Part shown: one piece after another, positions 1 to 64,000 of the stretch | Position numbering within the stretch: the stretch's first letter is position 1 | Layout: every line of letters starts with the position of its first letter | Assembly (NCBI GenBank): GCA_046706365.1 | Contig: JBJKPN010000083.1 | Span: 7,541 to 71,540, forward strand | Length of the DNA stretch: 64,000 nt | Reading direction: 5' to 3' | Source of the DNA: Candidatus Kryptoniota bacterium | GTDB lineage: Bacteria > Bacteroidota > Ignavibacteria > Kryptoniales > JAKASW01 | The notes under the pieces: generated by a model | Seen by the model: only the letters and a program-made list of their open reading frames with translations | What the model was told of the DNA's origin: nothing | Databases searched by the model: none | Position numbers and translations under genes: made by a program

Positions 1-1243
1 AAGGATAGGGATGGCCCTCCTTCTCAACCGAAACTATCGTTCCAAGGCCGACAGTCGCGGCGGTTCCGATGTCTACGATGAGAAATGAGCCGAGCTCTCC
101 GGATTCCTTGAAAGGAAGGCAATAATGCGTGGCCGAGAGAGATATGGCTGCCAATCCAATTTCATTGCGTGCCAGGCCGGCGGATGGAACCAGCTTAAGC
201 GTGTCAAGGTCAAGACGTTCCTTTACCTGCTTCACGCTTGCGCGAATTTTCCGTGACAGGAACTTCAACTCGTAGACGCTGTTCGCCTCCATTTTCTCTT
301 CGCCGAACCAGAAGACCTGGCAGAAAAGAGTGTCGCCGTTCATCATTTTTGTTCCCGAAGCAACAAGCTTGTCTCCCCTTGCAATATCGATGTCGTCGGC
401 GAGCTCGATCATTACCGGCTCATATGTGTCCGCCGAGCGAGCAGTATTTCCCGAAACGGTGATTCCCACGACTCGCGTCTTCATAAGAGACGGGACAGCG
501 ACTATCTCGTCGCCAACTGAAATCGAACCGGAGATTACCGTACCCGCATAGTGTCTCCTTTCTGAATCCCTGGATACATACTGAACCGGGAGACAAAACC
601 GGGAACCGCGAGGTTTCTCCACATCGATGGTTTCGAGCAGCTCGAGCACGCTGCCGCCGTCATACCAGGTCATCGTCTCAGACCTCGACACGACGTTATC
701 TCCAAGCTTAGAAGATACCGGGACAAACCAGGAAGAGCACCTACCACCGTACATAGTCTCGATTACACTCGCGATTTCCCGTCTTGTCTCTTCGAAGGAA
801 TCTTGTTTGAAATCCACCAGATCAATCTTGTTGACGGCTACAATGAGCCTGTCGACGCCCATCAGAGAGAGAATAGAGAGATGTCGTTTTGTCTGCGGCT
901 TGATTCCGGATGAGACATCCACGAGGAGAACTGCAAGGTCCGATTTGGATGCCGCGACCGCCATGTTCCTGGTGTACTGTGTGTGTCCCGGAGCGTCGGC
1001 TATTATGAATTTGCGTTTGCGGGTGAAGAAGTAGCGGTACGAAACGTCGATGGTTATTCCCTGTTCGATTTCTGCTTTGAGACCGTCGACCAGGTATGCG
1101 AGCTCGGGCTCGTTCCCCGTCTTCCTGTTCAGCTGTTGGAGAGCACTCAGGTGGTCTTCATATACGTTTCCGCTGTCGAGCAGCAGTCGTCCGATGAAAG
1201 TGCTCTTGCCGTCATCGACGCTGCCGCAGGTGAGGAGCCTCAT
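1..1243 (-). CDS. cysN: Sulfate adenylyltransferase subunit 1, CysN GTPase (assimilatory); C-terminal end runs off the window
   Basis: Not in the ORF track because no stop lies inside the window. My own translation of the minus strand from ATG 1243 reads MRLLTCGSVDDGKSTFIGRLLLDSG... It has GTPase motifs G1 GSVDDGKST, G3 DAPGH and G4 NKID, and the frame stays open to base 1. It lies about 45 nt downstream of cysD. Confidence 0.88.
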   Translation of the reverse strand, partial: MRLLTCGSVDDGKSTFIGRLLLDSGNVYEDHLSALQQLNRKTGNEPELAYLVDGLKAEIEQGITIDVSYRYFFTRKRKFIIADAPGHTQYTRNMAVAASKSDLAVLLVDVSSGIKPQTKRHLSILSLMGVDRLIVAVNKIDLVDFKQDSFEETRREIASVIETMYGGRCSSWFVPVSSKLGDNVVSRSETMTWYDGGSVLELLETIDVEKPRGSRFCLPVQYVSRDSERRHYAGTVISGSISVGDEIVAVPSLMKTRVVGITVSGNTARSADTYEPVMIELADDIDIARGDKLVASGTKMMNGDTLFCQVFWFGEEKMEANSVYELKFLSRKIRASVKQVKERLDLDTLKLVPSAGLARNEIGLAAISLSATHYCLPFKESGELGSFLIVDIGTAATVGLGTIVSVEKEGHPYP

Positions 1244-1287
1244 TATCGGCGTGCCGAGATAATCGGCAATATTTTTCGCCGTGCCGT

Positions 1288-2184
1288 TCAAAAATATCCT
1301 CTCACCTTTTTCTGTTCCATAGAGCCGGGTTCGTCGTGATCGATCAGCCTCCCGACGCGCTCAGAATATTCCGTATTGAATATTTCCTCGACGATGTCGG
1401 AGATTGTCGTGGCTCTCGATTCAACTGCCGCCGTAAGCGGGTAGCATCCGAGTGTGCGGAAGCGAACCTGTTTCATCTCGGCCTTCTCGTTTTCGCGAAG
1501 CGGGAATCTGTCATCGTCTACCATTATAAGCATGCCGTCGCGAGTCACGACAGGCCTCTCGGCCGCATAATACAGAGGGACTATCGGTATCCGTTCTTCC
1601 CTGATGTACAGCCATATGTCGAGCTCTGTCCAGTTCGAGAGGGGGAAGACCCTGATCGTTTGCCCATTCATTACGCGGCAATTGTACATGTCCCAGAATT
1701 CCGGCCGCTGGAATCTCGGGTTCCATTTATGTCCGGCATCCCGGACTGAAAAGACGCGCTCCTTCGCACGCGACCTCTCTTCGTCCCGTCTTGCACCCCC
1801 GATAATTATATCGAAGCCGTGAAGGTCCAATGCCTGCTTCAGCGCTTCCGTTTTCATGATTGCGGTGTAATGGCCGCTGCTCGTCGAGAACGGGGTGATA
1901 CCGCGCCTTTTTCCCTCTGGATTTGTATAAGTCAGCAGCTTAACCCCAAGCTCCCTGGCTCTCCGATCGCGGAATGTTATCATTTCCCTGAATTTCCAGG
2001 TTGTATCTATATGGAGAAGCGGGACCGGAGGTTTCGACGGCGAGAATGCCTTCATCAGAAGATGGAGAAGTACTGAGGAATCTTTGCCTATGGAGTAAAG
2101 AAGGACGGGGTTCTGCGATTCCGCTACCGCCTCTCGAATAATGTAGATGCTTTCGTTCTCCAGCTCGCGCAAAACCGAACTCAT
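1288..2184 (-). CDS. cysD: Sulfate adenylyltransferase subunit 2 (CysD, PAPS-reductase-like ATP pyrophosphatase fold)
   Basis: 298-aa [15 protein letters not shown]-like N-terminus ([15 protein letters not shown]), [14 protein letters not shown]-loop, C-terminal EQKKVRGYF. Followed by cysN. Confidence 0.92.
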
Positions 2185-2761
2185 ATTTCGTCCTTGGGAA
2201 GCAAGCTCAATAACTCATCTTCATTTATTTAATGTGCGCCAGATTCTTGTTAAGGAACTGCGAGCGCATGCAATTCCTATAACAAGATTTCCGGCCATTC
2301 AGTTACTTTCGGAATGGTCCGTATCCGACACTTTGCCGGACGAGGAGGTGCCCCAGTGAAAAATGCGAACGTGCCGGAACATCAACAGGACTTAGCGATT
2401 CCGTCGCGTACTATCGTCTGTCTCCACGCCGCCCGAATGGCCGACAAGAGTATCGGTAGTCCGCTTTCTCCACCACATAGGAGCAGGACAAACAATCCGT
2501 GCCACAGTCACACGGTCTATTAGACGGAGTTAACTCAGGATTGGTTTAGTATGAACCGCGACTAATGTTCGGGGCAGATCAAGTGCGGTGGCATCTTCTT
2601 CTGTACAGGAAGTCCGGCCGGATGAAAGGCCTAATCTGAAGGGTTGGAACGTTGCGGAAAGATTCGAATCGAACATTCGCGCCGTTAACGTGAGCTGGCT
2701 TTACCCCGCCGCCGTAACTTCCGAAACGGGTTTCATCCCCGCGATGTGCTGCCGACGTTTC

Positions 2762-4030
2762 TTACCGCTTGCCCAGAACATCCTTTTCGTAAGCGGCCAC
2801 TTCATTTATATAGTCCTGGCCGACCGGAACGTCGTTGGTCATGCAGTAATAGTCATAAACCGCACCGAAAGGCTTTGTCTTGGCTACCTCGAGAAGAGCA
2901 AGCCTCTCGAAGTTTCTTCCGGCTTCCTCGTATTCCCTCAGCTTTGCGGTGGGCTCGAGAAGCGCGCAGAGGAATGCAGCCTGCGCTGCCCGCGCCCCGA
3001 CAACGTACGCCCCTACACGGTTGATGCTTGCATCGAAGTAATCGAGCGCGACATGAACTCTCTTCAATGCGCCCGCTCTTACTATTTCCTGAGCTAGAAG
3101 CTGCACATCATCGTTCAATATGACAACGTGATCGCTGTCCCAATGGACGCCTCTTGAAATATGCAGGAGCAGCTCGTCAAGGAACTGCAGGGCCGCGGAT
3201 ATCTTGTCCCCAACCTGTTCAGTCGGGTGGAAGTGTCCCATGTCGTAGCAGACTATCTTCTTGTTCTTAACGGCGTATGCCAGATAGAACTCATGGGAGC
3301 CGACCGTCATCGCTTCAACACCGAGTCCGAACAATTTCCCCTCGAGTGAATCCTTCATGTAATCTGCAGGATATTTGTCGACGAAGATTTCATCCAGAGA
3401 TTGCTTCAACAGGGCCCGGTGCCGGTTCCTGTCGACGGGGTTGTCTTTGGAACCGTCGGGTATCCATATGTTATTGATGCACGGATTGCCGAGCTGCTTC
3501 CCCATTTCCGAAGCGATCATTCTCGTCCTTTTGACATGGTCAATCCAAAATGTTCTCCGCTTCTCATCGAGGCTCGAGAGAGTGTAACCGTCATCAGCGT
3601 ACGGATGCGAGAAGCAGGTCGGGTTGAAATCGAGACCGATGCCGAGTTTCCTCGCCCAGTCGATCCAGGTCTGAAAGTGTTTGACTTCTATCTGGTCGCG
3701 GTCGACCTTCTGCCCGGCGAAATCGCCGTAGATTGCGTGCAGGTTGAAGCGCTGCTTGCCCGGCAGGAGTCTCATCACCATCTCCATGTCTGCTTTGAGC
3801 TCGGCGATGGTCCGGGCCTTCCCGGGATAATTGCCGGTCGCCTGAATGCCGCCGCCCTCCAATTTGGAATCAGCAGTTTCGAATCCCGCGACATCGTCCC
3901 CCTGCCAGCAGTGAAGGCTGATATTCATGCTGTCCAGGCTCCTGATAGCCTCGTCCGTATCGACTCCCAGCACCGCAAAGGAGTCTTTTGCATACTTGTA
4001 ACCACTTTCGATTGACCTGGCATCTTTCAT
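2762..4030 (-). CDS. rhaA: L-rhamnose isomerase
   Basis: 422 aa. The N-terminal block AKDSFAVLGVDTDEAIRSLDSMNISLHCWQGDDVAGFE matches the RhaA hallmark (SxHCWQGDDVxGFE). First gene read after rhaB on the minus strand. Confidence 0.9.
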   Translation of the reverse strand: MKDARSIESGYKYAKDSFAVLGVDTDEAIRSLDSMNISLHCWQGDDVAGFETADSKLEGGGIQATGNYPGKARTIAELKADMEMVMRLLPGKQRFNLHAIYGDFAGQKVDRDQIEVKHFQTWIDWARKLGIGLDFNPTCFSHPYADDGYTLSSLDEKRRTFWIDHVKRTRMIASEMGKQLGNPCINNIWIPDGSKDNPVDRNRHRALLKQSLDEIFVDKYPADYMKDSLEGKLFGLGVEAMTVGSHEFYLAYAVKNKKIVCYDMGHFHPTEQVGDKISAALQFLDELLLHISRGVHWDSDHVVILNDDVQLLAQEIVRAGALKRVHVALDYFDASINRVGAYVVGARAAQAAFLCALLEPTAKLREYEEAGRNFERLALLEVAKTKPFGAVYDYYCMTNDVPVGQDYINEVAAYEKDVLGKR

Positions 4031-4060
4031 GTCATGTTCCTCCCTTAGGAAGAGAGCGCT

Positions 4061-5563
4061 TCATTGCCGGCGCTCTCTGCGTTTAGATAAAATGGCGTTG
4101 TATCTGTCTTCGTTTTCCTCATAGTATGAACCGCCAGCAGGTACATAAATCTTCTGTCCGAACGATCGGGCCACCATGCTTCTCCATTCTCTGTAATCCT
4201 GAACTCCGCCCGTTGAGACTGCGAGGACGCCGATGTTTCCGACTACCGTTCCCTCCGTCGGACCGGCGTATACCGTCCGACCGATCGCATCCGCGGTGTA
4301 CTGCATGAGGAGTTCGTTTTGAATTCCTCCGCCCACGGCAAACAGATTTCTGATCCCTCCGCCCGTCACTTCTTCAATTTCCTTGATAGCGGCTCTGTAG
4401 CTGAATGCGAGGCTCTCCAGCACGACGCGTATAATGAAACCGGGGGTCTCATTCGACTGTTGTCCGGTCTCGTGAAGGTAGTCGGCAATCTTGTTCGGCA
4501 TATCCCCCGGCTTCAGGAATCTCTGATCGTCAAGGTCGATCCAAGCTCCTGCAGGTTTTTCAGCACCGGCCATCGAGATCATTTCCTGATATGTATATTC
4601 ACTCCCGGTCGAAGCCCAGTATCTCCTGCATTCCTGTACAGGCCACAATCCGATAATGTTCTTCAGAAATCGCGTGGTTCCGTCCACTCCACCCTCGTTG
4701 GTGAAATTGTGCATCATTGCATCACCCGATACGATAGGTTGTTCAAGCTCGACGCCCATCAGCGACCACGTGCCCGAGCTGAGAAATGCCCAGTAGTCGG
4801 TCGCCGCAGGCACGGAGACTACGGCAGAGGCCGTATCATGCTCCGCGCTTGCAAAGACCGGAATATCTTCATCCAGCCCGGTCTTCCCGGCTATCGAGGG
4901 GAGAAGCGTTCCAAGCTTGGTACCCGGTTCCACGACTTCCCGGAAGAGTTTCTCAGGAAGTCCGAACTTGTCGATCAACTTTCGGTCCCAATCCCTCGTC
5001 CTCGGATCCACAAGACCGGTTGTAGATGCAATCGTAAATTCGGATTTCTTTTTTCCTGTAAGCATGAAAGTTATGAAGTCGGGCATGAGAAGCACAGAGT
5101 CCGCCGCTTCAAGCAGGTTGGGCTCATTCTTCCCCTCCGCCAGCAGCTGAAACACGGTATTGAACTGTGCGAACTGCGTGCCGGACCTCGCATACATTTC
5201 TTCCCTGGGGACAATTCCGAACGCCCGATCCATCATGCCGTCGGTCCGGTCGTCACGATAGTGGTACGGAGTGCCGAGGACATTTCCTTCCCGGTCGACC
5301 AGGACATAGTCGACACCCCACGTGTCGACTCCGATCCCGTCGAACTTAGACCCGTACTCGGCCTTCGCCTTTCCCAATCCTTCGAGGATCTCTCCGAAAA
5401 TCGAGTCGACGTCCCAGTGAAACCCGGTTTCCGTCCTTAGATTGTGAGTAGTGAATCTGTGAACCTCCTTCAAAACGATTCTGTCGTCTTTCAGAGTTGC
5501 AACAGCACATCGGCCGCTTTCCGCACCGAGGTCGAACGCGATGAATTTCTTTTCTCTGCTCAT
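4061..5563 (-). CDS. rhaB: Rhamnulokinase (FGGY carbohydrate kinase family)
   Basis: 500 aa. Has FIAFDLGAESGR N-terminal sugar-kinase motif and a C-terminal FAVGGGIQNELLMQ FGGY motif. Lies between rhaA and the aldolase fusion. Confidence 0.85.
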   Translation of the reverse strand: MSREKKFIAFDLGAESGRCAVATLKDDRIVLKEVHRFTTHNLRTETGFHWDVDSIFGEILEGLGKAKAEYGSKFDGIGVDTWGVDYVLVDREGNVLGTPYHYRDDRTDGMMDRAFGIVPREEMYARSGTQFAQFNTVFQLLAEGKNEPNLLEAADSVLLMPDFITFMLTGKKKSEFTIASTTGLVDPRTRDWDRKLIDKFGLPEKLFREVVEPGTKLGTLLPSIAGKTGLDEDIPVFASAEHDTASAVVSVPAATDYWAFLSSGTWSLMGVELEQPIVSGDAMMHNFTNEGGVDGTTRFLKNIIGLWPVQECRRYWASTGSEYTYQEMISMAGAEKPAGAWIDLDDQRFLKPGDMPNKIADYLHETGQQSNETPGFIIRVVLESLAFSYRAAIKEIEEVTGGGIRNLFAVGGGIQNELLMQYTADAIGRTVYAGPTEGTVVGNIGVLAVSTGGVQDYREWRSMVARSFGQKIYVPAGGSYYEENEDRYNAILSKRRERRQ

Positions 5564-5578
5564 CGGTTCAGGGAATGC

Positions 5579-7699
5579 TCATCTCACAAACGCTGCGGAC
5601 AGGCCGCCGTCGACATTCAGGACATTTCCGGTGGACTTGCCCAGCAGCCCGCCCACGAAGGCAAAGCATGCCGCGGCAATATCTTCCGGTAGAATGATTT
5701 CGTTAAGCAGTGTCCGTTTCGCGTAATAGGCCGGGAGCTCCTCGACCTTGATCCCGTAGGCCTTCGCTCTTCCCTCTGCCCAGGCACCGCTCCATATCTT
5801 GCTTCCGGCAATTACCGCATCGGGATTCACAACATTCACGCGTATCTTGTCTTTTCCGAGCTCAGCCGCGTTAAGCCTGCTCAGGTGCAACTGGGCAGCC
5901 TTTGCCGATCCATAAGCGGCATTGTTCGGGCCGCTTACCAGCGCATTCTTGCTCACGATGTTGACCACGTCGCCGCCGAACCCCTGCTTTCTCATGATCT
6001 CGACGCCCTTCTGGGTAACGAGGAATTGACCCTTGACCAGGACATCATACAGGAGGTCCCAGTCTTTTTCGGTATGCTCTTCGAGGGGCTTGGAAATTGA
6101 AAGCCCGGCGGAATTAACGACGATGTCTACACCGCCGAACGCCAGGACGGCTGCGTCGAACGCTTTACTCACGCTCGCGCCGTCCGTCACATCGATACTC
6201 GAAGCGACAAAACCGTCACTGCTGTACTTCTTCCCGAAGTCTTTCGAAGCTCCGTCAAGTCGCTTCGGATCGTTGTCGGTTATGACGACGCAGGCACCTT
6301 CATTGGCAAATTTCTCCGCCACGGCCTTTCCGATTCCCCCGGCACTGCCGGTCACGAGTGCCACTCTTCCGCTGAGCGGCTTTGGCTTCGGCCGCCTTGC
6401 AAGCTTCGCTTCCTCGAGAAGCCAGTATTCGATGTTGAAAGCTTCCTGCCTCGGCAGAGAAATGTATTCCGATATCGCCTCTGCGCCTCTCATCACGTTG
6501 ATGGCGTTGATGTAAAACTCGGCCGCGACCCTGGCCGTCTGCTTGTCCTTCGCAAAGGTAAACATGCCGACACCCGGGTAGAGGATCACAACAGGGTTTG
6601 CGTCGCGCATAGCCGGACTGTTCGCATGTTTGCACGTGTTGTAATACTCCGCGTACATCTTTCTGTACTCTTCGAACTGCGGCCCGATCTTCTTGTCGAC
6701 GGACTCCAGGTTCGAGAGGTCCTCGTCGCTCTTCAGGTTCAGCACAAGAGGTCTTATCTTCGTCCGCAAAAAATGGTCCGGGCAGCTTGTGCCCAGAGGC
6801 GCCAGTCTGGCAAGATCCTTCGAGTCGATAAACTCGAGCACGCGCTCGTCATCGGTGAAATGACCGATCATCTTTGCATGCGACGAGCAGTAGCCTCTGA
6901 GGACGGGGAACAATGCAGCGGCCTTCTTCCGCCTCTCGGCCTCAGGAAGCGGCTTCATAACCCCTCCACCGAATACTGCCGGTTTCTTTGCGGTCTTCTC
7001 ACCGATATATTCCGCGCACTTCTCTATTACTTCCAGCGAGTTCACATAACAATCGTACGACGTATCTCCCCATGTGAACAGTCCGTGTGAAGCCAGCATT
7101 ATGCCGCGAATGCCGGGATTGTCGTCGACACATTTTCTCAGCTTCAGCCCGAGGTCGAAACCCGGCCGCTGCCAATCCAGCCATCCGATTTTTCCTTCGA
7201 ACAATTCTTCGGTAATCCTCTTTCCGTCTTTCGCTGCCGCAATCGCAATTGCCGCATCCGGATGCAGATGGTCGATATGTTTGAACGGGAGAAACCCATG
7301 AAGCGGCGTGTCTATGGAAGGAGCTTTTGAATCCAGGTCGAAAATGCAATGGTTGAAGAGTGCGACCATCTCGTCTTCGTGTTCGATGCCCCGATAAATA
7401 TTCTTCAGGTTCCTCAGTCGTTCGACGTAAAGCGCCGCAAGCCCGCCCTTCGTCATCGTACCAAGGTCACCACCGGACCCTTTTACCCACATAACTTCGA
7501 CGTCTTTGCCCGTCAGAGGGTCCTTCGCCACAGCCTTGCATGACGTGTTCCCCCCGCCGTAATTCGTTAACCTGAGATCAGCGCCGAGCAGATTGGAACG
7601 ATAAACAAGCAATGCAACTTCGTCGCCTGCAATTGCAGATGCTTTCGCCTCATCCCAGAGGTAGCTGACGTTCTTAAATTGATTTTTCTTTGCCGACAT
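5579..7699 (-). CDS. rhaEW: Bifunctional rhamnulose-1-phosphate aldolase / short-chain dehydrogenase (RhaEW-type fusion)
   Basis: 706 aa. The N-terminal class II aldolase/adducin-like domain has NYGGGNTSCK. The C-terminal SDR domain has the Rossmann motif VTGSAGGIGKA and the catalytic YGSAKAA. First gene of the rha operon. Confidence 0.85.
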   Translation of the reverse strand: MSAKKNQFKNVSYLWDEAKASAIAGDEVALLVYRSNLLGADLRLTNYGGGNTSCKAVAKDPLTGKDVEVMWVKGSGGDLGTMTKGGLAALYVERLRNLKNIYRGIEHEDEMVALFNHCIFDLDSKAPSIDTPLHGFLPFKHIDHLHPDAAIAIAAAKDGKRITEELFEGKIGWLDWQRPGFDLGLKLRKCVDDNPGIRGIMLASHGLFTWGDTSYDCYVNSLEVIEKCAEYIGEKTAKKPAVFGGGVMKPLPEAERRKKAAALFPVLRGYCSSHAKMIGHFTDDERVLEFIDSKDLARLAPLGTSCPDHFLRTKIRPLVLNLKSDEDLSNLESVDKKIGPQFEEYRKMYAEYYNTCKHANSPAMRDANPVVILYPGVGMFTFAKDKQTARVAAEFYINAINVMRGAEAISEYISLPRQEAFNIEYWLLEEAKLARRPKPKPLSGRVALVTGSAGGIGKAVAEKFANEGACVVITDNDPKRLDGASKDFGKKYSSDGFVASSIDVTDGASVSKAFDAAVLAFGGVDIVVNSAGLSISKPLEEHTEKDWDLLYDVLVKGQFLVTQKGVEIMRKQGFGGDVVNIVSKNALVSGPNNAAYGSAKAAQLHLSRLNAAELGKDKIRVNVVNPDAVIAGSKIWSGAWAEGRAKAYGIKVEELPAYYAKRTLLNEIILPEDIAAACFAFVGGLLGKSTGNVLNVDGGLSAAFVR

Positions 7700-7827
7700 G
7701 ATTATGGCCTCGCTATAAACTCATTTCTTATTCATAATTATTTCCGATGACTCCCATATTTCAGCTAAGATTTGACAGGGTGGGAGATCTTGTGTAAGAC
7801 GCTTCAGAGTAGCGCCCAAATTCATAT

Positions 7828-7860
7828 ATGTAAATAGCCAATATGTCCCATCATTTACAT
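7828..7860. promoter_or_regulatory. 8-bp inverted repeat (ATGTAAAT ... ATTTACAT) in the divergent rhaEW / AraC promoter region; candidate operator
   Basis: Read directly: atgtaaat at 7828-7835 and atttacat at 7853-7860. They sit inside the 220-bp AT-rich gap between two divergent genes. No binding data. Confidence 0.3.
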
Positions 7861-7919
7861 TTTGTGACACTCGCGTTTTTGTCGAATTCCGCTTATTTTA
7901 GAGGTAAGCTCAGGATAAA

Positions 7920-8825
7920 TTGGATTTTATGATACGAACTAATTATTCCGTTTTCGATTATCTGGCGGTCGGTGACATCGACAAGGTTTGGGGGCTTTAC
8001 GTTACAGGAAGCGGAAGCGCAGACCTACCTCCGGGCGCCACCTATCCGCCGGTAGAACATCCCCAAAACTACATGTTCGATTTTCAACATGGGCGTGTCC
8101 TGACGGAATTCCAGATCGTTTTCATCTCACGCGGAAAGGGCACCTTCGAATCGAAGGAGGCTGGCACGAGAGAGATCGAAGAGGGAACAGCACTCCTTCT
8201 CTTCCCCGGCATATGGCACAGATACGCGCCCGCCCGGGACACAGGTTGGAGAGAACACTGGGTGTCGTTCAACGGAGTCCAGCCCGAGGCATTCAGGGAT
8301 TCGGGTATTCTCCCGACCGAGCAGCAGGTCCTGGAAATCGGAATGGATGAAACGATAATCGATCTCTACCAGAGGATCCTCGAGTCCATGGAGGGGGAAA
8401 AAATCGGATTCAAGGAGACAATCTCGGCCCTCACGTACCAGCTGATTGCCCGAATAAATTCGATCCGGAAATCGCAGCAGTTTGCAGGTGAAGAGACCGC
8501 CTCGTTCGTCCAGAAAAGCAAGGCATATATGAGAGATCATATCGATAGCCCGATAGATCTTAAGCTTCTCACTTCCGAGCTCGGCGTGGGATATTCCTGG
8601 TTCAGAAAAACATTCAAGCATCATACCGGCCTCGCTCCCAACCAATACATAATGCAGCTGAAGCTCAACAAGGCAAAAGACCTTCTCGTGAACACCTCCC
8701 TGCCCATCAAGCAGATTTCATCGATGCTCGGATTCGAATCCCAGTTCTACTTCTCGAAGTTCTTCAAGAATAAGACCGGCATACCTCCGATCCGATGGCG
8801 CAGCCGCTCCAGGATGAAGTCGTGA
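7920..8825 (+). CDS. AraC-family transcriptional regulator (cupin sensor + dual HTH), probable rhamnose-cluster regulator
   Basis: 301 aa. The C-terminal AraC HTH reads LTSELGVGYSWFRKTFKHHTGLAPNQYIMQLKLNKAKDLL ... GFESQFYFSKFFKNKTG. Divergent from the rha operon. The start is TTG 7920 or ATG 7929. Confidence 0.85.
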   Translation: MDFMIRTNYSVFDYLAVGDIDKVWGLYVTGSGSADLPPGATYPPVEHPQNYMFDFQHGRVLTEFQIVFISRGKGTFESKEAGTREIEEGTALLLFPGIWHRYAPARDTGWREHWVSFNGVQPEAFRDSGILPTEQQVLEIGMDETIIDLYQRILESMEGEKIGFKETISALTYQLIARINSIRKSQQFAGEETASFVQKSKAYMRDHIDSPIDLKLLTSELGVGYSWFRKTFKHHTGLAPNQYIMQLKLNKAKDLLVNTSLPIKQISSMLGFESQFYFSKFFKNKTGIPPIRWRSRSRMKS

Positions 8826-8958
8826 CGACTCCCACTTCAGTCAGGCACGCAGGACCATTTCATCTCTGAAACGACCGGACAGCGGGTGAAAACGGTAGTG
8901 ACATAAAGGCCATGCCTCAGTATATTTGGTAGAAAAACAGACAAAGGAAACTCATATC

Positions 8959-9795
8959 ATGTCAATTAATCCGAGAATGAACCGGCTCTTTCAGCCGGAC
9001 AACAAGTGCTTCGACGTCGCGATAGACCATGGTTTTTTCAACGAGTTTTCATTCCTGTCGGGAATCGAAAACATGAAGAAAGCGGTCGAAACGATCGTCG
9101 AGGCAAATCCAGACGCCATCCAATTGAGCCTTGGACAGGCCCATCACCTGCAGGATATTAAAGGCAAGAAGAAGCCTGCTCTGGTGTTCAGAACCGATGT
9201 CGCGAACGTCTACGGCACGAAGCTCCCCCGTCACCTGTTCAGCCAGCTCGTGGAGAGGCCGGTGGAGCAGGCACTCCGGCTCGATGCCGCGTGTGTTGTG
9301 GCTAACGTATTTCTAATGCCGGACCAGCCTGAGGTGTACCACGACTGCATCAGGAATGTCACTCTGCTCAAGCCCGAGTGCGAACGCTACGGGATGCCGC
9401 TGATGGTCGAGCCTCTCGTTATGCAGCCGAACGAAAAGAAGGGCGGGTACATGGTGGACGGCGATCTGAATAAGATAATCCCGCTCGTCCGGCAAGCGGT
9501 GGAACTCGGCGCAGACATAATCAAGGCCGACCCGTCAGACGACGTATCGCAGTACCACAAGGTTATCGAGGCAGCATCCGGCAAGCCGGTGCTAGTTCGT
9601 GGAGGAGGCCGCGCGGCGGATGAGGAAATACTCAACCGTACTTATGCGATCATGCAGCAGGGTGCCGCAGGCATCGTGTACGGTCGGAATGTGATCCAGC
9701 ATCCGAAACCGCGCAAGATGACCGAAGCCTTTATGGCAGTCGTTCACGACGGCGCCGACGTCAAAAAGGCTATGGCAATTCTTAACGGGGCGTAA
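8959..9795 (+). CDS. Class I aldolase of the DhnA/FbaB/LsrF (DeoC-like) family
   Basis: MNRLFQPDNKCFDVAIDHGFFNE..., GADIIKAD and VLVRGGG blocks are typical of FbaB-type TIM-barrel aldolases. ATG 8959 is preferred because of the AAGGAAA ribosome-binding site 8 nt upstream. The track ORF starts at TTG 8926. Confidence 0.7.
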   Translation: MSINPRMNRLFQPDNKCFDVAIDHGFFNEFSFLSGIENMKKAVETIVEANPDAIQLSLGQAHHLQDIKGKKKPALVFRTDVANVYGTKLPRHLFSQLVERPVEQALRLDAACVVANVFLMPDQPEVYHDCIRNVTLLKPECERYGMPLMVEPLVMQPNEKKGGYMVDGDLNKIIPLVRQAVELGADIIKADPSDDVSQYHKVIEAASGKPVLVRGGGRAADEEILNRTYAIMQQGAAGIVYGRNVIQHPKPRKMTEAFMAVVHDGADVKKAMAILNGA

Positions 9796-10086
9796 GAGTT
9801 GCCCCCCGAGTGATGGAACCTTGCCGCTCAGTCAAGCGAACCGTCATGTTCTCTGCCGGTTCTCGACGGCACCGGGGATACAATCTCATAAGAATTAATT
9901 TCGGGTAGCTGGTTAAGGCCGGCTCTGCGCCGGCCTTGACCGATCCCGGCAAATTCCACGGCGGGCCTGTTTTGTTTCGGCCGTCACCGACTGGGCCTTT
10001 CAAATCCGGTGTTTCTTGCATTTATTAGGGGCAAATGACTTCGCCATCCTGAAACCGAAACGTACCAAAGGGACGTTAGAGGGTAT

Positions 10087-11793
10087 ATGAACCGAGAGAC
10101 ATTCCGTCGTCCAGAGCGCAGGGCGGGCCGCGGAGGCCGGTTGCCCCTGTTTTTCATCGGGAAAGAATTTCTATTCTGCGCACTTGTTGTGCTTGCACTG
10201 AGAAATCAAAGTGCGGCCAGGCAAAGGGGAGTTGAAAAGAAGACTGGTAGGGTCAGCTTCATCACTCCGCTGAACGTATATGTTACATTCGAGAACACCG
10301 GAGGAATCACTCCGGGGGATACGCTTTATTCGGGCGTAGGAAACACCAAACATCCCGTGATTATTGTCAAATATCTCTCTTCGACTTCCTGCGCGGGCCC
10401 CGTTGTGGGCATTCCGGACCTGAAAGTCGGAGACATTATCTCCGCATATGTGGCCAGACCGGTTACTGCTAAGCCTCGGGCCGCGTCGCTCGTCAGTGCA
10501 GTCGATTCTGGCCTTGCAGGCAGGGCGGGCATCAGGAACCCAACACCTTCGGTCTCTGGAGAGGCTTTCAATGTCACGAGGAATCAAAGGATTTTCGGCG
10601 GATTTGCAGCCAACTCCTACTCTAACTTTTCGAATCTTTCCGGTGTCTCCGACGTTCAAAGATGGAACTATTCAATGAGTCTTTACGCTGATAATATTGA
10701 AGGATCAGATTTCTATTTCTCAAACTACATGTATATGACATATATGAGCACCCAGTGGAAGCAAGTCGCGGCGGACCCGCTGAGCAGTCTCCGCGTCTTC
10801 GATCTTTCCCTTTCATACCGAACGCGAGATTTTAACGTCTGGGCCGGCAGGCATGTCGATAACGATATATCCGGGGTTGGACCGATCGACGGGATCGTGG
10901 CGGAGGAACGCCTCGGCAGCTTCATTGCCGGAGAAGTAATAGGATCGAGGCCGGATTTTTACACACTGGGATTAAACCCCGCATTGTTCCAGTTCGGCGG
11001 CTACGTTACAAATGTAGATACGATGAGCGCTGGAGTAATGAGAAATACCATCGGTGCTTTCCAACAATACAACGAAATGGAAACAGACAGGCGCTTCATA
11101 TATTTTCAACACAGCAGCGCACCCTTCAGGAGTGTCAGCGTCTATGCTTCAGGACAGATCGATATTTTCAAACTCTCGAACGGGAAGCCCGCAAACGAGT
11201 TTTCACCTGTCAATCTTTATTTCTCTGCCGCTTACTATCCGGCGAACCAGCTTTCACTCAATCTAAGTTACACCGCCCAACGGAATATTATCTACTACCG
11301 AACCTTCGGAAGTACAGTCGACTCCCTTCTTGAGAGCGAGAACCAGCTCAGGAACGATGCAAGGATCGACGCGTATTTCAGACCATACCCGTTTACGTTC
11401 ATTAATGTCGGCGCAGACTACAGCTTTCAACAGGGGGATATAAATGCGACAAGAAACGCGAACTTGTCGTTTACCCAATCAAATATACCCCTTCTTCATC
11501 TGACGGCCGGCCTGTCTTATAGCAAAATAATGAGCGGCTTCCTGGATGGATCCGTGATCGGAATCAGCATCTCTAAATCTCTTCCCTTCAATTCAACCAG
11601 GCTTACAATTATGTATTCAAGGCTGGACTACAGATTCGGCGGCGGGACGATGAAACTAGTACAGGATCAACCGAGTTTCCAGTTGACCACCAGCATACCC
11701 GGCAATCTCTTTCTGAATCTGTACTACCAGGGCACATACAGCGGGAGGGCAAGCTACGGGACTCTTATGGGCGGAATCTCGGAAAGGTTTTAA
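10087..11793 (+). CDS. Hypothetical outer-membrane beta-barrel-like protein
   Basis: 568 aa. Hydrophobic N-terminal segment, alternating aromatic/polar beta-strand-like pattern rich in Y/S/N/G, terminal residue F (..GGISERF). No family recognised. Confidence 0.45.
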   Translation: MNRETFRRPERRAGRGGRLPLFFIGKEFLFCALVVLALRNQSAARQRGVEKKTGRVSFITPLNVYVTFENTGGITPGDTLYSGVGNTKHPVIIVKYLSSTSCAGPVVGIPDLKVGDIISAYVARPVTAKPRAASLVSAVDSGLAGRAGIRNPTPSVSGEAFNVTRNQRIFGGFAANSYSNFSNLSGVSDVQRWNYSMSLYADNIEGSDFYFSNYMYMTYMSTQWKQVAADPLSSLRVFDLSLSYRTRDFNVWAGRHVDNDISGVGPIDGIVAEERLGSFIAGEVIGSRPDFYTLGLNPALFQFGGYVTNVDTMSAGVMRNTIGAFQQYNEMETDRRFIYFQHSSAPFRSVSVYASGQIDIFKLSNGKPANEFSPVNLYFSAAYYPANQLSLNLSYTAQRNIIYYRTFGSTVDSLLESENQLRNDARIDAYFRPYPFTFINVGADYSFQQGDINATRNANLSFTQSNIPLLHLTAGLSYSKIMSGFLDGSVIGISISKSLPFNSTRLTIMYSRLDYRFGGGTMKLVQDQPSFQLTTSIPGNLFLNLYYQGTYSGRASYGTLMGGISERF

Positions 11794-11851
11794 GAAACAT
11801 TGTGGAGACGTCATGAGAAGTCTCCAACTGGAAAATGAGGAGGAAATCAAA

Positions 11852-12238
11852 ATGAAGAAGAAATATAAATTGGTACTGACCGGGATCGCCGTGGCAGCTG
11901 TGTTCATCCTGGGCGCAGTTACGTTAGTGCCTGGCAGTCCCCGAAATAATCCGACAACAGCGGCAAACTCTCCCGTTGTCATTGCCAACGTAAAGAATCA
12001 ACCGAGTCAGTGCAGCCAGTGCCCCTATCTCAGCTGCCCGTATCTTAACCACCTTCACCAGATGGCTTTGGAAAGCGGAAAGAGTCTTAATCAGGCATGC
12101 CCGTACGAAATGAGCCACCCCCGACCCACGCTGAATTCCGATCGCAATGCGATGAAGACTCTGCAGGTCGACAATCTCGTAGGACGGAATCAAGGGCGTA
12201 GCAGAGTGAAAACAGTCGACTGGAAAACAGCGAGATAG
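11852..12238 (+). CDS. Small secreted/membrane-anchored Cys-rich hypothetical protein (three CPY motifs)
   Basis: ATG 11852 is preceded by GAGGAGG. The N-terminus MKKKYKLVLTGIAVAAVFILGAV looks like a signal or anchor. The mature part carries QCSQCPYLSCPYLNHLH ... ACPYE. Confidence 0.5.
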   Translation: MKKKYKLVLTGIAVAAVFILGAVTLVPGSPRNNPTTAANSPVVIANVKNQPSQCSQCPYLSCPYLNHLHQMALESGKSLNQACPYEMSHPRPTLNSDRNAMKTLQVDNLVGRNQGRSRVKTVDWKTAR

Positions 12239-12451
12239 CCGGAAAGCCGCAGATGCCCCGGACTTATTCATTGGCGGCCTGATTTGGAATACAGATCCAA
12301 TTTCTGTCCAGCACGCAAGATTTGACCGCTCTTTCTCACGGGATTCACGCAAGCACACCCCAGTATCGAATAAATTGACTGATGCCGATACGTATTCGTC
12401 AGGGATGAGAATATCGATTACGTAACCGCAAACCGGAATTTTGACATTTGA

Positions 12452-12479
12452 AAGCCCGGCCGTGAGGTCGGGCTTTTTT
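12452..12479 (+). terminator. Rho-independent terminator
   Basis: AGCCCGGCcgtgagGTCGGGCT stem-loop followed by TTTTTT, read directly at 12452-12479. Confidence 0.7.
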
Positions 12480-12578
12480 GTGCCGTGACAGGCGGACTCC
12501 AGGGAAAAAAAATTGCATCTCGGACTGCCGAGTCTTAAGTTTAGACTGGTCAGTTCACGAACTAGAACGATTGGTCAC

Positions 12579-13196
12579 ATGACAAACAGAAAAGAGCGGG
12601 AGTCCGAGTTCAGACGAAAGGCGATTGTCGAAGCCGCCCGGCAGGTATTCTCGGAAAAAGGGTACAACGGGACAACAGTGGACAACGTCGCGACGAAATC
12701 CGAATTTGCCAAGGCGACGCTTTACAAGTTCTTCCGAAACAAGGAAGAGCTGTACTTCAGCGTCGTGGAGGACGTATTCAGGGAAATAAACGAAATAGCT
12801 GAGAAGGCGATGCAGGAACCTCTCCCCGTCCGTGAGAAGTTCGGGCTATTCGTACATACATTGATCACACACTTCGCGGATCACGCCGACTTTTTCCGAC
12901 TTCTTATGAGAGAGGTCGGAAGGATAAATATGGCGGGATGGAAAGGCAGTCAGCATGCTGTCATACATGAGCGTCTGAACACGATATTGGCGACAGAGCT
13001 GGAGAGAGGGATCAAGATGAAAGAAATCAGGAAGATAGATGCCCTGCGGGCAGCCCAGGTGTTCAATCACATGGTATATGCATATCACATGAACAATCTC
13101 TTCTTCGAGCATGACGAAAAGATGAAGGAAGGCGCGGTGGATTTTCTCGTTTCAGTCTTTTTCGACGGAATCGGCATTGGAGGAAAGACCAAATGA
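12579..13196 (+). CDS. TetR/AcrR-family transcriptional regulator
   Basis: The N-terminal HTH reads RRKAIVEAARQVFSEKGYNGTTVDNVATKSEFAKATLYKFFRNKEELY. First gene of the efflux operon. ATG 12579 is preferred over the TTG at 12513. Confidence 0.85.
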   Translation: MTNRKERESEFRRKAIVEAARQVFSEKGYNGTTVDNVATKSEFAKATLYKFFRNKEELYFSVVEDVFREINEIAEKAMQEPLPVREKFGLFVHTLITHFADHADFFRLLMREVGRINMAGWKGSQHAVIHERLNTILATELERGIKMKEIRKIDALRAAQVFNHMVYAYHMNNLFFEHDEKMKEGAVDFLVSVFFDGIGIGGKTK

Positions 13197-14251
13197 AAAA
13201 GAGATATATAGTTTTGAGCTCCCTTCTCGCGCTGGTCGTTGTTTACATTCTTTACCGTTCGTTCTTCATCCGGCAACGCGTCTATGTCTCCAAAGTGATG
13301 AGAGGAAACCTTGTCACGGTTGTCTACGCGACCGGCAATGTCTCGGCCGATTCCACCGCTACCCTGCGGTCCGAAGCCGGTGGGATTGTCACCTTCGTCG
13401 GAGTTCACGAGGGGACGTACGTGAAACGCGGCGAAGTCCTTCTCCGCACCGATGACAGAGACGATCTGCTTCGGGTGGATAAGGCCAGGGCGGATCTTGA
13501 GGCCGCCAGGATAGACTTACGCGATAAAGACCAGAATCTTCAACGAATCGAAGCGCTTTATAAGAGCGGCAGCGTTACGCAAAAATCGCTCGAAGACGCT
13601 CAAACCGACGCCGACCTTGCAAGTGTGACACTGCAGCAGCGCAAAATCGCCCTGGACATGGACCAGGAACAACTGACAAAGACGAGAGTAATCGCCCCAT
13701 TTTCGGGAATTATTATTTCCGCGAAAGCGAAATTGGGTGACTACCTGCTCGCCAATGGAATTTGCTTTCAGCTGATAGCGCCGAGTTCGATGCTTGTCGA
13801 TGCAGAGGTGGACGAGCAGGACTTCGCAAGTGTGAGACTGGGCCAGAAATCCGTGGTCGCCTTCGATGCATACGGTGACAGGAAATTCTATGGCTACGTT
13901 TACAGAATAGTGCCCAGAACTGATGAGGCCACCAAGACATCCAAAGTGTTCGTGAAACTTGTCGATGCGCCCGCGAATCTCAACGTCGGCATGACGGCGA
14001 CCGTAAACATCGTTTCTTCCGAGCTTCACGACATCATACTTGTGCCACGGACTGCCGTGATGCAGTATGCCGACTCGGCAGTTGTCTATGCCGTCGACCG
14101 CGGAAAGGTCTCGGAGATAAAAGTTTCGTTGGGCGCAACCGACGGCAGGCTTTCCGAGATTCTCGGCGATAAGCTTACACCCGGCACCAGGATAGTTTCC
14201 GAGCCGGGTCCTCATATCAGGAACGGGATGTACGTGGAAACGGTCGACTGA
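13193..14251 (+). CDS. Efflux periplasmic adaptor (HlyD/MFP family)
   Basis: 352 aa. N-terminal anchor, coiled-coil middle, RVIAPFSGIIIS lipoyl-like motif. Start overlaps the tetR stop. Confidence 0.85.
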   Translation: MKKRYIVLSSLLALVVVYILYRSFFIRQRVYVSKVMRGNLVTVVYATGNVSADSTATLRSEAGGIVTFVGVHEGTYVKRGEVLLRTDDRDDLLRVDKARADLEAARIDLRDKDQNLQRIEALYKSGSVTQKSLEDAQTDADLASVTLQQRKIALDMDQEQLTKTRVIAPFSGIIISAKAKLGDYLLANGICFQLIAPSSMLVDAEVDEQDFASVRLGQKSVVAFDAYGDRKFYGYVYRIVPRTDEATKTSKVFVKLVDAPANLNVGMTATVNIVSSELHDIILVPRTAVMQYADSAVVYAVDRGKVSEIKVSLGATDGRLSEILGDKLTPGTRIVSEPGPHIRNGMYVETVD

Positions 14252-15519
14252 TGCTTGAAAGAGCCGAATTCATATTGAACATTGCCTTCAAACACCTGAT
14301 GGGAAGGAAGCGACAGACCCTGCTTGTCGTCGCCGGAGTTGCAGTGGGCTCGATGGTCATGATACTCACCTTCGGACTCGCCGAAGGGATAATCACCGAC
14401 ATAAAGAATAAAATTATCGATATATCGCCGCTGATAACGATCAAAGGCGAAAAGGTCCACGGAAAGCAGCGGCTCCTGATGTCATCATCGCCATATTCCA
14501 CTGATCATTATGAAATCGTATCCCGCATCGTCCCGGACGAGAACAAGGAGGTGAAACCTTACACCGAAGTTCTCTCACTGGTCGGCAACCTCCCCGGCAT
14601 CGACGCGGTCTCGCCGTTCGTAGCGACTCGCGGCGTGCTCCGATATAGGACGCTCTCACGGCCATGTTACATCAAAGGAATAATTCCAGTGCGAGAGGCC
14701 AGGATAGGAAAACTCAAACAGAATATCGCGAGCGGCAGCTTGAATGAACTCTCATACACCAAGAACGGGATCCTGCTCGGAGCAGGGTTGGCAGGCAAGA
14801 TAGGTGCCGGTTACCGCGATTTGGTGCGGCTCACCGGACAAAACGGTAAAGTCTATGACCTTGTCGTTGTCGGGACGTTTGCCAGCGGTTTTGGTGCCGT
14901 TGACGACAACAACGCCTACATTAATCTGCGCCTGGCACAGACAATTAACGGGTTTGCCGAAAATGTCGTATCGGAAATAGGAATTCATACGACCTCGCTC
15001 TCTGAGGTTGCGCCTCTCTCCCGGGAAATCAGTCGGCTCACCGGTTATAAGACCACGACATGGGAGGAGGCCAATGCCAACCTCCTTTCTCTTTTCGAAA
15101 GGAACAACAACATAACTTTCTTCCTCGTCATTTTCGTCTTCGTGGTTGCAGGGTTCGGGATCGCAAATGTACTGATTACTATCGTACTCCAGAAGCAGCG
15201 CGACATCGCGGTGTTGAAATCGATAGGGGTGAGTATTCGGACAGTGGAAATGGTGTTCCTGACCGAAGGGTTGATACTGGGCATCGCAGGCGCCATAATT
15301 GGCGGAATAGCCGGTCATTTCCTGACTAACCTGATTTCGGCACTCCCCATTTCATACGGACCCAGTGCCGTGGTACGGGGTGACCATATAGTCACGGTGC
15401 AAAAACCCGTCTATTATCTCGTAACCACATTATTCGCGATAATTGTCAGTGCGGTTTCCGGCTATGGACCGGCCCGCAGGGCTGCGAGGCTCAAACCTGT
15501 CGATATTCTCAGGGCGTGA
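14251..15519 (+). CDS. ABC transporter permease, FtsX/MacB/LolCE family
   Basis: 422 aa. Has a MacB-type large periplasmic loop after TM1 and a C-terminal FtsX 3-TM block ending ARRAARLKPVDILR. Confidence 0.85.
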   Translation: MLERAEFILNIAFKHLMGRKRQTLLVVAGVAVGSMVMILTFGLAEGIITDIKNKIIDISPLITIKGEKVHGKQRLLMSSSPYSTDHYEIVSRIVPDENKEVKPYTEVLSLVGNLPGIDAVSPFVATRGVLRYRTLSRPCYIKGIIPVREARIGKLKQNIASGSLNELSYTKNGILLGAGLAGKIGAGYRDLVRLTGQNGKVYDLVVVGTFASGFGAVDDNNAYINLRLAQTINGFAENVVSEIGIHTTSLSEVAPLSREISRLTGYKTTTWEEANANLLSLFERNNNITFFLVIFVFVVAGFGIANVLITIVLQKQRDIAVLKSIGVSIRTVEMVFLTEGLILGIAGAIIGGIAGHFLTNLISALPISYGPSAVVRGDHIVTVQKPVYYLVTTLFAIIVSAVSGYGPARRAARLKPVDILRA

Positions 15520-16787
15520 AAATGCGGATCAACTACCACCTATTTATGATAGCATTCAGGCAGCTTTTGAGCCGGAAGCGTCAGACGTTTCTCACCCTCC
15601 TCGGCATAAGTGTGGGCGTCATGGTACTCATCACGGCGGTTTCGCTCATGGACGGATTACTTCAAAGCTTTATCCAGAAAATAGTTGATGTTGCCCCGCA
15701 CGTCATAGTATCGGGCGAGAAAGTCAGGCCGACAGTTCCGGATCAACTTGTCGAATCGAGCGGGGACACACATGTCACATTCATAAAAAATATCAGCCGT
15801 GAAGACCAGGAGGTGATTAAGAACTATCCGAGGATCGAGAGCCTCATCGAGGGCGATTCCCTGGTGGAGCTGGTCTCGCCACTAATATCCACCGATGTAA
15901 TAGGAATGTTCGGAACAATTTCGGAGCCCGTTCAACTGTTCGGCATATTCCCGTCAAGGGAGGATGGCATTGAACACTTTTCCCGCAACATGACAGGCGG
16001 CAGCTTCAGTGCTCTCGCACGGACGCCTGACGGAATAATGCTGGGCAGCTCGGTGGCCGGCGACTTCACCGTCCACGTCGGGGACAGGATGCAGATAGTT
16101 GCCCCGTCGGGGGTGATATATAGCGTTCGCGTCACCGGCATATTCAGGACCGGCATCAACGACATCGACGACAACTGCTACGTGAACATGAGGCTTGGCC
16201 AGAATATCGGCGGCTTCTCACCGGACGAGGCGAGCAACCTATATATACGCGTAAAAGACCTGCCGAAGGACGCGGAACTTGCAAGAACTATAGAGAATGA
16301 GACCAACTACAAAGCGATCACATGGGAGCAGAAGGCCGCCAGCGTTGTAGCACTCTTCAAAATGATTTCGGGCATAGTGTACTTCCTCGTTTTCTTCGTC
16401 ATAATGGTAGCCGGCTTCGGAGTCGCGAACGTTCTGATAACAAACGTTCTCGAAAAGGCAAGGGATATCGCGGTTCTGAAATCAATAGGCTTCAAGAGAA
16501 GTGAGATTACGTGGATCTACCTGACACAGGGGATCATAGTGGCCCTGGCCGGATCCGGGATAGGGTGTGCACTGGCATTTCTGCTGATCGAGATCATGGC
16601 CTCTATACCGATGGCGTCGTCGAGCGCCAGCATAGTCAGCTCAAATCATCTAATGATGGGAAGGAACCCGATGTATTTCGTGACAGCATCTGTTTTCGCG
16701 ATCATCGTCAGCATAATTGCCGCGGTGGGCCCTTCACGCAACGCAGCTAAGGTAAATCCCGTAGAAATTCTTCGCGGTGAAAGGTAA
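15516..16787 (+). CDS. ABC transporter permease, FtsX/MacB/LolCE family (paralogue)
   Basis: 423 aa. Same architecture as the previous gene, ending SRNAAKVNPVEILR. Overlapping start and stop codons. Confidence 0.85.
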   Translation: MKMRINYHLFMIAFRQLLSRKRQTFLTLLGISVGVMVLITAVSLMDGLLQSFIQKIVDVAPHVIVSGEKVRPTVPDQLVESSGDTHVTFIKNISREDQEVIKNYPRIESLIEGDSLVELVSPLISTDVIGMFGTISEPVQLFGIFPSREDGIEHFSRNMTGGSFSALARTPDGIMLGSSVAGDFTVHVGDRMQIVAPSGVIYSVRVTGIFRTGINDIDDNCYVNMRLGQNIGGFSPDEASNLYIRVKDLPKDAELARTIENETNYKAITWEQKAASVVALFKMISGIVYFLVFFVIMVAGFGVANVLITNVLEKARDIAVLKSIGFKRSEITWIYLTQGIIVALAGSGIGCALAFLLIEIMASIPMASSSASIVSSNHLMMGRNPMYFVTASVFAIIVSIIAAVGPSRNAAKVNPVEILRGER

Positions 16788-17494
16788 TGGAAAACCCGAT
16801 TATCAGGCTGGAAAATGTCCGCAGAGAACTGACGATGAAAAACGGCAGAGAAGAAGTAGTTACGACAATCCTGCCGGACATCAGTTTCAATATCGGCCGC
16901 GGTGAGTTTACAGCCATCACAGGACCGAGCGGATCGGGCAAGACGACTCTTCTTTACCTGATGGGGGGGCTGGACAAGCCCGACTCGGGACGAATATTCC
17001 TGGATGAGGAGGAGATCAGCGCGATGAACGAGGAGGGGTTGGCAGAGATGAGGAACGCAAAGCTCGGGTTTGTTTATCAATTTCATTTCCTCCTGCCTGA
17101 GTTCAGTGCGGTTGAGAACGTGATGCTCCCTATGCTGGCACGGGGACGCGCGAGGGCGCCGGAAGCCAGGCAGCGCGCCACAGAGATCCTCTCGCAGCTC
17201 GGACTTGCGGACCGACTGGATTACAAGCCAAACCAGCTTTCCGGCGGACAGCAACAGCGGGTCGCCATAGCCCGCGCCCTCGTCAATCGGCCGATTGTGC
17301 TACTGGCCGACGAGCCCACGGGGAATCTTGATTCAAAAAGTGCGGAAACGATATACAGACTCTTTTCCGACCTCAACTCTCAGACCGGTCAGACAATCGT
17401 AGTTGTCACACATGATGAACATTTCGCTTCGGAGACCAACCGGATTCTGCACATACTCGATGGCCGGCTCAGCAGTGATACGAAGTTGAGGTGA
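16787..17494 (+). CDS. ABC transporter ATP-binding protein (LolD/MacB ATPase type)
   Basis: Walker [10 protein letters not shown], signature [15 protein letters not shown], Walker [13 protein letters not shown]. Confidence 0.92.
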
Positions 17495-17581
17495 CTTCGG
17501 CAGGCCCCCGCCCCTTCATTCGGCGTAATGGACGGGGTGGGCAGTATTTATAAGGATTAATTACACACGGAGAAATAGTCT

Positions 17582-18160
17582 ATGAACTACAGATGGAGTC
17601 TGATGATTGCCTCGATGCTGCTCGCATCCACGACCGTGAAAGGACAGGAGAACCCGACGGAAAAGGAACCGCCGGTCACGGTGCAGCACGTGGATCTCAA
17701 CAGATACGTCGGAACCTGGTACGAGATTGCAAAGATACCGAACTTCTTCCAGAAGAACTGCGCCAGTAACACGACGGCTACATATCGCATCGAAAAAAAC
17801 GGCGACATAGAAGTGATAAACCGATGCGTCCGTAAAGACGGCAAAGTAGATGAAGCGCAAGGCGTCGCAGAAGTGGTGGATACTACATCCAATGCCAAAC
17901 TGAAAGTGAGTTTCGTCAGCATACTGGGTATTCACTTATTCTGGGGCGACTACTGGATTATCGGGCTCGACAAAGACTACCGGTACGCTGTCGTGGGGAC
18001 TCCTTCCAGAAAATACGGCTGGATCCTCAGCCGCACACCGTATATTTCCGCCGGAGAAAAGGAAACAATAGATAAGATTCTCATCGACCAGGGTTATAAT
18101 CCGTCCGATTTTGTGCCGACGGTACAATCAGACCAGGGTTCCGTCAAGGTCACGCATTAG
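17582..18160 (+). CDS. blc: Bacterial lipocalin (Blc-like outer-membrane lipoprotein)
   Basis: 192 aa. Signal peptide, then VDLNRYVGTWYEIAKIPNFFQKNC lipocalin signature and YWIIGLDKDYRYAVVG. Confidence 0.85.
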   Translation: MNYRWSLMIASMLLASTTVKGQENPTEKEPPVTVQHVDLNRYVGTWYEIAKIPNFFQKNCASNTTATYRIEKNGDIEVINRCVRKDGKVDEAQGVAEVVDTTSNAKLKVSFVSILGIHLFWGDYWIIGLDKDYRYAVVGTPSRKYGWILSRTPYISAGEKETIDKILIDQGYNPSDFVPTVQSDQGSVKVTH

Positions 18161-18312
18161 CATAATTCGGATTCCGTGGACCCTTTCCCGGACGCCGGTC
18201 ACGTCCGACTGTATGAACTTCGAAGACGACAGACAAGAGACTGACTATTTGCGGTCGTCGCGCCAGGCCTTGTCCGACTAATCCGCTTCAAACGAGCCCG
18301 AAGGACAGAGCA

Positions 18313-18747
18313 TCATAGCTGCGACGTGCAGAACGGACAGCGCAAGGCCTTTATATTGATGCTCGATTGGCACTGAGGACATATCTTCGTGTTCGGCTCC
18401 GGAGCAGGCGGCTGTCGCTTCATCCTGTTCATGACTTTCACGACCATGAATAGCGCGAAGGCGACGATTAGGAATGAAATCACACTGTTCAGGAAAAGGC
18501 CGTAATTGATCGTGGCAGCCCCCGCCGCCTTGGCTGCGGCAAGCGAAGGATAAGATCCGGGCGACAGGTTTATGAAGAAGTTGCTGAAATCCATCCCTCC
18601 GACAATTTTTCCGAACGGAGGCATGATGATATCGTCCACTAGCGATTTTACCACCGTTCCGAAGGCGGCGCCAATCACAATACCGATCGCCATGTCGACA
18701 ACGTTTCCCTTTACCGCGAACTCTTTGAACTCGTCAACGATCTTCAT
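18313..18747 (-). CDS. mscL: Large-conductance mechanosensitive channel MscL with C-terminal CxxC...CxxC tail
   Basis: [30 protein letters not shown] hallmark. Tail reads [24 protein letters not shown]. Confidence 0.92.
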
Positions 18748-18958
18748 TTCTTTGATCCCTTCCGACTTGGTTTGACTGATATCTCCCAGCCATCTGAGCC
18801 GTTCCGATCGAATGGCTGTAGTCCGAGTCCGCCTTCAGACATTGTCTGACCGACTGAACTACCCCGACTCGAGAAAAACCGGCGGCCAACTACGCGTAAG
18901 TATATCAGCTCCATATCCTTTTTCCTACTCCGACCCACAGTGTCACCGGTTGGTTGAC

Positions 18959-19852
18959 CTAGAATACCGAATATGTCACGCCGACCTGCAGGCCTTCCTT
19001 CATTTGAGTCGTCAACGACTGATCCTTTTGATAGACCAAATCGTATGTAAAATTAACATTGATAAACGAATTCACCTTCGCGACGATCAGATTGTCCCAC
19101 CTGACATCCCAGACCTTCAAATCACTGAACCTGGTAAACAGACGGAGGCCCGTAGTCAGGAGTATGTTGTCCGCGACCTGCAGTTTTGCCTGTGTCACCG
19201 ATTCCATTCCGCTTTCCAGCTTGAAGGCCTCCAATTTGTTCGGGGTAGCCGGGTTATCCGTGTACTGGCGGTATCTGTTGGCGAAAATCTCCTGCGTAGC
19301 TATTCCGAGTCTGGTCGTGAAATTCTTGACTTTGCTGTATTGGAAGCCGAGACTTTGTGTCACATAGCCGGGATCAAAGAAATTCGCAATCGCAACCGGA
19401 GTTGCTGAGCTGTAGGAGAAGCCTTCCGCCACTGTCGTGATTATGGTGTTGCTGAAAAAAGGATTCGTTGCCCAACCAACGTTATACGACAGCACGTTTT
19501 CCAGGAGCAGGCTGTTGTCTGTAGTGATTGATCCCTGGCTCCCGAGTTTACTACTTCCGTACGCAACGCGAAGATGGTTCTGCAGACCCCATTTCAGTCC
19601 TTTGTAGTTATATGCCACATTCGCAGTAGCGGTCCAGGCCAAAGCATTTGATCCCCCTTGGGTCCAGTTGCTGAACGCGATTTGACTAACGTTCAGAGCA
19701 GTCACCATCGTAGGGGTCCATACATTCACCGTGTCCTTCTTGGCGGCAGCTGCACGGGTTGTATCCGTCGCCGCAATCTGACCGGCGGTGGCGTTCCGCT
19801 GAATGAGCATACAGGCTAGAACAAGCATAGCTGTACCGAATCTGATCATCAT
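18959..19852 (-). CDS. DUF3078-like outer-membrane beta-barrel protein
   Basis: 297 aa. Signal peptide, an LNVSQIAFSNWTQGGSNALAW block resembling DUF3078, terminal ..VTYSVF. Confidence 0.55.
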   Translation of the reverse strand: MMIRFGTAMLVLACMLIQRNATAGQIAATDTTRAAAAKKDTVNVWTPTMVTALNVSQIAFSNWTQGGSNALAWTATANVAYNYKGLKWGLQNHLRVAYGSSKLGSQGSITTDNSLLLENVLSYNVGWATNPFFSNTIITTVAEGFSYSSATPVAIANFFDPGYVTQSLGFQYSKVKNFTTRLGIATQEIFANRYRQYTDNPATPNKLEAFKLESGMESVTQAKLQVADNILLTTGLRLFTRFSDLKVWDVRWDNLIVAKVNSFINVNFTYDLVYQKDQSLTTQMKEGLQVGVTYSVF

Positions 19853-20217
19853 ATTTCTCCTCCGTTGCGAGCTAGGTGGAATGCCGAATTGCCATTGCCT
19901 TATGATCGAGTCTTGTTCAACCTCGGTAAACAGAGTGTCAACAGATCGCGCATCGATGGCTGAAAATCGAAGCCAGATGTGACGATGCGTGTTCTATGGA
20001 CCGAGTTGTCGATTCATTCAAGGCGAAGAATATTTCCACGTAATCTAGAGAGCAGTTGTGGAAAATACAATCTTGACTTAGTTTGAGAGGAGCGACTTCA
20101 GCAGCTCACAAAGTAAACTCCCGGCAGTTTCATTCGTCTAATATCTCAGCGTTTACACTCATTCCCTCTATAGCGGGATGTAACGGAAATTCAAGCAATA
20201 ACCAACGAGGCAAGTCT

Positions 20218-22416
20218 ATGTACGATGGATACAGGAGGGCTCACCGCCTGGCCTATTTGTGTGCGGTCATCTTTCTGGCAAGCACAACTTTCGGCGCGAC
20301 AAAAGTCAGACGAATCAACGGTATGGTCGAACTGACCGACTTTGGTGCGCACATCGTTTATGTTTCACCCGTTCCCGGCAGCAAGTACCTGACCCCAGGG
20401 ACAAACATAATAGTTCGGAGCGACGAGCCCCTCAGTCAGGGGACAGTCGATCAGAATCTTTTCCAGGTAGTTGGTAGCGCCAGCGGAGCACACTCCGGCA
20501 GAGTAATCCTAACCGTAGATCACCAATCTGTTTTGTTTCAGCCTGATTCTCCGTTTTCGCTTGGAGAGACTGTAAGTGTTTCATTGGTGCATCCATTAAT
20601 GTCGGTAACGGGAGACACGGTCTCGCTTAATCCCTTTTCATTCACGATTTCAAGCGTCGACCTTAACACCAATCAGGCCGTGATGGCGGAGTTCTCGAGT
20701 GAGTTTCCAAGCAGTACTCTTTCTATCGCCGGGCAGAGCAAGTTCACGCCGCAACAAGCGGGGCCGGTAAATTTCGGACCCACGAGGGCTCAGGGCGACA
20801 CTTTTCCCCCTGATTTTCCTACGCTGAAGGTAACTACTTCCGACAGCCCGACGGCCGGCTACATCTTCCTCGCAACGAACGTTCAGCCGAACTCGTACGG
20901 GAACTACCTGATCATTGCAGACAACAACGGCAATCCGGTTTTCTACCGCGCACCGGGGCAGGGTGCCATATTAGGATTCACAATTCAGCCTACAGGAGTC
21001 TTAACGTACCTGACCCAGAATACGAACACGTATTACGTTATGAATACTTCACTCCAGGTGATAGACAGCATAACTGCGGGCAACGGTTACAAAACGGATA
21101 ATCATGAATTACAGATTCTTCCGGACGGGAACATGTTTCTAATCGGCGACGATTACGAACAGATGAACATGAGCAAGATTGTTGCGGGTGGAGATACGGA
21201 TGCGACAGTACTTATCGATGTCGTTCAGGAATTGGACAAGGACAAGAACGTGATATTTCAGTGGAGAACGATCGATCACTTCAACATAACCGATGCGATC
21301 GGTCAGAACCTGACGGGTCCGAATGTCGACCCTTTCCATGCGAATTCTATCCAGGTGGATCCGGATGGCAACATACTTCTTTCATGCCGGCACCTGAGCG
21401 AAATAACCAAGATAAACACGCAGACGGGCCAGATAATCTGGCGGCTGGGCGGCAAGAACAACCAGTTCACTTTCGTGAACGATTCCATAGGTTTTTCTTA
21501 TCAGCACGATATCAGAAGGCTGGCGAACGGCGATATAACTCTAATGGACAACGGCAATATGCACGTCCCTCCGTTTTCAAGAGCGGTCGAGTACAAGCTG
21601 GATGAAGTAAACAAGACTGCTACCCTCGTCTGGCAATTCCGGCACTCGCCCAGCGTATATGACTCGTACATGGGAAATGTCCAGAGGCTTACGGACGGCA
21701 ACACTATTATCGGATGGGGCGGTGCACACACGCCAACAGTTACCGAGGTAAGACCTGACGGGACTACCGCACTTGAAATGGCTTTCCCCGTCACGCCGAA
21801 TCTCGCACTCAGCTACCGCGCCTTCAGGTTTCCATTCATCTTCCTGACTTCGCCTGCGAAGGGAGACACGGTGCAGAGCGGTGACAGCACTACACTCAGT
21901 TGGATGTCATCGGGTGTCGGAACGGTCGATGTCGATTATTCCACAGATGGGGGAACGACCTGGACGAATCTTGTAGTAAATTACCCAGCGCACTATGACT
22001 CGATAACCGTGGAGGCCCCGAATAATCCCGGTTCTTCCCTGAAATTCAGGGTCGTCCAATCTGGCGATGTCGGCCGGGGAGTGACGTACTACAGCCACAC
22101 TGTTGCCGTCGCGCAGGGTGCGGACGCTGTCAAACCCGGCAAGACTCCTTACACATTCGCGTTGTCGGCAAACTACCCGAACCCCTTCAATCCGTCTACC
22201 CTGATAAGCTACGAGCTTGCGGCACCGGCCCACGTTTCATTGGACGTGTTCAATGTGCTGGGCCAGAAAGTTGCGAATCTCGTCGACGCCACGGAAAATC
22301 CGGGCAAGTACACATTAAAATTTGACGGGAGCGGCTTCGCAAGCGGCGTCTACTTCTACCGATTGAAGACCTCAAACGGATTCGTCGAGGTCAAGAAAAT
22401 GGTACTCGAGAAATAA
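20218..22416 (+). CDS. Secreted arylsulfotransferase (ASST)-family beta-propeller protein with Ig-like domains and a T9SS-type C-terminal sorting domain
   Basis: ASST-like blocks: DNHELQILPDGN, DPFHANSIQVDPDGNILLSCRH, FSYQHDIRRLANGDITLMDNGN. The C-terminus reads NYPNPFNPSTLISYEL...GVYFYRLKT...KKMVLEK. ATG 20218 precedes a signal-like segment. The track ORF starts at 20083. Confidence 0.6.
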   Translation: MYDGYRRAHRLAYLCAVIFLASTTFGATKVRRINGMVELTDFGAHIVYVSPVPGSKYLTPGTNIIVRSDEPLSQGTVDQNLFQVVGSASGAHSGRVILTVDHQSVLFQPDSPFSLGETVSVSLVHPLMSVTGDTVSLNPFSFTISSVDLNTNQAVMAEFSSEFPSSTLSIAGQSKFTPQQAGPVNFGPTRAQGDTFPPDFPTLKVTTSDSPTAGYIFLATNVQPNSYGNYLIIADNNGNPVFYRAPGQGAILGFTIQPTGVLTYLTQNTNTYYVMNTSLQVIDSITAGNGYKTDNHELQILPDGNMFLIGDDYEQMNMSKIVAGGDTDATVLIDVVQELDKDKNVIFQWRTIDHFNITDAIGQNLTGPNVDPFHANSIQVDPDGNILLSCRHLSEITKINTQTGQIIWRLGGKNNQFTFVNDSIGFSYQHDIRRLANGDITLMDNGNMHVPPFSRAVEYKLDEVNKTATLVWQFRHSPSVYDSYMGNVQRLTDGNTIIGWGGAHTPTVTEVRPDGTTALEMAFPVTPNLALSYRAFRFPFIFLTSPAKGDTVQSGDSTTLSWMSSGVGTVDVDYSTDGGTTWTNLVVNYPAHYDSITVEAPNNPGSSLKFRVVQSGDVGRGVTYYSHTVAVAQGADAVKPGKTPYTFALSANYPNPFNPSTLISYELAAPAHVSLDVFNVLGQKVANLVDATENPGKYTLKFDGSGFASGVYFYRLKTSNGFVEVKKMVLEK

Positions 22417-22468
22417 AAGGTGAGACAGATTAGATAACATTCCATAAATCTGCACCCATAAGTTGTAT

Positions 22469-22509
22469 GCGGGTTCGGCCGATTCAGCTGCCGGACCCGC
22501 ATTTTGTTT
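22469..22509 (+). terminator. Rho-independent terminator between convergent genes
   Basis: GCGGGTTCGGC (22469-22479), a 10-nt loop, then GCCGGACCCGC (22490-22500), giving an 11-bp stem with one G-U pair. Followed by ATTTTGTTT. Confidence 0.7.
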
Positions 22510-22718
22510 ACCGGCCGCGAGAATTCCGTTTCGGAATGCTCGACATTTGGCCGCAAACGTGCCGTACGGTTATTTCGCGACCAGACAGTTTGGTCTCCTG
22601 TGTGTCAGTGAAAGGCTTCAACTGGCCCGGACTATGTGAGCCAAGCGTCGCCGGCCGCGACGGTTTCCGCCGTGATTGCTCATGGCGGAAACCGGACGGA
22701 TGGAGTCAACCGGCCTCG

Positions 22719-25700
22719 TTATTTGACCAGCAACATTTTCTTCACCTGATAATATGATCCTGCTTCTATCCTGTAGAAATAGACACCACTGGGAAGCATC
22801 CCAGCATCGAATCTGATCGATTTGTAACCTGCACTCTCATAACCGCTTACGAGAGTTGCGACTTCCCTGCCGAGGATATCGTAAACCGTGAGAGTTACGT
22901 TCCCGCTCACAGGAAGTTGGTAATCGATAGTCGTCGCTGGGTTGAACGGGTTGGGATAATTTTGAGACAGGCCGTACTCTTCCGGAATCTTTTCCATTTC
23001 GATAGCTTGCGGACCATTTACAACGTTGCTGTTCGGCGCCTGCGGCCTCTGCAACAAATCAGCGAGGTCCGAAACCATCTTTAGCAGGATTAGTCGGGCG
23101 GGTTCATACGTCACCCAAACATTTTCATCAGAGTGCCCTTTTAGAGTCAGATGGTTAATGACGTTTTCTACGAGTCGTTGGGCTGCATTCTTAAACTTCC
23201 CCGACTTTTCAAGAAGGTATGATGCGGCCAGTTCAGCGGCGATCGCGGCTTTCCTGACTAGTCCCGGCTTCTTGTAATCGCTGTCAGGAAGAGAAGCTGC
23301 GTATCGTATGACTTCCTCGTAACGGTCTTTCAGGGACTTCCTGTTTGCACCCGCAACAATTCCAGTAAGGTGATAAGCATCGGCAGCAACAAAACCTTCA
23401 TAGCTCACACCGTTGATATTCACGTTGACGGTGTCAACCCACGTGGTCGATGGCCCGCGTCCCTGATCATCATCTCCCGAATTTGAGTACAGGTTCCAGG
23501 AATTCGATGCTCCGCTCCAATAGTATAATCCCTGCAGGTCGCTTTCGACGACGCCTGCCTGGATAAGGTCGTTTCTGGTGTAGTAGATTTTGATGCCTAC
23601 CGGCCAAGCAACTTCTCCTTCGACCTGTACATCAAGGTATTTCCCGACTCCGGCAATCGAAGGAGTCGCGATGTCCTTGGCTCCGGGGGGAGGCCCTGCA
23701 TACGAGGAGGTCTCGACAGTCGCACCATCAGAACCTCCGGTAGCTGTCAGCTGCGCGCCCGAGTTGGCGATATCGTCGATCGTTCGAGTGGAATCGGCGG
23801 GAATTGTGGCCGATGCCACATTCTCAAGCGCTCCCCCGAAGATCTCTCCGGAGTCAAACAAGCTCCTGATTTGATCCGCTTCGCCTCGCACTACGGTAAG
23901 GCTGTTTAAATTACTCGCGCCTTGTCCCATCACGATGGCCGCAATTATTTCCTTGCTTTGACCGGGCTCGAGGTCAAACGGTCCGGTGGACAATACAATT
24001 CTCCTGTCTCCGGGGTTAGTGTCAATCCAGCCCGTTCCGGCTACCGGATCACCGCTTAAAGGAAACGTCGTAAATCCTCCCAACGGATCCGTGTAGGGGG
24101 TTCCGTCAGCCCATCTCCCTTGCATGAAGTAGTAAGCTTCAGCTCCCGTGCTTGGGTCTGACCTCGGGTAAGTGGTCCCATTAAGAAAATATGCGAACGA
24201 CTGTATCGGTCTCGCATAAAAAGCACCTTTCAACACGTCAAACCCGACAGCGGGCGGTGACATCCCGTATGCGGTATCCGGATTGGTTCCGTTGTAAACG
24301 AATGCGAGCGAGCGAAGAGTATCGACTCCGGTAAGGTCGTCTGTCGCATCGCCCAAATCCGGATCGCTCCAAATTGCCAGGTACGTATTTTTCCATGCCA
24401 GCGTGCTCTTATTGACGACTTTGAACCGCAGAAACACAGTATTCGCCCGTGCATCGGGCTGATTGAATCCGAAAATCGTTTGCTGCACTTCGGCGCCGAG
24501 AGGCGCGGTCCCGAAATGCCGGATGTCAGTCCCCAGGTCATTGTAAACTGAAAACAGAGTCTGGTTGCCTATAATCCTCGGCGTTCCATCCGAGTTGACA
24601 GGCGCTCCGAGGCCGGCCGGCCAGAATTTGTAGTCTGGATTCGTCAATGCGTTATCACCTGACTGGATTTTGTACACATGATATGCAGTATCGTTCGGAT
24701 TCGCAGCCGCTCCATTCACTATAGGGCCCGGAGAGAATTCGGACCAATACCAGGCAGTAGCCGTGCGCAAGCTTCCCCCAACCATTGCGCTGGCCCAGAT
24801 ACCTGCCATATAAACAGACTTCTTGCCGGAACCCTTCGGCCATTCAAGCCCACCACCCGAAGGATGGTTATTCGGATCCTGCGCGAATCGTCCGTCGCGC
24901 ATCGTTAACATGGCAATATTGTTTCCATCGAACCGGCGCGGAGTAATTCCACTGATTGTGAAAGACACAGGGCTTGGTTGACCGCCAAGAACACGAACCA
25001 CAATATCCCCTGAAACGCTTCCTACCACGGATGGAGATAAGCTCACTTGAAGGGCGTTTTCATCCCCGCCTGTTACAAGAAACGTCTGCGGACTGCTCAG
25101 CGAACTTTCCACGCATCCTACTAATGGACAAGAGCCGGTATTGTGGATTGAAAGCGTGCGCGTCGTTGGATAATGAAGTTCCATCGTTCCGAAATCCAAC
25201 GAGACCTGTCCAACCGAATATGATACCGGGCACGGTACACTAAGATGACTGACGGGGACGACCTGAGTAGATTGAGCGATCAGGTCATTATGATTAGGCG
25301 TAGCATCTCCAACCACGTTTTCGTTGAATGTCGAGTTCATGCTCCAATAACCCGCAAGTCCTGCCTCTTCGCCGGTAAGTTCGGTATTCATTGCAGCCTG
25401 AATCTCCGTTTGAGTGAGGGGAACATTCCACAGGCGAACTTCGTCGATCAGGCCTTCGAATCTCTGGCTCCGGAGCATCCCAATGTAAAGTCCCACATCC
25501 CCCTGGCCGATTTGAATGCTGGCAGGCAAGCTTCCGGCGAGTTGTCCATTCACGTAGATTTTGACAGAGCTTCCGTCATACGTCCCGGCGAGATGAGTCC
25601 ACTCGAAGATCGGGATTGCGCCAGGGGCAATTGCCGCGACAACGTTCGACGGCGTACCGTCGGATATCGAGAATGCAGCCTGGTTAGTGCCTCCTGCTTG

Positions 25701-28700
25701 CTTGATGAACAGCCTGAACGTACCCGGATCGTTATCCGTGAAAGCAATGGGCCTGTGAACGATGCTGTTGCCGGCAGTGTCTGCTGGAAAACCGAACGGA
25801 CAAATCCACGCCTCGACCGTCATCGCATTGCCCGTAATTATGTACGCCGAAGGATTCGCGTTTGCATTCGCGGGACTGGCATCTGTTATCCGCACCCTGC
25901 CGGATGTACCGTCGAACAGAAATGAGTTGTCTCCAGCCGTGGTGAAGCTTTCGATCGATCCCACTTGCGATCCGGTGCTGTTTTGCCCGGCGACACGATA
26001 ATAGTAGGTTGTGCTCGGGTTCAATCCTGTCAGGTTTGCCGTAACTGCAACCGGGCTCGTTCCCGCTCCTATTGTCTGAACGGCCATAGTGTTGTAAGTC
26101 TCAAGTGAGCTGCTCGTCCCCCATTCGAACCACGCCGTAGTCGCGAAGCCGCATGGATTGACACTCCCATTGAGTACCGCAGATGTGGACGTGACCGAGG
26201 TGGCGGGATTAGTGGCGGCTGCTATCGATATCCACCCGGGCTTTACTGAAATGCGCGGTTGAACCGGTGAAAGGATTGTGTCCCTATCTGCAAATTCATA
26301 CCTTCTATTATCTTCGCTTTCCCAGCCGCCGTTCTCAAATTTCGAATCGGGAAAGGCTTTGAATTTGTACTGGATACCCTGTCCGGCTTCAGCGATCATA
26401 GGAACAGTATAGGTGAATAAGGAGGGGTGGCCAAAGGATTGTGTCATTCTCTGCTGTGAACTCCAGGCGTTGAAGCTGCCGTTTACAACAATAGAGTCCG
26501 CAGTCGGAATGAATCCCGCTGCGATCAGAGCCGACATGTCAGCCTGAAATGTGACAAGATGTGTTGTTCCTGTGGCCGGCAATGTCGTGAAGCTGTCTAT
26601 GTTTCCCCACTGGGTCCCGGCGCTGTTCTGTGCAACCAACTGGAAGTAATATTTCGTCGATGGAGTCAGTGACTCCCAGGTAAAAGACACAGGCAGAGAT
26701 GTACTTCCGGAGCCGACATTTTGACTCGGGGTGGAGTTTAATGATCCGCTGCTGTATCCAATTCCAAACCATACAGTGGTCTCAGAACCGTTTGGATTGA
26801 CATAGCCGTTAACAGCGGCTGATTGACTGCCGATTTCGGATGCAGCAGTCGTTGAAACTGTCGGTAGACTTCCCCCTGAAGAATTAACTTCGATACGTGG
26901 CTGAACCACACTCAGTACCGTGTCTTTTTCTGCTAATGTGAACATCCTATTGTTCCCGGATTCCCACCCATTATTCTGGAATTTCGAGTCCAGAAATGCC
27001 TTGAATTTGTATTCGATTTCCCGACCCGTTGAGGCCGAGATGGACACGCTCCAGATGTACAGATTTGGATTTGATGATATTGACATTCTCTGTGTCGAAT
27101 TCCAATTGTTAAAACTGCCATTGACAACGATGGAGTCTGTCAGAGGATTGAATCCGGAAGCATTAAGAGCCGACATATCTGCTTGAAAAGTGACAAGATG
27201 GGTGGAGGGGATCAATCCTGAAATCGGAGTCCAATAAACCTCGTTACTCCCTGCTATCACAAAGAGATTTTCCCCGGAGAAGGAAAGAGATCTGACGCCC
27301 CCAAACCCTGGTACAACAGTTGCCTGAATCCACGTCCTGCCGCTGTCGGCAGTCAAATAGACGCCGTCACTTGTGCCGGCAAACAGATACGCTCCGTGTA
27401 CCTTGAGTGAAAACACACCGCAGTTAGCTCTGAGGCCATTGACCTGTGTCCAGCTCATCCCGCCGTCGTTCGAGACGACGAGACCGCCACCATCGGTCCC
27501 GGCAAACAACGCCGAACCGAAGGAAATAAGCGCCACGACGTCAGTGCTCGTGAGTCCGTTATTTACCTGGATCCAGGTCGCTCCCTCGTCGGTAGTTCGG
27601 AAAACGCCCTGATTGGTTCCGGCAAACAGACTTGCACCGGAAGCAGCAATAGCATTGAAACGGGAGGCGTTGATGTTCGTGCCGTACTTAGTCCAGTTCA
27701 TTCCGTTATCAACGGAGATGAACACCTCATCTTGTTGGATGTCCAAAGCCTGATTTCCTGCAAGTATTCTCACGCTGTCCGTACCATCGTTAGAGACCGA
27801 TAAGGCGTGACAGTCACCGGGCGAGAAGTTGCCGGTATTGGCCTGCGTCCAGCTTTCGCCATTATCGCTCGAAAGAATAATTCTTGCAGCGTCTGCTATG
27901 AGATTGGCCGCTCCGTTTCTATTGTGCGATACAGCGAGAGCATAAACATTGGGAGACGAATTACCCGTGTTTGCCGGATTCCAGCTCGCGCCGTTGTTAC
28001 TTGAAATAAGCGCGCCACAGCCGTTCGTTCCAACGATGATATTTGTGCCGGACACGGCAAGGTCATTGAGGCATCGGGGAATCAACCCTGTGTTTGCTGA
28101 AGTCCAGCTTGTGCCATTGTTGCCTGAGACAAAGATGCCACTCCCCCATGTCCCTGCAACGAGAGTGGGATTGCCTGTGGAGTTTGGGATAACAGCAAGG
28201 GCGTATGCGTACGGAAAAGTCAATCCCGTATTCATCGGACTCCAACTCGTGCCGTTGTTGGTAGAAAGAAATATTCCGCCGCCGTCAGTGCCGGCGAAAA
28301 CATTAGTGCCGGAGACGACAATACTTCGGATATGGAGGTTTGTCAAACCGTTGCTTACTGCCGTCCAGGATGCACCATTATTAATGGATAGGAAGATGCC
28401 GCCTTCGGTACCTGCAAAAATGTTGGTGCCGTCTGCAGAGGCAGCAAGTGCCGTAACATAGATGTTTGTGAGTCCGGAATTGGCTGAGGCCCAGGTTGTT
28501 CCGTTGTCAGTCGAAACAAAAACTCCCCCATAGTCGCACCCGGCATAAATATTCGATCCTGAAACTATGAGGGACGAGATGTAAGGATGTCCCAATCCAT
28601 TATCCGCTTCGCTCCAGGTTGAACCGTTGTTGGTGGAAACAAACAGGCCCGCACCATTTGTGGCGGCGAAAAGATTGGAACCGCCAGCGGGAACCGGAGA

Positions 28701-29102
28701 GACAGCAAGAGCCGTAACATCGGAATTTTCAGGCATTCCTGAATTAACCTCAGTCCATGTCATTCCCTCGTCGGTAGAAAGTATGATACCGTGCATTTCT
28801 CCAACACCGCCCCGGTTTGCTCCGACAAAGAGGTTTAAGCCTCTCGTTCCATTGGAAGAAATGATGACGGCATTTATCCATGTCCCATCATCCAGCCCCA
28901 GCTTAGTCCAGCTCGAGCCTCCGTTAGTAGAGCAAAAGAGCCCATCACCGTATGCCCCTGCGAAGATCTTTGTATCTGATACGGCAATACTCTTAAAGTA
29001 TCCGCCACAGAAGGGACCGGTTTGCACCCACTGTGCCCGAGTCTCGCCTGCTGAAAGGGCGAGAAGAAGAAGCAACATCGTAGTCGAGCCGATTGCTTTC
29101 AT
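22719..29102 (-). CDS. Giant (2127 aa) secreted surface protein: BNR/Ycf48-like propeller repeats, 2 x (CBM-like + FN3-like) modules, LamG domain, long unknown region, T9SS-type C-terminal domain
   Basis: Signal peptide MKAIGSTTMLLLLLALSAGETRAQ. More than a dozen S-x-D/N-x-G-x-S/T-W repeats (STNGGSSWTK, STDEGMTWTE, STDNGTTWAS ...). LamG-like block MTVEAWICPF...YDGSSVKIYVNGQL...IDEVRLWN. C-terminus NYPNPFNPATTIDYQL...GVYFYRIEAG...KKMLLVK. AAGGAG ribosome-binding site 8 nt before the ATG. Confidence 0.85.
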   Translation of the reverse strand: MKAIGSTTMLLLLLALSAGETRAQWVQTGPFCGGYFKSIAVSDTKIFAGAYGDGLFCSTNGGSSWTKLGLDDGTWINAVIISSNGTRGLNLFVGANRGGVGEMHGIILSTDEGMTWTEVNSGMPENSDVTALAVSPVPAGGSNLFAATNGAGLFVSTNNGSTWSEADNGLGHPYISSLIVSGSNIYAGCDYGGVFVSTDNGTTWASANSGLTNIYVTALAASADGTNIFAGTEGGIFLSINNGASWTAVSNGLTNLHIRSIVVSGTNVFAGTDGGGIFLSTNNGTSWSPMNTGLTFPYAYALAVIPNSTGNPTLVAGTWGSGIFVSGNNGTSWTSANTGLIPRCLNDLAVSGTNIIVGTNGCGALISSNNGASWNPANTGNSSPNVYALAVSHNRNGAANLIADAARIILSSDNGESWTQANTGNFSPGDCHALSVSNDGTDSVRILAGNQALDIQQDEVFISVDNGMNWTKYGTNINASRFNAIAASGASLFAGTNQGVFRTTDEGATWIQVNNGLTSTDVVALISFGSALFAGTDGGGLVVSNDGGMSWTQVNGLRANCGVFSLKVHGAYLFAGTSDGVYLTADSGRTWIQATVVPGFGGVRSLSFSGENLFVIAGSNEVYWTPISGLIPSTHLVTFQADMSALNASGFNPLTDSIVVNGSFNNWNSTQRMSISSNPNLYIWSVSISASTGREIEYKFKAFLDSKFQNNGWESGNNRMFTLAEKDTVLSVVQPRIEVNSSGGSLPTVSTTAASEIGSQSAAVNGYVNPNGSETTVWFGIGYSSGSLNSTPSQNVGSGSTSLPVSFTWESLTPSTKYYFQLVAQNSAGTQWGNIDSFTTLPATGTTHLVTFQADMSALIAAGFIPTADSIVVNGSFNAWSSQQRMTQSFGHPSLFTYTVPMIAEAGQGIQYKFKAFPDSKFENGGWESEDNRRYEFADRDTILSPVQPRISVKPGWISIAAATNPATSVTSTSAVLNGSVNPCGFATTAWFEWGTSSSLETYNTMAVQTIGAGTSPVAVTANLTGLNPSTTYYYRVAGQNSTGSQVGSIESFTTAGDNSFLFDGTSGRVRITDASPANANANPSAYIITGNAMTVEAWICPFGFPADTAGNSIVHRPIAFTDNDPGTFRLFIKQAGGTNQAAFSISDGTPSNVVAAIAPGAIPIFEWTHLAGTYDGSSVKIYVNGQLAGSLPASIQIGQGDVGLYIGMLRSQRFEGLIDEVRLWNVPLTQTEIQAAMNTELTGEEAGLAGYWSMNSTFNENVVGDATPNHNDLIAQSTQVVPVSHLSVPCPVSYSVGQVSLDFGTMELHYPTTRTLSIHNTGSCPLVGCVESSLSSPQTFLVTGGDENALQVSLSPSVVGSVSGDIVVRVLGGQPSPVSFTISGITPRRFDGNNIAMLTMRDGRFAQDPNNHPSGGGLEWPKGSGKKSVYMAGIWASAMVGGSLRTATAWYWSEFSPGPIVNGAAANPNDTAYHVYKIQSGDNALTNPDYKFWPAGLGAPVNSDGTPRIIGNQTLFSVYNDLGTDIRHFGTAPLGAEVQQTIFGFNQPDARANTVFLRFKVVNKSTLAWKNTYLAIWSDPDLGDATDDLTGVDTLRSLAFVYNGTNPDTAYGMSPPAVGFDVLKGAFYARPIQSFAYFLNGTTYPRSDPSTGAEAYYFMQGRWADGTPYTDPLGGFTTFPLSGDPVAGTGWIDTNPGDRRIVLSTGPFDLEPGQSKEIIAAIVMGQGASNLNSLTVVRGEADQIRSLFDSGEIFGGALENVASATIPADSTRTIDDIANSGAQLTATGGSDGATVETSSYAGPPPGAKDIATPSIAGVGKYLDVQVEGEVAWPVGIKIYYTRNDLIQAGVVESDLQGLYYWSGASNSWNLYSNSGDDDQGRGPSTTWVDTVNVNINGVSYEGFVAADAYHLTGIVAGANRKSLKDRYEEVIRYAASLPDSDYKKPGLVRKAAIAAELAASYLLEKSGKFKNAAQRLVENVINHLTLKGHSDENVWVTYEPARLILLKMVSDLADLLQRPQAPNSNVVNGPQAIEMEKIPEEYGLSQNYPNPFNPATTIDYQLPVSGNVTLTVYDILGREVATLVSGYESAGYKSIRFDAGMLPSGVYFYRIEAGSYYQVKKMLLVK
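25937..27203 (-). repeat. Intragenic tandem duplication, 2 x 639 nt (213 aa) units inside the giant gene
   Basis: Unit 1 begins at THLVTFQADMSALNASGFNP (27203 downward). Unit 2 begins at THLVTFQADMSALIAAGFIP (26564 downward). Both continue DSIVVNGSFN.W.S.QRM ... YKFKAF.DSKF.N.GWES ... and end with an FN3-like module closing in ..SFTT. Confidence 0.85.
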
Positions 29103-29942
29103 TTCATTACTCCTTTCGTAGATTTACACGATTAGCAAGACCGATTTCGTCCATGGAGAACCACAGAAAGCAGGCAGAGGAATGTGCCGAAATGTTGTGA
29201 GGTGAGGATGAGTGGGGAGAGCCGGAATAGCTGGTGAAAGGGATGGGGAAAGAGCCTTGTGAAGGCGGGCCGCGTTTCATCATGACGCACCGCACATCGA
29301 CAGTCCTGCTGATCAGGCGACGCGTCGCCGAGATATTCATCCCGGGCAGATCTGCGATACGACAGGGCTCTGATACGCTTTCCGAATCATGCTGGCTCTC
29401 CTGCAACCCCCTGACTCGGCTAATGACAGCCTTCGCGTGTAACAAGTAGCGGTTCAGAGAAAGTGCTCCAACACGAACCGGTAGCGAACTTTCGCGAATA
29501 GTCCCCGGCGATTGGACGTTGATTGCACAGTAAGGAAACCGTCCCTCAGGGTCCTCCCCGTCCTGTGCTTCGGATATGCCAATGGGTGACGAGAGCGACA
29601 CGACCATGGGGAAGAGAAATGAAACCAAGATGCGTCGGATCCGTTTACGGTATGGACTTAAGTGCGATGCACACATCTCCCACTCCAATATTCCGAGAGT
29701 CGAGACCGTGATAAACACACTTCCGGTGCTTAGCTAGTTCTCCTTTGAAGGGATAGCCTTGTTTGTCGATAGTTTCAGGTGATACCTATAGCACGAACTC
29801 ACGGTAAATTTGAATGTCGGCCGCGAGAATGTCAAGAAGCAGTAAGGACTACTGGATGCCAACCATAGGGAAGATGAGTCAAAGTGAAGAAATTAGTCCG
29901 GAATTGGTCGAGAATTCTCGGATTTGAAACAACGAGTGAGAT

Positions 29943-31295
29943 TCACTGCCGGCGGTCTGTCGCCTTCAAGCCCTCTCTTCTTACTCCTGGCTCCAGCTCC
30001 CTGAGCAGAGACTTGATCGTACGCCCCGTTAACTTCCTGTAGACGAATTCGATTCCGAATGCCAGCCCCACCATTGCGACGAGCACAATTATTTCGGACG
30101 GAGACGACGCCGCTGTCTGGTAAACCAGGATTCCGAGCGCCATCAGGCAGCCGACGACACCGAGAACCGAAATCCAGGCCCGGCTTTCAGTTCTTGTTCT
30201 GAGGCGCACGTTGGATGCATTCACAGCCGCAAAAATAAGAAGAAAGCCCGCACTGCCCATTACCGATATGCTCGAGAGATCGAATAAGTTGCAGATGATA
30301 AGCGTCAGGGCGGAAGTCAACAATAGACCCTCCACAGGCTGCTTCCATACATTCTTCTCGAGTGCTGCGGGCAGTTCTCCGTCCTTGGCGATTATGTAGC
30401 TCACTCGGGAGGCACCGTATAATGTCGCGTTGATGGCCGATCCGGTGGAAAGCATTGCCGCGATTGCTATCAGGACAAAACCGAAGCTGCCGAGGAAGGG
30501 TTTCGCGCTCTCCGCCAGTGCATAGTCTCTCGCGTCTATGATCTTCGCCAGCGGAAGATTACCGACCGTCACACCAGCGACGAGCACGTACAGGAGGATA
30601 ACAAGGATTACCGATGCGTAATAGGCTCGCGGAAGATTCTTCCGATAGTCCCTTACGTCCTGGGCAGCATTGGCTATCAGTTCAAATCCTTCATAGGCAA
30701 GGAAGATGATCATTCCACCGGCGATCATCTGCACGGGATTAACCCATGCGGACGGTTGGAGCCGGGTCGTATCTATGCTCCATAAGCCCGCTACGACAAA
30801 CAGTGTGAGAATAATCAGCTTGAAAGCAACCACCCACTCTTCGGCCTTCCCGACCGCCGTCGCCCCGAGAAGGTTAAGGAAAGTAAAGAGCAGAATTGCG
30901 AGGCTCATTAGTATGTGGCGCCAGAACGGCTGCAGTGCGGCCGGGAAGAACGACGCACCATAGCTGCCGAAAGCGAAAGCATAAAGGGAAAGCATCACTA
31001 TATAACTCAGCATCAGAAGGACATTCAGCCCACCTGTTACGATGCCCTCACCATAAGCCTGATTGAGAAACTCAACTGTTCCGCCCTCGCTTGGAAAAGT
31101 AACGGAGAGTCTTGCGTAGGAATATGCTGTTACTATTGCGACAAGCCCGGCGATGGCGAATGCTATTGGAGTCGCCCCGTGAGCCAGCTCCACCGCGAGC
31201 CCAAGCACGGCGAAGATCCCCCCTCCGACCATCCCGCCTATGCCTATTGAAACGACAGACAGCAATCCGATTTTATTTCCCGGGCTTTCGTCCAT
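29943..31295 (-). CDS. APC-superfamily amino acid/polyamine permease
   Basis: 450 aa and about 12 TM. The N-terminus LLSVVSIGIGGMVGGGIFAVLG and YSYARLSVTFPSEGG are typical of amino-acid permeases. Confidence 0.8.
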   Translation of the reverse strand: MDESPGNKIGLLSVVSIGIGGMVGGGIFAVLGLAVELAHGATPIAFAIAGLVAIVTAYSYARLSVTFPSEGGTVEFLNQAYGEGIVTGGLNVLLMLSYIVMLSLYAFAFGSYGASFFPAALQPFWRHILMSLAILLFTFLNLLGATAVGKAEEWVVAFKLIILTLFVVAGLWSIDTTRLQPSAWVNPVQMIAGGMIIFLAYEGFELIANAAQDVRDYRKNLPRAYYASVILVILLYVLVAGVTVGNLPLAKIIDARDYALAESAKPFLGSFGFVLIAIAAMLSTGSAINATLYGASRVSYIIAKDGELPAALEKNVWKQPVEGLLLTSALTLIICNLFDLSSISVMGSAGFLLIFAAVNASNVRLRTRTESRAWISVLGVVGCLMALGILVYQTAASSPSEIIVLVAMVGLAFGIEFVYRKLTGRTIKSLLRELEPGVRREGLKATDRRQ

Positions 31296-31454
31296 TTATC
31301 TTCCCTCGACCCGGTTAGTGTCAGACAGGTGCACCATGGTATAAGTGAATATAACTCACCGGCATCAGAATTTCTTCCGTGTGCCTTGAATCCGTTTGTA
31401 TTCAAACCACCTGCAGATTTTTGACTATTCAAACACCAGGAGATATATTGTGCC

Positions 31455-32357
31455 GTGTTTACCGGATTTTCTCTCTTGTTTGCGGCCGGGGTGACAGCGG
31501 GCTTCCTTGGTTCGCTGGTCGGCATAGGGGGCGGCGTTATTATCGTGACCGTCCTGACACTCTACTTTCACTACTCAATTCACGTTGCGATTGCTGCCAG
31601 CCTCGTGTGTGTTATGGCGACTTCGATCGCCGCGGCGCTCCGCTACGTCAGGCAACGAATTGCCGACGTCCGCCTGGGAATGTTCCTCGAAATGGCCTCG
31701 ACAACAGGAGCTTTCGCGGGCGCTTTCATCGGCGTCTTGTTGAGTGCCTATGTTCTCAGCTTGATATTCGGAGCTTTCCTCCTGTATACGGCCGCCAGGT
31801 CAATACCGAGAAAGAACAACAGAGGGATCGATGACTATTCCCGAAGCGGGCAAAAGCGGGGGCCGGAAGAGGGACAAGATTCGAACAGGAGTGCGAAGAG
31901 CATACTGGAAGGCGGGAGTTACTACGACAAAGCCCTCAAAGCAAACGTCCATTACCGCCCTTCAGGAACGATAGTCGGTCCGCTGGTAATGTCGCTTGGA
32001 GGATTGGCCTCAGGTTTGCTCGGCATCGGGGGAGGCGTTATCAATGTGGCCGCGATGAACTCCATCATGAAGGTCCCGGTGAAAGTCTCAATAGCTACAA
32101 GCCAATTCATGATAGCAGTTACTGCCGCAACCGGCGCAGTCGTGTATTTTATTGCGGGAGGAGTGAACTTCTACGTTGTTGCGCCGGCCGCCCTCGGCAC
32201 GATGCTGGGTTCGACTCTCGGAAGCCTCTCCATGAACAAGCTGCCGGTAAAAGTTATCAAGACGATTTTTCTCGTACTGCTCGTCTATTTCGGGTATCAA
32301 ATGATTGCAAAGGGAATTCTGATGGGATTTGGATTCAGGCTTCCGGGAATTGTCTGA
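31455..32357 (+). CDS. TSUP-family (TauE/SafE, DUF81) anion transporter, divergent fifth copy
   Basis: 300 aa. GFLGSLVGIGGGVIIV in the first half and GLLGIGGGVINVAAM in the second half (the duplicated 4-TM DUF81 pattern). GTG start. Confidence 0.8.
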   Translation: MFTGFSLLFAAGVTAGFLGSLVGIGGGVIIVTVLTLYFHYSIHVAIAASLVCVMATSIAAALRYVRQRIADVRLGMFLEMASTTGAFAGAFIGVLLSAYVLSLIFGAFLLYTAARSIPRKNNRGIDDYSRSGQKRGPEEGQDSNRSAKSILEGGSYYDKALKANVHYRPSGTIVGPLVMSLGGLASGLLGIGGGVINVAAMNSIMKVPVKVSIATSQFMIAVTAATGAVVYFIAGGVNFYVVAPAALGTMLGSTLGSLSMNKLPVKVIKTIFLVLLVYFGYQMIAKGILMGFGFRLPGIV

Positions 32358-32744
32358 GTGAAACGGACTTTTCCACTAACCCCGACCCCTTCCGCGTGTT
32401 GCCGCTGGAGGATCCGCGCGTCTTACGACCGGTACCTGCCCAACGTGATCGGTTATTTGACATCTCCGATACTCCCTGCCGGTAACCCTTCTCCATATTT
32501 GCGAAACAAGAGAAATACAACCCAACCTCGTTAAGCCTGGCGGCGAATAACAGCTCCCGTTAGAGCCGAAAGTTCACTACTGCAGAGATGTGACCCGATA
32601 ATTTTCATTATTATCGAAACTGCCCCTGTCACCAAAATCTCCCTCTCATCCCACCAAACAGTGAATCAACACCTAGAATACAGAACCCGTTGTGTTCTTT
32701 GTTTCCATTCGCCTCGTTGCTGATTATAAAACGGAATCATTCGC

Positions 32745-33422
32745 GTGAAAAAGGACAACAGGCGTGCATATTTCCCAATTCTCATAGATCTCAGGAGATA
32801 CCCGTGCCTCGTGGTTGGCGGCGGGCGTGTCGCATTGCGAAAGGTAATGTCGCTCCTCGAATTCAATGCTAAGGTGACTGTGGTTGCGCCCAGAATCTGC
32901 AAAGAGCTCGCCCGGCTCTCTGCCGGCGGTCGGATCGACGTTATCAGGACTCCTTATTCCAGGAAGCACATCTCCGGGCACAAGATCGTGTTCAGCGCAA
33001 CTGACAATCGTGAGATAAATGAAGCCGTGAGCCGCGACTGCCGCAATGAGGGTATTCTGATGAACGTTGCGGATGCTCCTGACCTGTGCGATTTCATCAT
33101 GCCGGCCACTTTGAAGCGTGGAGACCTGGTCGTTTCGGTTTCTTCGCAGGGACGGGCTCCATTTTACACTAAGCACACGAAGCGGAAACTCGAAAAAGTC
33201 CTTACGCCTTCCGAGGCCGAGATAACGGAACTGGCAGGTTACTTCAGGAATCGATTACTGTCGAAGGAGAACAGCGATATATCACGGAGGACCAAAGATA
33301 TCGCGATCAGGAAATTCCTCTCAACAGATTGGGTGTCGATCATAGCGGCAGGAGGAAGCAAGAAAGCGCATGAGTTTGCGGATAGACTCCTCAAAGAAGT
33401 GAATAAGCAGAAGGATCTTTAG
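32745..33422 (+). CDS. sirC: Siroheme synthase N-terminal-domain type enzyme (precorrin-2 dehydrogenase / sirohydrochlorin ferrochelatase)
   Basis: 225 aa. YFPILIDLRRYPCLVVGGGRVALRKV Rossmann motif, NVADAPDLCDFIMPA and LVVSVSSQGRAP blocks as in the CysG N-domain, SirC and Met8. GTG start. Confidence 0.85.
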   Translation: MKKDNRRAYFPILIDLRRYPCLVVGGGRVALRKVMSLLEFNAKVTVVAPRICKELARLSAGGRIDVIRTPYSRKHISGHKIVFSATDNREINEAVSRDCRNEGILMNVADAPDLCDFIMPATLKRGDLVVSVSSQGRAPFYTKHTKRKLEKVLTPSEAEITELAGYFRNRLLSKENSDISRRTKDIAIRKFLSTDWVSIIAAGGSKKAHEFADRLLKEVNKQKDL

Positions 33423-33430
33423 GTGCTCAT

Positions 33431-34018
33431 ATGAACGGTTCTTCGCAGCATCTCAAGGCGAAAGTAATATTCTCACTGTCGACGATAATTGTTCTGATCC
33501 TCTGCAGCGGTGCACTCGCCTGGGTGATAACGCAGCGTATCGAGCAGAGCGAGAGGACGACGGACACGGCACACATGTTCAAGGAAGCCGAGCTCCAGCT
33601 GAGAAGAGAGGAGAAGAACCTTTTGATAAGGGGTTATTCGGCGGAGAGATTTCATCGCTGGCAGGAGGCGAAAGGTGAGTTCTATCAAAAGCTCGGAGAG
33701 CTGATCGGGCAGAAGGCGGTCAGCGATGTCGAAATCGCCGAATTCAAGTCGGACAATTCGGAAATGTCCGATGCATACAGGAGTTTCTTCGATGACATCA
33801 AGTCCGGGACACTGACCGAGACGGAGGCAGCGGCATATGACCTGCATTTCAAGACAATCGGCCAGAGGTCTATAGGAAGAATCGACAGCATTCTTGCAAG
33901 GGAAGAAAGTATTTCAAAAGGCATGGATTCGAGGGCAAATCTGTTGACCGCGGTTTTCTTCCTCGTCTTCATAGGGACAACTTCATTTCTGGTCATCAAC
34001 GTACTGAGGAGTCTGTGA
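33431..34018 (+). CDS. Hypothetical two-TM protein with a helical periplasmic (sensor-like) domain and no output domain
   Basis: 195 aa. TM near the N-terminus (VIFSLSTIIVLILCSGALAWVI) and at the extreme C-terminus (LLTAVFFLVFIGTTSFLVINVL). About 130 aa of helix-prone sequence lie between them. The stop overlaps the cobA start (GTGA). Confidence 0.6.
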   Translation: MNGSSQHLKAKVIFSLSTIIVLILCSGALAWVITQRIEQSERTTDTAHMFKEAELQLRREEKNLLIRGYSAERFHRWQEAKGEFYQKLGELIGQKAVSDVEIAEFKSDNSEMSDAYRSFFDDIKSGTLTETEAAAYDLHFKTIGQRSIGRIDSILAREESISKGMDSRANLLTAVFFLVFIGTTSFLVINVLRSL

Positions 34019-35331
34019 CAGTGAAGTACCGTAAAGGAAGAGTGTATTTGGTGGGGGCCGGTCCCGGCGATCCCGGGCTGATCACCGTGAAAGGCCTCGA
34101 AAAGCTGAAACAGGCGGATGCAGTGGTCTACGACAGGCTGGTAAACGACGACTTGCTTTGCTATTGCCGGGAAGATTGCGAGAAAATTTTCGTCGGAAAA
34201 GAAAGTGGATTCCACCCTGTCGAGCAGGAACAGATAACCGAAATACTGATACGGAAGTCCGAGCTCGGTTTGGATGTCGTGCGGTTGAAGGGGGGCAACC
34301 CCTTCATATTCGGAAGAGGCTCGGAAGAGGCAATTGCCCTGGCTCGTGCAGGGATCGACTTCGAAATCATCCCGGGAATCACTTCGGGACTGTCGGCGCC
34401 GGTCTACAGCGGTATACCGATAACCCACCGAGGCATGATAACTCAGTGTGTTCTGATTACGGCACATGAATCGCCCGGCAAGCCGGGCACCCAGGTGGAA
34501 TGGGATAAACTGGCGAAGCTGAAGAATTCAACCCTTGTCATTTATATGGGAGCATCCAGAATTGAAAACATCTGCAGAGAGCTGATCAGTCACGGGGCAG
34601 ACCCGTCAACTCCTGCGGCAGTCATTGAAAACGGCACCCTTCCCAGTCAGCGAACGATCACTGCGAGGCTCGACAATATCGCCGATGAATTCAAGGCGAA
34701 CGGTTTCCATGCTCCGGCAATAATAATGATCAGCCCGACCGTAGCCATGAGGAATGAGATATCCTGGTACGAAAACAAGCCGCTGTTCGGGAAGAGGATT
34801 GCACTTGTCGGGAACAGGAATCAGCTAGAATTGCTGAGTAGTATGGTTTACGACCTCGGCGGAGAGCCGCTGCGGATTCAACTGTCGAATCCGGATTCAC
34901 TACGCACCCTGTTCCACGGCGGCGTAGAGAGCGAGGAGGAGATCTTTTGCGCAAACGACGAATTCCCTTCAAACGGCCCTCGCTACCCGTATGAAGGTTT
35001 GAATGATAACCAACTCCCGCTGGTTTCAGTGCAGAGAACGGCGGATCAATTATACGAGGAACCCCGTGCAGACATAATCGAAGATCTGTGCGAAAACGGT
35101 GCTGATGCGTTTGTATTTGCCTCCTCAAAGGCGGCAGAGAGCTTCTTCGATACTTTGGGACGACCAAAAGGAACGAAGATGATCGAACATACTGCCGTCG
35201 TGGCGGTGAGCAGGGCCGCTGCAAATTTATTGGCCGAGAGCGGCTTGCGCGCGATCAGATACCCCTCGGACTGCACCGCGGGGGCCCTTCACGATTTGCT
35301 TCTGAACCTTTTTTCCAATACTCAGGAATGA
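34015..35331 (+). CDS. cobA/hemD: Uroporphyrinogen-III C-methyltransferase fused to a HemD-like (uroporphyrinogen-III synthase) C-terminal region
   Basis: The N-terminus GRVYLVGAGPGDPGLITVKG is the SUMT signature, and VVRLKGGNPFIFGRG is present. About 190 extra C-terminal residues start at KPLFGKRIALVGNRN and resemble HemD. Confidence 0.8.
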   Translation: MTVKYRKGRVYLVGAGPGDPGLITVKGLEKLKQADAVVYDRLVNDDLLCYCREDCEKIFVGKESGFHPVEQEQITEILIRKSELGLDVVRLKGGNPFIFGRGSEEAIALARAGIDFEIIPGITSGLSAPVYSGIPITHRGMITQCVLITAHESPGKPGTQVEWDKLAKLKNSTLVIYMGASRIENICRELISHGADPSTPAAVIENGTLPSQRTITARLDNIADEFKANGFHAPAIIMISPTVAMRNEISWYENKPLFGKRIALVGNRNQLELLSSMVYDLGGEPLRIQLSNPDSLRTLFHGGVESEEEIFCANDEFPSNGPRYPYEGLNDNQLPLVSVQRTADQLYEEPRADIIEDLCENGADAFVFASSKAAESFFDTLGRPKGTKMIEHTAVVAVSRAAANLLAESGLRAIRYPSDCTAGALHDLLLNLFSNTQE

Positions 35332-36407
35332 ACGTATTCAGCATCTACCTGCCAGCAGCGGGTATTCACTTCAATGCTCTCCTGTTGCTCCTGATCGGAT
35401 TCTGCGTCGGTGTAATCGGAGGGTTCTTTGGAGTGGGAGGCGGTTGGATAATCACTCCCGCACTCAACATTTTCGGATTTCATATGGCGTTCGCGATCGG
35501 GACGGGGCTGTCCGATATATTCGGACAGTCACTCGGGGCGATACGCAAACACAATCGAATGGGCAATGTCGACTGGAAGCTCGGATCATTTTCGATTGTC
35601 GCCTCGCTCATCGGATTCGAAGCGGGTTCCCGAATCGTGATGGCGCTCGAAAGAGCCGGCGATGTCGGAACAATTGTCCGGTGGTGTTACGTCGTATTCC
35701 TGGCGGGCCTCGGCGCCTTCATGTTCTATGACTATTTCGTTTTGCACGGCCGACAACTTGAACGCATCGAGAAAGGACTGACTGAGGCAGGCACTTCTGC
35801 AGACGGGACATCCGGCCCGGCCAGCGTCGCGAAGAAACTTCATAACATCAAGCTCGCTCCCATGATCTCCTTCCCGGATTCAAATATCGAGAAGGTTTCG
35901 CTTTGGGTAATTATCGCAATTTTCCTCGGCACGGGACTCCTCTCGGGTGTACTCGGGATCGGAGGAGGTTTCATAATACTTCCGGCGCTGGTTTACCTGA
36001 TAGGCGTCCCCACGGTTATAGCCGTTGGCACCACCCTTATGACAGTGCTTGCAACCGCTGCGTTCGGATGTTTCTCGTATGCACTTGACGGAAAAGTGGA
36101 AATGCTTGCCGCCGTACTGATGCTCCTCGGTGCATCTATCGGAGCCCAGATCGGGGCAACCGCCATCAAGTTCATCAAAGGTTACGGCATCAGGCTGCTA
36201 TTCGCGATAATGATCGTCTTCACGAGTTTCTCCGTCATAACGGAGCAGTTCTACAAGATGACTCTGGAATCGATATTCCGCGTGTTCTCAGGGATCATCC
36301 TGGTCGGGACGGCATTGGCCATGACTGTGACGATAATCTCGAAGCTGGTAACCGAATTCAGGAAAGAGAACGCGGGCAAGTCGGGAATCACAGACAGGGC
36401 TTCATAA
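35328..36407 (+). CDS. TSUP-family (TauE/SafE, DUF81) membrane protein, array copy 1
   Basis: 359 aa. Duplicated DUF81 GxGGG motifs. The ATG overlaps the cobA/hemD stop (ATGA). Confidence 0.85.
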   Translation: MNVFSIYLPAAGIHFNALLLLLIGFCVGVIGGFFGVGGGWIITPALNIFGFHMAFAIGTGLSDIFGQSLGAIRKHNRMGNVDWKLGSFSIVASLIGFEAGSRIVMALERAGDVGTIVRWCYVVFLAGLGAFMFYDYFVLHGRQLERIEKGLTEAGTSADGTSGPASVAKKLHNIKLAPMISFPDSNIEKVSLWVIIAIFLGTGLLSGVLGIGGGFIILPALVYLIGVPTVIAVGTTLMTVLATAAFGCFSYALDGKVEMLAAVLMLLGASIGAQIGATAIKFIKGYGIRLLFAIMIVFTSFSVITEQFYKMTLESIFRVFSGIILVGTALAMTVTIISKLVTEFRKENAGKSGITDRAS

Positions 36408-36423
36408 AAAGCAGAGTGGGATT

Positions 36424-37461
36424 GTGAGCATAATTAACATTCATCTGCCGGTAGCGGGGATCGAGTTTAGTGCGGTCCTACTGATACTCATCGGTTTCTG
36501 CGTCGGAGTACTCGGCGGATTCTTCGGAGTTGGTGGAGGATGGATGATAACTCCGGCTCTGAATATTTTCGGTTTTCATATGGCATTCGCGATCGGCACT
36601 CCTCTGGCGGATATCTTCGGACAATCTATCGGAGCCGTAAGGAAGCACCACAAGATGGGAAATATCGACTGGAAACTGGGGCTGATTTCCATCACTACCT
36701 CCATTATCGGTGTGGAGATTGGCTCGAGAGTGATAATCGCCCTCGAGAAGGAGGGAGATGTTGGGTTAATCGTGAGGTGGTCATACATCTTTTTGCTCCT
36801 GGTTCTCGGCGCATACATGCTCTACGACTATTTCGTGATTCATCCGAGACAGTTGACTATTGAAGGCAGCGGGCAATTGCCGGGCACAACGAGGTTTGCG
36901 GCCCGCTTGCAAAGAATTACTATACCTCCCATGCTCTCCCTGCCGACTTCCGGAATAGACGGGGTTTCGCTTTGGATCATCCTATTTGTTTTCCTGATCA
37001 CAGGTTTTCTCTCCGGGTTCATGGGTGTTGGAGGCGGCTTCATTATCCTCCCTGTACTCGTATACCTTATCGGCCTTCCCACCACTATTGCCGTCGGGAC
37101 GAGCCTGGTCACAGTTCTGTTCACCGCAGCGTATGGGTGCTTCACCTACGCCATAAAAGGGCGGGTCGAGATCATCGCGGCATTCATTATGCTGCTCGGC
37201 GCATCGGTCGGCGCCCAGGTCGGTGCAACTGCGATTAGATATATCAAAGGATACGGCATACGGCTCCTTTTTGCCACGATGATAATCCTTGCGGGCTTTT
37301 CCATCATAACTGAACAATTCTACAAAACCACGGGTAAGCCGTTGTTCCAGACCCTTGCCGGCATCGTCCTCATGGGCACGGCGGTGGCAATGTCTGCTCT
37401 CATCATTGTCAGGCTGGTGAGAGAATCCAGAAGAGAGCGGTCGACAGCGGAGTCTGCATGA
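36424..37461 (+). CDS. TSUP-family membrane protein, array copy 2
   Basis: 345 aa. Same conserved blocks as copy 1. GTG start 16 nt after copy 1. Confidence 0.85.
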   Translation: MSIINIHLPVAGIEFSAVLLILIGFCVGVLGGFFGVGGGWMITPALNIFGFHMAFAIGTPLADIFGQSIGAVRKHHKMGNIDWKLGLISITTSIIGVEIGSRVIIALEKEGDVGLIVRWSYIFLLLVLGAYMLYDYFVIHPRQLTIEGSGQLPGTTRFAARLQRITIPPMLSLPTSGIDGVSLWIILFVFLITGFLSGFMGVGGGFIILPVLVYLIGLPTTIAVGTSLVTVLFTAAYGCFTYAIKGRVEIIAAFIMLLGASVGAQVGATAIRYIKGYGIRLLFATMIILAGFSIITEQFYKTTGKPLFQTLAGIVLMGTAVAMSALIIVRLVRESRRERSTAESA

Positions 37462-37494
37462 CAAACCCGATTGAATTTCAAGACGACTTGTCCT

Positions 37495-38562
37495 ATGAGC
37501 ATTTTTGATATTCGTTTGCCCGTTGCAGGAATTGAATTCAGCGCTTTGCTGCTGATACTTATCGGGTTTTGTGTCGGCGTGCTCGGCGGGTTCTTTGGTG
37601 TCGGCGGAGGGTGGATTGTGACCCCGGCGCTGAACATTTTTGGTTTCCACATGGCGTTCGCTATCGGGACCGATCTGGCCAACATTTTCGGTCAATCAAT
37701 CGGTGCAGTGAAGAAACACCAGAAGATGGGGAACATCGACTGGAAACTCGGTTCCATTTCCATAATCACATCCGTTATCGGTCTCGAAATGGGCTCCGAT
37801 GTGGTTATTGCGCTCGAGAAAGCCGGAGATATAGGCATCATCATAAGATGGTGCTACATGTTCATGTTAAGCGTGCTGGGGTGCTACATGCTGTACGACT
37901 ACTTCGTCCTTCGAAAGAGGGCCAGGAAAGACAGCGGCACAGCGTCTGAAGACGGGGACGCGCTCAATACGGGCAGCGTCGAGAATCGAAGCAAGGTTTC
38001 GAAGAGGCTTCACAAATTGAATATACCGCCGATGATCTCGTTCCCTTCCTCGGGAATCGAGGGAGTCTCACTCTGGATCATACTTCTCATCTTTCTCTTT
38101 ACCGGATTCATGTCCGGTTTCATGGGAGTTGGGGGTGGGTTCATCATCATGCCGGCCCTGGTCTACCTCATAGGTCTCCCGACGGCAGTTGCGGTCGGGA
38201 CGAGCCTGATAACGGTGCTGTTCAGCGGAGCCTACGGGTGCTTCACCTACGCTATGAAGGGACGCGTGGAAGTAATTGCCGCGTTCATAATGCTGATCGG
38301 CGCTTCCATAGGAGCCCAGATCGGCGCGACGGCAGTCAGGTATGTTGAAGGATACGGGATCAGAATACTTTTTTCGCTGATGATTCTGCTCGCGGCCGTT
38401 TCGGTCGCTGCGGAGCAGCTGTACAAGATCACCGGAAGGGCGCTCTTTCAATCCACCGCCGGGATAGTGCTGATGGGAACCGCCGTGGCAGTATCGGCTG
38501 CGATAATCGGCAAGCTGGTCGTGAAATCAAGGAAAGAAGCAAAAGACAGGGCAACACACTAA
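37495..38562 (+). CDS. TSUP-family membrane protein, array copy 3
   Basis: ATG 37495 (MSIFDIRLPVAGIEF...) aligns with the N-termini of the other copies. The track ORF starts at TTG 37471. Confidence 0.85.
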   Translation: MSIFDIRLPVAGIEFSALLLILIGFCVGVLGGFFGVGGGWIVTPALNIFGFHMAFAIGTDLANIFGQSIGAVKKHQKMGNIDWKLGSISIITSVIGLEMGSDVVIALEKAGDIGIIIRWCYMFMLSVLGCYMLYDYFVLRKRARKDSGTASEDGDALNTGSVENRSKVSKRLHKLNIPPMISFPSSGIEGVSLWIILLIFLFTGFMSGFMGVGGGFIIMPALVYLIGLPTAVAVGTSLITVLFSGAYGCFTYAMKGRVEVIAAFIMLIGASIGAQIGATAVRYVEGYGIRILFSLMILLAAVSVAAEQLYKITGRALFQSTAGIVLMGTAVAVSAAIIGKLVVKSRKEAKDRATH

Positions 38563-38583
38563 ATTCACTAACAGGGCTGAAGC

Positions 38584-39636
38584 ATGAATCTCTTCGACAT
38601 CTACTTACCGATCGCAGGAATAGAGTTCAATGTTCTGTTGCTCATTCTGATCGGGTTCTGCGTTGGAGTACTCGGCGGGTTTTTCGGAGTCGGCGGAGGT
38701 TGGATTGTCACTCCCGCTCTCAACATCTTCGGATTCCATATGGCATACGCAATCGGAACTGATCTGGCCAATATCTTCGGGCAGTCCATAGGTGCCACCA
38801 AGAAACATCACAAGATGGGAAATATCGACTGGAAACTCGGTTCCATCTCGATCGTCGCATCGATCGTAGGTCTCGAACTCGGCTCACAGCTCGTGATAAG
38901 GCTCGAGCACGCGGGCGACGTCGGATCTGTAGTCAGGTGGTGCTACCTGTTCCTCATGTTCGGACTCAGCACATTGATGTTTCGCGATTATTACAAGTCG
39001 CATCCGAGGCAGAAGCACGGCGCGACAGCGTCCGGGAGGGATAATTACCCGGGGCCGCGGAAGGGCGGGAAAACGCTTGCCGAAAGACTCCACAGCATAA
39101 ACATTCCTCCGATGATATCGTTTCCGACATCGGACATTCAATCGGTTTCCCTGTGGACTGTCATGTTCATATTTGCGGTGACCGGCTTTCTTTCCGGGTT
39201 CCTGGGGGTCGGAGGAGGATTCATTAGAATGCCGGCTCTCGTTTACCTCATAGGAGTGCCGACAGTAATCGCAGTGGGGACCGACCTGATGACGGTTTTG
39301 ATCACAGGTGCGTACGGCTGCTTCACCTACGCGATGAAAGGAAGAGTTGAATTCATCGCAGCCTTTTTCATGCTGATCGGCGCTTCGATCGGCGCCCAAA
39401 TCGGGGCAACGGCCGTCAAATACGTGAAAGGATACGGGATCAGGCTGCTCTTCGCAATAATGATTGCGTTTGCAGGATGCTCGATAGCACTTGAGCAGCT
39501 CTACAAAATGACCGGTGAAGAAGTCCTGGGTACGGCAGCGGGACTGGTTCTCATGCTGACTGCTGTAACGCTGACTTCTATTATTATTTTAAGGCTCACG
39601 GTTGAAGCCCGTAAAGAGAGGAAGATGAGAGGCTGA
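38584..39636 (+). CDS. TSUP-family membrane protein, array copy 4
   Basis: 350 aa. MNLFDIYLPIAGIEFNVLLLILIGFCVGVLGGFFGVGGGW... Confidence 0.85.
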   Translation: MNLFDIYLPIAGIEFNVLLLILIGFCVGVLGGFFGVGGGWIVTPALNIFGFHMAYAIGTDLANIFGQSIGATKKHHKMGNIDWKLGSISIVASIVGLELGSQLVIRLEHAGDVGSVVRWCYLFLMFGLSTLMFRDYYKSHPRQKHGATASGRDNYPGPRKGGKTLAERLHSINIPPMISFPTSDIQSVSLWTVMFIFAVTGFLSGFLGVGGGFIRMPALVYLIGVPTVIAVGTDLMTVLITGAYGCFTYAMKGRVEFIAAFFMLIGASIGAQIGATAVKYVKGYGIRLLFAIMIAFAGCSIALEQLYKMTGEEVLGTAAGLVLMLTAVTLTSIIILRLTVEARKERKMRG

Positions 39637-39715
39637 AATGGATTCAGAAGAGTCAAGAGATATTCATACATTAGAAAACACCAAAGCCAACAACAGGCTT
39701 CGGAAGGAGCGGACC

Positions 39716-40039
39716 ATGTCAATCAAGAGGACGGTTTCCATAGTGGCGTTTTCTTTCGTGCTGGTATGCGCCATGCCTTACGCAGAAAGATTGTGTGCCA
39801 GCGCGTACGCGAGCGAGATCGGAGGCAAGAGCGAATCGTCGCTTCAGAAGAGGATAGACACAAAGAACATGACGGGAGTCGACCTGCTGATCGCCAACCT
39901 GTACAACGATGACAGATTAATGTACGCAGTCATGGTAACGCTGGTCATGGCCGGGCTCGGCACAACCCTGGCCTTTCTGACCGATCTCGTCCTGAAGATG
40001 CTGGGCGTCGAGGTAACGCGGATTTCTCATCGAGAGTGA
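39716..40039 (+). CDS. Small hypothetical protein: signal peptide plus a single C-terminal TM helix
   Basis: 107 aa counted from ATG 39716, which has an AAGGAG site 6 nt upstream. MSIKRTVSIVAFSFVLVCAMPYA is signal-like. The C-terminal hydrophobic helix is YAVMVTLVMAGLGTTLAFLTDLVL. The track ORF starts at 39638. Confidence 0.55.
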   Translation: MSIKRTVSIVAFSFVLVCAMPYAERLCASAYASEIGGKSESSLQKRIDTKNMTGVDLLIANLYNDDRLMYAVMVTLVMAGLGTTLAFLTDLVLKMLGVEVTRISHRE

Positions 40040-40162
40040 ACAGATGACCCTCATTGCGGCCGTGCCGTCAGGCATCAGAAAAGGGCGTCCCCGCAGATCT
40101 CACCGGGAAGCCCGCACTACTTCCGATGAATACCGCGGTTCAGGCCGGACGGGCAAAGGCGA

Positions 40163-41704
40163 ATGAAAAAAGTCAAGTCCCTGAGTATATCCACACGTAT
40201 TTCCCTGCTGCTGGGATTGATCATCCTTGTTACTATGGGCACGTTCTCGATTTTCAGCCTCGTGAAACAGGAACAAGATTCCGTGGACTCTCTGAGCCGC
40301 AGTACTCTTTTGCTCAGTCAGACTACCGAGAAGATACTTAGACTCAGCATGTTGAAAAACCGGCGCGACGAAATTTCCATGGCGATAAAGAGCATCGTCG
40401 GAGAAGAGGGGATCCAATCCGTAAGGATTCTCAACCATAACGGTGTTATCAAGTTCTCCTCCAGGCAATCGGAAATCGACGAACATATCTCGAGAACAAA
40501 TCAGCTTTGCTCCAACTGCCACGTTGAAAACGACACCGCCATGATCCACCCCGTCAGTGGTTTTTACAGCTATCACTTCAACCACAAGAACGATATGATT
40601 TACAGTTCCCTTCCAATCTATAACTCACGAAGCTGCTATACGGGGGACTGTCATGCGACCGGGGCGAACGAGGCGTCGGTCGCACCGCCTGACTTGACGG
40701 CCCGAGCCGTCCACGATTCGTCGCAGACCATACTCGGATTCATAGAGATAGAAGTGTCCGCGAAAGAGATAATGTCCAACATCGACAGGACCCGTTCGGA
40801 GCTCATCCTGCTCACTGTACTAATAGCTCTCCTTGCGTCGACCGTCGCTTACTTTTCCATACGACGACTCGTCGGGAATCCCGTCAGGAAGCTTGTCGAG
40901 GGAACGAAGAGAGTCGCACAAGGAGATTTCGGCAGCGAGATTCCTTCCGGCGAAGCTGAAATAGGAATCCTCGCGGATTCGTTCAACACGATGCAGAGGC
41001 AGCTCCTTGCCACCCAATCGCAGTTGATTGAATCGGAGAAACTCGCTTCGGTCGGCAAACTGGCAGACGAGATCGCAAGCGAAATAAACAATCCCCTGAC
41101 AGGGATAATAGTCTATTCGGAAAGCCTGATCGAAGAATCGGAACCCGGGACACATGTCAGGGAAGATTTCGAAGTGATTCTTCAGGAAGCGCTCAAGATA
41201 AGGGAAAGCGTCAGAAACATCCTGTCGCTTGCGAGGAAGGAAAAACCGATCTTCGTGCCCGTCGAACTCGACGGCATAGTCAATCACGCAGTCTCGATTC
41301 TGAAGAAGCTCTCGAATTTCAGGAACATCAGGATAGTTACGGCCATTCCCCGGGTATTCCCGAAAGTGTCTGCGGATCCGGGACTCCTGCAACAGGTTTT
41401 CCTCAACCTGTTTCTTGTCTTCGCGGACAACATGCGGACCGGTGGAATACTGAGGGTTTCTGCTTCGCATCTCGAGCAGGAAGGAGCAGTGGAGATAAGG
41501 CTTTCAGCTACCGGTGGGGAGATATCCTGGCATATTATGGATGCCTTGTCTGAACAGGGTGCCGTCGACGATGCAGGCCACATCGAAAAGTCAAGGATCA
41601 GTCTTTCAGTTTGCCGGGATATCGTCGCGCTTCACAGGGGAAGAATTTACGCAAGCGTAGAATCGGAAGCGGAGCCCTCCGTGGTTATAGAGTTGCCTGC
41701 GTAA
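40163..41704 (+). CDS. HAMP-containing sensor histidine-kinase-like protein. The periplasmic domain carries CxxCH and Cx4CH motifs. The kinase core is degenerate (probable pseudokinase)
   Basis: 513 aa. TM1 at aa 12-33 and TM2 at aa 213-233. CSNCH at 40508-40522 and CYTGDCH at 40634-40654. HAMP after TM2. The H-box reads LASVGKLADEIASEINNPL, with Ser (AGC 41078-41080) where His is expected. N-box QVFLNLFLVFADNM, G1 LSATGGEI and G2 KSRISLSV all lack the consensus N, D and G residues. Confidence 0.8.
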   Translation: MKKVKSLSISTRISLLLGLIILVTMGTFSIFSLVKQEQDSVDSLSRSTLLLSQTTEKILRLSMLKNRRDEISMAIKSIVGEEGIQSVRILNHNGVIKFSSRQSEIDEHISRTNQLCSNCHVENDTAMIHPVSGFYSYHFNHKNDMIYSSLPIYNSRSCYTGDCHATGANEASVAPPDLTARAVHDSSQTILGFIEIEVSAKEIMSNIDRTRSELILLTVLIALLASTVAYFSIRRLVGNPVRKLVEGTKRVAQGDFGSEIPSGEAEIGILADSFNTMQRQLLATQSQLIESEKLASVGKLADEIASEINNPLTGIIVYSESLIEESEPGTHVREDFEVILQEALKIRESVRNILSLARKEKPIFVPVELDGIVNHAVSILKKLSNFRNIRIVTAIPRVFPKVSADPGLLQQVFLNLFLVFADNMRTGGILRVSASHLEQEGAVEIRLSATGGEISWHIMDALSEQGAVDDAGHIEKSRISLSVCRDIVALHRGRIYASVESEAEPSVVIELPA

Positions 41705-41705
41705 C

Positions 41706-42101
41706 ATGGCTGAAAAGGTAAAAATACTCGCCATCGACGGAGAGGATATAGTCCTCAGGTCGATAGCTAAGGCGCTCAGGCCGGACGAGAATACCGAGTA
41801 CGCAGTGACAACCGCAAACAATGCGATCGAAGGCCTTAAATTGGTGCGGGGCAATGTGTTTGAGGTGATATTCGTCGATTCCGTTCTGGCCGGCATGAAT
41901 ACCGAGGAAGCATTACGGAGAATCAAGAACACCTGCCCATCCGCCTCGGTTATTTTAATGTCCGGCTATTCGTCCCAACCCTCTGGCGTCGACCGGGACT
42001 TCGGAGATGCGGATGGCCTGCTGTCCAAGCCTTTTTCGGGTTCGGAGATTAGGTCCCTGATATCACGTATATTAAATGAGCGCAAAGGTCGAAGTGAATA
42101 G
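41706..42101 (+). CDS. Stand-alone response-regulator receiver domain
   Basis: 131 aa. KILAIDGEDIV (DD pair reduced to DG), IFVDSVLAGM (D58 acceptor), VILMSG (S86), LSKPF (K108). No output domain. Confidence 0.8.
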   Translation: MAEKVKILAIDGEDIVLRSIAKALRPDENTEYAVTTANNAIEGLKLVRGNVFEVIFVDSVLAGMNTEEALRRIKNTCPSASVILMSGYSSQPSGVDRDFGDADGLLSKPFSGSEIRSLISRILNERKGRSE

Positions 42102-42148
42102 AGTGAAGATTCGCATCCAGAACCCTGCGCGCAAGCACGAGAGAGTTC

Positions 42149-44800
42149 GTGACGATATTCAAGAATATATTCAGCCGAAAAAGAGCCGAACCGGTTTCGT
42201 TCAAGGATAAGCTCCATCACTTCCAGCGGCTTCTATTTTCCAACGACGAGGCCCTGAAACTAATGGGGAGTCTCAGCGAAATCATAGTTTCGGGAAAGCC
42301 ATTCTCAAAAGGGGACATATTTCCATTCTATTCCGATATACTGACAAATATCGAACAGGTGACCCGGCACCTTTCAGCCATGTGCGGCGGCAGATACAGG
42401 ACGCTTGCCTCCCGGGTTAAAAAGATTAGGGCAGACTGCGATAGCCAACTCGCGCCCGCTCCGTTTTGTCAGGAAAGGTGGGCGTGTGAAAAGGCCAATT
42501 GTGACGGGTGTGAAAAGCGGTCATATCCTGTCCAGGACTCGCCATACTCTTACCGCGTGGACGAGATAACTTACAACCACACACGTGAAGTCGGCGGCAA
42601 GATGAGCCGGCTTTGCGAGGTACATAACCGGTTGGATATTCCCGTCCCGGACGGATTTTGCCTCACGGCCAAGTGTTTCGAAGACTTCCTATCGCAGGAT
42701 GAATTGTATTCAAAGATTGACGAAGCTATATCGTCCATCGATTTCAACGATAATGCCCAGGTCCAGGAGGCGAGCCGGATCATCCAGGCGCTCATCGTGG
42801 CCTCTCCTATTCCGCCCATCATCGAAAGCACCGTTCTCGAAGAATACGATCGCCTTTCGGCCAGGCGCGGTGAGACTCTTGTAGCCGTCAGGTCAAGTGC
42901 CGTCGGGGAGGACGACCTGCATTTTTCGTTTGCCGGATTGCATTATACCGCACTCAATGTAAGCAGGGCTAATCTGGTCGACGCCTGCTTCGAAGTAATG
43001 ATCTCGAAATACCTGCCGCAGTCGCTGGTCTACCGATATATGATGGGCCTCAGAGATGTCGATATGCCTATGAGTATCGGCTGTATGCAGATGCTGGACT
43101 CCGAAGTCAGCGGGGTTCTCTTCACGAAGGACCCTCTGAGAAACAGGGATGAAATAATCATCCAGGCGGTAAGAGGTCTCGGGACTAAAGTGGTTGACGG
43201 AAGCGTGGAGGCACAGGAGTTCATAGTGGAACATTCTGAAAACTGCAGGATGCTTTCGTTCAAGCCCGGCAACCAGGATTATATGGCGACAGCCCGCCCC
43301 ACAGACGGACTGTACGACGAGCAGGTACCCGCCGAATTGAGACGCAAGCCATGTTTGGATGGGAACCAAATCAGGCAGATCGTGGGATACGCTCTCAGGA
43401 TAGAAGAATACTACGGTTCGCCGCAGGATATCGAATGGGCTATCGACGAGGACGGCAAAGTTTACATTCTGCAGTGCAGGCCTCTCGCGGTTTCAGAAGA
43501 GGCAGGCAACCACGAAGAAACAGGACCTCTATCGGAATCAACAGATGTGGAGCGTACTGCATTAATCGACAAGGGCGAATGCGCCAGTCCGGGAATCGGG
43601 TCGGGCAAGGTTTTCCTTTCAAACAGGTCAAGGGATCTTGTGAATTTCCCAACAGGGGGCGTTCTGGTTGTCAGAAAGACCTCACCGGAGTTGACCAGAG
43701 TTCTCCACAAAGCTGCAGGACTTATCGCGGATGTAGGAAACACGACAGGCCATCTTTCAATCATTGCCCGGGAATTGAAAATACCTGTACTTGTGAATAC
43801 GGGCGATGCTACTTCCCGCCTTTCGAACGACATGCCGATAACTGTCGACGCCGGCGCCCACAAGGTCTACCTCGGACTCGAAACACCTGCCCGGCCAGCG
43901 GATTCAGGAAATGTCAATTCGAGCAGCTTCATGCGGAGCCCGATGCACAGAGTATGGAAAAACATAGCCGAGTCGATAATACCTCTCAACCTGACCGATC
44001 CCGACTCTCCTGAATTCTCGCCGGACCACTGCAGGACATTGCACGATGTGACGAGGTTTGCACACGAGTATGCAATGAGGGAGATGTTCTCGCTTTACGA
44101 AGCCGCTGAGGATCAAGACAGGCAGGCATTCCCATTGAGGTTCCCCGTCCCCCTGGACGTCTACGTCATCGACCTCGGAAACGGACTTCAGAAAATAGAA
44201 GGACGGAAGTTCATCACCCCTGAAGACATCACATCCGAACCGTTCAGCTCACTAATCAAAGGGATGACGGCACCCGGCGTCAAGTGGGCGGGGCCGCTCC
44301 CGATCGACCTCAAAGGCTTTACAAACCTTCTGATGGCAAATATCGTCGATGCCGGAAGAAGCGATAGGGCTCTCGGCGGCAGGAGTTACGCGATCATCTC
44401 AGACTGCTACCTGAATTTCTCTTCGAGACTCGGATATCATTTCTCGCGCCTTGACGCTTACGCGAGCGAAGAGATCAACAATAACTATATCAACTTCGAC
44501 TTCCGGGGCGGCGCCGCGGATCCTTTGAGAAGAGTGAGAAGGGCCAGAGTCATAGCAAGGATTCTCGAGCGCTCCAATTTCTCTGTCACCCTGCAGAACG
44601 ACAATGTCCTTGCAACCATAAGGAAGATCTCCGCTTCGGCTATCTACGAGCTGCTGCACGAGATCGGAAGATTGATGGGTGCGGTACGAAATGCCGACGT
44701 TACGCTGATTACTGACGACAGCATAGAACAATTCGTCAACGCTTTTCTCAGCGGAGACCCGGCTCCCGCTATGCGGTTCACCGAAAGGCCTCCTGGCTGA
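42149..44800 (+). CDS. PpsA-like enzyme: Cys-rich N-terminal extension, PPDK_N ATP-grasp domain, PEP-utilizer swivel phosphohistidine domain, about 310-aa C-terminal domain of unknown function
   Basis: 883 aa. GGKMSRLCEV..IPVPDGFCLT, VAVRSSAVGEDDLHFSFAGLHYTALNV, QDIEWAIDEDGKVYILQCRPL (ATP-grasp). LIADVGNTTGHLSIIARELKIPVLV (swivel His). I recognise no PEP-utilizers_C TIM-barrel motifs in the last about 310 aa. N-terminal motif CQERWACEKANCDGCEK. GTG start. Confidence 0.75.
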   Translation: MTIFKNIFSRKRAEPVSFKDKLHHFQRLLFSNDEALKLMGSLSEIIVSGKPFSKGDIFPFYSDILTNIEQVTRHLSAMCGGRYRTLASRVKKIRADCDSQLAPAPFCQERWACEKANCDGCEKRSYPVQDSPYSYRVDEITYNHTREVGGKMSRLCEVHNRLDIPVPDGFCLTAKCFEDFLSQDELYSKIDEAISSIDFNDNAQVQEASRIIQALIVASPIPPIIESTVLEEYDRLSARRGETLVAVRSSAVGEDDLHFSFAGLHYTALNVSRANLVDACFEVMISKYLPQSLVYRYMMGLRDVDMPMSIGCMQMLDSEVSGVLFTKDPLRNRDEIIIQAVRGLGTKVVDGSVEAQEFIVEHSENCRMLSFKPGNQDYMATARPTDGLYDEQVPAELRRKPCLDGNQIRQIVGYALRIEEYYGSPQDIEWAIDEDGKVYILQCRPLAVSEEAGNHEETGPLSESTDVERTALIDKGECASPGIGSGKVFLSNRSRDLVNFPTGGVLVVRKTSPELTRVLHKAAGLIADVGNTTGHLSIIARELKIPVLVNTGDATSRLSNDMPITVDAGAHKVYLGLETPARPADSGNVNSSSFMRSPMHRVWKNIAESIIPLNLTDPDSPEFSPDHCRTLHDVTRFAHEYAMREMFSLYEAAEDQDRQAFPLRFPVPLDVYVIDLGNGLQKIEGRKFITPEDITSEPFSSLIKGMTAPGVKWAGPLPIDLKGFTNLLMANIVDAGRSDRALGGRSYAIISDCYLNFSSRLGYHFSRLDAYASEEINNNYINFDFRGGAADPLRRVRRARVIARILERSNFSVTLQNDNVLATIRKISASAIYELLHEIGRLMGAVRNADVTLITDDSIEQFVNAFLSGDPAPAMRFTERPPG

Positions 44801-44843
44801 CTAACCGGCCCGAATACAACCGGACATTTTTTCTTCACCATCC

Positions 44844-45983
44844 CTACGGGACCTCGCACTGCAATTGAACCTCGAGAATGTCTCCTGCCCGATTGTCCCT
44901 CCCTCTCCAAATGAGATAGTTGCCCTGCACTCTGACATTTGAAGCGATCAGATACGTAGCTCCGAAAACATAGTCCGTCGAAATCATGTCACGCATGCTC
45001 ACATCGGGATTATAAGTGTCGAAGCGGGCGGCGATCTGCAAGTCTCTCCCGGCCACATAATAGGCGGCCTGCAAGTACCCTCCCCTGCGACTTATCGCCC
45101 CGTCATTTCCGCCGATATACTCCCCGGAGATTTCGAGTGGAGAGTCAGCATAGTCAAACTCGAGTCCGAAGCGAGTCCTCCTGCCGCTGACAGGAGGGCT
45201 GCCCCACACATCAAAACCGTCGTAGTAGGAAACCCCGACATGTATCTCCCGGACGGGTTGGATCACAATTCTCCCGCAAAAATCCTTTGCGTCGTTCCTG
45301 TCCGGCACGTTTATGCCGGAGCCGTTGAAGACACCTGCGGCATATTCCAGCGAGGACGTGCTGTCGCAGCCGGCAAGTCTTCCGCCGACTTGCACTCCGA
45401 CATCCCGCCCGGACTGATTCCCGGCAACGTCGCCACTTCGGGCCACCAAAGACTCCACAACCTGGGAGCGGTCTATGAAATCGAGTCTGGCCGAAGACAT
45501 CAGGTTTTCCCTGGAAAAGGGAATCTTAAATTGGCCGGCCTTCACACGCAAGAACCGAAACGGCGAATAGTCGATATAAGCGTCGAGCAATCTGGGGGAT
45601 GCGGCAAAATCGGCCTGAAAGAAGTAGGACCATGGCTCCGTCACCCTGCCGGCCAGGCTAAACCTCATTCGCCTTATGTCTGCGCTGCTGATCCGGGACG
45701 TATCACCGTCCGATAGTTGATACCTGAGTTGGACATAACCGCCGAAGTGAGGAAGCAAGAGTGGCGCAGAAGATGGTGGGTTCCTTTTGTCTGTAGTGTC
45801 ACTGAAGGGCGAATCAACTTGAGGGTCCCCCGCTTTGCAACCGACCTCCAGTCCGGAGAGCTGAGAAAAGTCCGGCGCAAGGCGGGCGGGATTTGCCCCT
45901 GCACCGGCAGTTAAGAATGAGATTGCAACCGGGATGATCAGGTTAATTCGCATCGGATGATCCGGGAAGGAGATCGCGGGCAA
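44844..45983 (-). CDS. Phosphate-selective porin O/P (OprO/OprP) family outer-membrane anion porin
   Basis: FFQADFAASPRLLDAYIDYSPFRFLRVKAGQFKIPFSRENLMSSARLDFIDRS is a typical Porin_O_P block. The signal peptide begins at the internal Met (ATG 45953, MRINLIIPVAISFLTAGAGA), which is the likelier start. Confidence 0.8.
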   Translation of the reverse strand: MPAISFPDHPMRINLIIPVAISFLTAGAGANPARLAPDFSQLSGLEVGCKAGDPQVDSPFSDTTDKRNPPSSAPLLLPHFGGYVQLRYQLSDGDTSRISSADIRRMRFSLAGRVTEPWSYFFQADFAASPRLLDAYIDYSPFRFLRVKAGQFKIPFSRENLMSSARLDFIDRSQVVESLVARSGDVAGNQSGRDVGVQVGGRLAGCDSTSSLEYAAGVFNGSGINVPDRNDAKDFCGRIVIQPVREIHVGVSYYDGFDVWGSPPVSGRRTRFGLEFDYADSPLEISGEYIGGNDGAISRRGGYLQAAYYVAGRDLQIAARFDTYNPDVSMRDMISTDYVFGATYLIASNVRVQGNYLIWRGRDNRAGDILEVQLQCEVP

Positions 45984-46021
45984 GTCGAGCTGATTTCCTG
46001 CCGAAACGGATGACTGATGGG

Positions 46022-47206
46022 CTACGAGGACGCCACGACGGAGCCCCGAACGACATTTTCCTGCTTTGCCCGTTCTGCCACCCTTGCCTTAACCGCGGCG
46101 ACGTAAATGGCAAGCGGCCTGTACAATAGGTGTCCCCATTTCCCGAACGGCACCTCCACCACGAGCATCGGGACGACGACCGCCATGTGTACGGTATAGA
46201 TAACATATGTAGCCATCGCCAGGTTATTGACGCGGAAAACATGAAGAAGAATGCCCGTGAGCGCCGCCAGGAACAGCAATATCGGAAAAAGCCAGTCGGA
46301 AAAATGGCTGAACCTGTGCATCCCGGTCCGTTTCTTCATTCTGTCGATGATCATCCATATTGTGGCTATCATCAGTACGCCCGTTGCGTAATACCCTAAG
46401 AAGCTCGTCCAGTGAATGCTGCTGTCGTCCACCTGGAACCAGGGCAGGAATACGACGACAAGCGTGAACATGATGCCGTAGCCGCTGACGAGGAAGAGAT
46501 GGCGCAGCCAGTTCTTCATTTCCGTGCCGCTGCCGCAGTCCTTCCATCGAACTTGTGTCACGCCCTGAACAATCATGTACGGAAGCTGAGTGATGTACAG
46601 CCCCAGGGGTATCCTGTCGCCGCGCGTCATAGCCGCGAACATTCTGGCCGCATTTATTAGCAGCAGGAGACCGAGAGTCGCCGCCATAATTCTGTCGCCC
46701 ACATCAACTATCCCCACCGGCGCAAACCGGTCGAGCATAACGGCAGACAACGGCGCAGGTCCGGAACGGCCGAGCAAACCGAAACCGAAATTCGACGGCA
46801 GGATGAACAGCAATACAATCGCGGCCGCCACCGAGGCGAGGATGCCGATCTCCCAATACACGGATCTGTACATGAGCCGGGATAAGCCTGTCCAGTCGTA
46901 CTTCGAAGTGGCGTATCTTCTCATCGCCATCATTGTTTCGCCCGGCTCCGCTTTGCGCGGGCATCTTTCCGAACAATCCCCGCAATAGAAGCATAGCCAT
47001 GGACCGGGGTCTTCAAGCAGCCGGTCTTTCAATCCCCATTGTGCGAGGAGCATGGGTCTCCGGGGAAACGGGTCTTCCTCGGTCGAGAGGGGGCAGACTG
47101 CCGAACATGTTGCACATTGATAACATTTCTTGAGGTCCCCCGCACCGTACTTCTGAAGCTCCCTTATAAATTCACTGTCGGGAGTGACCAGGCTTCTATC
47201 GTTCAT
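46022..47206 (-). CDS. qmoC: Quinone-interacting membrane-bound oxidoreductase subunit C (HdrC-like 2x[4Fe-4S] domain + heme-b membrane domain)
   Basis: 394 aa. CYQCATCSAVCP and CFYCGDCSERCP ferredoxin motifs, followed by about 6 TM helices with conserved His. Same strand as aprBA and qmoAB. Confidence 0.85.
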   Translation of the reverse strand: MNDRSLVTPDSEFIRELQKYGAGDLKKCYQCATCSAVCPLSTEEDPFPRRPMLLAQWGLKDRLLEDPGPWLCFYCGDCSERCPRKAEPGETMMAMRRYATSKYDWTGLSRLMYRSVYWEIGILASVAAAIVLLFILPSNFGFGLLGRSGPAPLSAVMLDRFAPVGIVDVGDRIMAATLGLLLLINAARMFAAMTRGDRIPLGLYITQLPYMIVQGVTQVRWKDCGSGTEMKNWLRHLFLVSGYGIMFTLVVVFLPWFQVDDSSIHWTSFLGYYATGVLMIATIWMIIDRMKKRTGMHRFSHFSDWLFPILLFLAALTGILLHVFRVNNLAMATYVIYTVHMAVVVPMLVVEVPFGKWGHLLYRPLAIYVAAVKARVAERAKQENVVRGSVVASS

Positions 47207-47219
47207 AGTGTTTGTGCGT

Positions 47220-48044
47220 TCAAGGTTTTACACTTTGCGATGTCAGACGGGTGCCTGTCGGCCTGCCGCCGGATTTCACCCGCATCGTCTTGTCACCGAA
47301 CAGGCAGTACTTGAGCCATGTGATGCCGAACTTGAGCAGCTCTTCGTCATCCGATTTGATTTCGTTCACCAATTCCTCGTCCACTTCGAATCTTTCCAGA
47401 AAGCTGCTCCCAAAGACGAATTCTCTGAACTTATCTATGTTATAGCAGACGGTGTAAAACATTTCGAGCTTTGCCGGAGTAAGCTGCTTCTTCTCCTTGA
47501 AGAAATCGTGCAGCGAAAGTTCTTTGAACAGCTCCCCCATTTCCGAATAATGCTCGACCCCCTGGTCTGCTATCCAATCGGCCACCGTCCAGTCCTTCTG
47601 CTGCAAATATCCCTGACAGACCGACTCCTCGATCATGAAATAAAAATCTCTTTCGCCGCCCTCCCCACTCTCCTTCGGAGAGGCCACACCGAGCGGAAAC
47701 ATCCTGCAGGACCACGGTCGATCCTCATAAATGGAGCAGCCCTCGGACCGGACGAACGGACAGGACTTCCTCTCGTCGTCGTTCATCTTCAGCATGACCA
47801 CGGGGTGGTTCTGGCTCTCGTCGATGGGAAGGAACGTGTATTTGTCGAGGAATTCCTGCGATGAGATCTTCAGTCTGTTCTTCATCCGGATGATGTCATA
47901 CGGGGTCAGGAAGATGTTGACGTCGGTGCAACACATGTTGAAGCAGCTGATCCCTTTGTGGCAGCTGAACTTGAACCCGCTTTCCTTTTTCATGTGCGGA
48001 TAATCTTTCAGCACGGCCTCTTTCAGATTCTCAAGCTCTTTCAT
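47220..48044 (-). CDS. YkgJ/UPF0153-family cysteine-cluster (putative Fe-S or Zn) protein
   Basis: 274 aa. FSCHKGISCFNMCC near the N-terminus and CPFVRSEGCSIYEDRPWSCRMFP, the family hallmark. Lies 13 nt upstream of qmoC. Confidence 0.7.
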   Translation of the reverse strand: MKELENLKEAVLKDYPHMKKESGFKFSCHKGISCFNMCCTDVNIFLTPYDIIRMKNRLKISSQEFLDKYTFLPIDESQNHPVVMLKMNDDERKSCPFVRSEGCSIYEDRPWSCRMFPLGVASPKESGEGGERDFYFMIEESVCQGYLQQKDWTVADWIADQGVEHYSEMGELFKELSLHDFFKEKKQLTPAKLEMFYTVCYNIDKFREFVFGSSFLERFEVDEELVNEIKSDDEELLKFGITWLKYCLFGDKTMRVKSGGRPTGTRLTSQSVKP

Positions 48045-48065
48045 GGCAGGCTCTTTCGTATCAGG

Positions 48066-48455
48066 TTATTCAATAATCGAATCCCTTAGCGCATCTTTGG
48101 ACCAGACCGGAAGCGGACTCGCGCTCCCGCTCACAGGGTCTTCACTGTACCTGTACGAGATGTTCTGGTTGAACTGCTTCTTCATCCAGTCCCATCCCCT
48201 TACGAAATAGGGGCATTCGTCGTTGAAGCATACGTTCAGGAAGTCGGCATCCCATGAAGACCCCTCCGGGCAGCGCCACATCTTCAGCGGCTGATGGCAG
48301 TGGGGACATTCCCCGATTTTCTCTTGTTTCATTTCGTTCGCAATGTCAGAAAGAAGTATTTGTGCCAGATTCGGGAGCGACTCCTGCCGCTCCCGAATCG
48401 GCGAACTTGTTGCTAGTTGACTATCTGATGGATTGGTCTGGAGAACACTTCCCAC
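48066..48455 (-). CDS. Small Cys-rich (zinc-ribbon-like) hypothetical protein downstream of aprA
   Basis: ECPHCHQPLKMWRCPEG ... CFNDECPYFVRGWDWM. The track ORF overlaps the aprA 3' end by 43 nt. The internal Met at 48332 is an alternative start. Confidence 0.55.
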   Translation of the reverse strand: MGSVLQTNPSDSQLATSSPIRERQESLPNLAQILLSDIANEMKQEKIGECPHCHQPLKMWRCPEGSSWDADFLNVCFNDECPYFVRGWDWMKKQFNQNISYRYSEDPVSGSASPLPVWSKDALRDSIIE

Positions 48456-50287
48456 TTGTTATCCTTCGGAATCCATTTCATGTTTACGAATACCTTCCAG
48501 TCCTTCTCGTCCATCGAAGGCTTGTCGGAACGGAAGTAGTATCCGGGCCAGCGGGTCTCTTCCCTGAAAAGAATGGCCCTGACGTGAGCTTCCGCCTGCC
48601 ACATTCTATGGACGTTTTCCCAGCATCTCATCAGTTCGTGAAGGTCCGATGCAGCGAGCTTCTCGGAATCGACCTTCAGATACTCGAGGAGTTCCAGGCC
48701 TTTTTCGAGGAGAGCCTTGCTCGTTTTGAATTGGGAGGAGACGCCGCCTGCGTACTCGTCCATGATCTTCTGCAACCTGAACATGAACATTTTCGGCTTG
48801 ATGTAGTTCGGGTTGATTTCCGGATCCGTCGACGACTTACTGAACTGGCCGTACGTGTCGAGAGGCTTCAGGATCTCAGTCTTCAACGCATCGATTTGTG
48901 CCTGATCGTACTTACGGGATTCGGGGTGATCGATGATATAGTCGATAGCAGCTTTTGCGGCTATCCTGCCTTCGGCATGCGAGCCCGAGGAGAACTTGTG
49001 GCTCGATGCTCCGGACGCGTCGCCGGCGCAGAAGATTCCGCTGATGGTGGACATATTGGCATATCCCCAGAAATAATCCGCAGGGGCAAGATCCTTCGGA
49101 CCGCTGACCCATGCACCGGAGGCGCCGGAATGTGATCCGATGAAGTACGGTTCTGCGGCCGCAATCTCGGAAGGCTTCTGCTCCGGAGCCGTATCTGTAC
49201 CGGCCCACAGGATCGCCTGCGAAATTGTCATGTCAAGGAAGTCTTCCCATGCTTCGGCCTCGAGTTCCTTCAGTTTCTTCTTGGCTGCTTTTTCGTCGCC
49301 GGATTCGGACGCGATCTTGTTGATGGCTTCTTCGGTCCTCATGTAAATCGGGCCTTTTCCGTCCATGACGTCGAGCATCATAAGCCAGTTGCGGAGGTTG
49401 GCGGGGACGGGTTTCACCTTCCCGTACGGTATCCATTTCTCGAGTTCGTCCTTCCGCTCTTCCATGTAGTTGCCGCCCATGCCGTTGGTAGCTCTCGACT
49501 TGAAGAGGAGGAACCAAGCTCCGACCGGGCCGTACGCATCCTTGAACCTTACGGGGATGAAGCGTACTTCCTGGCAGGTCATCTCTGCACCGGCTTTCAG
49601 CGTAAAGTAAGCACTCGACCCGGAATTCCACGGCGGATACCATGCGCGACCGAAGCCTTCTCCGGAAGAACGCGGTTTGAAGACGTGTACCGCTCCGCCC
49701 ATCGCCACCAGGACGGCCTTGGCCTTGAACACGTAGAATTTTTCTTCGCGAACGCTGAACCCGACCGCACCTACGCACACATCGCCGTCCATGAGCGGCC
49801 CGACGATGAATACTCTCTCGTAAATGTTTTCCGCGCCGAGCGCGTTCTTTGCTGCTTCAGCTACTACCACCTTGTATGACTCGCCGTTTATCATCAGCTG
49901 CCACCGGCCTTCATGCACGTAGTTGCCGTTTTCATCCTTCCAGATCGGCAGTCCCCATTTTTCAAATAGATGTACCGTCGAATCGACGTGGCGGGCGATG
50001 TTGTACACAAGGTCCTCGCGAGTAATTCCCATCAGGTCGCTCCGGACGTACTTGACATAATCCTCGGCCGTGTTTTTCCCGTCTTTGATGCCGACGTACT
50101 GGTTGATAGCCGAGAGTCCCATCGCAACCGCACCGCTCCGGTCCACCGCGGCCTTGTCGACAAGCGTGACCTTCAAGCCGTGCTGCTTCGCCCAGTGAGC
50201 GGCTTCGACAGCTGCGCCGCAGGCAGCCATGCCGCCGCCGACTATCAGCAGATCCGTCTCCACTACTTCTGTTTTCAAATTAGCCAT
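48413..50287 (-). CDS. aprA: Adenylylsulfate (APS) reductase alpha subunit
   Basis: 624 aa. TDLLIVGGGMAACGAAVEA FAD motif, fumarate-reductase/AprA-like body. Immediately follows aprB. Confidence 0.92.
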   Translation of the reverse strand: MANLKTEVVETDLLIVGGGMAACGAAVEAAHWAKQHGLKVTLVDKAAVDRSGAVAMGLSAINQYVGIKDGKNTAEDYVKYVRSDLMGITREDLVYNIARHVDSTVHLFEKWGLPIWKDENGNYVHEGRWQLMINGESYKVVVAEAAKNALGAENIYERVFIVGPLMDGDVCVGAVGFSVREEKFYVFKAKAVLVAMGGAVHVFKPRSSGEGFGRAWYPPWNSGSSAYFTLKAGAEMTCQEVRFIPVRFKDAYGPVGAWFLLFKSRATNGMGGNYMEERKDELEKWIPYGKVKPVPANLRNWLMMLDVMDGKGPIYMRTEEAINKIASESGDEKAAKKKLKELEAEAWEDFLDMTISQAILWAGTDTAPEQKPSEIAAAEPYFIGSHSGASGAWVSGPKDLAPADYFWGYANMSTISGIFCAGDASGASSHKFSSGSHAEGRIAAKAAIDYIIDHPESRKYDQAQIDALKTEILKPLDTYGQFSKSSTDPEINPNYIKPKMFMFRLQKIMDEYAGGVSSQFKTSKALLEKGLELLEYLKVDSEKLAASDLHELMRCWENVHRMWQAEAHVRAILFREETRWPGYYFRSDKPSMDEKDWKVFVNMKWIPKDNKWEVFSRPIHQIVN

Positions 50288-50303
50288 GTCTTTTCCAACC
50301 TCC

Positions 50304-50747
50304 CTAATGCTTTATTGTGACTACTTCTGGAAGACCCAAAGACTCTGGCTCCGTGAAAAGCACAGGACTCTTGAGGTCGGTATTGCCGGTATGCCACCCG
50401 CCGTCGGGTGCAGCCTTGCCTTCGTCCGTGGTACGAATGGGGAATTTGAATCTTTTCAGTGTGCCGTTTCGGAATTTTATCGTCCACATGATCGAATCGG
50501 TACTTCTCATCGGCGTAACTGTGGCACCGAGTGGGACGAAATCCGCATACCCGCGTACTTCGATGGCCTGCGTCGGGCAGATCTTGACGCAGTTGTAGCA
50601 TTCCCAGCACATTTCAGGTTCGCGGTTGTATGCCTTCATTATGTCCTTGTTCAAGGCCATCAAGTCATTGGGACAGATATACTGACATGCCGTTTTGTCC
50701 AATGCCTTGCATCCGTCGCATTTATCAGGATTCACATAGCTCGGCAT
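50304..50747 (-). CDS. aprB: Adenylylsulfate (APS) reductase beta subunit
   Basis: 147 aa. MPSYVNPDKCDGCKALDKTACQYICPNDLM and CWECYNCVKICP [4Fe-4S] motifs with an AprB-type C-terminal tail. Confidence 0.92.
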   Translation of the reverse strand: MPSYVNPDKCDGCKALDKTACQYICPNDLMALNKDIMKAYNREPEMCWECYNCVKICPTQAIEVRGYADFVPLGATVTPMRSTDSIMWTIKFRNGTLKRFKFPIRTTDEGKAAPDGGWHTGNTDLKSPVLFTEPESLGLPEVVTIKH

Positions 50748-50902
50748 AGAGTTTCCTCCTTTGCTGTTTCATTTAATTGATAGAAATTCGCGAACTTCAT
50801 TTGTCTATAGAGTTTCAGGCTCCAGGACGACTGCGTTTCGCGTAACATCCTCTGTCGACACGATAACGCACTATGCTTCGCACTGGAACCTCTTCATCTC
50901 TC

Positions 50903-52144
50903 CTATTTCTTCAGTTTGTCTGAGCCCTCGCCCGTTGCAAACTGGTGCATCTTGATCTCGACCTTCTGATCCAGTTTGGAATAATAGTCGCGCAGAATCG
51001 CGAGGACTTCCGGGCGGCTGAACTCTGCGGGCACTTCGGAGCCCTCCGACAACGCCTTGCGAAGAGCCGTACCGCTCAGGAACAACCGGTCTTCCTTCTT
51101 GTGCGGGCACGTCTTCATGGATGCCATGCCGCCGCATTTGAAGCACCAGAAAGTCCAGTCGATTGGCAGCGGCTTAAGCAACAAGGCATCGGATGGGATT
51201 TCATAGAAAATTTTCTGCGCGTCGAACGGGCCGTAGTAGTTGCCGACTCCCGCGTGGTCCCTTCCGACGATGAGATGCGTGCAGCCGAAGTTCTGCCTGA
51301 ACACGCCGTGCAGAAGAGCTTCCCTCGGACCGGCATATCTCATGTCGAGCGGATAGCCGCCGCAAAGTACCGTGTCTTTGACGAAATAGTTTTCGACGAG
51401 TACGTCGATGCATTTCGCCCTGACTTCAGCTGGAATGTCTCCGGGTTTCAGTTTCCCGACAAGCTGGTGAATGTACAGCCCGTCGCTGACTTCAAGAGCG
51501 ATTTTCGCCAGGAACTCATGAGAGCGATGCATCGGATTTCGCAGCTGGAGCGCCGCAATCGTTCTCCATCCCTTCTCCGCAAAAATCTTCCTGCTCTCGG
51601 CCGGTCTCTGATAGAGTCCAGCAAACTCAGTCGGGAAATAGCTCTCGGACAGTACTTTTACCGGGCCGGCGACGTTCCATGGCTTCTGCTGCATTACCAT
51701 CTTCACTCCGGGATGCTCCGGGTCTTCCGTTGTGAATACCTGTTTGCATTCGAACCCCTTATCGATCTGGTACTTCTCAGACACCTTCATCGTACCCATG
51801 AGCTCGTCGGTCTCGTCGCTGTACAGTGCGACTTCCTGTCCGGTTTTCAGGGATTTGGCGTCTTCGTCCGTGACCGACATCGTGATGGGAATCGGCCAGA
51901 ACAGCCCGTTAGTCATTCTCATGTCCGAACAGACCCCCTGCCAGTCATCGTGCCCCATGAAGCCGTTAAGCGGGGTGAAGCCTCCGATCCCGAGCATTAT
52001 CATATCACCCGTCTCTCGACTGGTCATGCAAATCTTCTTTAGCCCCGCTGCCTTTCTGGTTTCTTCTTCCTTTTCTTTGCCGCTCAGGAGAAGGACATTC
52101 AGCTTGTCGCTTCCGTGCGGCCGTATTAAAGTAGATTCCGCCAT
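50903..52144 (-). CDS. sat: Dissimilatory-type ATP sulfurylase (sulfate adenylyltransferase, homo-oligomeric Sat)
   Basis: 413 aa. [11 protein letters not shown] (RNPxHxxH) and VGRDHAGVG motifs. No APS-kinase domain. Confidence 0.92.
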
Positions 52145-52434
52145 AACTTTCCTCTCATTTAAGAATGCTACGTTTCTCGGTTTACGAATTAAGATTTACT
52201 TCTGAACACTGTGTCATAAATCGCATTCACGAAGGCACGCTTTGTTGGCCGGCTCGCCCCGACCAATCTCATTTACAATTGCCGGTAGATGTGGCCCGGC
52301 GAAAATCGCTGTCGTAATACGCATATTTACTAACGCACCTTGCATCAACTCGTGAAAAACATATCGGAAACATCAGGTACAATCAACGAGCACCGGGACT
52401 TCTGTAATCGTTCTGTTGCTCGGCCTCCGCGCAG

Positions 52435-54675
52435 TTACATCCCCTTGTACGGGTTGGGGCCCAGTTCCCTGACCTGCTCGACGAAACTATCGAATATCCC
52501 GGGGAGCTTTGTGTATTCGTCGATGGAAAGTGTCAGAAGTTTCACTCTCTCAGGTTCCAGAACAAGTTGTTTCAATTTCTCCTGCACATTCTCCATTCGC
52601 TTGCTCGCAAGCTCGCTCCCCTTGATGAAATGGCACTGATAATCCACACCGAATTTACAACCGAGCATAAGCACGCCGTCAAACCCCTTGGAGAGCGCGT
52701 CGGCAATCCACACCACGTTCACCGATCCGAGGCACCTCACAGGTATAACTCGGATATTCGGATCGTAATGAAGCCTGTACTTTCCGACCGTGTCCAGCGC
52801 AGGGTAGGCGTCGTTTTCGCACATAAAGGCGAGGATCCTCGGCTTGTCCTCATCCTCGTCGGGTATTTCCACTGCCTTGATCATCGAAGAAATCATCGGC
52901 ACGGAATAGTCCTTGAAGGATATTATTCTCTCCGGGCATGCACCGAGACAGATCCCGCAGCGGCGGCATCTGTTGAGATTAGGCAGCGGAGTACCTTTTT
53001 CGTCCTCGTCAAGCGTCCCGAACGGACACTCCTCCGTACAGCGTTTGCACTGCGTACAGCGCTGCAAAAAGAATTCCGGGTAGGATTCGTCCCCCGATCT
53101 CGGATGGACTGCCTTCCCTACCCTGGCCGAATGTATGAGCTGGATCGCCTTAAGTGTAGCGCCGTAAGCATCATTTCTAGCTGTGGAAAAATCCATGGGC
53201 GCGCGAACACTTCCGGCAGCGTAAATTCCCGTCCGCCTGGTCTCATACGGGAAACAAATGTAATGCGAATCTGGAAAACCGTACCTCAGTGTCGGCAGAT
53301 CGGTTCCCTGTCTGTATGTGAGATTCAATATCTTCGCGCCGACTTCGGCCGATTCGGCAGCTTTCTTGCCGTCGAGGGTCTTCTCAGAAATTGTCGCCGC
53401 TGATCCATCCGATTCGATACTTCCCACCAGCGTGGAGGGGACCATGCCGGTTGCCAGTACGACGAGGTCCGATTGTATGCTGATCCTGTTGCCGAGAAGC
53501 GTGTCATCGATGTCGATTCGGACCGAGCCGTCGGTCGAGGCGGTCAAACCGGCGATTTCACCTTTGGTCAGAAAGACGTTCCTTTCATTTTGCACCCGCT
53601 TATAAAACAGTTCGTGTTCGGCCGGCGTGCGCATATCCCGATAAATTATGTAGACCAGGGCTTCCGGGTATTTCTCCCTTATGTAAAGAGCTTGTTTCAA
53701 AGACATTGAGCAGCAAATTGAAGAGCAATACGGCAGGTGTCTTTCGTCGCGCGAACCGGCGCATAGCACGAACGCGACACTCCTGACGGGTTTGCCGTTC
53801 ATCAAGTCACCGTTGATTCCGTTCTTGAAGCGCTCCTCCAGCTGGAATCCTGTAATCACATTCTCGAATTTTCCGTATCCCAACTCGCCCAGCTTGTTCG
53901 GGTCGTACGGCTTCCACCCGGTCGCCTGAACAATTGCGCCGACTGTCAGCAGTTCGGTTCGCGCTCCCCCGTTGATTCTCAACACGACATGAAAGTCGCC
54001 CGGCTGCCCCGATATTTTTTCAATCGTGCAGGATGTGACCGCGGTAATCCTATCGTTCGACTCCACCTCGGAAATCATTCGTTCTATGCCGGAGAATTGC
54101 GGTTCCAGGAAAGGAGGCTCAATGGGAGCGATGCGGTGAAATTTTGCCATCTGCCCGCCGAGATTCTTTTCCTTTTCCGTAAGTACAACCGTGAATCCGG
54201 CTTTTGCAGCGGCAAGGGCTGACGTCAGTCCCGTTGTCCCGCCTCCAACCACGAGAATAGTCTCGTTCACTTCACTCCGCAACGGCTCAGGGAGTTCACT
54301 GTTTCTTACCTTTGCAACTCCCATTCGGAGATAGTCTTCGGCAAGCATCTGCGTGTCGTCGTCATTCGGCTTGTGCGTCCATGCGACATTCTCGCGGAGA
54401 TTGACACGCTCCACCATGACGCCTGAATCAAAACGAAATACATCCGACAGGAATCTTTGCGAACAGGCACCTATGACGACGCGGTTCAGTTTTTCGCTCT
54501 TTATTTCCTCTCTGATAGTCGCGACGCTTTCATCGCTGCATAACCACCCGTCAACCTTACAGACGGGAACTTTACTCTCGCCGGTGGCGAGCTTCGCGAG
54601 CCCGTCGCAGTTCAGCGCCCCGCCGATTCCGCAGCCCGAACAGAGATAAACGCCTACTTTGGTATCTATAGCCAT
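52435..54675 (-). CDS. qmoB: Quinone-interacting membrane-bound oxidoreductase subunit B (HdrA-like flavoprotein with ferredoxin and MvhD-like domains)
   Basis: 746 aa. VVGGGTTGLTSALAAAKAG FAD motif, CTQCKRCTEECP and CRRCGICLGACP clusters, and a C-terminal ILAFMCENDAYPALD...VIPVRCLGSVN MvhD-like domain. Confidence 0.88.
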   Translation of the reverse strand: MAIDTKVGVYLCSGCGIGGALNCDGLAKLATGESKVPVCKVDGWLCSDESVATIREEIKSEKLNRVVIGACSQRFLSDVFRFDSGVMVERVNLRENVAWTHKPNDDDTQMLAEDYLRMGVAKVRNSELPEPLRSEVNETILVVGGGTTGLTSALAAAKAGFTVVLTEKEKNLGGQMAKFHRIAPIEPPFLEPQFSGIERMISEVESNDRITAVTSCTIEKISGQPGDFHVVLRINGGARTELLTVGAIVQATGWKPYDPNKLGELGYGKFENVITGFQLEERFKNGINGDLMNGKPVRSVAFVLCAGSRDERHLPYCSSICCSMSLKQALYIREKYPEALVYIIYRDMRTPAEHELFYKRVQNERNVFLTKGEIAGLTASTDGSVRIDIDDTLLGNRISIQSDLVVLATGMVPSTLVGSIESDGSAATISEKTLDGKKAAESAEVGAKILNLTYRQGTDLPTLRYGFPDSHYICFPYETRRTGIYAAGSVRAPMDFSTARNDAYGATLKAIQLIHSARVGKAVHPRSGDESYPEFFLQRCTQCKRCTEECPFGTLDEDEKGTPLPNLNRCRRCGICLGACPERIISFKDYSVPMISSMIKAVEIPDEDEDKPRILAFMCENDAYPALDTVGKYRLHYDPNIRVIPVRCLGSVNVVWIADALSKGFDGVLMLGCKFGVDYQCHFIKGSELASKRMENVQEKLKQLVLEPERVKLLTLSIDEYTKLPGIFDSFVEQVRELGPNPYKGM

Positions 54676-54679
54676 GATG

Positions 54680-55936
54680 CTAGTTCCCTTTTATGACCTG
54701 GATTGCTTTTAAAACCGAGCCGGTGGCTTCCTGCACAACCGCGGAAACATCTTTCGGCCCTTTGCTCACACCGCAGCCGATGATTTCCGCACTGTCGGAT
54801 ATCAAGAAGCCGTTACTATCTATCGATGAAGGAGGAACAGGCAAACCGTCGACCGCAGGTTTCATTCCCGTTGCAAGCACAACAAGATCGACAGATTCCT
54901 TCAACCGTACGCTTTTCATGGTGTCTTCGGCTTCCACAATGAGTTTGTCTGAAGAGGGGTCTGGCGACACTTTAGCCACTTTTCCCCTGTGAAAATGCAC
55001 TTTCTCGTCCTTCCGTACCTCTCCGTAGAAATCCTCGAAGAACCCGCTTGATCGAACGTCGATGTAATGGATATGGATTTCAGCGTCGGGGTATTGTTCT
55101 CTGATGTACCGCACATGCTTGAGAGACGCCATGCAGCAGACGGACGAGCAGTACTCCAAGTGATTTTCATCCCTTGATCCCGCACATTGAACGAACGCAA
55201 CTTCCCCAACTTCGCCCAGAGTTGACGGCCTGAGTATCCGCCCCTTCGTCGGGCCGTCGGGCGAAGCAAGCCTTTCCATCATCACGTTCGTGATGACATC
55301 CGGAAATTGTCCGAAGCCAAGGACATCAAGTTTATTGGGATCGTATGGTTCCCAGCCGGTCGCCCAAACAACGGCGCCTGCCTCGATCTCTACGACCTTT
55401 TCCTTTTCAGACAAATCTATCGCCCCGTACTTGCACGCGTCAACGCACTTACTGCAGCTGCTCCCCTCGCAGGTAGCCGGGTCTATTACATACCGCTCCG
55501 GGTATGCATTCTGGTATGGAAGGTAAATTGAAGCTGTTTCATCCATGCCGTAGTTGAACTCGTTCTTCCTCGTCTTGGGGCATACGCTCACGCACTCACC
55601 GCATGAGGTGCATTGACTGGTCACAAATCGCGGACTCAGTCTCACGTTTGCCCTGTACTTCCCCGGCTTGCCCGACACATCGATTACTGTTGCTAGGGTC
55701 AGGAGTCTGATCGCAGGGTTTGTCCGCAGGCGGCGGAGATTGATTTCCAGTCCGCAGCTTGGGGGGCAAAGTTTCGGAAAATACTTGTTGAATTGAGTTA
55801 CCTTTCCACCGACATAGGGCCTCTTTTCAAGGAGCGTTACACTCAATCCCGTTTCGGCGGCCTCCACTGCCGCTGTAAGGCCCGCAATTCCGGCGCCAAC
55901 GACAAGGAGGTCCGATTTAATCATGTTCTCATTCAT
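54680..55936 (-). CDS. qmoA: Quinone-interacting membrane-bound oxidoreductase subunit A (HdrA-like flavoprotein)
   Basis: The start is set at ATG 55936 (MNENMIKSDLLVVGAGIAGLTAAVEAAETG), giving 418 aa. The track ORF start (56071) would overlap the upstream gene by 115 nt. CTSCGECVSVCP cluster. Lies 4 nt before qmoB. Confidence 0.88.
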   Translation of the reverse strand: MNENMIKSDLLVVGAGIAGLTAAVEAAETGLSVTLLEKRPYVGGKVTQFNKYFPKLCPPSCGLEINLRRLRTNPAIRLLTLATVIDVSGKPGKYRANVRLSPRFVTSQCTSCGECVSVCPKTRKNEFNYGMDETASIYLPYQNAYPERYVIDPATCEGSSCSKCVDACKYGAIDLSEKEKVVEIEAGAVVWATGWEPYDPNKLDVLGFGQFPDVITNVMMERLASPDGPTKGRILRPSTLGEVGEVAFVQCAGSRDENHLEYCSSVCCMASLKHVRYIREQYPDAEIHIHYIDVRSSGFFEDFYGEVRKDEKVHFHRGKVAKVSPDPSSDKLIVEAEDTMKSVRLKESVDLVVLATGMKPAVDGLPVPPSSIDSNGFLISDSAEIIGCGVSKGPKDVSAVVQEATGSVLKAIQVIKGN

Positions 55937-55956
55937 TTTGATATCCCATATGTCTC

Positions 55957-56787
55957 TTATTCGTAGAAGCCAACCACCGATTTTTCCACTTGAATGGACT
56001 TCACTCCCTCGACTTTGGAGAGCACTGTCCTGATGTCGTCCTCCCACATGTGAGCACCGACTCTCGGACAATTTCCTTTTACCACGAGCGTGCCCGAGGC
56101 GGAGTCGGCCTCAATTTCAACATCGCTTCCCCTTGTGCGCGGGGACTGCTGCAGCGACACTTTCGCCTGCGACGCGAGGTAAAGGTTCTTGAGATTGATC
56201 GTAGACTCCGGGGTAGGCTGAAATTCCTTTTGTGAAACCGACCGTACGATAAGGTCTGCAGCAAGGTCGATATTCATCCGTTCCAGGTTTATTACGAGGT
56301 CATAGTTAGAGGGATCCCGCCAGTTTACACCGTAGAGGAACTGGGACCATTTCAGTCTCCGTTCATCGACAACCTTCATGTAAGCCATCGCTTCTTCTCT
56401 GGTCCTGCTACCCTCGGCCATCAGGGTCTTGATCCTGAATTCCGTAGGGGCGGTCAGCAACACCCGCAGAACATACGGAATGTCTTTAAGAAGGAACTGC
56501 GCCAGATGACCGTGATAAACGAGGTCCCCCTTGAGCGCAAAATCAAACAGAGCCGTCTGGAAACAAATCAGGTATTGTTTTTTTCTGTCCCCCATCTTGT
56601 CGAGAAATCCGGGCGACTTTTCGACGAAGGAGAGTTCTCCAAGACCGGTTTCCCTGATACCGAATTTCTCCGCCGCTTTGAGGACGTCCTCTCTCGTGAC
56701 GACCGGACATTTTAGCTGCTCAGATACTTTTTCCGCAAACATTTCCGTCGCACTCAGCGAGCCTCTCGAAATAGTTATGATCGGCAT
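55957..56787 (-). CDS. Cytidylate-kinase-like family (Cytidylate_kin2-type) protein with a C-terminal BON-like domain
   Basis: ATG 56787 is preceded by GGGAGG. MPIITISRGSLSATEMFAEKVSEQL resembles the family N-terminus but has no GxxGxGK P-loop. The C-terminus DVEIEADSASGTLVVKGNCP...VEGVKSIQVE is BON-like. Confidence 0.6.
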   Translation of the reverse strand: MPIITISRGSLSATEMFAEKVSEQLKCPVVTREDVLKAAEKFGIRETGLGELSFVEKSPGFLDKMGDRKKQYLICFQTALFDFALKGDLVYHGHLAQFLLKDIPYVLRVLLTAPTEFRIKTLMAEGSRTREEAMAYMKVVDERRLKWSQFLYGVNWRDPSNYDLVINLERMNIDLAADLIVRSVSQKEFQPTPESTINLKNLYLASQAKVSLQQSPRTRGSDVEIEADSASGTLVVKGNCPRVGAHMWEDDIRTVLSKVEGVKSIQVEKSVVGFYE

Positions 56788-56839
56788 ACGACCTCCCGGC
56801 TGTAAAGCCCATTGATTGCACGACACTTCATCCCGGTAA

Positions 56840-58537
56840 TCACAATCGCGTCTCCGTGCACTCCAACGATTTTTTTACTTTCGAGTACATTAGGTTTCCA
56901 CCTCCGAGGTAGGAGACGTTAGTGTGTCCGGAATTTGAAAAAATCCGCGCTGCTTCATACGCTCTCGGGCCCTTCTCGCAGACAAAGAGGACAGGCTCGT
57001 CTGCCGCGTAATCATCGGCCCTCGAGCGAAGCTCGGACAACGGTATGCGGACCGAGTTCTCGGCAAATGGAAACGCCGCCGTTTCAGCCGATTCCCTCAC
57101 GTCTATCATTGTTCCCCTGAACGAGGCTGCGTCGAGCGGGCTGACGCTGCGAATGCCGTCGATTTCCTGATCAATTGCCATGAATCCCAGATAATTCAGC
57201 GGCGAGACAGGCGATGAATGCGCGGGTGTGTAACAGTGCTCAATGTCGCGCAGGTCCGCTATCGTTCCACCGTGCGAAAGCAGCACGGCAAAAACATCTG
57301 CATATCGCGTTACCTCTCCATCGCCGATTAACTGGAGACCGAGCAACCTGAACCCGGGTTTTTGATAGACGAGCTTCCCGACAAGCAGCTTCTTCTCCGG
57401 GTGGTAATCCGGCCTGTCCGACCAGCAACCGACAATGCTTCCGGTTTCATAGCCAAGCCTGATCGCTTTCTTCTCAGTAAGGCCGACGGCACAGACAATG
57501 TTGTCGAACAATTTCAGCGAAACCGCCCCCGCCGCACCCTCGAAAGACGCATGCTTCCCGGCAATTGAATCGGCGGCAACTCTGCCCATTCTGTTGGAAA
57601 GAGAACCTAATGAGAAAAAGTCGGGAATGCCGGTAACCAGGTTTTCTATTTCCACGCAGTCGCCGGCCGCCCAGATGTTGCTGACGCTGGTCCTCATCTG
57701 CTCGTCAACCAGGATGCCGCCGTGCTTCCCCGTCTCTATGTTCGATTTCCGGGCCAGCTCCGAATTCGGCTTTACTCCGAGACAGTAGAATACATAGTCA
57801 CTCACCAGCCGCTCGCCGCTGTCGAGAGAGATGACCGGGGCTCCTTTTTCGTCCGTGTCGATCCTTTCAACGGACGTCGAAAGCAGGATCCGGACTTTTT
57901 GCGATTCAATAGAACTCTCGCAATAGTTTGAAATTTCCGGATCGAGGAAACCCGGGAGGATCGAACTCTCCTTCTCGACCAGGACGGTTTCAATCCCCCA
58001 TAGCGACGACAGTGCCTCGACCATCTCGCATCCCACGAACCCGCCTCCAATTATGACGGCTTTTCGGATCGCGCCTTTCTCCGCCAGCTTGCGGAACTTC
58101 TGGGCGTCTCTCGGGGTGTGAAAGGGCGAGACAGGTGCAGAAGCCGGGTAAGGAAATTGCGGCAATACCGTTTCCGCACCTGTCGCGATAATCAAAATAT
58201 CATAGGGCACGAAGATAGATTCGCTGCCGTCAAGATCCCTGCACCTTACCTGATTGCTTTGCGCAAGAATTTCTTCGACCACGGTTTTGGTAAGAACTTT
58301 GACACCTTTGACCTGACGGAAGTACTCTTCATCTCTTGGTACGCCGTACGAGGTCGCCGCTAGATCCGAGATCGTATCGATTTCTCCCGCCGCGTACTGT
58401 GGAAGGCCGCAGCTGCTGAACGATATAAACGGGCCCCTCTCGATGATTGTCACGCGGAAATCGAGAGAGAGCCTGCAGAGTCTTGCTGCTGCCCTGCATC
58501 CTGCGGCCATGCCCCCGATAATTACCACGTTAGGCAC
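56840..58537 (-). CDS. CoA-disulfide-reductase-type FAD/NAD(P)H disulfide oxidoreductase fused to a C-terminal rhodanese domain (persulfide/polysulfide reductase-like)
   Basis: 565 aa. VVIIGGMAAGCRAA, the redox Cys in SFSSCGLPQY, a second Rossmann motif VIIGGGFVGCE, and the C-terminal rhodanese active-site loop FVCEKGPRA (CxxGxR). Confidence 0.8.
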   Translation of the reverse strand: MPNVVIIGGMAAGCRAAARLCRLSLDFRVTIIERGPFISFSSCGLPQYAAGEIDTISDLAATSYGVPRDEEYFRQVKGVKVLTKTVVEEILAQSNQVRCRDLDGSESIFVPYDILIIATGAETVLPQFPYPASAPVSPFHTPRDAQKFRKLAEKGAIRKAVIIGGGFVGCEMVEALSSLWGIETVLVEKESSILPGFLDPEISNYCESSIESQKVRILLSTSVERIDTDEKGAPVISLDSGERLVSDYVFYCLGVKPNSELARKSNIETGKHGGILVDEQMRTSVSNIWAAGDCVEIENLVTGIPDFFSLGSLSNRMGRVAADSIAGKHASFEGAAGAVSLKLFDNIVCAVGLTEKKAIRLGYETGSIVGCWSDRPDYHPEKKLLVGKLVYQKPGFRLLGLQLIGDGEVTRYADVFAVLLSHGGTIADLRDIEHCYTPAHSSPVSPLNYLGFMAIDQEIDGIRSVSPLDAASFRGTMIDVRESAETAAFPFAENSVRIPLSELRSRADDYAADEPVLFVCEKGPRAYEAARIFSNSGHTNVSYLGGGNLMYSKVKKSLECTETRL

Positions 58538-58589
58538 TTCAAGCTCCTCGGTCCGGAATCTCTCGATCCCGATGGCGCATATACGACAT

Positions 58590-59747
58590 CTATGCTTCGG
58601 CTCCCTTCCTGATCGACAATACCATCTTGTAGAAAAGCGTGATGAACATGAACCCGATGGCCCAAACGCCGAGTGCTATCAGCGACTCGGGGACTGTCGG
58701 CCAGTACTGAATCACTTTACCGAAGGGGGAAGGTATAAAACCCGTAATTATCAATCCGAGACCCTTGTCAATCCAGATCGATATGAAGACGGTAGCACAG
58801 GCTATGAAGAATGTTCTGTTGTTATTCCGTGTGCGGGGAACGATAAGGAGAGCCAGCGACAAGAGGGCCAGAACAGCCGACGTCCACATCCAGGGTGCCA
58901 GCCGTGCAGATCCGTCGAAACCGAAATACAAGTACTGCAGGTGTGAAACGTCGTCCGGGATACCGCTGTAGAAGGTCGTAAAAAATTCCATGAGGATGAA
59001 AAACACATTCACGCACATCGCATAAGTGATAATCACGCCGAGTTTCCTGAACGCTGCGTCGCCCGCGTCAAAACCGGTCAGCCTCTTCATCACGACGCAA
59101 AGGATCACGAGAAGTGCGGGCCCGGCCGCAAAGGCGGATGCGAGGAACCTCGGGGCCATGATGGCGGTCAACCAGAACGGCCGTCCGGCCAATCCCGCGA
59201 GCAGGAACGCCGTCACGGTGTGGATGCTGACAGCCCAAGGAATTGACAGGATGATTATTGGCCGGATCCATTTGGGCGGGCGGATCGATTTACGTTCCGC
59301 GTCCAGCGTCACGCGTGTTATGATTACATTGAGGATCAGGTAACCGCTGAGCGCAATTACGTCCCAGAACAACAACGAATGGGGCGTAGGATAGATGAGG
59401 ATATTCAGAATTCTAAACGGCTGCCCGAGGTCGATAAACACGAAAAGCATACACATAATCACGGAAGAGATGGCGAGAAATTCACCGAGTATCGTGACCT
59501 TCGCGAAAGCCTTGTAATCGTGCAGGTAATACGGCAAAACAACCATGACGGCCGATGCCGCCACCCCAACCATGAAGGTAAACTGGGCAATATACAATCC
59601 CCAGCTGACATTCCTGCTCATGCCGGTCAGCCCCAGTCCGTAGTCCAATTGTCTGAGATAAAAATAAAAGCCAACCGCTATTACGAGGGCCAGAAAAAGG
59701 AGCCAGCTCCAGTAATTCCTGCTTCCTCTGAATGCATGTTCTATCAT
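58590..59747 (-). CDS. dsrP: DsrP, NrfD/PsrC-type integral membrane quinone-interacting subunit
   Basis: 385 aa and about 10 TM. GLGLTGMSRNVSWGLYIAQFTF is NrfD-like. Follows dsrO. Confidence 0.88.
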   Translation of the reverse strand: MIEHAFRGSRNYWSWLLFLALVIAVGFYFYLRQLDYGLGLTGMSRNVSWGLYIAQFTFMVGVAASAVMVVLPYYLHDYKAFAKVTILGEFLAISSVIMCMLFVFIDLGQPFRILNILIYPTPHSLLFWDVIALSGYLILNVIITRVTLDAERKSIRPPKWIRPIIILSIPWAVSIHTVTAFLLAGLAGRPFWLTAIMAPRFLASAFAAGPALLVILCVVMKRLTGFDAGDAAFRKLGVIITYAMCVNVFFILMEFFTTFYSGIPDDVSHLQYLYFGFDGSARLAPWMWTSAVLALLSLALLIVPRTRNNNRTFFIACATVFISIWIDKGLGLIITGFIPSPFGKVIQYWPTVPESLIALGVWAIGFMFITLFYKMVLSIRKGAEA

Positions 59748-59756
59748 TTTCGCGCC

Positions 59757-60560
59757 TTAAACGAGATAATAAATTTCCGGATTCGTGCCCAGCTCCGGCT
59801 TTCGCCTGATCGAGAAATTGTCTTTCAGAAGCTGCCTCACTTCCGAAGACGGATCGTTGAGATTGCCAAACACCATCGCTTTCTCAGGGCACACGTCGAC
59901 GCATATCGGGAGGAGTCCCTGGGCTATTCTTTCATCGCACCAGGTGCATTTCTCTACGACTCCCTTCATCCGCGTCGGGTAATCCGGGTTGATGTCTTTG
60001 ATGAACGGACGAGGGTCCCTCCAGTTGAAGCTTCTCGATCCGAACGGACAGGCGGCCATACAGTACCTGCAGCCGATGCAGCGGTGCCAGTCGATCATCA
60101 CTATGCCGTCGTCGCGCTTGAAAGTCGCCTGTGTTGGGCAGACCTCGACGCACGGCGGGTTGTCGCAGTTGTTGCAGAAAACCGGCACCTTCTTGTTCCT
60201 GAACTCGTCCTTCATGTAGTAGTTTTCCTGTTCGAGGAACGCATTCTCGTAAGGCTCTTTCCATATCCACTTTATCGCGTCTTTTGATTCTCCGAAGTCC
60301 GGTATGTTATGCGCCTTGTTGCAGGCATCGATACATTTCGTGCAGCCCTGATCCGAGACACACTTGCGCAAATCCACGACCATTGCCAGGCGCACCTTCT
60401 GTACGCTCTTCGCCCCGGCCAATCGCTTGCCTGCCCCAACGGCCTTCGACAGGATCTTCGCAGATGTGCTTCCGGCGTGAACGCTCGCGTATCTTTCCGC
60501 CGTTACACCCAGCGCGGTCAGGCCGGCCAGCTTCAGGAGCTTTCTTCGACTTATATCCAT
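59757..60560 (-). CDS. dsrO: DsrO, periplasmic Tat-exported 4x[4Fe-4S] ferredoxin subunit
   Basis: 267 aa. Twin-arginine signal MDISRRKLLKLAG. CIGCRYCMAACP and related clusters. Confidence 0.88.
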   Translation of the reverse strand: MDISRRKLLKLAGLTALGVTAERYASVHAGSTSAKILSKAVGAGKRLAGAKSVQKVRLAMVVDLRKCVSDQGCTKCIDACNKAHNIPDFGESKDAIKWIWKEPYENAFLEQENYYMKDEFRNKKVPVFCNNCDNPPCVEVCPTQATFKRDDGIVMIDWHRCIGCRYCMAACPFGSRSFNWRDPRPFIKDINPDYPTRMKGVVEKCTWCDERIAQGLLPICVDVCPEKAMVFGNLNDPSSEVRQLLKDNFSIRRKPELGTNPEIYYLV

Positions 60561-60955
60561 CAGTTACTCTTCACGTTTGGAGGTTTGTTATGACAATCCC
60601 AGCAATAAGGGTTTACGCCGACATAATTGTGACACTGATCGCAAAACTGAGACGTGTTCGGATGACAGCCCAGACATGTCTTTGTGAACCTCATCTCAAA
60701 CTCTTTTCCGTTGCTCGAAGTATAGTATGTGTCACCGTCCCTGACGACCTCCGTTCTCCACTCGTTCAGCAAAGCCATGTGATCGCGTCTCATGAACTCC
60801 AGACCGGCCACGCACTCCTTCTGGCCTTCCTTTGTCGGGAGAACGAGATCAGGTCTTTCGAGCGCTTTCCCGTTCGACATGTCATACCAGAACGGGGACG
60901 TGAACAGTCCGGCAAAGATTATCAGTCCGACAATTATTTTCCCGCTATCGTACAT
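60560..60955 (-). CDS. dsrJ: DsrJ, membrane-anchored periplasmic triheme cytochrome c
   Basis: 131 aa. N-terminal anchor and three heme motifs CLGCH, CDQCH and CWDCH. Confidence 0.9.
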   Translation of the reverse strand: MYDSGKIIVGLIIFAGLFTSPFWYDMSNGKALERPDLVLPTKEGQKECVAGLEFMRRDHMALLNEWRTEVVRDGDTYYTSSNGKEFEMRFTKTCLGCHPNTSQFCDQCHNYVGVNPYCWDCHNKPPNVKSN

Positions 60956-61050
60956 TCCTGTTTCCTTTAGTGCGTCAGTCCATTCTCGGTTGCAAATGCT
61001 TCATTTGCATGGCCGGTTCCTTGACCTCTCCGTGTTCCGGCCCGTACTCT

Positions 61051-61464
61051 TCATCGCAGCCTGAGCTTCCATTTTGATTTATCGATCACGGAAGAAAGCT
61101 CCTTCTCCAGTTCATCGGCCTGCCTTATCAAGCAGGAAGCCTGATCGGCGTTCGGCAGCTCGTTAGTCTCATTTATTAGTCTGAGCCAGTACCTGCTTTC
61201 CCTTACTTTTTTCCGGCTTATTTTTGCCCGCACGACAAAGTCCTTATTGCTGAGTGCCTCACTGGCCTCTATGTAGTTTGCGCCTGCACAGCCGGACGCG
61301 TTCACCAGCTGCTTCTCGTCTTCGACATTCGCCAGAGTCCTCGGAAGCGTTCTTGCAAACAGCCTGACGGCCTTTGAAAACTGGTAAGCCCGCTCCTCCA
61401 GACCGGCGTCGTGTCCGTCGTCCACGGAATAAGGTTTACCGCTGTCCATATTCGATTCCATCAT
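61051..61464 (-). CDS. Four-helix-bundle protein (23S rRNA intervening-sequence protein family) inserted between dsrK and dsrJ
   Basis: 137 aa. AYQFSKAVRLFARTLP ... GANYIEASEALSNKDFVVRAKISRKKVRESRYWLRLI matches the family pattern. Its ATG directly abuts the dsrK stop (TGAATGATG). Confidence 0.75.
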   Translation of the reverse strand: MMESNMDSGKPYSVDDGHDAGLEERAYQFSKAVRLFARTLPRTLANVEDEKQLVNASGCAGANYIEASEALSNKDFVVRAKISRKKVRESRYWLRLINETNELPNADQASCLIRQADELEKELSSVIDKSKWKLRLR

Positions 61465-63111
61465 TCAACGATTCTGATTCTGCGCGACCTCTTGATCCGC
61501 CTTTTCGTCATTCGCAGCGAGCGGCTCACCACGAAGGTCGGTATCTCTTTGTTTTTCGCCCTTCATGATCAGCGCATTTCCGACAAGCTCGTGGATTCCG
61601 CCGACATCGACTCCCCCGACCCAGTATTCCATCAGCGGCGGGAGCGTCGCCTTGTCGATTGCGCAAATACAACCGAGGAAGTTGACGCCGTGTTTTTCCT
61701 TCACGAACTTCACCGCATTCGCTCTCGGCAGGCCGCCTCTCATCCTCATCTCCAGGTTTTCATCGGTGCCGAGCCCGGCGCCACTTCCGCAACAGAAGGT
61801 CTGTTCCTTGATCGTATTCTCAGGCATCTCGTAAAAATGGTTGCAGGCATTTCGGATTATAAATCTCGGCTCTTCAATGAGGCCGAGAGCGCGCGCAGGG
61901 TTGCATGAGTCGTGGAAAGTGATTTTCCGGTGATCGTTGCGACTCTTATCCAGCTTAATCTTGTCGTTCTTTATGAGGTCGGCTGTAAACTCGCATATAT
62001 GGACCATTCTCGTGGCTCTTGCGTTCTCGAATTTCGTGCCTGTGACGGGAGAAACGGGTTCATCGAGAAAATCGGCTGGCCCGTTTAGCGTGTCCATGTA
62101 CTGGTGCACGACTCTCCACATATGACCGCACTCTCCGCCCAGGATCCATTTGACCCCGAGCCGCTTGGCTTCAGCGTACATCTTCGCGTTCAGGCTTTTC
62201 ATGAGGTCATGCGAGATGAACGAGCCAAAGTTGCCGCCCTCAGACGCGTAAGTGCTCCAGGTGTAGTCGAGACCGATCTCGTGAAAGAGCGCAAGGTAGC
62301 CGAGTAGCGTGTAGTAATGGGGAGTTCCGAAATAGTCGGCAGACGGCGTAATGAAAAGGATCTCCGCACCTTTCCTGTTGATCGGGGCTTCCACTTTTAC
62401 GCCTGTGATGGACTCGAGCTCATCCACCGCGAAGTCGATGCTGTCCTTGAATCCGTGGGGCTGGATGCCGAGGTGATTACCCGTCCTGAAACTGTTGGCA
62501 ACAGGCGTTACGATCCAGTCGATATTCACGCCGACAAGACTGAGCAGCTCTCTGACCAGTATCGTAATTTCTGCGGTGTCGATTCCGTATGGACAAAACA
62601 CTGAACAGCGCCTGCATTGCGTGCACTGGTAGAAGTAATAGAACCACTCCTTCAGCACGTCGAATGTCAGCTCGCGCGCTCCGGCAAACTTTCCGAGTAT
62701 CTTTCCCGCGACGGTGAAATCGTTTCTGTAGACCGATCTCAACAATTCGGCACGCATTACCGGCATGTTTTTAGGATCCCCGGAGCCTATGAAGAAATGA
62801 CACTTATCCGCGCAAGCACCGCACCTGACGCAAATATCCATGTATATCTGCAGCGACCGGAAGCGATGTAATCGATCCCGGAGCCCTTCCAGGATTATCT
62901 CCTTCCAGTTTTCCGGCAGCTTCCAGTCGGGATCCGTCGGTTGCCATTTCCGCGGGTTCGGCAGTCCAAGGTACTCGATGTTTTTCGGGTTACCGCTGTA
63001 GTTGAAGGTCCCCTCTTTGAAATCCACCGGCTGTTCCATCCAGCCGTTCGGAGGAAGGTTGTACTTGATTTTACCGGCTAATTCTTCCGGTTTTAATTTC
63101 GATCCGGACAT
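61465..63111 (-). CDS. dsrK: DsrK, cytoplasmic HdrD-like Fe-S subunit with CCG domains
   Basis: 548 aa. CVRCGACADKCH, CTQCRRCSVFCP, and CCG-type motifs FHDSCNPAR and QTFCCGSGAG. Confidence 0.9.
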   Translation of the reverse strand: MSGSKLKPEELAGKIKYNLPPNGWMEQPVDFKEGTFNYSGNPKNIEYLGLPNPRKWQPTDPDWKLPENWKEIILEGLRDRLHRFRSLQIYMDICVRCGACADKCHFFIGSGDPKNMPVMRAELLRSVYRNDFTVAGKILGKFAGARELTFDVLKEWFYYFYQCTQCRRCSVFCPYGIDTAEITILVRELLSLVGVNIDWIVTPVANSFRTGNHLGIQPHGFKDSIDFAVDELESITGVKVEAPINRKGAEILFITPSADYFGTPHYYTLLGYLALFHEIGLDYTWSTYASEGGNFGSFISHDLMKSLNAKMYAEAKRLGVKWILGGECGHMWRVVHQYMDTLNGPADFLDEPVSPVTGTKFENARATRMVHICEFTADLIKNDKIKLDKSRNDHRKITFHDSCNPARALGLIEEPRFIIRNACNHFYEMPENTIKEQTFCCGSGAGLGTDENLEMRMRGGLPRANAVKFVKEKHGVNFLGCICAIDKATLPPLMEYWVGGVDVGGIHELVGNALIMKGEKQRDTDLRGEPLAANDEKADQEVAQNQNR

Positions 63112-63113
63112 TT

Positions 63114-64000
63114 CTATTCCTTATCCAAAGGTAATCCTGCTTCTTTCATCTTCTCCCGGAATTCGTCCTCATACTCCGGATAGGTGTGAACCCGGACCGG
63201 ACGATTCCACGGGTTAACGTGTCTCTTCATGCGACTGTTGTTCGCCAGGTTCCTCGTCGGCGACAGGAATATCCCGGGCATGTGCAGCAGCTTGCTGAAC
63301 GGGAAATACGCGAGAAGCGCACACACGAGGAATAGGTGCGTGTAGAAAATTACCCCGATGCCCTGTGGGACCGCGGGATGAAAGGTGAACAGGCCGATGA
63401 TGAGCTCCTTTACGTTGACGAGGTCCACCCTGATGAAATAACGCATCAGGATTCCGGTTATCGCGATGCTGATTATGAGAAACAACGGGAAATAATCTGA
63501 CGCGAGCGAGATGTACCTGAGCTTGGGCACGACAATTCGACGGAGGATCAGGTATGTCAGGGCGGCCACTATAAGTACATCCGTGATATAAACTCCCGGG
63601 AGCCCCACCTGGAAGAACCCGTCGATGCTTTCGATCGCCGGCACAAAAGAGGGCACGGGCTGCATGAAAAGCCTGAAATGCCGCAGCACGATGATGAGCA
63701 TGGACCAGTGGAAAACTATCGCTCCGAGCCAAAGGTACTTGCTGCTTCCGTAAACAAGCCTGGGCCCGTCCTTCATTTCCATCTTCGTGTTGCGGAACAG
63801 CGAACGGAAAAACAACACCTCGAGGGCCATCCTCCCGATAACACCCCACGTTCCGCTTGGACTCTCCAGCTTGCTGCTCTTTATCCAGGAAAGAGATTTT
63901 TGCTGTCCCGCTACCGTCGGGATGTGAAACGGCACAGGCGACTTTGACCATTTAACGACGCGGTAAATGATACCGACAAGGAAGATTGTCATTGCCGAGT
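63114..64000 (-). CDS. dsrM: DsrM, NarI-like diheme-b membrane subunit; 5' end probably beyond the window
   Basis: 292 aa counted from the Met at 63992, but the frame stays open to base 64000 and the first TM helix looks truncated. It has multi-TM NarI-like topology with conserved His and ends ...YPEYEDEFREKMKEAGLP. Lies 2 nt before dsrK. Confidence 0.82.
   Translation of the reverse strand, partial: SAMTIFLVGIIYRVVKWSKSPVPFHIPTVAGQQKSLSWIKSSKLESPSGTWGVIGRMALEVLFFRSLFRNTKMEMKDGPRLVYGSSKYLWLGAIVFHWSMLIIVLRHFRLFMQPVPSFVPAIESIDGFFQVGLPGVYITDVLIVAALTYLILRRIVVPKLRYISLASDYFPLFLIISIAITGILMRYFIRVDLVNVKELIIGLFTFHPAVPQGIGVIFYTHLFLVCALLAYFPFSKLLHMPGIFLSPTRNLANNSRMKRHVNPWNRPVRVHTYPEYEDEFREKMKEAGLPLDKE

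Follow-up and report, generated by a model that had tools for sequence, protein, structure and literature searches.

The new profile and synteny analyses indicate that positions 32745-44800 of the window, the whole 64,000-nucleotide stretch of Candidatus Kryptoniota DNA that was analysed, form a composite, operon-like module of two layers, and we put the probability that it serves sulfur-oxyanion transport under the control of a dikinase, a receiver and a haem pseudokinase at about 0.5. A redox-controlled module for the transport of sulfur oxyanions is the most likely reading. Specifically, the first layer appears to be ancient and shared by several phyla, with a DVU0150-family protein of two transmembrane (TM) helices, a TSUP (TauE) permease and a putative PpsA-family 'X, water dikinase' whose acceptor-side domain seems unique to its family, usually accompanied, to judge from the sequences, by a sensor histidine kinase (HK) and a receiver-only response regulator (REC). 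The second layer would belong to one sulfate-reducing Kryptoniota/Ignavibacteria lineage, in which the TSUP gene has apparently been amplified in tandem to 2-5 copies, the sensor replaced by a di-haem periplasmic pseudokinase, sirC-2TM-cobA included and the module placed beside sat-apr-qmo-dsr. The composition, order and conservation of the genes and the catalytic residues kept or lost are observed here.

All eleven plus-strand genes that the original prediction had reported for this region, joined by overlaps or gaps of at most 123 nt, were recovered as open reading frames at their places, and its domain calls were all upheld by Pfam and NCBIfam profile matches. From the 5' end, sirC lies 8 nt from the gene for a 2TM protein, which overlaps cobA by 4 nt; cobA in turn overlaps the first of four TSUP genes by 4 nt, and these are spaced by 16, 9 and 21 nt. 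The small membrane protein gene follows after 1 nt, or after 79 nt if it begins at the Met at 39716, the start used by homologues and the likely one here, and the remaining gaps measure 123 nt to the sensor, 1 nt from sensor to REC and 47 nt from REC to the dikinase. A simple scan, with Bacteroidota-type promoters outside its models, found neither promoter nor terminator in the 123-nt gap 5' of the sensor gene; an internal promoter could lie there, which counts against reading the region as a single module. Downstream, outside the cassette, a porin (Porin_O_P) and QmoC are encoded on the minus strand (44844..47206), and beyond the porin come qmoC-aprAB-sat-qmoBA and then dsrMKJOP. The module is convergent with these genes, tail to tail, and not back-to-back with them as had been claimed. 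The count of four TSUP genes also needs amending, since a fifth, divergent TSUP/TauE permease (31455..32357, plus strand; Pfam TauE 174.7 bits) lies upstream on the same strand as the module, 387 nt from sirC; it aligns with the array copies at 29% identity, and its orthologues are located elsewhere in related loci ('TauE5' matches).

Conservation was assessed with the dikinase C-terminal domain as synteny anchor, which gave 248 relatives in GTDB species genomes; 80 loci were kept, and features were counted in the 63 whose upstream flank measured 6 kb or more. Within these 63 loci, TauE was present in 49, the DVU0150 family in 44, REC in 50, HK in 48 and the full module in 30, and the receiver and dikinase genes were adjacent or overlapping in 38. 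Because 30 or more species-level genomes show the same gene order, the arrangement is more than chance, which bears out the proposal of a conserved same-strand module. For a rough comparison, the entire D. vulgaris genome has nine TSUP genes (PMC5840216), so that a random 20-kb stretch would rarely be expected to hold one. The core recurs in Kryptoniota/Ignavibacteria, Kapaibacteria, Deferribacteres and Desulfobacterota. The full module is found in one sulfate-reducing FCB lineage, where it is nearly always convergent with qmoC-aprAB-sat-qmoAB, and of 27 full-module loci whose downstream flank was long enough to judge, 25 adjoin apr/sat/qmoC. With the DVU0150 family as an independent anchor, two matches were examined, including the most distant, and each has TauE and PPDK_N genes as well as HK-REC for neighbours. 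Variants of the cassette occur in Ignavibacteria (DVU0150-TauE-dikinase, with a divergent dikinase2-HK-REC), in Syntrophobacter (TauE-Alph_Pro_TM-Usp-CBS-dikinase-HK-REC-dikinase) and also in Deferribacteres. At one locus (L046), the cluster encodes a REC domain joined in one protein to a symporter of the DASS Na+/sulfate type, a fusion that hints that receivers here may act directly on anion transporters.

The four permeases of the array, all on the plus strand, are T1 (35328..36407), T2 (36424..37461), T3 (37471..38562, its real start probably the ATG at 37495) and T4 (38584..39636), which match the TauE profile at 148.8, 155, 158.8 and 161.5 bits against a cut-off of 32.6. T1 aligns with T2-T4 at 61-64% identity, and the order of the copies is partly kept across species. 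T4 appears to be the ancestral copy and the partner of the DVU0150-family gene; in nearly all core-only loci of FCB and Deferribacteres, the one TauE present is closest to it (50-58% identity). In sulfate reducers, TSUP proteins have been put forward as candidates for sulfate transport (PMC5840216). The next gene (39638..40039, plus strand) does encode a small membrane protein, as predicted, and the family can now be named: the product has a signal/TM helix, a periplasmic segment, a second TM helix and a conserved C-terminal ...ISHRE tail, a precomputed Pfam PF28216 annotation is attached to exactly this DVU0150-family protein (P0269), and it reaches only 42 bits with the NCBIfam model NF040783, below the cut-off of 70.

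At the 5' end, SirC is of the precorrin-2 dehydrogenase/siroheme synthase N-terminal type (32745..33422, plus strand; NAD_binding_7 114.5 bits; TIGR01470 cysG_Nterm 138.5 bits, cut-off 62.3). CobA (34015..35331, plus strand) is a uroporphyrinogen-III C-methyltransferase (TP_methylase 171 bits; TIGR01469 289.8 bits, cut-off 185) with a partial HemD-like C-terminal extension (HEM4 36 bits, partial, model positions 25-111 of 231), and its orthologues range from CobA alone (259 aa) to reading frames of up to about 1.64 kb. Between them, a 195-aa protein (33431..34018, plus strand) with a long helical stretch between two terminal TM helices has no Pfam or NCBIfam match even at E<=10; it keeps this position throughout the full module, and its orthologues in full-module loci score 170-310 bits. 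Because sirC-2TM-cobA is confined to one lineage and absent from all core-only loci, the siroheme genes are not a defining part of the system, in disagreement with the original prediction.

The membrane sensor (40163..41704, plus strand) consists of TM1, a periplasmic domain, TM2, HAMP, a HisKA-like DHp domain and a degenerate ATP-binding domain, with a HATPase_c match of 25.4 bits, under the 26.4 cut-off. Its H-box, IASEINNPL, has Ser at the phospho-acceptor His site; of 35 orthologous sequences, 32 carry Asn, Ser, Tyr or Lys instead of this His, the N-box has lost its Asn and the boxes for ATP binding have degenerated. Two haem-c motifs, CSNCH (CxxCH) and CYTGDCH (Cx4CH), lie between the two TM helices; C116, C119, H120, C158, C163, H164, H184 and M63 do not vary, H92 is conserved to 90% or more, and the best match of the periplasmic fold is a weak one to sCache_4 (E 0.012). 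The suspected haem-motif pseudokinase is borne out by these residues, and it appears to be a genuine, evolutionarily maintained one with two conserved haem-c motifs. Known examples are DivL of Caulobacter for pseudo-histidine kinases, and DcrA of D. vulgaris and GSU0582/GSU0935 of Geobacter for periplasmic haem-c sensors. As in DivL, the HisKA-type DHp domain lacks the phospho-His, and two orthologues share with DivL a Tyr at this site; as in DcrA and GSU0582/GSU0935, CxxCH motifs sit in a periplasmic domain between two TM helices. However, the sensor is unrelated in sequence to DivL and DcrA, the resemblance being one of logic only, and its family differs from these haem-c sensors in having two motifs, CxxCH plus Cx3-4CH. 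The stand-alone REC protein (131 aa; 41706..42101, plus strand; Response_reg 48.6 bits) keeps the acceptor Asp, as expected: no motif variant listed for 36 aligned orthologues lacks VD (Asp58), S/T86 or KPF (Lys108), and the second acidic-pocket residue is variable (D-[K/G/R/S]-E).

The dikinase (883 aa; 42149..44800, plus strand; PPDK_N 280.8 bits, PEP-utilizers (mobile His) 66.5 bits) comprises an N-terminal three-helix bundle with a Cys4 loop, ATP-grasp and swivel-His domains and a family-specific C-terminal domain of ~290 aa. Its description as PpsA-like stands for the ATP-grasp motifs and swivel His, at least 95% conserved among 218 sequences, but the C-terminal domain is not of the PEP type; Pfam searches found no PEP-utilizers_C domain. 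Like PEP synthase, pyruvate phosphate dikinase (PPDK) and rifampicin phosphotransferase (Rph), the enzyme has ATP-grasp and swivel phospho-His domains with all hallmark motifs, so that the chemistry, ATP -> AMP + Pi + X-P, would most likely be the same. Unlike PEP synthase and PPDK, it lacks the PEP/pyruvate TIM-barrel domain, and unlike these and Rph, its acceptor-side domain forms a separate ~290-aa family (1117 clusters), for which an AF2 model (pLDDT 83.8) gave no PDB fold match and no structural relative hinting at the acceptor. It further differs from Rph in domain order and from the superfamily in the extra N-terminal bundle, with the Cys4 loop in the FCB clade.

The nearest studied relative by composition is the Desulfovibrio 'nitrate cluster' (DVU0251-DVU0245 / Dde_0597-Dde_0605; Korte et al. 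2014, PMC4001038), which contradicts the earlier statement that no described system has this composition. Like the window cassette, it belongs to a sulfate reducer and combines a TauE/TSUP permease, a HAMP sensor kinase, a receiver-only response regulator and a PPDK_N/ATP-grasp/mobile-His dikinase whose published domains likewise include no PEP/pyruvate C-terminal domain, a likeness of published domain composition and not of measured homology (PMC4001038). Transposon insertion in the TauE, the receiver or the dikinase gene leads in each case to nitrate resistance, and the G20 mutants are mildly impaired on thiosulfate; the authors guess at a leaky thiosulfate transporter (PMC4001038). The kinase there is dispensable or decayed (PMC4001038), which recalls the degenerate sensor of the window. 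Only the nitrate cluster has a PtxB-like periplasmic binding protein, a DSP phosphatase and DUF169 (G20); it has one TauE and not an array, is without a DVU0150-family gene and siroheme genes, has no reported haem motifs and, unlike the window module, is not described as adjacent to sat/apr (PMC4001038). A second described system pairs DVU0150 with the TSUP gene DVU0149 in one sigma-54 operon (PMC4641369, supplement file 5). This DVU0150-DVU0146 operon, which is up in syntrophic growth versus sulfate reduction in D. vulgaris, shares with the window a DVU0150-family protein next to a TSUP permease, there immediately upstream, and a HAMP-containing regulator and a response regulator (DVU0151, DVU0145), which flank it (PMC4641369, PMC4265775). 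Unlike the window cassette, it is controlled transcriptionally, via a sigma-54 enhancer-binding protein, and it has two lipoprotein genes and no reported dikinase (PMC4641369, PMC4265775). In D. desulfuricans, genes for a small hypothetical protein, a sigma-54 regulator and a 'pyruvate phosphate dikinase' are numbered consecutively, which is a hint only (PMC5701242).

These features are consistent with a mechanism in which the TSUP array would carry a sulfur oxyanion (sulfate, thiosulfate or sulfite) through the inner membrane to serve the dissimilatory pathway encoded next door, and the DVU0150 protein would be an accessory subunit of the array; the transport substrate, its direction and every phosphotransfer step are what we infer. 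The dikinase would autophosphorylate its swivel His from ATP and pass the phosphate via its C-terminal domain to an acceptor needed for transporter function, and the receiver may dock on and gate the dikinase and/or the transporter. The pseudokinase, presumably incapable of autophosphorylation, would set the state of the receiver as a haem-redox-controlled phosphatase or scaffold, like DivL.

A tenable though doubtful alternative is that the dikinase is a metabolic enzyme that phosphorylates a small molecule, with TSUP importing the substrate or exporting the product (trapping or salvage), the two-component proteins regulating expression or activity, and no protein phosphorelay through the dikinase. 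All characterised superfamily members are known to phosphorylate non-protein acceptors (pyruvate, rifampicin, glucan, prodigiosin precursors, phenol) through an acceptor-specific domain, and the window enzyme has partial NCBIfam matches to PpsA, Rph, PigC and RedH, all under cut-offs. The polar set that is invariant in its C-terminal domain across the 218 sequences (HD..R..HE, R.GYH, F.GGAA..RR.RR) includes motifs rich in Arg and in Gly, as would befit the binding of an anionic ligand, and the dikinase is tightly linked to TSUP, yet the neighbourhood offers no candidate substrate and many loci hold two or three paralogous dikinases. The like phenotypes of Desulfovibrio permease, receiver and dikinase mutants fit a single functional unit as well as a pathway.

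It is unlikely that the dikinase replaces the dead kinase, handing phosphate from ATP via the swivel His to Asp58 of the receiver (or to the transporter) and leaving the pseudokinase as a redox-controlled phosphatase or scaffold only. The loss of the kinase His and ATP-binding boxes beside a receiver that keeps its Asp58, Ser86 and Lys108 motifs, the conserved ATP-grasp and swivel His, the receiver-dikinase adjacency and the ExxN motif of HisKA phosphatase activity, retained beside the lost His (SEINNPL / NEINNPL), all speak for such a transfer. So does D. vulgaris, where the kinase gene DVU0248 is a pseudogene and mutation of the receiver or the dikinase gene nevertheless confers nitrate resistance (PMC4001038). 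However, every non-haem kinase found beside this dikinase family is canonical (GVAHEINNPL, intact N-box, DxGxG); the dikinase is therefore older than the kinase loss, with another job, and not in general a kinase substitute. The invariant His/Asp/Arg constellation of its C-terminal domain suggests a dedicated acceptor site, and in several full-module genomes a second, canonical HK-REC-TauE set next door could supply phosphate. We know of no reported transfer from a swivel His to a receiver Asp.

Mere juxtaposition of siroheme, transporter and orphan signalling genes beside a sulfate-reduction island is highly improbable: the restriction of sirC/cobA to one lineage, a full-type locus (L022) in which HK and REC are both absent, and the dikinase relatives that stand alone (about half of those in Desulfobacterota, with no TauE within 10 kb) would suit it, but the core trio keeps its order and orientation across FCB lineages and Deferribacteres, the TauE-dikinase association reaches Desulfobacterota, gene junctions overlap or measure 1 nt, and the Desulfovibrio mutants have a common phenotype (PMC4001038).

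Taken together, the preferred reading of a redox-controlled transport module builds on a TauE-HK-receiver-dikinase composition that was already known in Desulfovibrio, with the TSUP array, the di-haem pseudokinase and the siroheme genes as its variant features here. As such, the cassette resembles a poorly understood Desulfovibrio cluster whose loss renders sulfate reducers nitrate-resistant.

Architecture of the module and its genomic surroundings

ORF calling in the window confirms the eleven-gene module of the original prediction, with all eleven ORFs present on the plus strand between 32745 and 44800, and profile searches against Pfam and NCBIfam uphold every one of its domain calls. The host belongs to the FCB group, as a bacterium of the Kryptoniota/Ignavibacteria type. 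The sirC gene is followed after 8 nt by the gene of a two-TM (2TM) protein, which overlaps cobA by 4 nt, and cobA in turn overlaps by 4 nt the first of four TSUP genes (T1 to T4, separated by 16, 9 and 21 nt). A single nucleotide lies between the array and the gene of a small membrane protein; 123 nt further on begins the sensor gene, separated by 1 nt from the receiver gene (REC), which ends 47 nt ahead of the dikinase gene. The module sits beside the genes of dissimilatory sulfate reduction: tail-to-tail with it stand a porin gene and then qmoC, the genes of a CxxCxxCC protein and a Zn-finger protein, aprAB, sat, qmoBA and dsrMKJOP.

Several further genes of the surroundings deserve mention. 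The CxxCxxCC-domain and Ogr/Delta-type zinc-finger proteins of the qmoC-aprA interval (47220-48455, minus strand) are kept as a pair in L001, one of the loci from the scan of GTDB species genomes. A Cytidylate_kin2 (cytidylate-kinase-like) gene on the minus strand (55957-56826) adjoins and overlaps the qmoA ORF, and it recurs beside a TauE gene (L001:15945-17447) and between the dikinase and histidine kinase (HK) genes of a Deferribacteres locus (L060:11134-11964). Upstream of the module, the minus strand holds a 2127-aa ORF (22719-29102), and other sulfur-related genes of the window encode a PAPS-reductase-domain protein (1288-2184, minus strand) and an arylsulfotransferase with a T9SS sorting tail (20083-22416, plus strand). 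No Rfam family matched anywhere in the window, and scans for sigma-70 promoters and terminators, with models that are not of the Bacteroidota type, gave no clear excess in the module region.

Siroheme genes, permeases and their small partner

At the head of the module, SirC (138 bits on cysG_Nterm) and CobA both score above their NCBIfam cut-offs. The C-terminal extension of CobA (34777-35331) is a partial HemD that matches only positions 25-111 of the 231 of the HEM4 model, which makes a HemD function doubtful; orthologues range in size from a bare CobA of 259 aa to ORFs as long as ~1.64 kb. The 195-aa 2TM protein has one TM helix at either end and no Pfam match at E<=10.

The four array permeases are full-length TauE proteins (PF01925; 148.8-161.5 bits, cut-off 32.6), and a fifth, divergent TauE gene lies upstream of the module on the plus strand (31455-32357; 174.7 bits against the same cut-off of 32.6). 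Complete modules among the best 80 of 248 GTDB loci hold 2 to 5 TSUP copies, with the order of the T1-T4 paralogues partly conserved. Since the lone TauE of nearly all FCB and Deferribacteres loci that carry only the core, without siroheme genes, is nearest to T4, this copy is the ancestral one and T1-T3 are its tandem duplicates.

The module's small membrane protein (39716-40039 from its likely start) is a probable member of the DVU0150 family (NF040783 / PF28216). Its NCBIfam NF040783 score of 42.2 bits lies under the cut-off of 70, and the Pfam search at E<=10 gave no match; the precomputed Pfam annotation PF28216 is carried by this exact protein and by its homologues. In the window and in the full modules the gene immediately follows the last TSUP gene; in core-only loci it lies upstream of TauE, as in the DVU0150-DVU0149 pair of D. 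vulgaris (PMC4641369 supplement); adjacency is thus common to the module and D. vulgaris, whereas the gene order of full modules is reversed. Across the window protein and its orthologues, a short cytoplasmic tail is strongly conserved (...V(S/T)(R/K)ISH(R/H/S)E), and the invariant His close to its C-terminus may act as a ligand or undergo modification.

A dikinase with a family-specific C-terminal domain

The last gene encodes an 883-aa protein with a PPDK_N domain (280.8 bits) and a mobile His domain (PEP-utilizers, 66.5 bits). Alignment of 218 family members reveals the conserved motifs VRSSA..ED..SFAG, QD.EW, LQ.RP and G..TGH....ARE, with the ATP-grasp motifs and the swivel His of the last motif at least 95% conserved. 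For the C-terminal domain (residues ~590-883) there is no Pfam model: residues 575-883 gave no Pfam match, PEP-utilizers_C included, even at E<=10, matches in a PDB sequence search with the dikinase end near residue 580 to 622 and leave this domain without a relative, and its AF2 model (pLDDT 83.8) has an alpha+beta fold that is not a TIM barrel and found no fold match in a Foldseek search of the PDB (best E 0.03, TM at most 0.22). The domain family comprises 1117 clusters (50% identity, E<1e-3), 559 of them at <1e-30, and almost all members share the 830-890-aa architecture. Its residues HD..R..HE, R.GYH and F.GGAA..RR.RR are invariant in the 218 sequences and look like a binding or catalytic site.

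A true PEP synthase or PPDK can be rejected because the dikinase lacks the PEP/pyruvate TIM-barrel domain; its score against the NCBIfam PpsA equivalog is 333 bits, under the cut-off of 598. A rifampicin phosphotransferase (Rph) is likewise rejected, on domain order as well as on score: the alignment with NF041857 (184 bits, cut-off 999) is confined to the ATP-grasp part, and the His domain precedes the C-terminal domain, whereas the order in Rph is ATP-grasp, rifampicin-binding, His. The enzyme is thus best described as a PpsA-type 'X, water dikinase' with a putative acceptor domain.

At its N-terminus, the first 100 residues form a three-helix bundle of a generic type, for which no informative match was found. 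After the bundle, at residues ~100-125 (within 42149-42590), follows a Cys4 loop, C-x5-C-x4-5-C-x2-C, a possible site for a metal or an Fe-S cluster. Of 116 full-length close homologues, 114 have the loop, against one of 101 more distant representatives; it is almost confined to the FCB clade.

A putative di-haem pseudokinase and an intact receiver

The sensor combines a periplasmic domain of ~180 aa, flanked by two TM helices, with HAMP, HisKA and a sub-threshold HATPase_c domain (25.4 bits against a cut-off of 26.4). The periplasmic part carries the motifs CSNCH and CYTGDCH and gave just a weak sCache_4 match in Pfam at E<=10. C116, C119, H120, C158, C163, H164, H184 and M63 never vary among 30 aligned orthologues, and H92 is conserved in at least 90% of them, a pattern expected of two covalent c-type haems with their axial ligands; both haem motifs, the candidate axial ligands and the periplasmic location show no variation in this alignment.

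In the H-box of the sensor, IASEINNPL, Ser306 occupies the position of the phospho-acceptor His, and in 32 of 35 aligned sensors this column holds Asn (28 sequences), Ser, Tyr or Lys, the phospho-His being kept in the same column only in the loci L060, L061 and L063. The ExxN motif adjoining the lost His is retained. The N-box has another residue in place of its Asn (FLNLFLVFADN / FLNLLLISSES), and degeneration extends to the G boxes, with a G1 box of SATGGE or xDTGKx. As phospho-His, N-box Asn and G boxes are degenerate across the orthologues, the sensor is a conserved pseudokinase rather than a recent wreck. The kinases found next to this dikinase family in other lineages are all canonical (GVAHEINNPL, N-box, DxGxG).

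The neighbouring 131-aa protein is a receiver domain alone. Asp58, Ser/Thr86 (Ser86 in the window) and Lys108 are present in every listed motif variant of 36 aligned orthologues, in which one acidic-pocket position varies. Judged by their motifs, dikinase and receiver are intact in this lineage and the kinase is dead, with its haem motifs conserved. In L001 (12689-15898, minus strand) the module converges on a second, canonical HK-REC-TauE set (TauE of 369 aa), which also occurs in L032, L036, L039 and L064, from several Ignavibacteriaceae genomes, and is absent from the window.

Distribution of the cassette

One genome per GTDB species was scanned for the C-terminal domain with an eight-sequence alignment as query, which yielded 248 relatives; the best 80 loci were analysed with 10-kb flanks, and all window proteins were searched against their six-frame ORFs. 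Among the 63 of these best 80 loci whose upstream flank is 6 kb or longer, 49 hold a TauE gene, 44 a DVU0150-family gene, 50 a receiver and 48 a kinase, the haem-type sensor being present in 35 and sirC or cobA in 31. The complete module in the same order occurs in 30 loci, and in five others the flank ends too soon. Downstream sequence is long enough in 27 of the complete modules, and 25 of these have qmoC/apr/sat facing them. Loci beyond the sulfate-reducing FCB clade retain the core but have no siroheme genes. As no core-only locus carries them, the siroheme genes were rejected as a defining part of the system.

The form of the cassette varies between lineages. In Ignavibacteria and Kapaibacteria, DVU0150-TauE-dikinase is accompanied by a divergent dikinase2-HK(dCache-PAS)-REC; the Deferribacteres locus reads dikinase2-QmoC-like-DVU0150-TauE-dikinase-Cytidylate_kin2-HK-REC; and in Syntrophobacter and Desulfobacterales the arrangement is TauE-Alph_Pro_TM(-Usp-CBS)-dikinase-HK-REC-dikinase. 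Of the Desulfobacterota dikinase relatives among the best 80 of 248 loci, about half stand alone. With the DVU0150 family as an independent anchor, two hits were looked up, one of them the most distant, and both lie beside TauE, PPDK_N genes and HK-REC. In one cluster (L046), ordered CBS - REC::DASS - REC - HK - DVU0150 - TauE - dikinase, a receiver is fused to a DASS Na+/sulfate-type symporter (2716-4494; Response_reg + Na_sulph_symp, 593 aa), which suggests that receivers control anion carriers directly.

Some loci call for separate comment. Size and hit pattern make the same REC::DASS fusion likely in L047 and L058. In the Desulfobacterota-type loci L077, L078 and L085, the TauE partner is an Alph_Pro_TM (PF09608) membrane protein, not a DVU0150-family member, and an Alph_Pro_TM::PPDK_N gene call in L085 may be a fusion or a mis-call. 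L046, L055 and L068 hold typical Ignavibacteria/Kapaibacteria-type cassettes, yet their MAGs are labelled 'Hyphomicrobiales', which is probably mis-binning or mislabelling.

Counterparts in Desulfovibrio

The original prediction knew of no described system with this composition. That claim is not correct, because Korte et al. (2014) had already published a nitrate cluster of D. vulgaris (DVU0251-0245) and D. alaskensis G20 (Dde_0597-0605) that shares it by description of its domains (PMC4001038). That cluster encodes a TauE permease, a conserved hypothetical protein, a PtxB-like binding protein, a HAMP/PAS kinase, a receiver-only regulator, a PPDK_N/ATP-grasp/mobile-domain dikinase and a DSP phosphatase, and its kinase is a pseudogene in D. 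vulgaris (PMC4001038). Nitrate resistance results from insertions in each of the permease, receiver and dikinase genes, thiosulfate reveals a mild impairment of G20 mutants, and Korte et al. proposed a leaky thiosulfate transporter (PMC4001038). The two systems are alike, by published domain composition, in the co-location of TauE, HAMP kinase, receiver-only regulator and PPDK_N/mobile-domain dikinase (PMC4001038 Table 3); they differ in the PtxB-like protein and the DSP phosphatase, neither of which is found among the eleven module genes and their immediate neighbours.

The second counterpart is the sigma-54 operon DVU0150-DVU0149(TSUP)-DVU0148-0146, whose regulator is the HAMP-containing DVU0151 (PMC4641369) and which is up-regulated during syntrophic growth (PMC4265775). 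Searches for DVU0150-family homologues gave 5 matches with a single sequence and 46 with a profile, none from Desulfovibrio; a tblastn search of plasmids aimed at Desulfovibrio genes gave no match, and a search of one paper library found no later papers on these genes. TSUPs are among the candidate sulfate carriers of sulfate reducers (Marietou et al. 2018; PMC5840216). The kind of cassette is hence already known; new in this variant are a putative di-haem pseudokinase, an array of TSUP genes, a DVU0150 partner and genes of siroheme synthesis.

A working model and its alternatives

The module most likely serves in redox-controlled sulfur-oxyanion transport, a picture to which we give a probability of about 0.5. 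The TSUP array would carry a sulfur oxyanion for the adjacent pathway, and transporter function would require receiver and dikinase, as supported by the Desulfovibrio genetics and hinted at by the REC-DASS fusion. By binding the receiver or dephosphorylating it, the pseudokinase may signal the redox state of the periplasm. Candidate acceptors of the dikinase are a small anion, the transporter or its partner, and the receiver itself.

The first of these, a dikinase that phosphorylates a small molecule, is possible but rather improbable. The original prediction, partly supported overall, had the swivel His of the dikinase supply phosphate to the receiver or to the transporters. The relay to the receiver we consider unlikely: in its favour, the kinase has decayed in two lineages that kept receiver and dikinase, but kinases are canonical everywhere else and the dikinase has a dedicated acceptor domain. 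Distinctly doubtful is a joint reading in which the ATP-loaded swivel His phosphorylates the receiver Asp in place of the dead kinase, the di-haem pseudokinase serves as a phosphatase or scaffold under redox control, and the phospho-receiver directly gates the TSUP transporters that supply sulfur oxyanions to dissimilatory sulfate reduction; if true, this would establish a novel type of phosphorelay and, for the first time, a mechanism of TSUP regulation. TSUP, DVU0150-type partner and dikinase, usually with HK and REC, form a conserved cassette, and a pure juxtaposition of genes is very improbable.

Significance

The cassette bears on sulfate and thiosulfate uptake in sulfate reducers and on the cargo of TSUPs. 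The nitrate cluster gives one of the strongest nitrate-resistance phenotypes known for oil-field souring control, and the analysis places its composition within a cassette present in several phyla, so that two obscure Desulfovibrio clusters are tied to one multi-phylum cassette. It also defines a putative family-specific dikinase acceptor domain that has over 1000 sequence clusters but whose fold has yet to be solved, and makes testable which target the dikinase has (receiver, transporter or small anion) and whether receivers gate anion carriers directly. Finally, it identifies a lineage in which this cassette is amplified, fitted with a putative di-haem pseudokinase and set next to sat-apr-qmo-dsr.

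Follow-up and report, generated by a model that had tools for sequence, protein, structure and literature searches.

What do four consecutive TSUP (TauE/SafE) genes contribute to a Candidatus Kryptoniota genome in which they lie between siroheme genes and a dissimilatory sulfur gene cluster? The window that we analyzed is the whole stretch of 64,000 nucleotides (contig JBJKPN010000083.1), to which all coordinates refer. An earlier note on this DNA had placed four same-strand TSUP reading frames at 35328-39636. A Pfam profile search confirmed them, as all four copies matched TauE/PF01925 over the full model (positions 1-236/237) and scored 149-162 bits, where the gathering cutoff is 32.6. They are listed below, with dN/dS computed against the nearest genome (for T1, against the L006 orthologue).

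35328..36407, + strand: TSUP copy 1 (T1), orthologue group B; 359 aa; PF01925 E 3e-43; dN/dS 0.057
36424..37461, + strand: TSUP copy 2 (T2), orthologue group C; 345 aa; PF01925 E 3e-45; dN/dS 0.034
37495..38562, + strand: TSUP copy 3 (T3), orthologue group D; 355 aa; PF01925 E 2e-46; dN/dS 0.065
38584..39636, + strand: TSUP copy 4 (T4), orthologue group E; 350 aa; PF01925 E 3e-47; dN/dS 0.051

The T3 reading frame opens at TTG 37471 (363 aa), and the L001 gene call together with the orthologue N-termini makes ATG 37495 (355 aa) the most likely start. The long identical blocks described as common to the four copies are seen in the protein alignment, in which the motif GVGGG is invariant at aa 35-39 and again at aa 208-212. 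In the AF2 model of T4 (pLDDT 92, pTM 0.90), two structural repeats of a hairpin followed by helices span aa 5-146 and 177-310. These repeats and the glycine-rich motifs display the internal duplication that characterizes TSUP or TauE/SafE proteins (PF01925; TCDB 2.A.102). In the predicted fold of the long TSUPs, a beta-hairpin opens each repeat and one additional helix is present at the C-terminus. T1-T4 belong to a distinct subfamily of TSUP membrane permeases, the 'long' type of about 350 aa. Orthologues of T4 with 73-88% identity were found in more than 40 genomes, and a literature search found no close relative with demonstrated sulfite, sulfonate or sulfate transport.

The four proteins share 61-70% identity in pairwise comparisons, and their genes share 62-67% of nucleotides and only 36-40% of third positions. 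The Nei-Gojobori pS between paralogues is 0.75-0.79, which is saturated. The low third-position identity and the saturated pS therefore indicate old paralogues, and neither a recent amplification nor an assembly artefact. Purifying selection is strong on all four (dN/dS about 0.03-0.07). The proposal that the copies are old and separately maintained is thereby borne out. The central loops (about aa 146-163) do differ between copies, as had been noted, but they bear no mark of specialization. They vary even inside orthologue groups and so are an unconstrained linker.

The array is preceded by siroheme genes and, further upstream, by a fifth TSUP.

31455..32357, + strand: fifth, distant TSUP (T5); PF01925 E 3e-51; 25-29% identity to T1-T4
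32745..33422, + strand: SirC/CysG-N-like precorrin-2 dehydrogenase (NAD_binding_7); PF13241 E 4e-33; first gene of the conserved cluster
33431..34018, + strand: conserved 195-aa protein with two TM segments, between the sirC-like gene and cobA
34015..35331, + strand: uroporphyrinogen-III C-methyltransferase (CobA) with a partial HemD-like C-terminal part; PF00590 E 4e-50, PF02602 partial

T5, reported earlier at these coordinates, is real and only distantly related to the array; it lies outside the conserved cluster and is non-syntenic in most relatives. In almost every related locus, a SirC-like gene lies upstream of the TSUP genes. The 195-aa protein gave no Pfam or NCBIfam match, and its orthologue (44-75% identity) occupies the same slot in nearly all related loci. 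The CobA proteins of relatives are 278-293 aa long and lack the HemD part. The start of T1 does overlap the cobA/hemD stop as ATGA. The picture of an array welded to a siroheme operon holds for the synteny, which is conserved, but not for the direct overlap, which occurs only in this genome; the gaps in relatives are 83-145 bp.

The genes that follow the array are listed next.

39638..40039, + strand: small membrane protein, putatively of the DVU0150 family (signal peptide and one TM segment); precomputed PF28216 match
40163..41704, + strand: sensor histidine kinase (HAMP-HisKA-HATPase; Pfam) with CxxCH and Cx4CH in its periplasmic domain
41706..42101, + strand: stand-alone response-regulator receiver domain; PF00072; position conserved
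42149..44800, + strand: PEP-synthase-like dikinase (PPDK_N ATP-grasp, swivelling His domain and a C-terminal domain of about 300 aa; Pfam)

The small protein likely starts at M27 (nt 39716). The product of 39638-40039 matched NF040783 (NCBIfam, DVU0150) with E 8.5e-11 at 42.2 bits, which is below the 70-bit cutoff, and matched the DVU0150-type protein of L064 by BLASTP with 24% identity (E 8e-5). In every complete array, a single orthologue of it (100-107 aa) comes directly after the final TSUP. Among histidine kinase orthologues, CxxCH is present in 48/48 and Cx4CH in 41/48. The dikinase gave only a partial PpsA match in NCBIfam. In metagenomes, the 3 kb around dikinase-like relatives contain about 3 times as many TSUP genes as expected (28 against 9.6; P about 1e-6). 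These partner genes were absent from the earlier account, and the array belongs to a larger conserved module. The gene order SirC-like, 195-aa protein, CobA, TSUP copies, DVU0150-like protein, histidine kinase, response regulator and PEP-synthase-like dikinase is conserved in the related loci, of which we compared 44 complete ones from Ignavibacteria/Kryptoniota MAGs.

Convergent to this module lies the sulfur cluster.

46022..63992, - strand: dissimilatory sulfur supercluster (Pfam and NCBIfam), with the - strand genes qmoC, CxxCxxCC gene, aprA, aprB, sat, qmoB, qmoA, Cytidylate_kin2, PNDR-rhodanese, dsrP, dsrO, dsrJ, dsrK and dsrM

The aprA, aprB and DsrM/K/J/O/P matches are above the NCBIfam cutoffs, and qmoC scored 239 bits, below its 300-bit cutoff. 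The genes qmoC, CxxCxxCC and aprA adjoin the array in 25 of the 44 complete loci, as they do in the window; in the fetched flanks of the other 19, no apr or qmo genes were seen. The siroheme synteny, the 25 adjoining loci and the sulfur genes of the window together make a link to dissimilatory sulfur metabolism reasonable, and to this extent the earlier proposal of a transport set serving the sulfur machinery is supported. Had most arrays turned up in genomes devoid of dissimilatory sulfur genes, this would have spoken against the proposal; the loci examined do not show such a distribution. Ignavibacteria genomes with dsr genes have been classed as sulfate/sulfite reducers (PMC6018805).

We favor, with moderate confidence, a reading in which the array encodes regulated sulfur-oxyanion permeases for the Sat-Apr-Qmo-Dsr pathway, as partly redundant isoforms whose substrate and direction we infer purely from context. 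The permeases would carry sulfate and/or sulfite or thiosulfate over the cytoplasmic membrane for the adjacent Sat-AprAB-QmoABC-DsrMKJOP machinery. The DVU0150-family protein might be their accessory subunit, and the kinase, receiver and dikinase genes might set the timing of permease synthesis or activity. We regard T1-T4 as good but so far unconfirmed candidates for the proteins that move sulfur oxyanions in dissimilatory sulfur metabolism.

The TSUP copies of the relatives sort into six orthologue groups, A to F, in fixed order; five of the six groups are monophyletic, and 53 of 54 arrays are collinear with the A-F order. The window carries B-C-D-E, and T1-T4 are thus the subset that this genome has of an ancient ordered series, which numbers as many as six copies across the clade and is kept in a single operon-like cluster. 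Relatives keep the subsets D-E, E-F, C-D, B-C, A-D-E, C-D-E, D-E-F, A-B-D-E, A-B-C-D-E-F and others. The copy number was 2-6 and never 1 in the complete loci (44/44). The statement that TSUPs normally occur as single genes is at odds with these arrays and with the nine TSUP genes of D. vulgaris (PMC5840216).

The lack of single-copy arrays would fit an obligate hetero-oligomer, in which the paralogues and the DVU0150-like protein form one complex that needs several different copies. The minimal two-copy sets, which always consist of A-F neighbors (D-E, E-F, C-D, B-C), the single accessory gene per array and the very long maintenance of distinct paralogues under strong purifying selection are consistent with such a complex. 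We nevertheless consider it unlikely. Array composition varies so widely between genomes that a fixed stoichiometric T1-T4 complex cannot be required and is improbable. In the distant loci L066 and L070, there is one TSUP per DVU0150-like gene. Additionally, of 350 positions, 134 reach at least 95% conservation over the six groups taken together and just 5 are specific to one group in the strict sense, so that a complementary interface signature is not obvious. The transmembrane core is almost invariant, and the paralogues therefore probably share the kind of substrate. As isoforms of a sulfur-oxyanion permease, they may differ in kinetics, regulation or pairing.

The module of long TSUP, DVU0150-family protein and dikinase-like protein also occurs in L064 (Desulfovibrio-like), L070 and L066, and in all three the DVU0150-family gene adjoins a TSUP gene. 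L064 has a 21/22 match to a DVU0149 primer. In Desulfovibrio-type contigs that correspond to the DVU0150-0146 operon, the module also includes a response regulator and has one TSUP. The co-occurrence typical of DVU0145-0150 (DVU0150-family protein, long TSUP, dikinase-like protein and receiver) was found in the window at 35328-44800. This relationship bears on the direction of transport. If the permeases served export or detoxification, they would release sulfite, or else sulfate, or thiosulfate formed in disproportionation or oxidation, as proposed for TauE/SafE. The Pfam family is named after sulfite exporters, and sulfate/sulfite export has been proposed for a TauE of Dissulfuribacter during disproportionation (PMC13490349). 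Moreover, genomes with reductive-type dsr cannot be separated from disproportionators by gene content (PMC6018805). Against this, DVU0145-0150 is up-regulated in sulfate-free syntrophy and down-regulated on a shift to sulfate (PMC4265775), which fits uptake better, although the induction in syntrophy could have a cause other than sulfate limitation. In a sister cluster, cells that lose TauE are protected from nitrate in their surroundings and show a mild defect in thiosulfate respiration, a pattern that implies flux into the cell (PMC4001038). Export thus seems improbable to us.

A substrate outside sulfur metabolism appears very unlikely. The permeases would then carry an anion or small molecule that is phosphorylated by the dikinase-like enzyme, or serve tetrapyrrole or metal supply, and the proximity to sulfur genes would reflect co-regulation or chance. 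The most constant partner is indeed the PEP-synthase-like dikinase with its substrate-type C-terminal domain, the array lies directly downstream of sirC/cobA, and among the distant modules sampled only a minority (L071, L099, L134, L147) have sulfur genes nearby. The siroheme linkage, however, is a feature of the Ignavibacteria/Kryptoniota clade alone, whereas that of TSUP, DVU0150-like protein, dikinase and response regulator is general and extends beyond it. The hosts identified belong to sulfur-respiring lineages (Desulfovibrio-like L064, Desulfomonile L066 and Ignavibacteria/Kryptoniota), and the DvH/G20 phenotypes point to oxyanions (PMC4001038). Finally, that the copies are repeats collapsed or expanded in assembly, or decaying duplicates, has only the tandem arrangement in its favor and can be rejected with near certainty, as 30-39% of residues differ between copies, synonymous sites are saturated, all four frames are intact and constrained (dN/dS 0.03-0.07), an independent Logan assembly (L001) contains the same T1-T4 array, and more than 50 genomes carry orthologous ones.

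Sulfur-oxyanion permeases thus remain the preferred reading of an array with clear homology, old age, purifying selection, ordered orthologue groups, conserved synteny and a module that recurs across phyla. Its nearest known counterpart is the DVU0150-DVU0145 cluster, known from expression data as a 'syntrophy-induced lipoprotein/membrane protein cluster' and as a sigma54/DVU0151 'transmembrane transport' regulon (PMC4641369), for which the Desulfovibrio-like metagenome contig L064 stood in for the DvH genome in our sequence comparison. A long TSUP lies beside a DVU0150-family protein there, as it does beside the putative family member in the window, and an alignment with the DVU0149-type protein of L064 covers the full length of T4 at 43% identity. 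In L064 the DVU0146-type protein, like the window dikinase, has PPDK_N and mobile-His domains; the two align across 740 aa at 31% identity, with the C-terminal domain included, and a stand-alone response regulator is common to both clusters. In the D. vulgaris-type cluster, each small-protein gene precedes a single TSUP gene, whereas in the window several TSUP genes come before the small gene. DUF4881 lipoprotein genes (DVU0148-type) accompany the former and are present in L064, but Pfam found no DUF4881 among the window cluster proteins. The DVU0150-DVU0145 operon also lacks siroheme genes and a haem-motif histidine kinase and is under sigma54 control instead.

The 'nitrate cluster' of DvH/G20 (DVU0251-DVU0245 / Dde_0597-0605; Korte et al. 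2014, PMC4001038), which we compared at the level of architecture, resembles the window. Both contain a TauE, an accessory membrane protein, a histidine kinase, a receiver-only response regulator and a dikinase-like protein with PPDK_N and mobile domains. The nitrate-cluster TSUP is shorter (320 aa) and single-copy, and the accessory genes encode a 195-aa hypothetical protein, a PtxB-like periplasmic protein and a phosphatase, with no DVU0150-family protein listed; Pfam found no phosphonate-binding or phosphatase domain proteins in the window at 31000-46000. Metagenome analogues of the nitrate cluster (L110, L122, L128) carry Alph_Pro_TM and Usp. Mutants in TauE DVU0251, response regulator DVU0247 and dikinase-like DVU0246 are nitrate-resistant, and G20 nitrate-cluster mutants are mildly sick on thiosulfate. 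This is genetic evidence that the products of the three genes work jointly in the entry of anions, and a thiosulfate transporter that is leaky was put forward in the same study (PMC4001038). These genetics bear on a sister module, not on the DVU0150 type. In Dissulfuribacter, higher levels of TauE and of a TM protein associated with it accompany thiosulfate disproportionation (PMC13490349), and this partner may be of the Alph_Pro_TM type rather than the DVU0150 type. A bolder proposal, to which we give a slim chance, is that long TSUPs and the DVU0150-family protein form the main sulfate/sulfite gate for dissimilatory sulfur metabolism in several phyla, as variable heteromers with the dikinase and response regulator as a post-translational switch under the haem-c kinase. 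If true, this would be a new way to regulate a secondary transporter, and it would bring the 'syntrophy cluster' and 'nitrate cluster' of DvH together with the TauE that is induced in disproportionation.

A role for TSUPs in sulfate transport by sulfate reducers has been put forward before (PMC5840216). TauE of C. necator and the TSUP-type sulfate importer 'CysZ' of C. glutamicum (PMC5840216) share PF01925 and the 4+4-helix repeats with T1-T4, and the substrates proposed for TauE/SafE exporters and 'CysZ' are likewise sulfur oxyanions. These proteins are about 250-300 aa long and are encoded by single genes in assimilatory or organosulfonate contexts, whereas T1-T4 are set apart by their beta-hairpin openings, long central linker, extra C-terminal helix and partner genes.

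Four consecutive same-strand open reading frames (ORFs) encode long TSUP permeases (T1-T4), and a fifth, distant TSUP gene (T5) is also present:

35328-36407, + strand: T1, TSUP ORF, Pfam TauE/PF01925
36424-37461, + strand: T2, TSUP ORF, Pfam TauE/PF01925
37471-38562, + strand: T3, TSUP ORF, Pfam TauE/PF01925, most likely starting at ATG 37495
38584-39636, + strand: T4, TSUP ORF, Pfam TauE/PF01925
31455-32357: T5, distant TSUP, 25-29% identical to T1-T4

The positions that the earlier note gave for these genes from the sequence were borne out; T1-T4 cover the whole TauE/PF01925 model with 149-162 bits (cutoff 32.6), and the fifth gene is real. The four proteins are 61-70% identical in pairwise comparison, with just 36-40% identity at third codon positions and saturated synonymous differences (pS 0.75-0.79, Nei-Gojobori). 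The nearest related genome, a Kryptoniota MAG (L006), has its own orthologue for each copy (82-88% identity), and dN/dS against it was 0.03-0.07 for each, values that are approximate, with dS itself near saturation. It follows that each copy is old and has been maintained individually, as had been proposed. A recent amplification is ruled out by this divergence, the saturated synonymous sites and purifying selection; collapsed or expanded assembly copies are ruled out too, because an independent Logan assembly contains the identical four-TSUP array.

We surveyed one genome per species with a single-protein query, and annotated the 58 loci returned by comparison with the window proteins. All came from MAGs labelled Ignavibacteria, Kryptoniota or 'Bacteroidetes', save three weak Zhongshania matches. 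The conserved order was SirC-like, 195-aa membrane protein, CobA, [TSUP]n, DVU0150-like, histidine kinase, response regulator and PEP-synthase-like, the last often followed on the opposite strand by qmoC, a CxxCxxCC gene and aprA. Among the 44 loci with both array ends present, n was 2 in 6, 3 in 20, 4 in 8, 5 in 8 and 6 in 2; a single-copy array occurred in none of the 44, and qmoC/CxxC/aprA fell within the fetched flank in 25. Clustering and an NJ tree of 180 TSUP sequences gave six orthologue groups (A-F), five of them monophyletic and D a paraphyletic grade, with identities of 76-88% within groups vs 59-72% between them. The order A-B-C-D-E-F was kept in 53 of 54 arrays. The window array is B-C-D-E, other genomes hold subsets (D-E, E-F, C-D, B-C, A-D-E, C-D-E, D-E-F, A-B-D-E etc.), and one locus, L045, has all six. 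As read from the sequences, this pattern is that of an ancient ordered set followed by differential loss.

Conservation across the six groups reaches ≥95% at 134 of 350 positions, which include the glycine-rich motifs. Since the core is near-invariant, paralogues A-F would handle the same kind of substrate; clearly different substrate specificities were dropped as an explanation, only five strictly group-specific positions having been found. The central loops, previously described as unrelated between copies, are indeed variable, but this stretch (about aa 146-163) and the very end of the C-terminus differ even among members of one orthologue group, so the loop is a linker under weak constraint. 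AlphaFold2 models T4 with confidence (pLDDT 92.2, pTM 0.90), as two structural repeats, each opened by a short β-hairpin (5-16, 177-189), together with a disordered linker rich in Lys/Arg and a single additional C-terminal helix (313-349). No solved structure resembling T4 was found by sequence or by Foldseek (nothing at E ≤ 1e-3; best TM-score 0.19).

The array lies within a + strand cluster (32745-44800), in most of which neighbouring genes overlap or lie very close together:

33431-34018, + strand: 195-aa protein (two TM segments, helical middle part)
39638-40039: ORF after T4, DVU0150-like protein
40163-41704, + strand: histidine kinase
42149-44800, + strand: dikinase-like (PEP-synthase-like) protein

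The cluster contains no convincing internal terminator, a promoter/terminator scan having yielded nothing decisive inside the array, and no Rfam family (riboswitch or other RNA) was detected in 31000-46000. It is convergent with a minus-strand supercluster of porin, qmoC, CxxCxxCC gene, aprA, aprB, sat, qmoB, qmoA, Cytidylate_kin2, PNDR-rhodanese and dsrPOJ(4-helix-bundle)KM. Here aprBA and sat stand between qmoC and qmoAB; the CxxCxxCC gene (PF03692; 47220-48044, -) is kept between qmoC and aprA in the clade, and the four-helix-bundle gene (TIGR02436; 61051-61464, -) is inserted between dsrJ and dsrK of dsrMKJOP. The Cytidylate_kin2 gene (PF13189; 55957-56826, -) lies between qmoA and the PNDR-rhodanese gene, and such genes recur adjoining TSUP/dikinase-like modules (L074, L113, L134, L143, L145 and many Ignavibacteria loci).

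The 195-aa protein has no family match, and almost every related locus has it between the sirC-like gene and cobA. The overlap of the T1 start with the cobA/hemD stop codon (ATGA) is real, but relatives have 83-145 bp between cobA and the first TSUP, so the 'weld' described in the earlier note is particular to the window genome. CobA (34015-35331, +) has 438 aa with a partial HemD (HEM4) C-terminal part; its orthologues in L002-L005 have 278-293 aa and the methylase domain only. Elsewhere in the window, a 2127-aa repeat-rich secreted protein (22719-29102, -) and an arylsulfotransferase with a T9SS C-terminal sorting domain (20083-22416, +) are consistent with an FCB-group (Ignavibacteria/Kryptoniota-like) host, and cysD (assimilatory sulfate adenylyltransferase subunit) stands beside an L-rhamnose catabolism cluster (1288-9795; rhaA, FGGY kinase, aldolase-dehydrogenase fusion, AraC regulator, DeoC-type aldolase).

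The ORF after T4 was assigned to the DVU0150 family by a precomputed Pfam match (PF28216), and matched the NCBIfam DVU0150 model more weakly (E 8.5e-11, 42 bits, cutoff 70). Its true start is probably M27 (nt 39716), because the orthologues are 100-107 aa long and consist of a signal peptide, a brief periplasmic stretch, a single TM helix and a conserved tail. Searching with the single sequence retrieved only 5 proteins, and a profile search 215; all 120 among the matches listed were of the Ignavibacteria type, with no Desulfovibrio protein among these 120. The periplasmic domain of the histidine kinase contains CSNCH (CxxCH) and CYTGDCH (Cx4CH), conserved in 48/48 and 41/48 orthologues, respectively, which suggests a sensor with covalently bound haem-c.

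The dikinase-like protein has a conserved, unannotated C-terminal domain of ~300 aa, shared with L064, L070 and L072-L151, that has no Pfam match and no PDB sequence match; an AF2 model built from its sequence alone was of no use (pLDDT 36.5). With three aligned dikinase-like proteins as the query, a scan of metagenomes retrieved at least 562 relatives, from which 80 loci were kept, all full-length matches of 29-38% identity save one close relative at 62%. Where at least 1.5 kb was available on both sides (36 loci), a long-type TSUP gene lay within 3 kb of the dikinase-like gene in 19, six of which also had a DVU0150-like gene, and a receiver-domain gene in 13. As an internal control, TSUP density was compared within the same loci: 0.87 per 10 kb within 3 kb of the dikinase-like gene vs 0.30 per 10 kb further out (28 observed vs 9.6 expected, Poisson P about 1e-6). 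The dikinase-like family is thus large and often stands beside TSUP and receiver-domain genes. A second flavour of the module (L110, L122, L128) has a shorter TSUP, then an Alph_Pro_TM (PF09608) membrane protein and Usp, plus HK, RR and dikinase-like protein, and may be the type of the 'nitrate cluster' of D. vulgaris Hildenborough (DvH). L068 was also listed with this flavour.

We searched T4 against 1.84 billion representative proteins and, at E ≤ 1e-30, obtained 236 clusters. Among their representatives, P0251 (46% identical) contains KFGNVDY, which is what the DVU0149 qPCR primer published in PMC4265775 translates to, and the P0251 contig (L064; Desulfovibrio-like, 65% GC) matches that primer at 21/22 bases. 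The contig encodes a DVU0150-family protein, TauE, DUF4881, a 112-aa ORF and a PPDK_N/PEP-utilizers protein; judged from this gene content, it has the layout that the DVU0150-DVU0146 operon would be expected to show. The window proteins compare with those of L064 as follows:

T4 vs TauE (361 aa): 43% identical, full length
Dikinase-like protein vs PPDK_N/PEP-utilizers protein (862 aa): 31% identical over 740 aa, unannotated C-terminal domain included, E 5e-125
DVU0150-like protein vs DVU0150-family protein (102 aa): 24% identical, E 8e-5

Another locus (L070) combines RR, DVU0150-like, TauE and dikinase-like protein, its single TSUP being 59% identical to T4; a Desulfomonile MAG (L066) has DVU0150-like, TauE and a HATPase protein, and L068 weakly shows the DVU0150-like/TauE pairing.

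According to PMC4265775, which cites Walker 2009 and Plugge 2010, DvH DVU0145-0150 are among the clusters that go up in sulfate-free syntrophy and down on a shift to sulfate respiration. DVU0150-0146 form the predicted regulon of the sigma54 activator DVU0151, labelled 'transmembrane transport' (PMC4641369). The 'nitrate cluster' (DVU0251-0245 / Dde_0597-0605) comprises TauE, a hypothetical protein, PtxB-like, HK, receiver-only RR, a PPDK_N/mobile-domain protein and a phosphatase (PMC4001038). Its transposon mutants (TauE, RR, dikinase-like) grow unimpeded in 100 mM nitrate, and G20 mutants are mildly sick on thiosulfate; the authors proposed that nitrate enters non-specifically via a leaky thiosulfate transporter (PMC4001038).

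The best-supported reading takes T1-T4 as regulated permeases for sulfur oxyanions that serve the dissimilatory pathway next to them. Family members, characterised or proposed, move sulfite, sulfonates or sulfate; few proteins are better conserved in the cluster, which also provides the cofactor of sulfite reductase and adjoins pathway genes across the whole clade; and in Desulfovibrio the related modules respond to how much sulfate is available and mediate the entry of anions. As to direction, uptake induced by sulfate limitation agrees best with the expression seen in DvH and with the phenotypes on nitrate and thiosulfate. Export of sulfate or sulfite is a serious alternative: it is the role that the authors of PMC13490349 suggest for a TauE/SafE protein of Dissulfuribacter thermophilus and the 'co-occurring transmembrane protein' adjacent to it, both of which are more abundant during thiosulfate disproportionation. 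The paralogues themselves look like partly redundant isoforms. Given that none of the 44 loci has a single-copy array, pairwise heteromers may still form. The earlier note's idea of a transport set for the neighbouring sulfur machinery thus stands as the favoured reading from context, whereas a fixed hetero-tetramer is contradicted by the variable paralogue composition between genomes. The kinase, receiver and dikinase-like protein would form a control circuit for the permeases, because the stand-alone receiver has no output domain and the DvH dikinase-like and receiver mutants phenocopy the permease mutant (PMC4001038).

How sulfate enters dissimilatory sulfate reducers, and how sulfite and thiosulfate are handled across the membrane, is still unsettled. 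Candidate transporter genes mostly lie far from pathway genes in a comparative study that already lists TSUPs as candidate sulfate transporters and counts nine TSUP genes in DvH (Marietou et al., PMC5840216); Ignavibacteria dsr genomes have been classed as sulfate/sulfite reducers (PMC6018805). In the present case, ordered and strongly conserved permease paralogues are retained by an entire clade, right beside siroheme synthesis and sat/apr/qmo/dsr genes. The TSUP family and the Desulfovibrio clusters are already known, and so is the DVU0150-like partner, which has models in Pfam and NCBIfam; all of them are functionally uncharacterised. Our literature search found no description of ordered 2-6-copy TSUP arrays or their six orthologue groups, of TSUP array fusion into a siroheme/two-component/dikinase cluster beside apr/qmo/dsr, or of the three Desulfovibrio/Dissulfuribacter observations as one module family. 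The result will not startle a specialist; what it offers is a concrete candidate for a still unsettled step in dissimilatory sulfur metabolism, and it flags the dikinase-like family as a recurrent partner of TSUP permeases. The permease/small-protein/dikinase/regulator module also occurs in genetically tractable Desulfovibrio, where the nitrate cluster, with its TauE, HK, receiver-only RR and dikinase-like protein, is a sister of the DVU0145-0150 cluster. Sulfate-dependent expression and an anion-entry phenotype are already known for these two related clusters, and a vague 'TauE-like' annotation becomes a concrete hypothesis, testable in DvH.

Follow-up and report, generated by a model that had tools for sequence, protein, structure and literature searches.

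The chemoreceptors GSU0935 and GSU0582 of Geobacter sulfurreducens carry a periplasmic single-Cache domain with a covalently bound c-type haem, and redox-linked on/off switching of a Met ligand is the documented mechanism of these proteins (PMC8396549); their domains have since been placed in a group named 'sCache_heme' (Deshpande et al. 2026, PMC12889525). The Cache_heme-HAMP (CHH) receptor of Pseudomonas azotoformans signals via a physically associated, operon-encoded cytoplasmic phosphotransfer enzyme, a Ser/Thr kinase (bioRxiv 10.64898/2026.05.25.727664). On the cytoplasmic side, DivL of Caulobacter crescentus is built as a HisKA/HATPase_c protein but has no acceptor His in its otherwise preserved H-box; the proposal is that its signal passes through binding of a single-domain receiver (PMC4211667, PMC5361649). 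Bacterial pseudo-receivers, in turn, are defined by the absence of one or more members of the DD-D-T/S-K active-site quintet, and in about 80% of them the position named DD2, which binds the metal directly, is non-acidic (PMC12632262). There is precedent, then, for each ingredient of the locus described here, namely pseudo-histidine kinases such as DivL, pseudo-receivers and haem-c Cache sensors. The locus lies in a window (the whole stretch of DNA that was analysed) of 64,000 nucleotides.

Domain organization and loss of the kinase motifs

The H-box His and the N-, G1- and G2-box residues are required for autophosphorylation and ATP binding in HisKA/HATPase_c kinases. A preliminary description of the gene had proposed the order TM, periplasmic domain, TM, HAMP, DHp and CA-like, which was borne out by Pfam and by reading of the sequence. 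The corresponding features are as follows.

40163..41704, + strand: pseudo-histidine kinase gene, 513 aa, with TM, predicted di-haem Cache, TM, HAMP, DHp-like and CA-like parts (ORF and Pfam)
40199..40264, + strand: TM1, residues ~13-34, after a Lys-rich cytoplasmic N-terminus (read from the sequence)
40802..40861, + strand: TM2, residues ~214-233 (read from the sequence)
40859..41008, + strand: HAMP domain, residues 233-282 (Pfam, 41.2 bits)
41057..41245, + strand: DHp-like (HisKA) domain, residues 299-361, H-box ASEINNPL (Pfam, 41.6 bits; ZraS alignment)
41078..41080, + strand: AGC codon of Ser306, at the position of the phospho-acceptor His (ZraS alignment)
41375..41698, + strand: CA-like domain, residues 405-512, with degenerate N, G1 and G2 boxes (HATPase_c, 25.4 bits, below the Pfam gathering score of 26.4 bits)

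Alignment to the solved kinase ZraS (9jfj) placed Ser306 opposite the phospho-acceptor His (EIASEINNPL vs GVAHEIRNPL), as had been claimed for the AGC codon. In the same alignment the N-box Asn is replaced by Val419, the G1 Asp by Ala449, the last Gly of the G1 motif DxGxG by Glu453, and the G-T-G-L-G of the ZraS G2 box by K-S-R-I-S, which, together with the sub-threshold HATPase_c match, confirms the replacements first read from the sequence. Comparison with the HisKA and HATPase_c profiles agreed in finding no His at the acceptor position and no ATP-binding residues. Judged as a canonical kinase of this class, the protein has the HAMP linker and the DHp hairpin but not the acceptor His or the Mg-ATP boxes. 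Since both of the latter are gone, canonical autophosphorylation is impossible for the pseudo-kinase as far as its sequence can tell.

Conservation of the losses among orthologues

We found orthologues with the same kinase-residue losses in 47 genomes (Kryptoniota, Ignavibacteria and 'Bacteroidetes' MAGs). That these losses are common to a whole conserved clade supports, along with the profile and pairwise alignments, the earlier proposal of a pseudokinase. Loss of the His proved general, but the Ser, about whose sharing by orthologues the preliminary description had left a question, occupies the position in only 3 of the 48 sequences and Asn in 39 (the rest being His in 2, Tyr in 2, Lys in 1 and Val in 1). 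The N-box Asn is kept in a single sequence and the G2 box is degenerate in all 48; the G1 Asp is still present in 35, its loss being peculiar to the small clade of the window's own protein. Around the acceptor position the H-box follows the pattern A-[N/S/Y/K/V]-E-I-N-N-P-L, with the Glu at +1 in 44 and the Asn at +4 in 47 of the 48. That Ser306 might itself accept phosphate was considered and rejected: Lys or Ser occupies the position in the closest relatives and Asn in most orthologues, and a site so variable (N/S/K/Y/V/H) does not hold a new acceptor residue.

The degenerate kinase domains of plant phytochromes and ethylene receptors act as Ser/Thr kinases, and a similar non-canonical chemistry (Ser/Thr kinase activity, or autophosphorylation on another residue) might be supposed here, given that the CA-like fold is conserved, that the G1 Asp survives in those 35 orthologues and that the His is retained in the members P0058, P0087, P0089 and P0092. 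We nevertheless consider a still-active kinase quite improbable: the Mg-ATP-binding N-box Asn and the G2 box are lost to the extent given above, the G1 Asp is also lost in the window's own clade, the orthologue alignment contains no second conserved His within the DHp, and the His-retaining members too have degenerate N, G1 and G2 boxes.

The orthologues are 47-77% identical, with many positions of HAMP, DHp and CA invariant, which indicates, from sequence comparison, that the pseudo-kinase is under purifying selection. A decaying, functionless relic (pseudogene) would explain the lost catalytic residues, but hardly the intact reading frame, the dozens of positions invariant in at least 47 orthologues at that level of identity, the fixed gene order or the gap of 2 nt to the receiver gene, and we give this reading almost no credence.

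In more distant relatives the same periplasmic domain is joined to an intact kinase. Among them, NtrB/ZraS/AtoS-type proteins with the same predicted di-haem Cache (for example P0116-P0120 and P0242) share the architecture and the periplasmic motifs of the pseudo-kinase at 30-38% identity, but their H, N, G1 and G2 boxes are intact and their genes have different neighbours, such as a gene for a receiver-GCV_H fusion.

The periplasmic domain as a predicted di-haem Cache sensor

The region between the two TM helices contains the following features.

40265..40801, + strand: periplasmic single-Cache (PDC) domain, residues ~35-213, with two c-type haem motifs (AF2, Foldseek and family profile)
40349..40351, + strand: Met63, invariant in the family, predicted to ligate haem 2 on the distal side (opposite Met60 of GSU0935 in the profile alignment; PMC8396549)
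40508..40522, + strand: CSNCH, C116-H120, predicted haem site 1, within an insertion that GSU0935/GSU0582 lack
40634..40654, + strand: CYTGDCH, C158-H164, a Cx4CH motif, predicted haem site 2, homologous to the solved site of GSU0935/GSU0582
40712..40714, + strand: His184, invariant in the clade, candidate distal ligand

The CSNCH and CYTGDCH motifs of the preliminary description were thus found at residues 116-120 and 158-164, and both are invariant across the 48 orthologues. His184 is the counterpart of the second His in the Cx4CHxH motif of the wider family. The claim that the protein is a haem sensor gains support from homology that goes beyond the motifs. An AF2 model (pLDDT 81) predicts a single-Cache fold, for which Foldseek retrieved WalK, DctB, CitA, KinD and GSU0935 (3b42). 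In the direct Pfam scan the domain matched sCache_4 alone, below threshold (E 0.013), with no match to PF11845 (DUF3365/Tll0287) or PF21563 up to E 10. Homology was therefore shown through a profile of the domain family, whose top PDB matches were GSU0935 (3b42, E 1.6e-5) and GSU0582 (3b47, E 8e-5). The profile alignment sets Cx4CH over the CxxCH of both structures and Met63 over Met60, the distal haem ligand of GSU0935, the haem ligands being taken from PMC8396549.

The domain is common to 374 cluster representatives. Both Cys motifs occur in ~113 of the best 150 of these, and the histidine kinases among the same 150 have intact H-boxes. The C, C and H of both motifs and Met63 are invariant across distant relatives, and 17 of 50 more distant relatives do match PF21563. 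With respect to the sCache_heme family (GSU0935/GSU0582/Tll0287 type), the fold and a haem motif with its distal ligand are found here but not the Pfam models PF11845 and PF21563, and the domain is best treated, on these alignments, as a divergent sister family.

It could be argued that the Cys motifs form disulfides or bind metal in an ordinary ligand-binding Cache domain without haem, given the sub-threshold sCache_4 match, the absence of a haem-family Pfam match for the window's domain and the minority status of Cx4CH among haem motifs. The Cx4CH motif does, however, bind haem in Desulfovibrio cytochrome c3. The invariance of the C, C and H of both motifs and of Met63 in distant relatives, and the placement of Cx4CH and Met63 on a haem site and distal Met proven by crystallography in GSU0935 (PMC8396549), likewise make the haem-free reading improbable. 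We conclude that the pseudo-kinase probably binds two haems outside the cell. The organism's production of c-type cytochromes is indicated by DsrJ, which has three CxxCH motifs (60560-60955).

Like GSU0935 and GSU0582, the protein would hold a periplasmic single-Cache domain between two TM helices, with a covalent haem-c motif at the homologous position and a distal Met contributed by the N-terminal helix, the haem being predicted here. Unlike them, it has Cx4CH instead of CxxCH at that site and a second, canonical CxxCH in an extra insertion, from which the di-haem state is predicted, and its output is a degenerate kinase, theirs a chemoreceptor. It would resemble the CHH receptor in being a periplasmic haem-c Cache sensor that lacks an enzymatic output of its own and acts via an associated cytoplasmic phosphotransfer enzyme encoded in the operon; CHH, however, ends after the HAMP domain and has a PknB-like kinase as partner, whereas the pseudo-kinase retains a full but dead DHp/CA and its partners are a receiver and a PPDK-like enzyme with ATP-grasp and swivel His domains.

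The receiver and the conserved gene cluster

The genes surrounding the pseudo-kinase are these.

32745..35331, + strand: first genes of the conserved cluster, for a SirC-like dehydrogenase, a conserved two-TM protein of 195 aa and a CobA/HemD fusion
35328..39636, + strand: four tandem TauE/SafE-family permease paralogues (Pfam)
39638..40039, + strand: DVU0150-family small membrane protein, a conserved neighbour (NCBIfam NF040783)
41706..42101, + strand: single-domain receiver, starting 2 nt after the kinase-like gene, with D58, S86 and K108 kept and the DD2 Asp replaced by Gly12
42149..44800, + strand: PPDK-like phosphotransferase, 883 aa, with an N-terminal domain, an ATP-grasp (PPDK_N), a swivel His domain (TTGH) and, at the C-terminus, a domain of unknown fold

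The window's receiver and its 45 orthologues (46 sequences) have kept the phospho-acceptor Asp in 44, the Ser/Thr in 44 and the Lys in all 46. The equivalent of CheY D13, in contrast, is Lys in 16, Gly in 11, Ser in 8, Arg in 4, Glu in 3 and Asp in 1, and of the 44 receivers with a readable DD2, 39 have a non-acidic residue there. With Gly at DD2 the window's receiver falls within the definition of a pseudo-receiver and shows the commonest defect of that group, but it is a borderline case in that the Asp, Ser/Thr and Lys of the quintet are kept (compare PMC12632262). The preliminary description had suggested that the pseudokinase signals by scaffolding or through another phosphodonor. Since the receiver has also lost a metal-binding Asp, this has to be refined: phosphotransfer as a whole looks weakened, and not merely moved to a new donor.

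The order SirC, 195-aa protein, CobA/HemD, several TauE, DVU0150, pseudo-kinase, receiver and PPDK-like enzyme is kept in 47 of 47 loci, and the cluster adjoins sat-aprBA-qmo-dsr genes. The PPDK-like gene is never missing where the contig is long enough (the 47 loci yielded 43 orthologues), and its product keeps the ATP-grasp motifs and the swivel His. Foldseek found no significant PDB match for the C-terminal domain, and a PEP/pyruvate TIM barrel was ruled out. An apparent fusion of this domain to a canonical receiver (P0147) was set aside, as it lies on a 1.8-kb contig with a Met just before the receiver part and may be a read-through of two genes. In some Ignavibacteria loci a canonical kinase/receiver pair is found nearby on the other strand.

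The fetched flanks of 80 metagenome loci with PPDK-like homologues contained a receiver gene in 48, a kinase in 35 and TauE in 33, and, this clade apart, the kinase and receiver partners were all canonical. The kinase/receiver/PPDK-like/TauE/DVU0150 module is encoded by at least 567 metagenome stretches. Because the PPDK-like enzyme elsewhere adjoins fully intact kinase/receiver pairs, it is more likely to be an output of the pathway than a replacement kinase, and its candidacy as a substitute phosphodonor was down-weighted, intact kinases being neighbours of the homologous enzymes in nearly all other loci. Our literature searches found nothing relevant on PPDK_N together with two-component systems and, for DVU0145-0150 of D. 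vulgaris, expression data only, the cluster being induced in syntrophy (PMC4265775). This cluster includes the namesake of the DVU0150 family; a reading of DVU0151/DVU0152 as a HAMP protein and a PEP-synthase-like protein was wrong, DVU0151 being a sigma-54 activator. The module probably regulates sulfur-anion transport or activation.

How the pseudo-kinase may signal

In canonical HisKA kinases, Glu+1 and Asn+4 of the H-box are residues of phosphatase activity, and NtrB H139N is a phosphatase-only mutant. The conservation of this phosphatase motif among the orthologues (44 and 47 of 48) and the NtrB precedent for a His to Asn change suggest that the protein could be a DivL-like scaffold or a dedicated phosphatase. 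Asp58 would then still receive phosphate from another donor, be it acetyl phosphate, the phospho-His of the adjacent PPDK-like enzyme or a histidine kinase encoded elsewhere, and the haem-gated pseudo-kinase would adjust the output by binding or dephosphorylating the phosphorylated receiver. The near invariance of Asp58, Ser86 and Lys108, the adjoining PPDK-like enzyme with its conserved swivel His and the canonical pair nearby in some Ignavibacteria loci point the same way, as does the binding of DivK~P by DivL, where the His is Tyr (PMC4211667). However, with DD2 non-acidic in 39 of 44 receivers, Mg-dependent phosphotransfer and dephosphorylation should be badly impaired; the PPDK-like homologues stand elsewhere beside intact kinases and do not substitute for a lost one, and the 64-kb window contains no other kinase or receiver. 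We regard this explanation as possible but doubtful.

The comparison with DivL is itself partial. The pseudo-kinase shares with DivL the replacement of the acceptor His in an otherwise conserved H-box and DHp, and Tyr occurs at the His position in two of its orthologues, but DivL is a cytoplasmic protein with PAS domains that responds to DivK~P produced by other kinases, whereas the pseudo-kinase has a predicted periplasmic haem domain, degenerate ATP boxes and a partner receiver without DD2. Control of another enzyme through binding of a single-domain receiver, as proposed for the DivL type, is suggested here by genetic linkage, the receiver gene starting 2 nt downstream and the PPDK-like gene following in all loci.

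We give a little better than even odds (about 0.55) to a haem-gated pseudo-kinase that signals via the receiver to the PPDK-like enzyme, with phosphotransfer weakened or lost. Haem 2 (Cx4CH at 158-164, distal Met63) would be the homologue of the redox-switched haem of GSU0935/GSU0582, and haem 1 (CSNCH at 116-120) an added site. A change of haem redox state or ligand would displace TM2 and the N-terminal helix, and this movement would be passed on to HAMP and to the coiled coil of the DHp-like part. The output would most likely be regulated binding of the pseudo-kinase to the co-transcribed single-domain receiver, from which the signal would pass to the always-adjacent PPDK-like ATP-dependent phosphotransferase, an enzyme whose gene is linked to those of the TauE/DVU0150 membrane proteins within an island of dissimilatory sulfur genes (sat, apr, qmo, dsr). 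The pair would derive from the widespread module of canonical kinase, canonical receiver and PPDK-like enzyme by weakening or loss of phosphotransfer. As a counterpoint to an output by binding alone, the receiver Asp, Ser/Thr and Lys and the DHp Glu+1 and Asn+4 have been kept, a pattern that would be expected if receiver phosphorylation still mattered.

One could also imagine, although we think it unlikely, that phosphate is exchanged directly between the receiver Asp and the phospho-His of the swivel domain of the PPDK-like enzyme, in a relay fed by an ATP-grasp/PEP-utiliser enzyme and not by a histidine kinase. The di-haem pseudo-kinase would then do no more than set the flux, as a scaffold or phosphatase gated by redox state. 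If this were true, periplasmic redox state would be linked to TauE-dependent handling of sulfur anions in sulfate-respiring Kryptoniota and Ignavibacteria.

Significance

A version of the Cache_heme sensor with two predicted haems, present in hundreds of protein clusters, appears to be undescribed. The same appears true of the widespread kinase/receiver/PPDK-like/TauE/DVU0150 module, which lies here amid the sat-apr-qmo-dsr genes of uncultured sulfur-respiring bacteria, and for which a genetically tractable relative may exist because DVU0145-0150 of D. vulgaris contains the DVU0150 namesake protein. A kinase/receiver pair in which both members have lost phosphotransfer residues, fixed across a lineage and with intact sister systems, also appears undescribed. 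What we see is probably an old two-component switch of a sulfur-respiring bacterium that now signals mainly through protein contacts, and the joint loss in kinase and receiver would offer a natural experiment on how two-component wiring turns independent of phosphorylation.

Kinase-like protein and its orthologues

The ORF at 40163..41704 (+) encodes a kinase-like product of 513 aa with the following parts:

Residues ~13-34 and 214-233: hydrophobic segments flanking an extracytoplasmic domain of ~180 aa
Residues 116-120: CSNCH, extracytoplasmic domain
Residues 158-164: CYTGDCH, extracytoplasmic domain
Residues 233-282: HAMP (Pfam match)
Residues 299-361: HisKA (Pfam, 41.6 bits)
Residues 405-512: HATPase_c (Pfam, 25.4 bits, below the cut-off of 26.4)

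The Pfam matches and hydrophobic segments bear out the order read from the sequence in the preliminary description (TM, periplasmic domain of ~180 aa, TM, HAMP, DHp-like, CA-like), and both Cys motifs named there are present. In a residue-by-residue alignment with ZraS (9jfj), the best solved relative, the phospho-acceptor His falls on Ser306 (AGC, 41078-41080), the N-box Asn on Val419, the G1 Asp on Ala449 and the G2 G-T-G-L-G on K-S-R-I-S. Since Pfam, motif positions, alignment and codon all agree, every element of that description is real, including the Ser in the H-box and the replacements in the N, G1 and G2 boxes. The protein lacks the defining features of a canonical histidine kinase and is predicted to have neither a canonical acceptor residue nor a Mg-ATP site; residual kinase activity is unlikely.

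A search among 5.8 billion proteins returned ~115 full-length homologues (47-77% identity), and a genome scan (one genome per species) found 47 orthologous loci, all from MAGs labelled Candidatus Kryptoniota, Ignavibacteria/Ignavibacteriaceae or 'Bacteroidetes', the closest being Kryptoniota MAGs (77% and 75%). At the acceptor position, 48 orthologues carry Asn (39), Ser (3), His (2), Tyr (2), Lys (1) or Val (1). The Ser is therefore shared by few, although another non-His residue stands there in most, and the AGC codon is a single transition away from the clade consensus Asn (AAC). The N-box Asn is retained in 1/48, G2 reads G/x-I-S-L throughout, and the G1 Asp persists in 35/48 but is absent from the window's own small clade. 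We considered Ser306 as a new phospho-acceptor and rejected it because the position varies even in the closest relatives (Ser, Lys, Ser).

The remainder of the protein is obviously under constraint as judged from the alignment, with Glu+1 and Asn+4 of the H-box (counted from the acceptor site) kept in 44/48 and 47/48 orthologues, and dozens of invariant positions across HAMP, DHp and the CA-like domain. A pseudogene in decay is thus an unlikely explanation, and these pseudo-kinases form a conserved clade in which the residue losses are no accident. In P0116-P0120, more distant homologues (30-33% identity) that share the periplasmic motifs, the H, N, G1 and G2 boxes are all intact.

Periplasmic Cache domain with predicted haem-c sites

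An AlphaFold2 model of the periplasmic domain (76 sequences, pLDDT 81) is organised as a single Cache (PDC) domain, with N-terminal helices, a five-stranded sheet and a C-terminal helix. Foldseek matched it in the PDB to the extracellular domains of WalK, DctB, CitA and KinD and, at rank 5, to 3b42, a haem-c sensor domain from Geobacter GSU0935. With only the domain as query, an exhaustive HMMER search gave 374 cluster representatives; among the best 150 of these, about 113 have CxxCH followed ~43 residues further on by Cx3-4CH, and the histidine kinases have a normal H-box, AHE[IL]NNPL. Pfam scanning of 50 domain relatives found HATPase_c in 46, HisKA in 39 and PF21563, a chemoreceptor sensor-domain model, in 17.

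With a profile of 19 trimmed domains, the top two PDB sequences were 3b42 (E 1.6e-5) and 3b47 (GSU0582, E 8e-5). The family Cx4CH falls on the CxxCH of both (Cys140, Cys143 and His144 in GSU0935), and an invariant Met (Met63 in the window) falls on chain residue 26, Met60, the distal haem ligand; those sensors are proposed to switch by redox-linked binding and release of this Met (PMC8396549). The segment that holds CSNCH is absent from the Geobacter proteins. The second motif of the wider family is Cx4CHxH; the window's clade has an insert of ~18 residues between CH and the final His, the invariant His184, which is a plausible candidate for the sixth ligand of one haem.

From the fold, the profile alignment and the two Cys motifs, the domain is best described as a divergent, predicted di-haem relative of sCache_heme (Deshpande et al. 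2026, PMC12889525), with two conserved putative haem-c sites, one homologous to a solved, redox-switched haem. The haem sensor proposed earlier thus gains a Cache fold and a solved counterpart for Cx4CH and Met63, but the window's own periplasmic sequence matched neither PF11845 nor PF21563 in the Pfam scan. The organism clearly exports c-type cytochromes, since 60560-60955 codes for a DsrJ that contains three CxxCH motifs. Given the alignment of Cx4CH and Met63 to a solved haem site, a non-haem role for the Cys motifs is unlikely.

Gene neighbourhood

Gene order was identical in 47/47 loci, as far as the contigs extend:

1-3: SirC; 195-aa two-TM protein; CobA (often a HemD fusion)
4-5: two to six TauE paralogues; DVU0150-family protein
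6-8: pseudo-kinase; single-domain receiver; PPDK-like protein, 850-880 aa

Features of the window around the pseudo-kinase gene

22719-29102 (-): very large ORF, 2127 aa
31455-32357: fifth TauE, 300 aa
33431-34018: 195-aa protein between SirC and CobA/HemD
35328-39636: four tandem TauE/SafE paralogues, ~350 aa
41706-42101 (+): receiver, starting 2 nt past the stop codon of the kinase-like gene
42149-44800 (+): PPDK-like protein, 883 aa
44844-45983 (-): gene of the phosphate-selective porin O/P family, flanked by the PPDK-like gene and QmoC
61051-61464 (-): 137-aa ORF in the DsrMKJOP cluster, flanked by the DsrK and DsrJ genes

Beyond the conserved block, QmoC, a CxxCxxCC protein, AprBA and Sat usually follow on the opposite strand, and QmoAB and DsrMKJOP also lie within the window; the pseudo-kinase system is therefore inside a core dissimilatory sulfur island. 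No further kinase or receiver was found within the 64 kb.

The TauE/SafE paralogues may carry sulfate, sulfite or thiosulfate in these organisms. The 195-aa protein, kept in 40/47 loci, has a TM helix at either end, a helical middle and, even up to E 10, no Pfam match; it resembles a sensor module that lacks an output domain. Few orthologous loci (L008, L011, L014) have the porin gene at this place. Directly past the PPDK-like gene, some Ignavibacteria loci have on the opposite strand a TauE, a canonical receiver and a second kinase, whose sensor domain is of another, non-haem type (L001 12658-14205 (-), equal to L022; compare L019, L034, L038, L047). In one genome the H-box of this kinase is VANELNNPL (His to Asn), with N, G1 and G2 intact; the other four genomes have His.

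Partner receiver and PPDK-like protein

We aligned the receiver and 45 orthologues (n=46) with CheY, Spo0F, PhoB and NtrC.

Active-site positions (CheY numbering) in 46 receivers

Asp57, phospho-acceptor: retained in 44/46
Thr87, active site: Ser or Thr in 44/46
Lys109, active site: retained in 46/46
Asp13 (DD2), direct metal binding: Lys 16, Gly 11, Ser 8, Arg 4, Glu 3, Asp 1; Gly12 in the window

The window's receiver thus appears degenerate, lacking its metal ligand. In the classic CheY mutant D13K (Bourret et al. 1990, as cited in a 2025 review), activity is reportedly uncoupled from phosphorylation. Compared locus by locus, degenerate kinases and non-acidic DD2 positions go together, with four genomes as exceptions. 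According to the 2025 review of pseudo-receivers (PMC12632262), DD2 is a direct metal ligand, and ~80% of pseudo-receivers have a non-acidic residue there.

In the PPDK-like protein, a conserved N-terminal domain is followed by an ATP-grasp domain (PPDK_N), a PEP-utiliser swivel domain that keeps the catalytic His (TTGH) and a C-terminal domain of ~300 aa. The last matched no Pfam family; its AF2 model (pLDDT 83) had no significant match in the PDB, and a PEP/pyruvate TIM barrel was rejected for it. Its homologues (40-58% identity) occur widely among Desulfobacterota and other anaerobes. Stand-alone proteins of ~409 aa, such as P0214, have just the N- and C-terminal parts. By its domain content the protein is predicted to be an intact ATP-dependent phosphotransferase, encoded downstream of the receiver.

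A metagenome scan placed the family in at least 567 stretches. Among 80 loci annotated with locally built HMMs, with counts limited to the fetched flanks, a receiver gene was present in 48, a histidine kinase in 35, TauE in 33 and a DVU0150 protein in 25. The family (42149-44800; L086, L088, L089, L091-L170) repeatedly adjoins TauE, DVU0150, Usp and kinase-receiver pairs; one Thermodesulfobacteriota locus combines DVU0150, TauE, Usp, a dCache-PAS kinase, a receiver and the PPDK-like gene, with all catalytic residues intact. Kinases and receivers beside the more distant PPDK-like genes are all canonical (His, Asn, DxGxG, GxG; DD, D, T/S, K), so the PPDK-like enzyme regularly accompanies such a pair and is, most simply, its output. 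Since the His is replaced by Asn or Ser, and the receiver reads DK or DS, only in the Kryptoniota/Ignavibacteria loci (L092-L096), whereas loci elsewhere are canonical, the window's pair is a derived state of this module.

Signalling model and significance

We propose, with a probability of roughly 0.55 for the whole chain, that a haem-gated pseudo-kinase signals to the PPDK-like enzyme by binding and releasing the receiver. Haem redox or ligand state would alter Met63 ligation and N-terminal helix packing, as in GSU0935; TM2 and HAMP would pass the change on to the DHp-like bundle, and the DHp/CA-like surface would bind or release the receiver, which would control the PPDK-like enzyme and thereby something tied to the TauE/DVU0150 membrane proteins. 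The main rival is that another donor still phosphorylates the receiver, the pseudo-kinase being a DivL-like reader or phosphatase. Asp58, Ser86 and Lys108 of the receiver and Glu+1 and Asn+4 of the H-box, all almost perfectly retained, would suit it; however, DD2 is missing and the canonical sister modules need no substitute donor, and we consider this reading the less likely of the two.

The haem-gated system proposed here is not categorically new. The closest known to the pseudo-kinase include the sCache_heme sensors GSU0935/GSU0582, DivL, the canonical di-haem-Cache kinases and a Cache_heme-HAMP receptor that signals via an associated Ser/Thr kinase (bioRxiv 10.64898/2026.05.25.727664), and, for the receiver, pseudo-receivers in general. 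The nearest intact di-haem-Cache kinases (L005, L090, P0118 locus) lie in a different conserved trio, namely a ~330-aa protein (weak Pkinase match in one locus), the kinase itself and a fusion of a receiver with a GCV_H (glycine-cleavage H-protein) domain, an unusual response-regulator output. In the open-access literature we found no description of the pseudo-kinase clade or of joint loss in both partners, of the di-haem Cache variant, or of the module of kinase, receiver, PPDK-like protein and TauE/DVU0150. The pseudo-kinase/pseudo-receiver pair is a clean, testable natural case, and the system points to a widespread uncharacterised module of the sulfur cycle.
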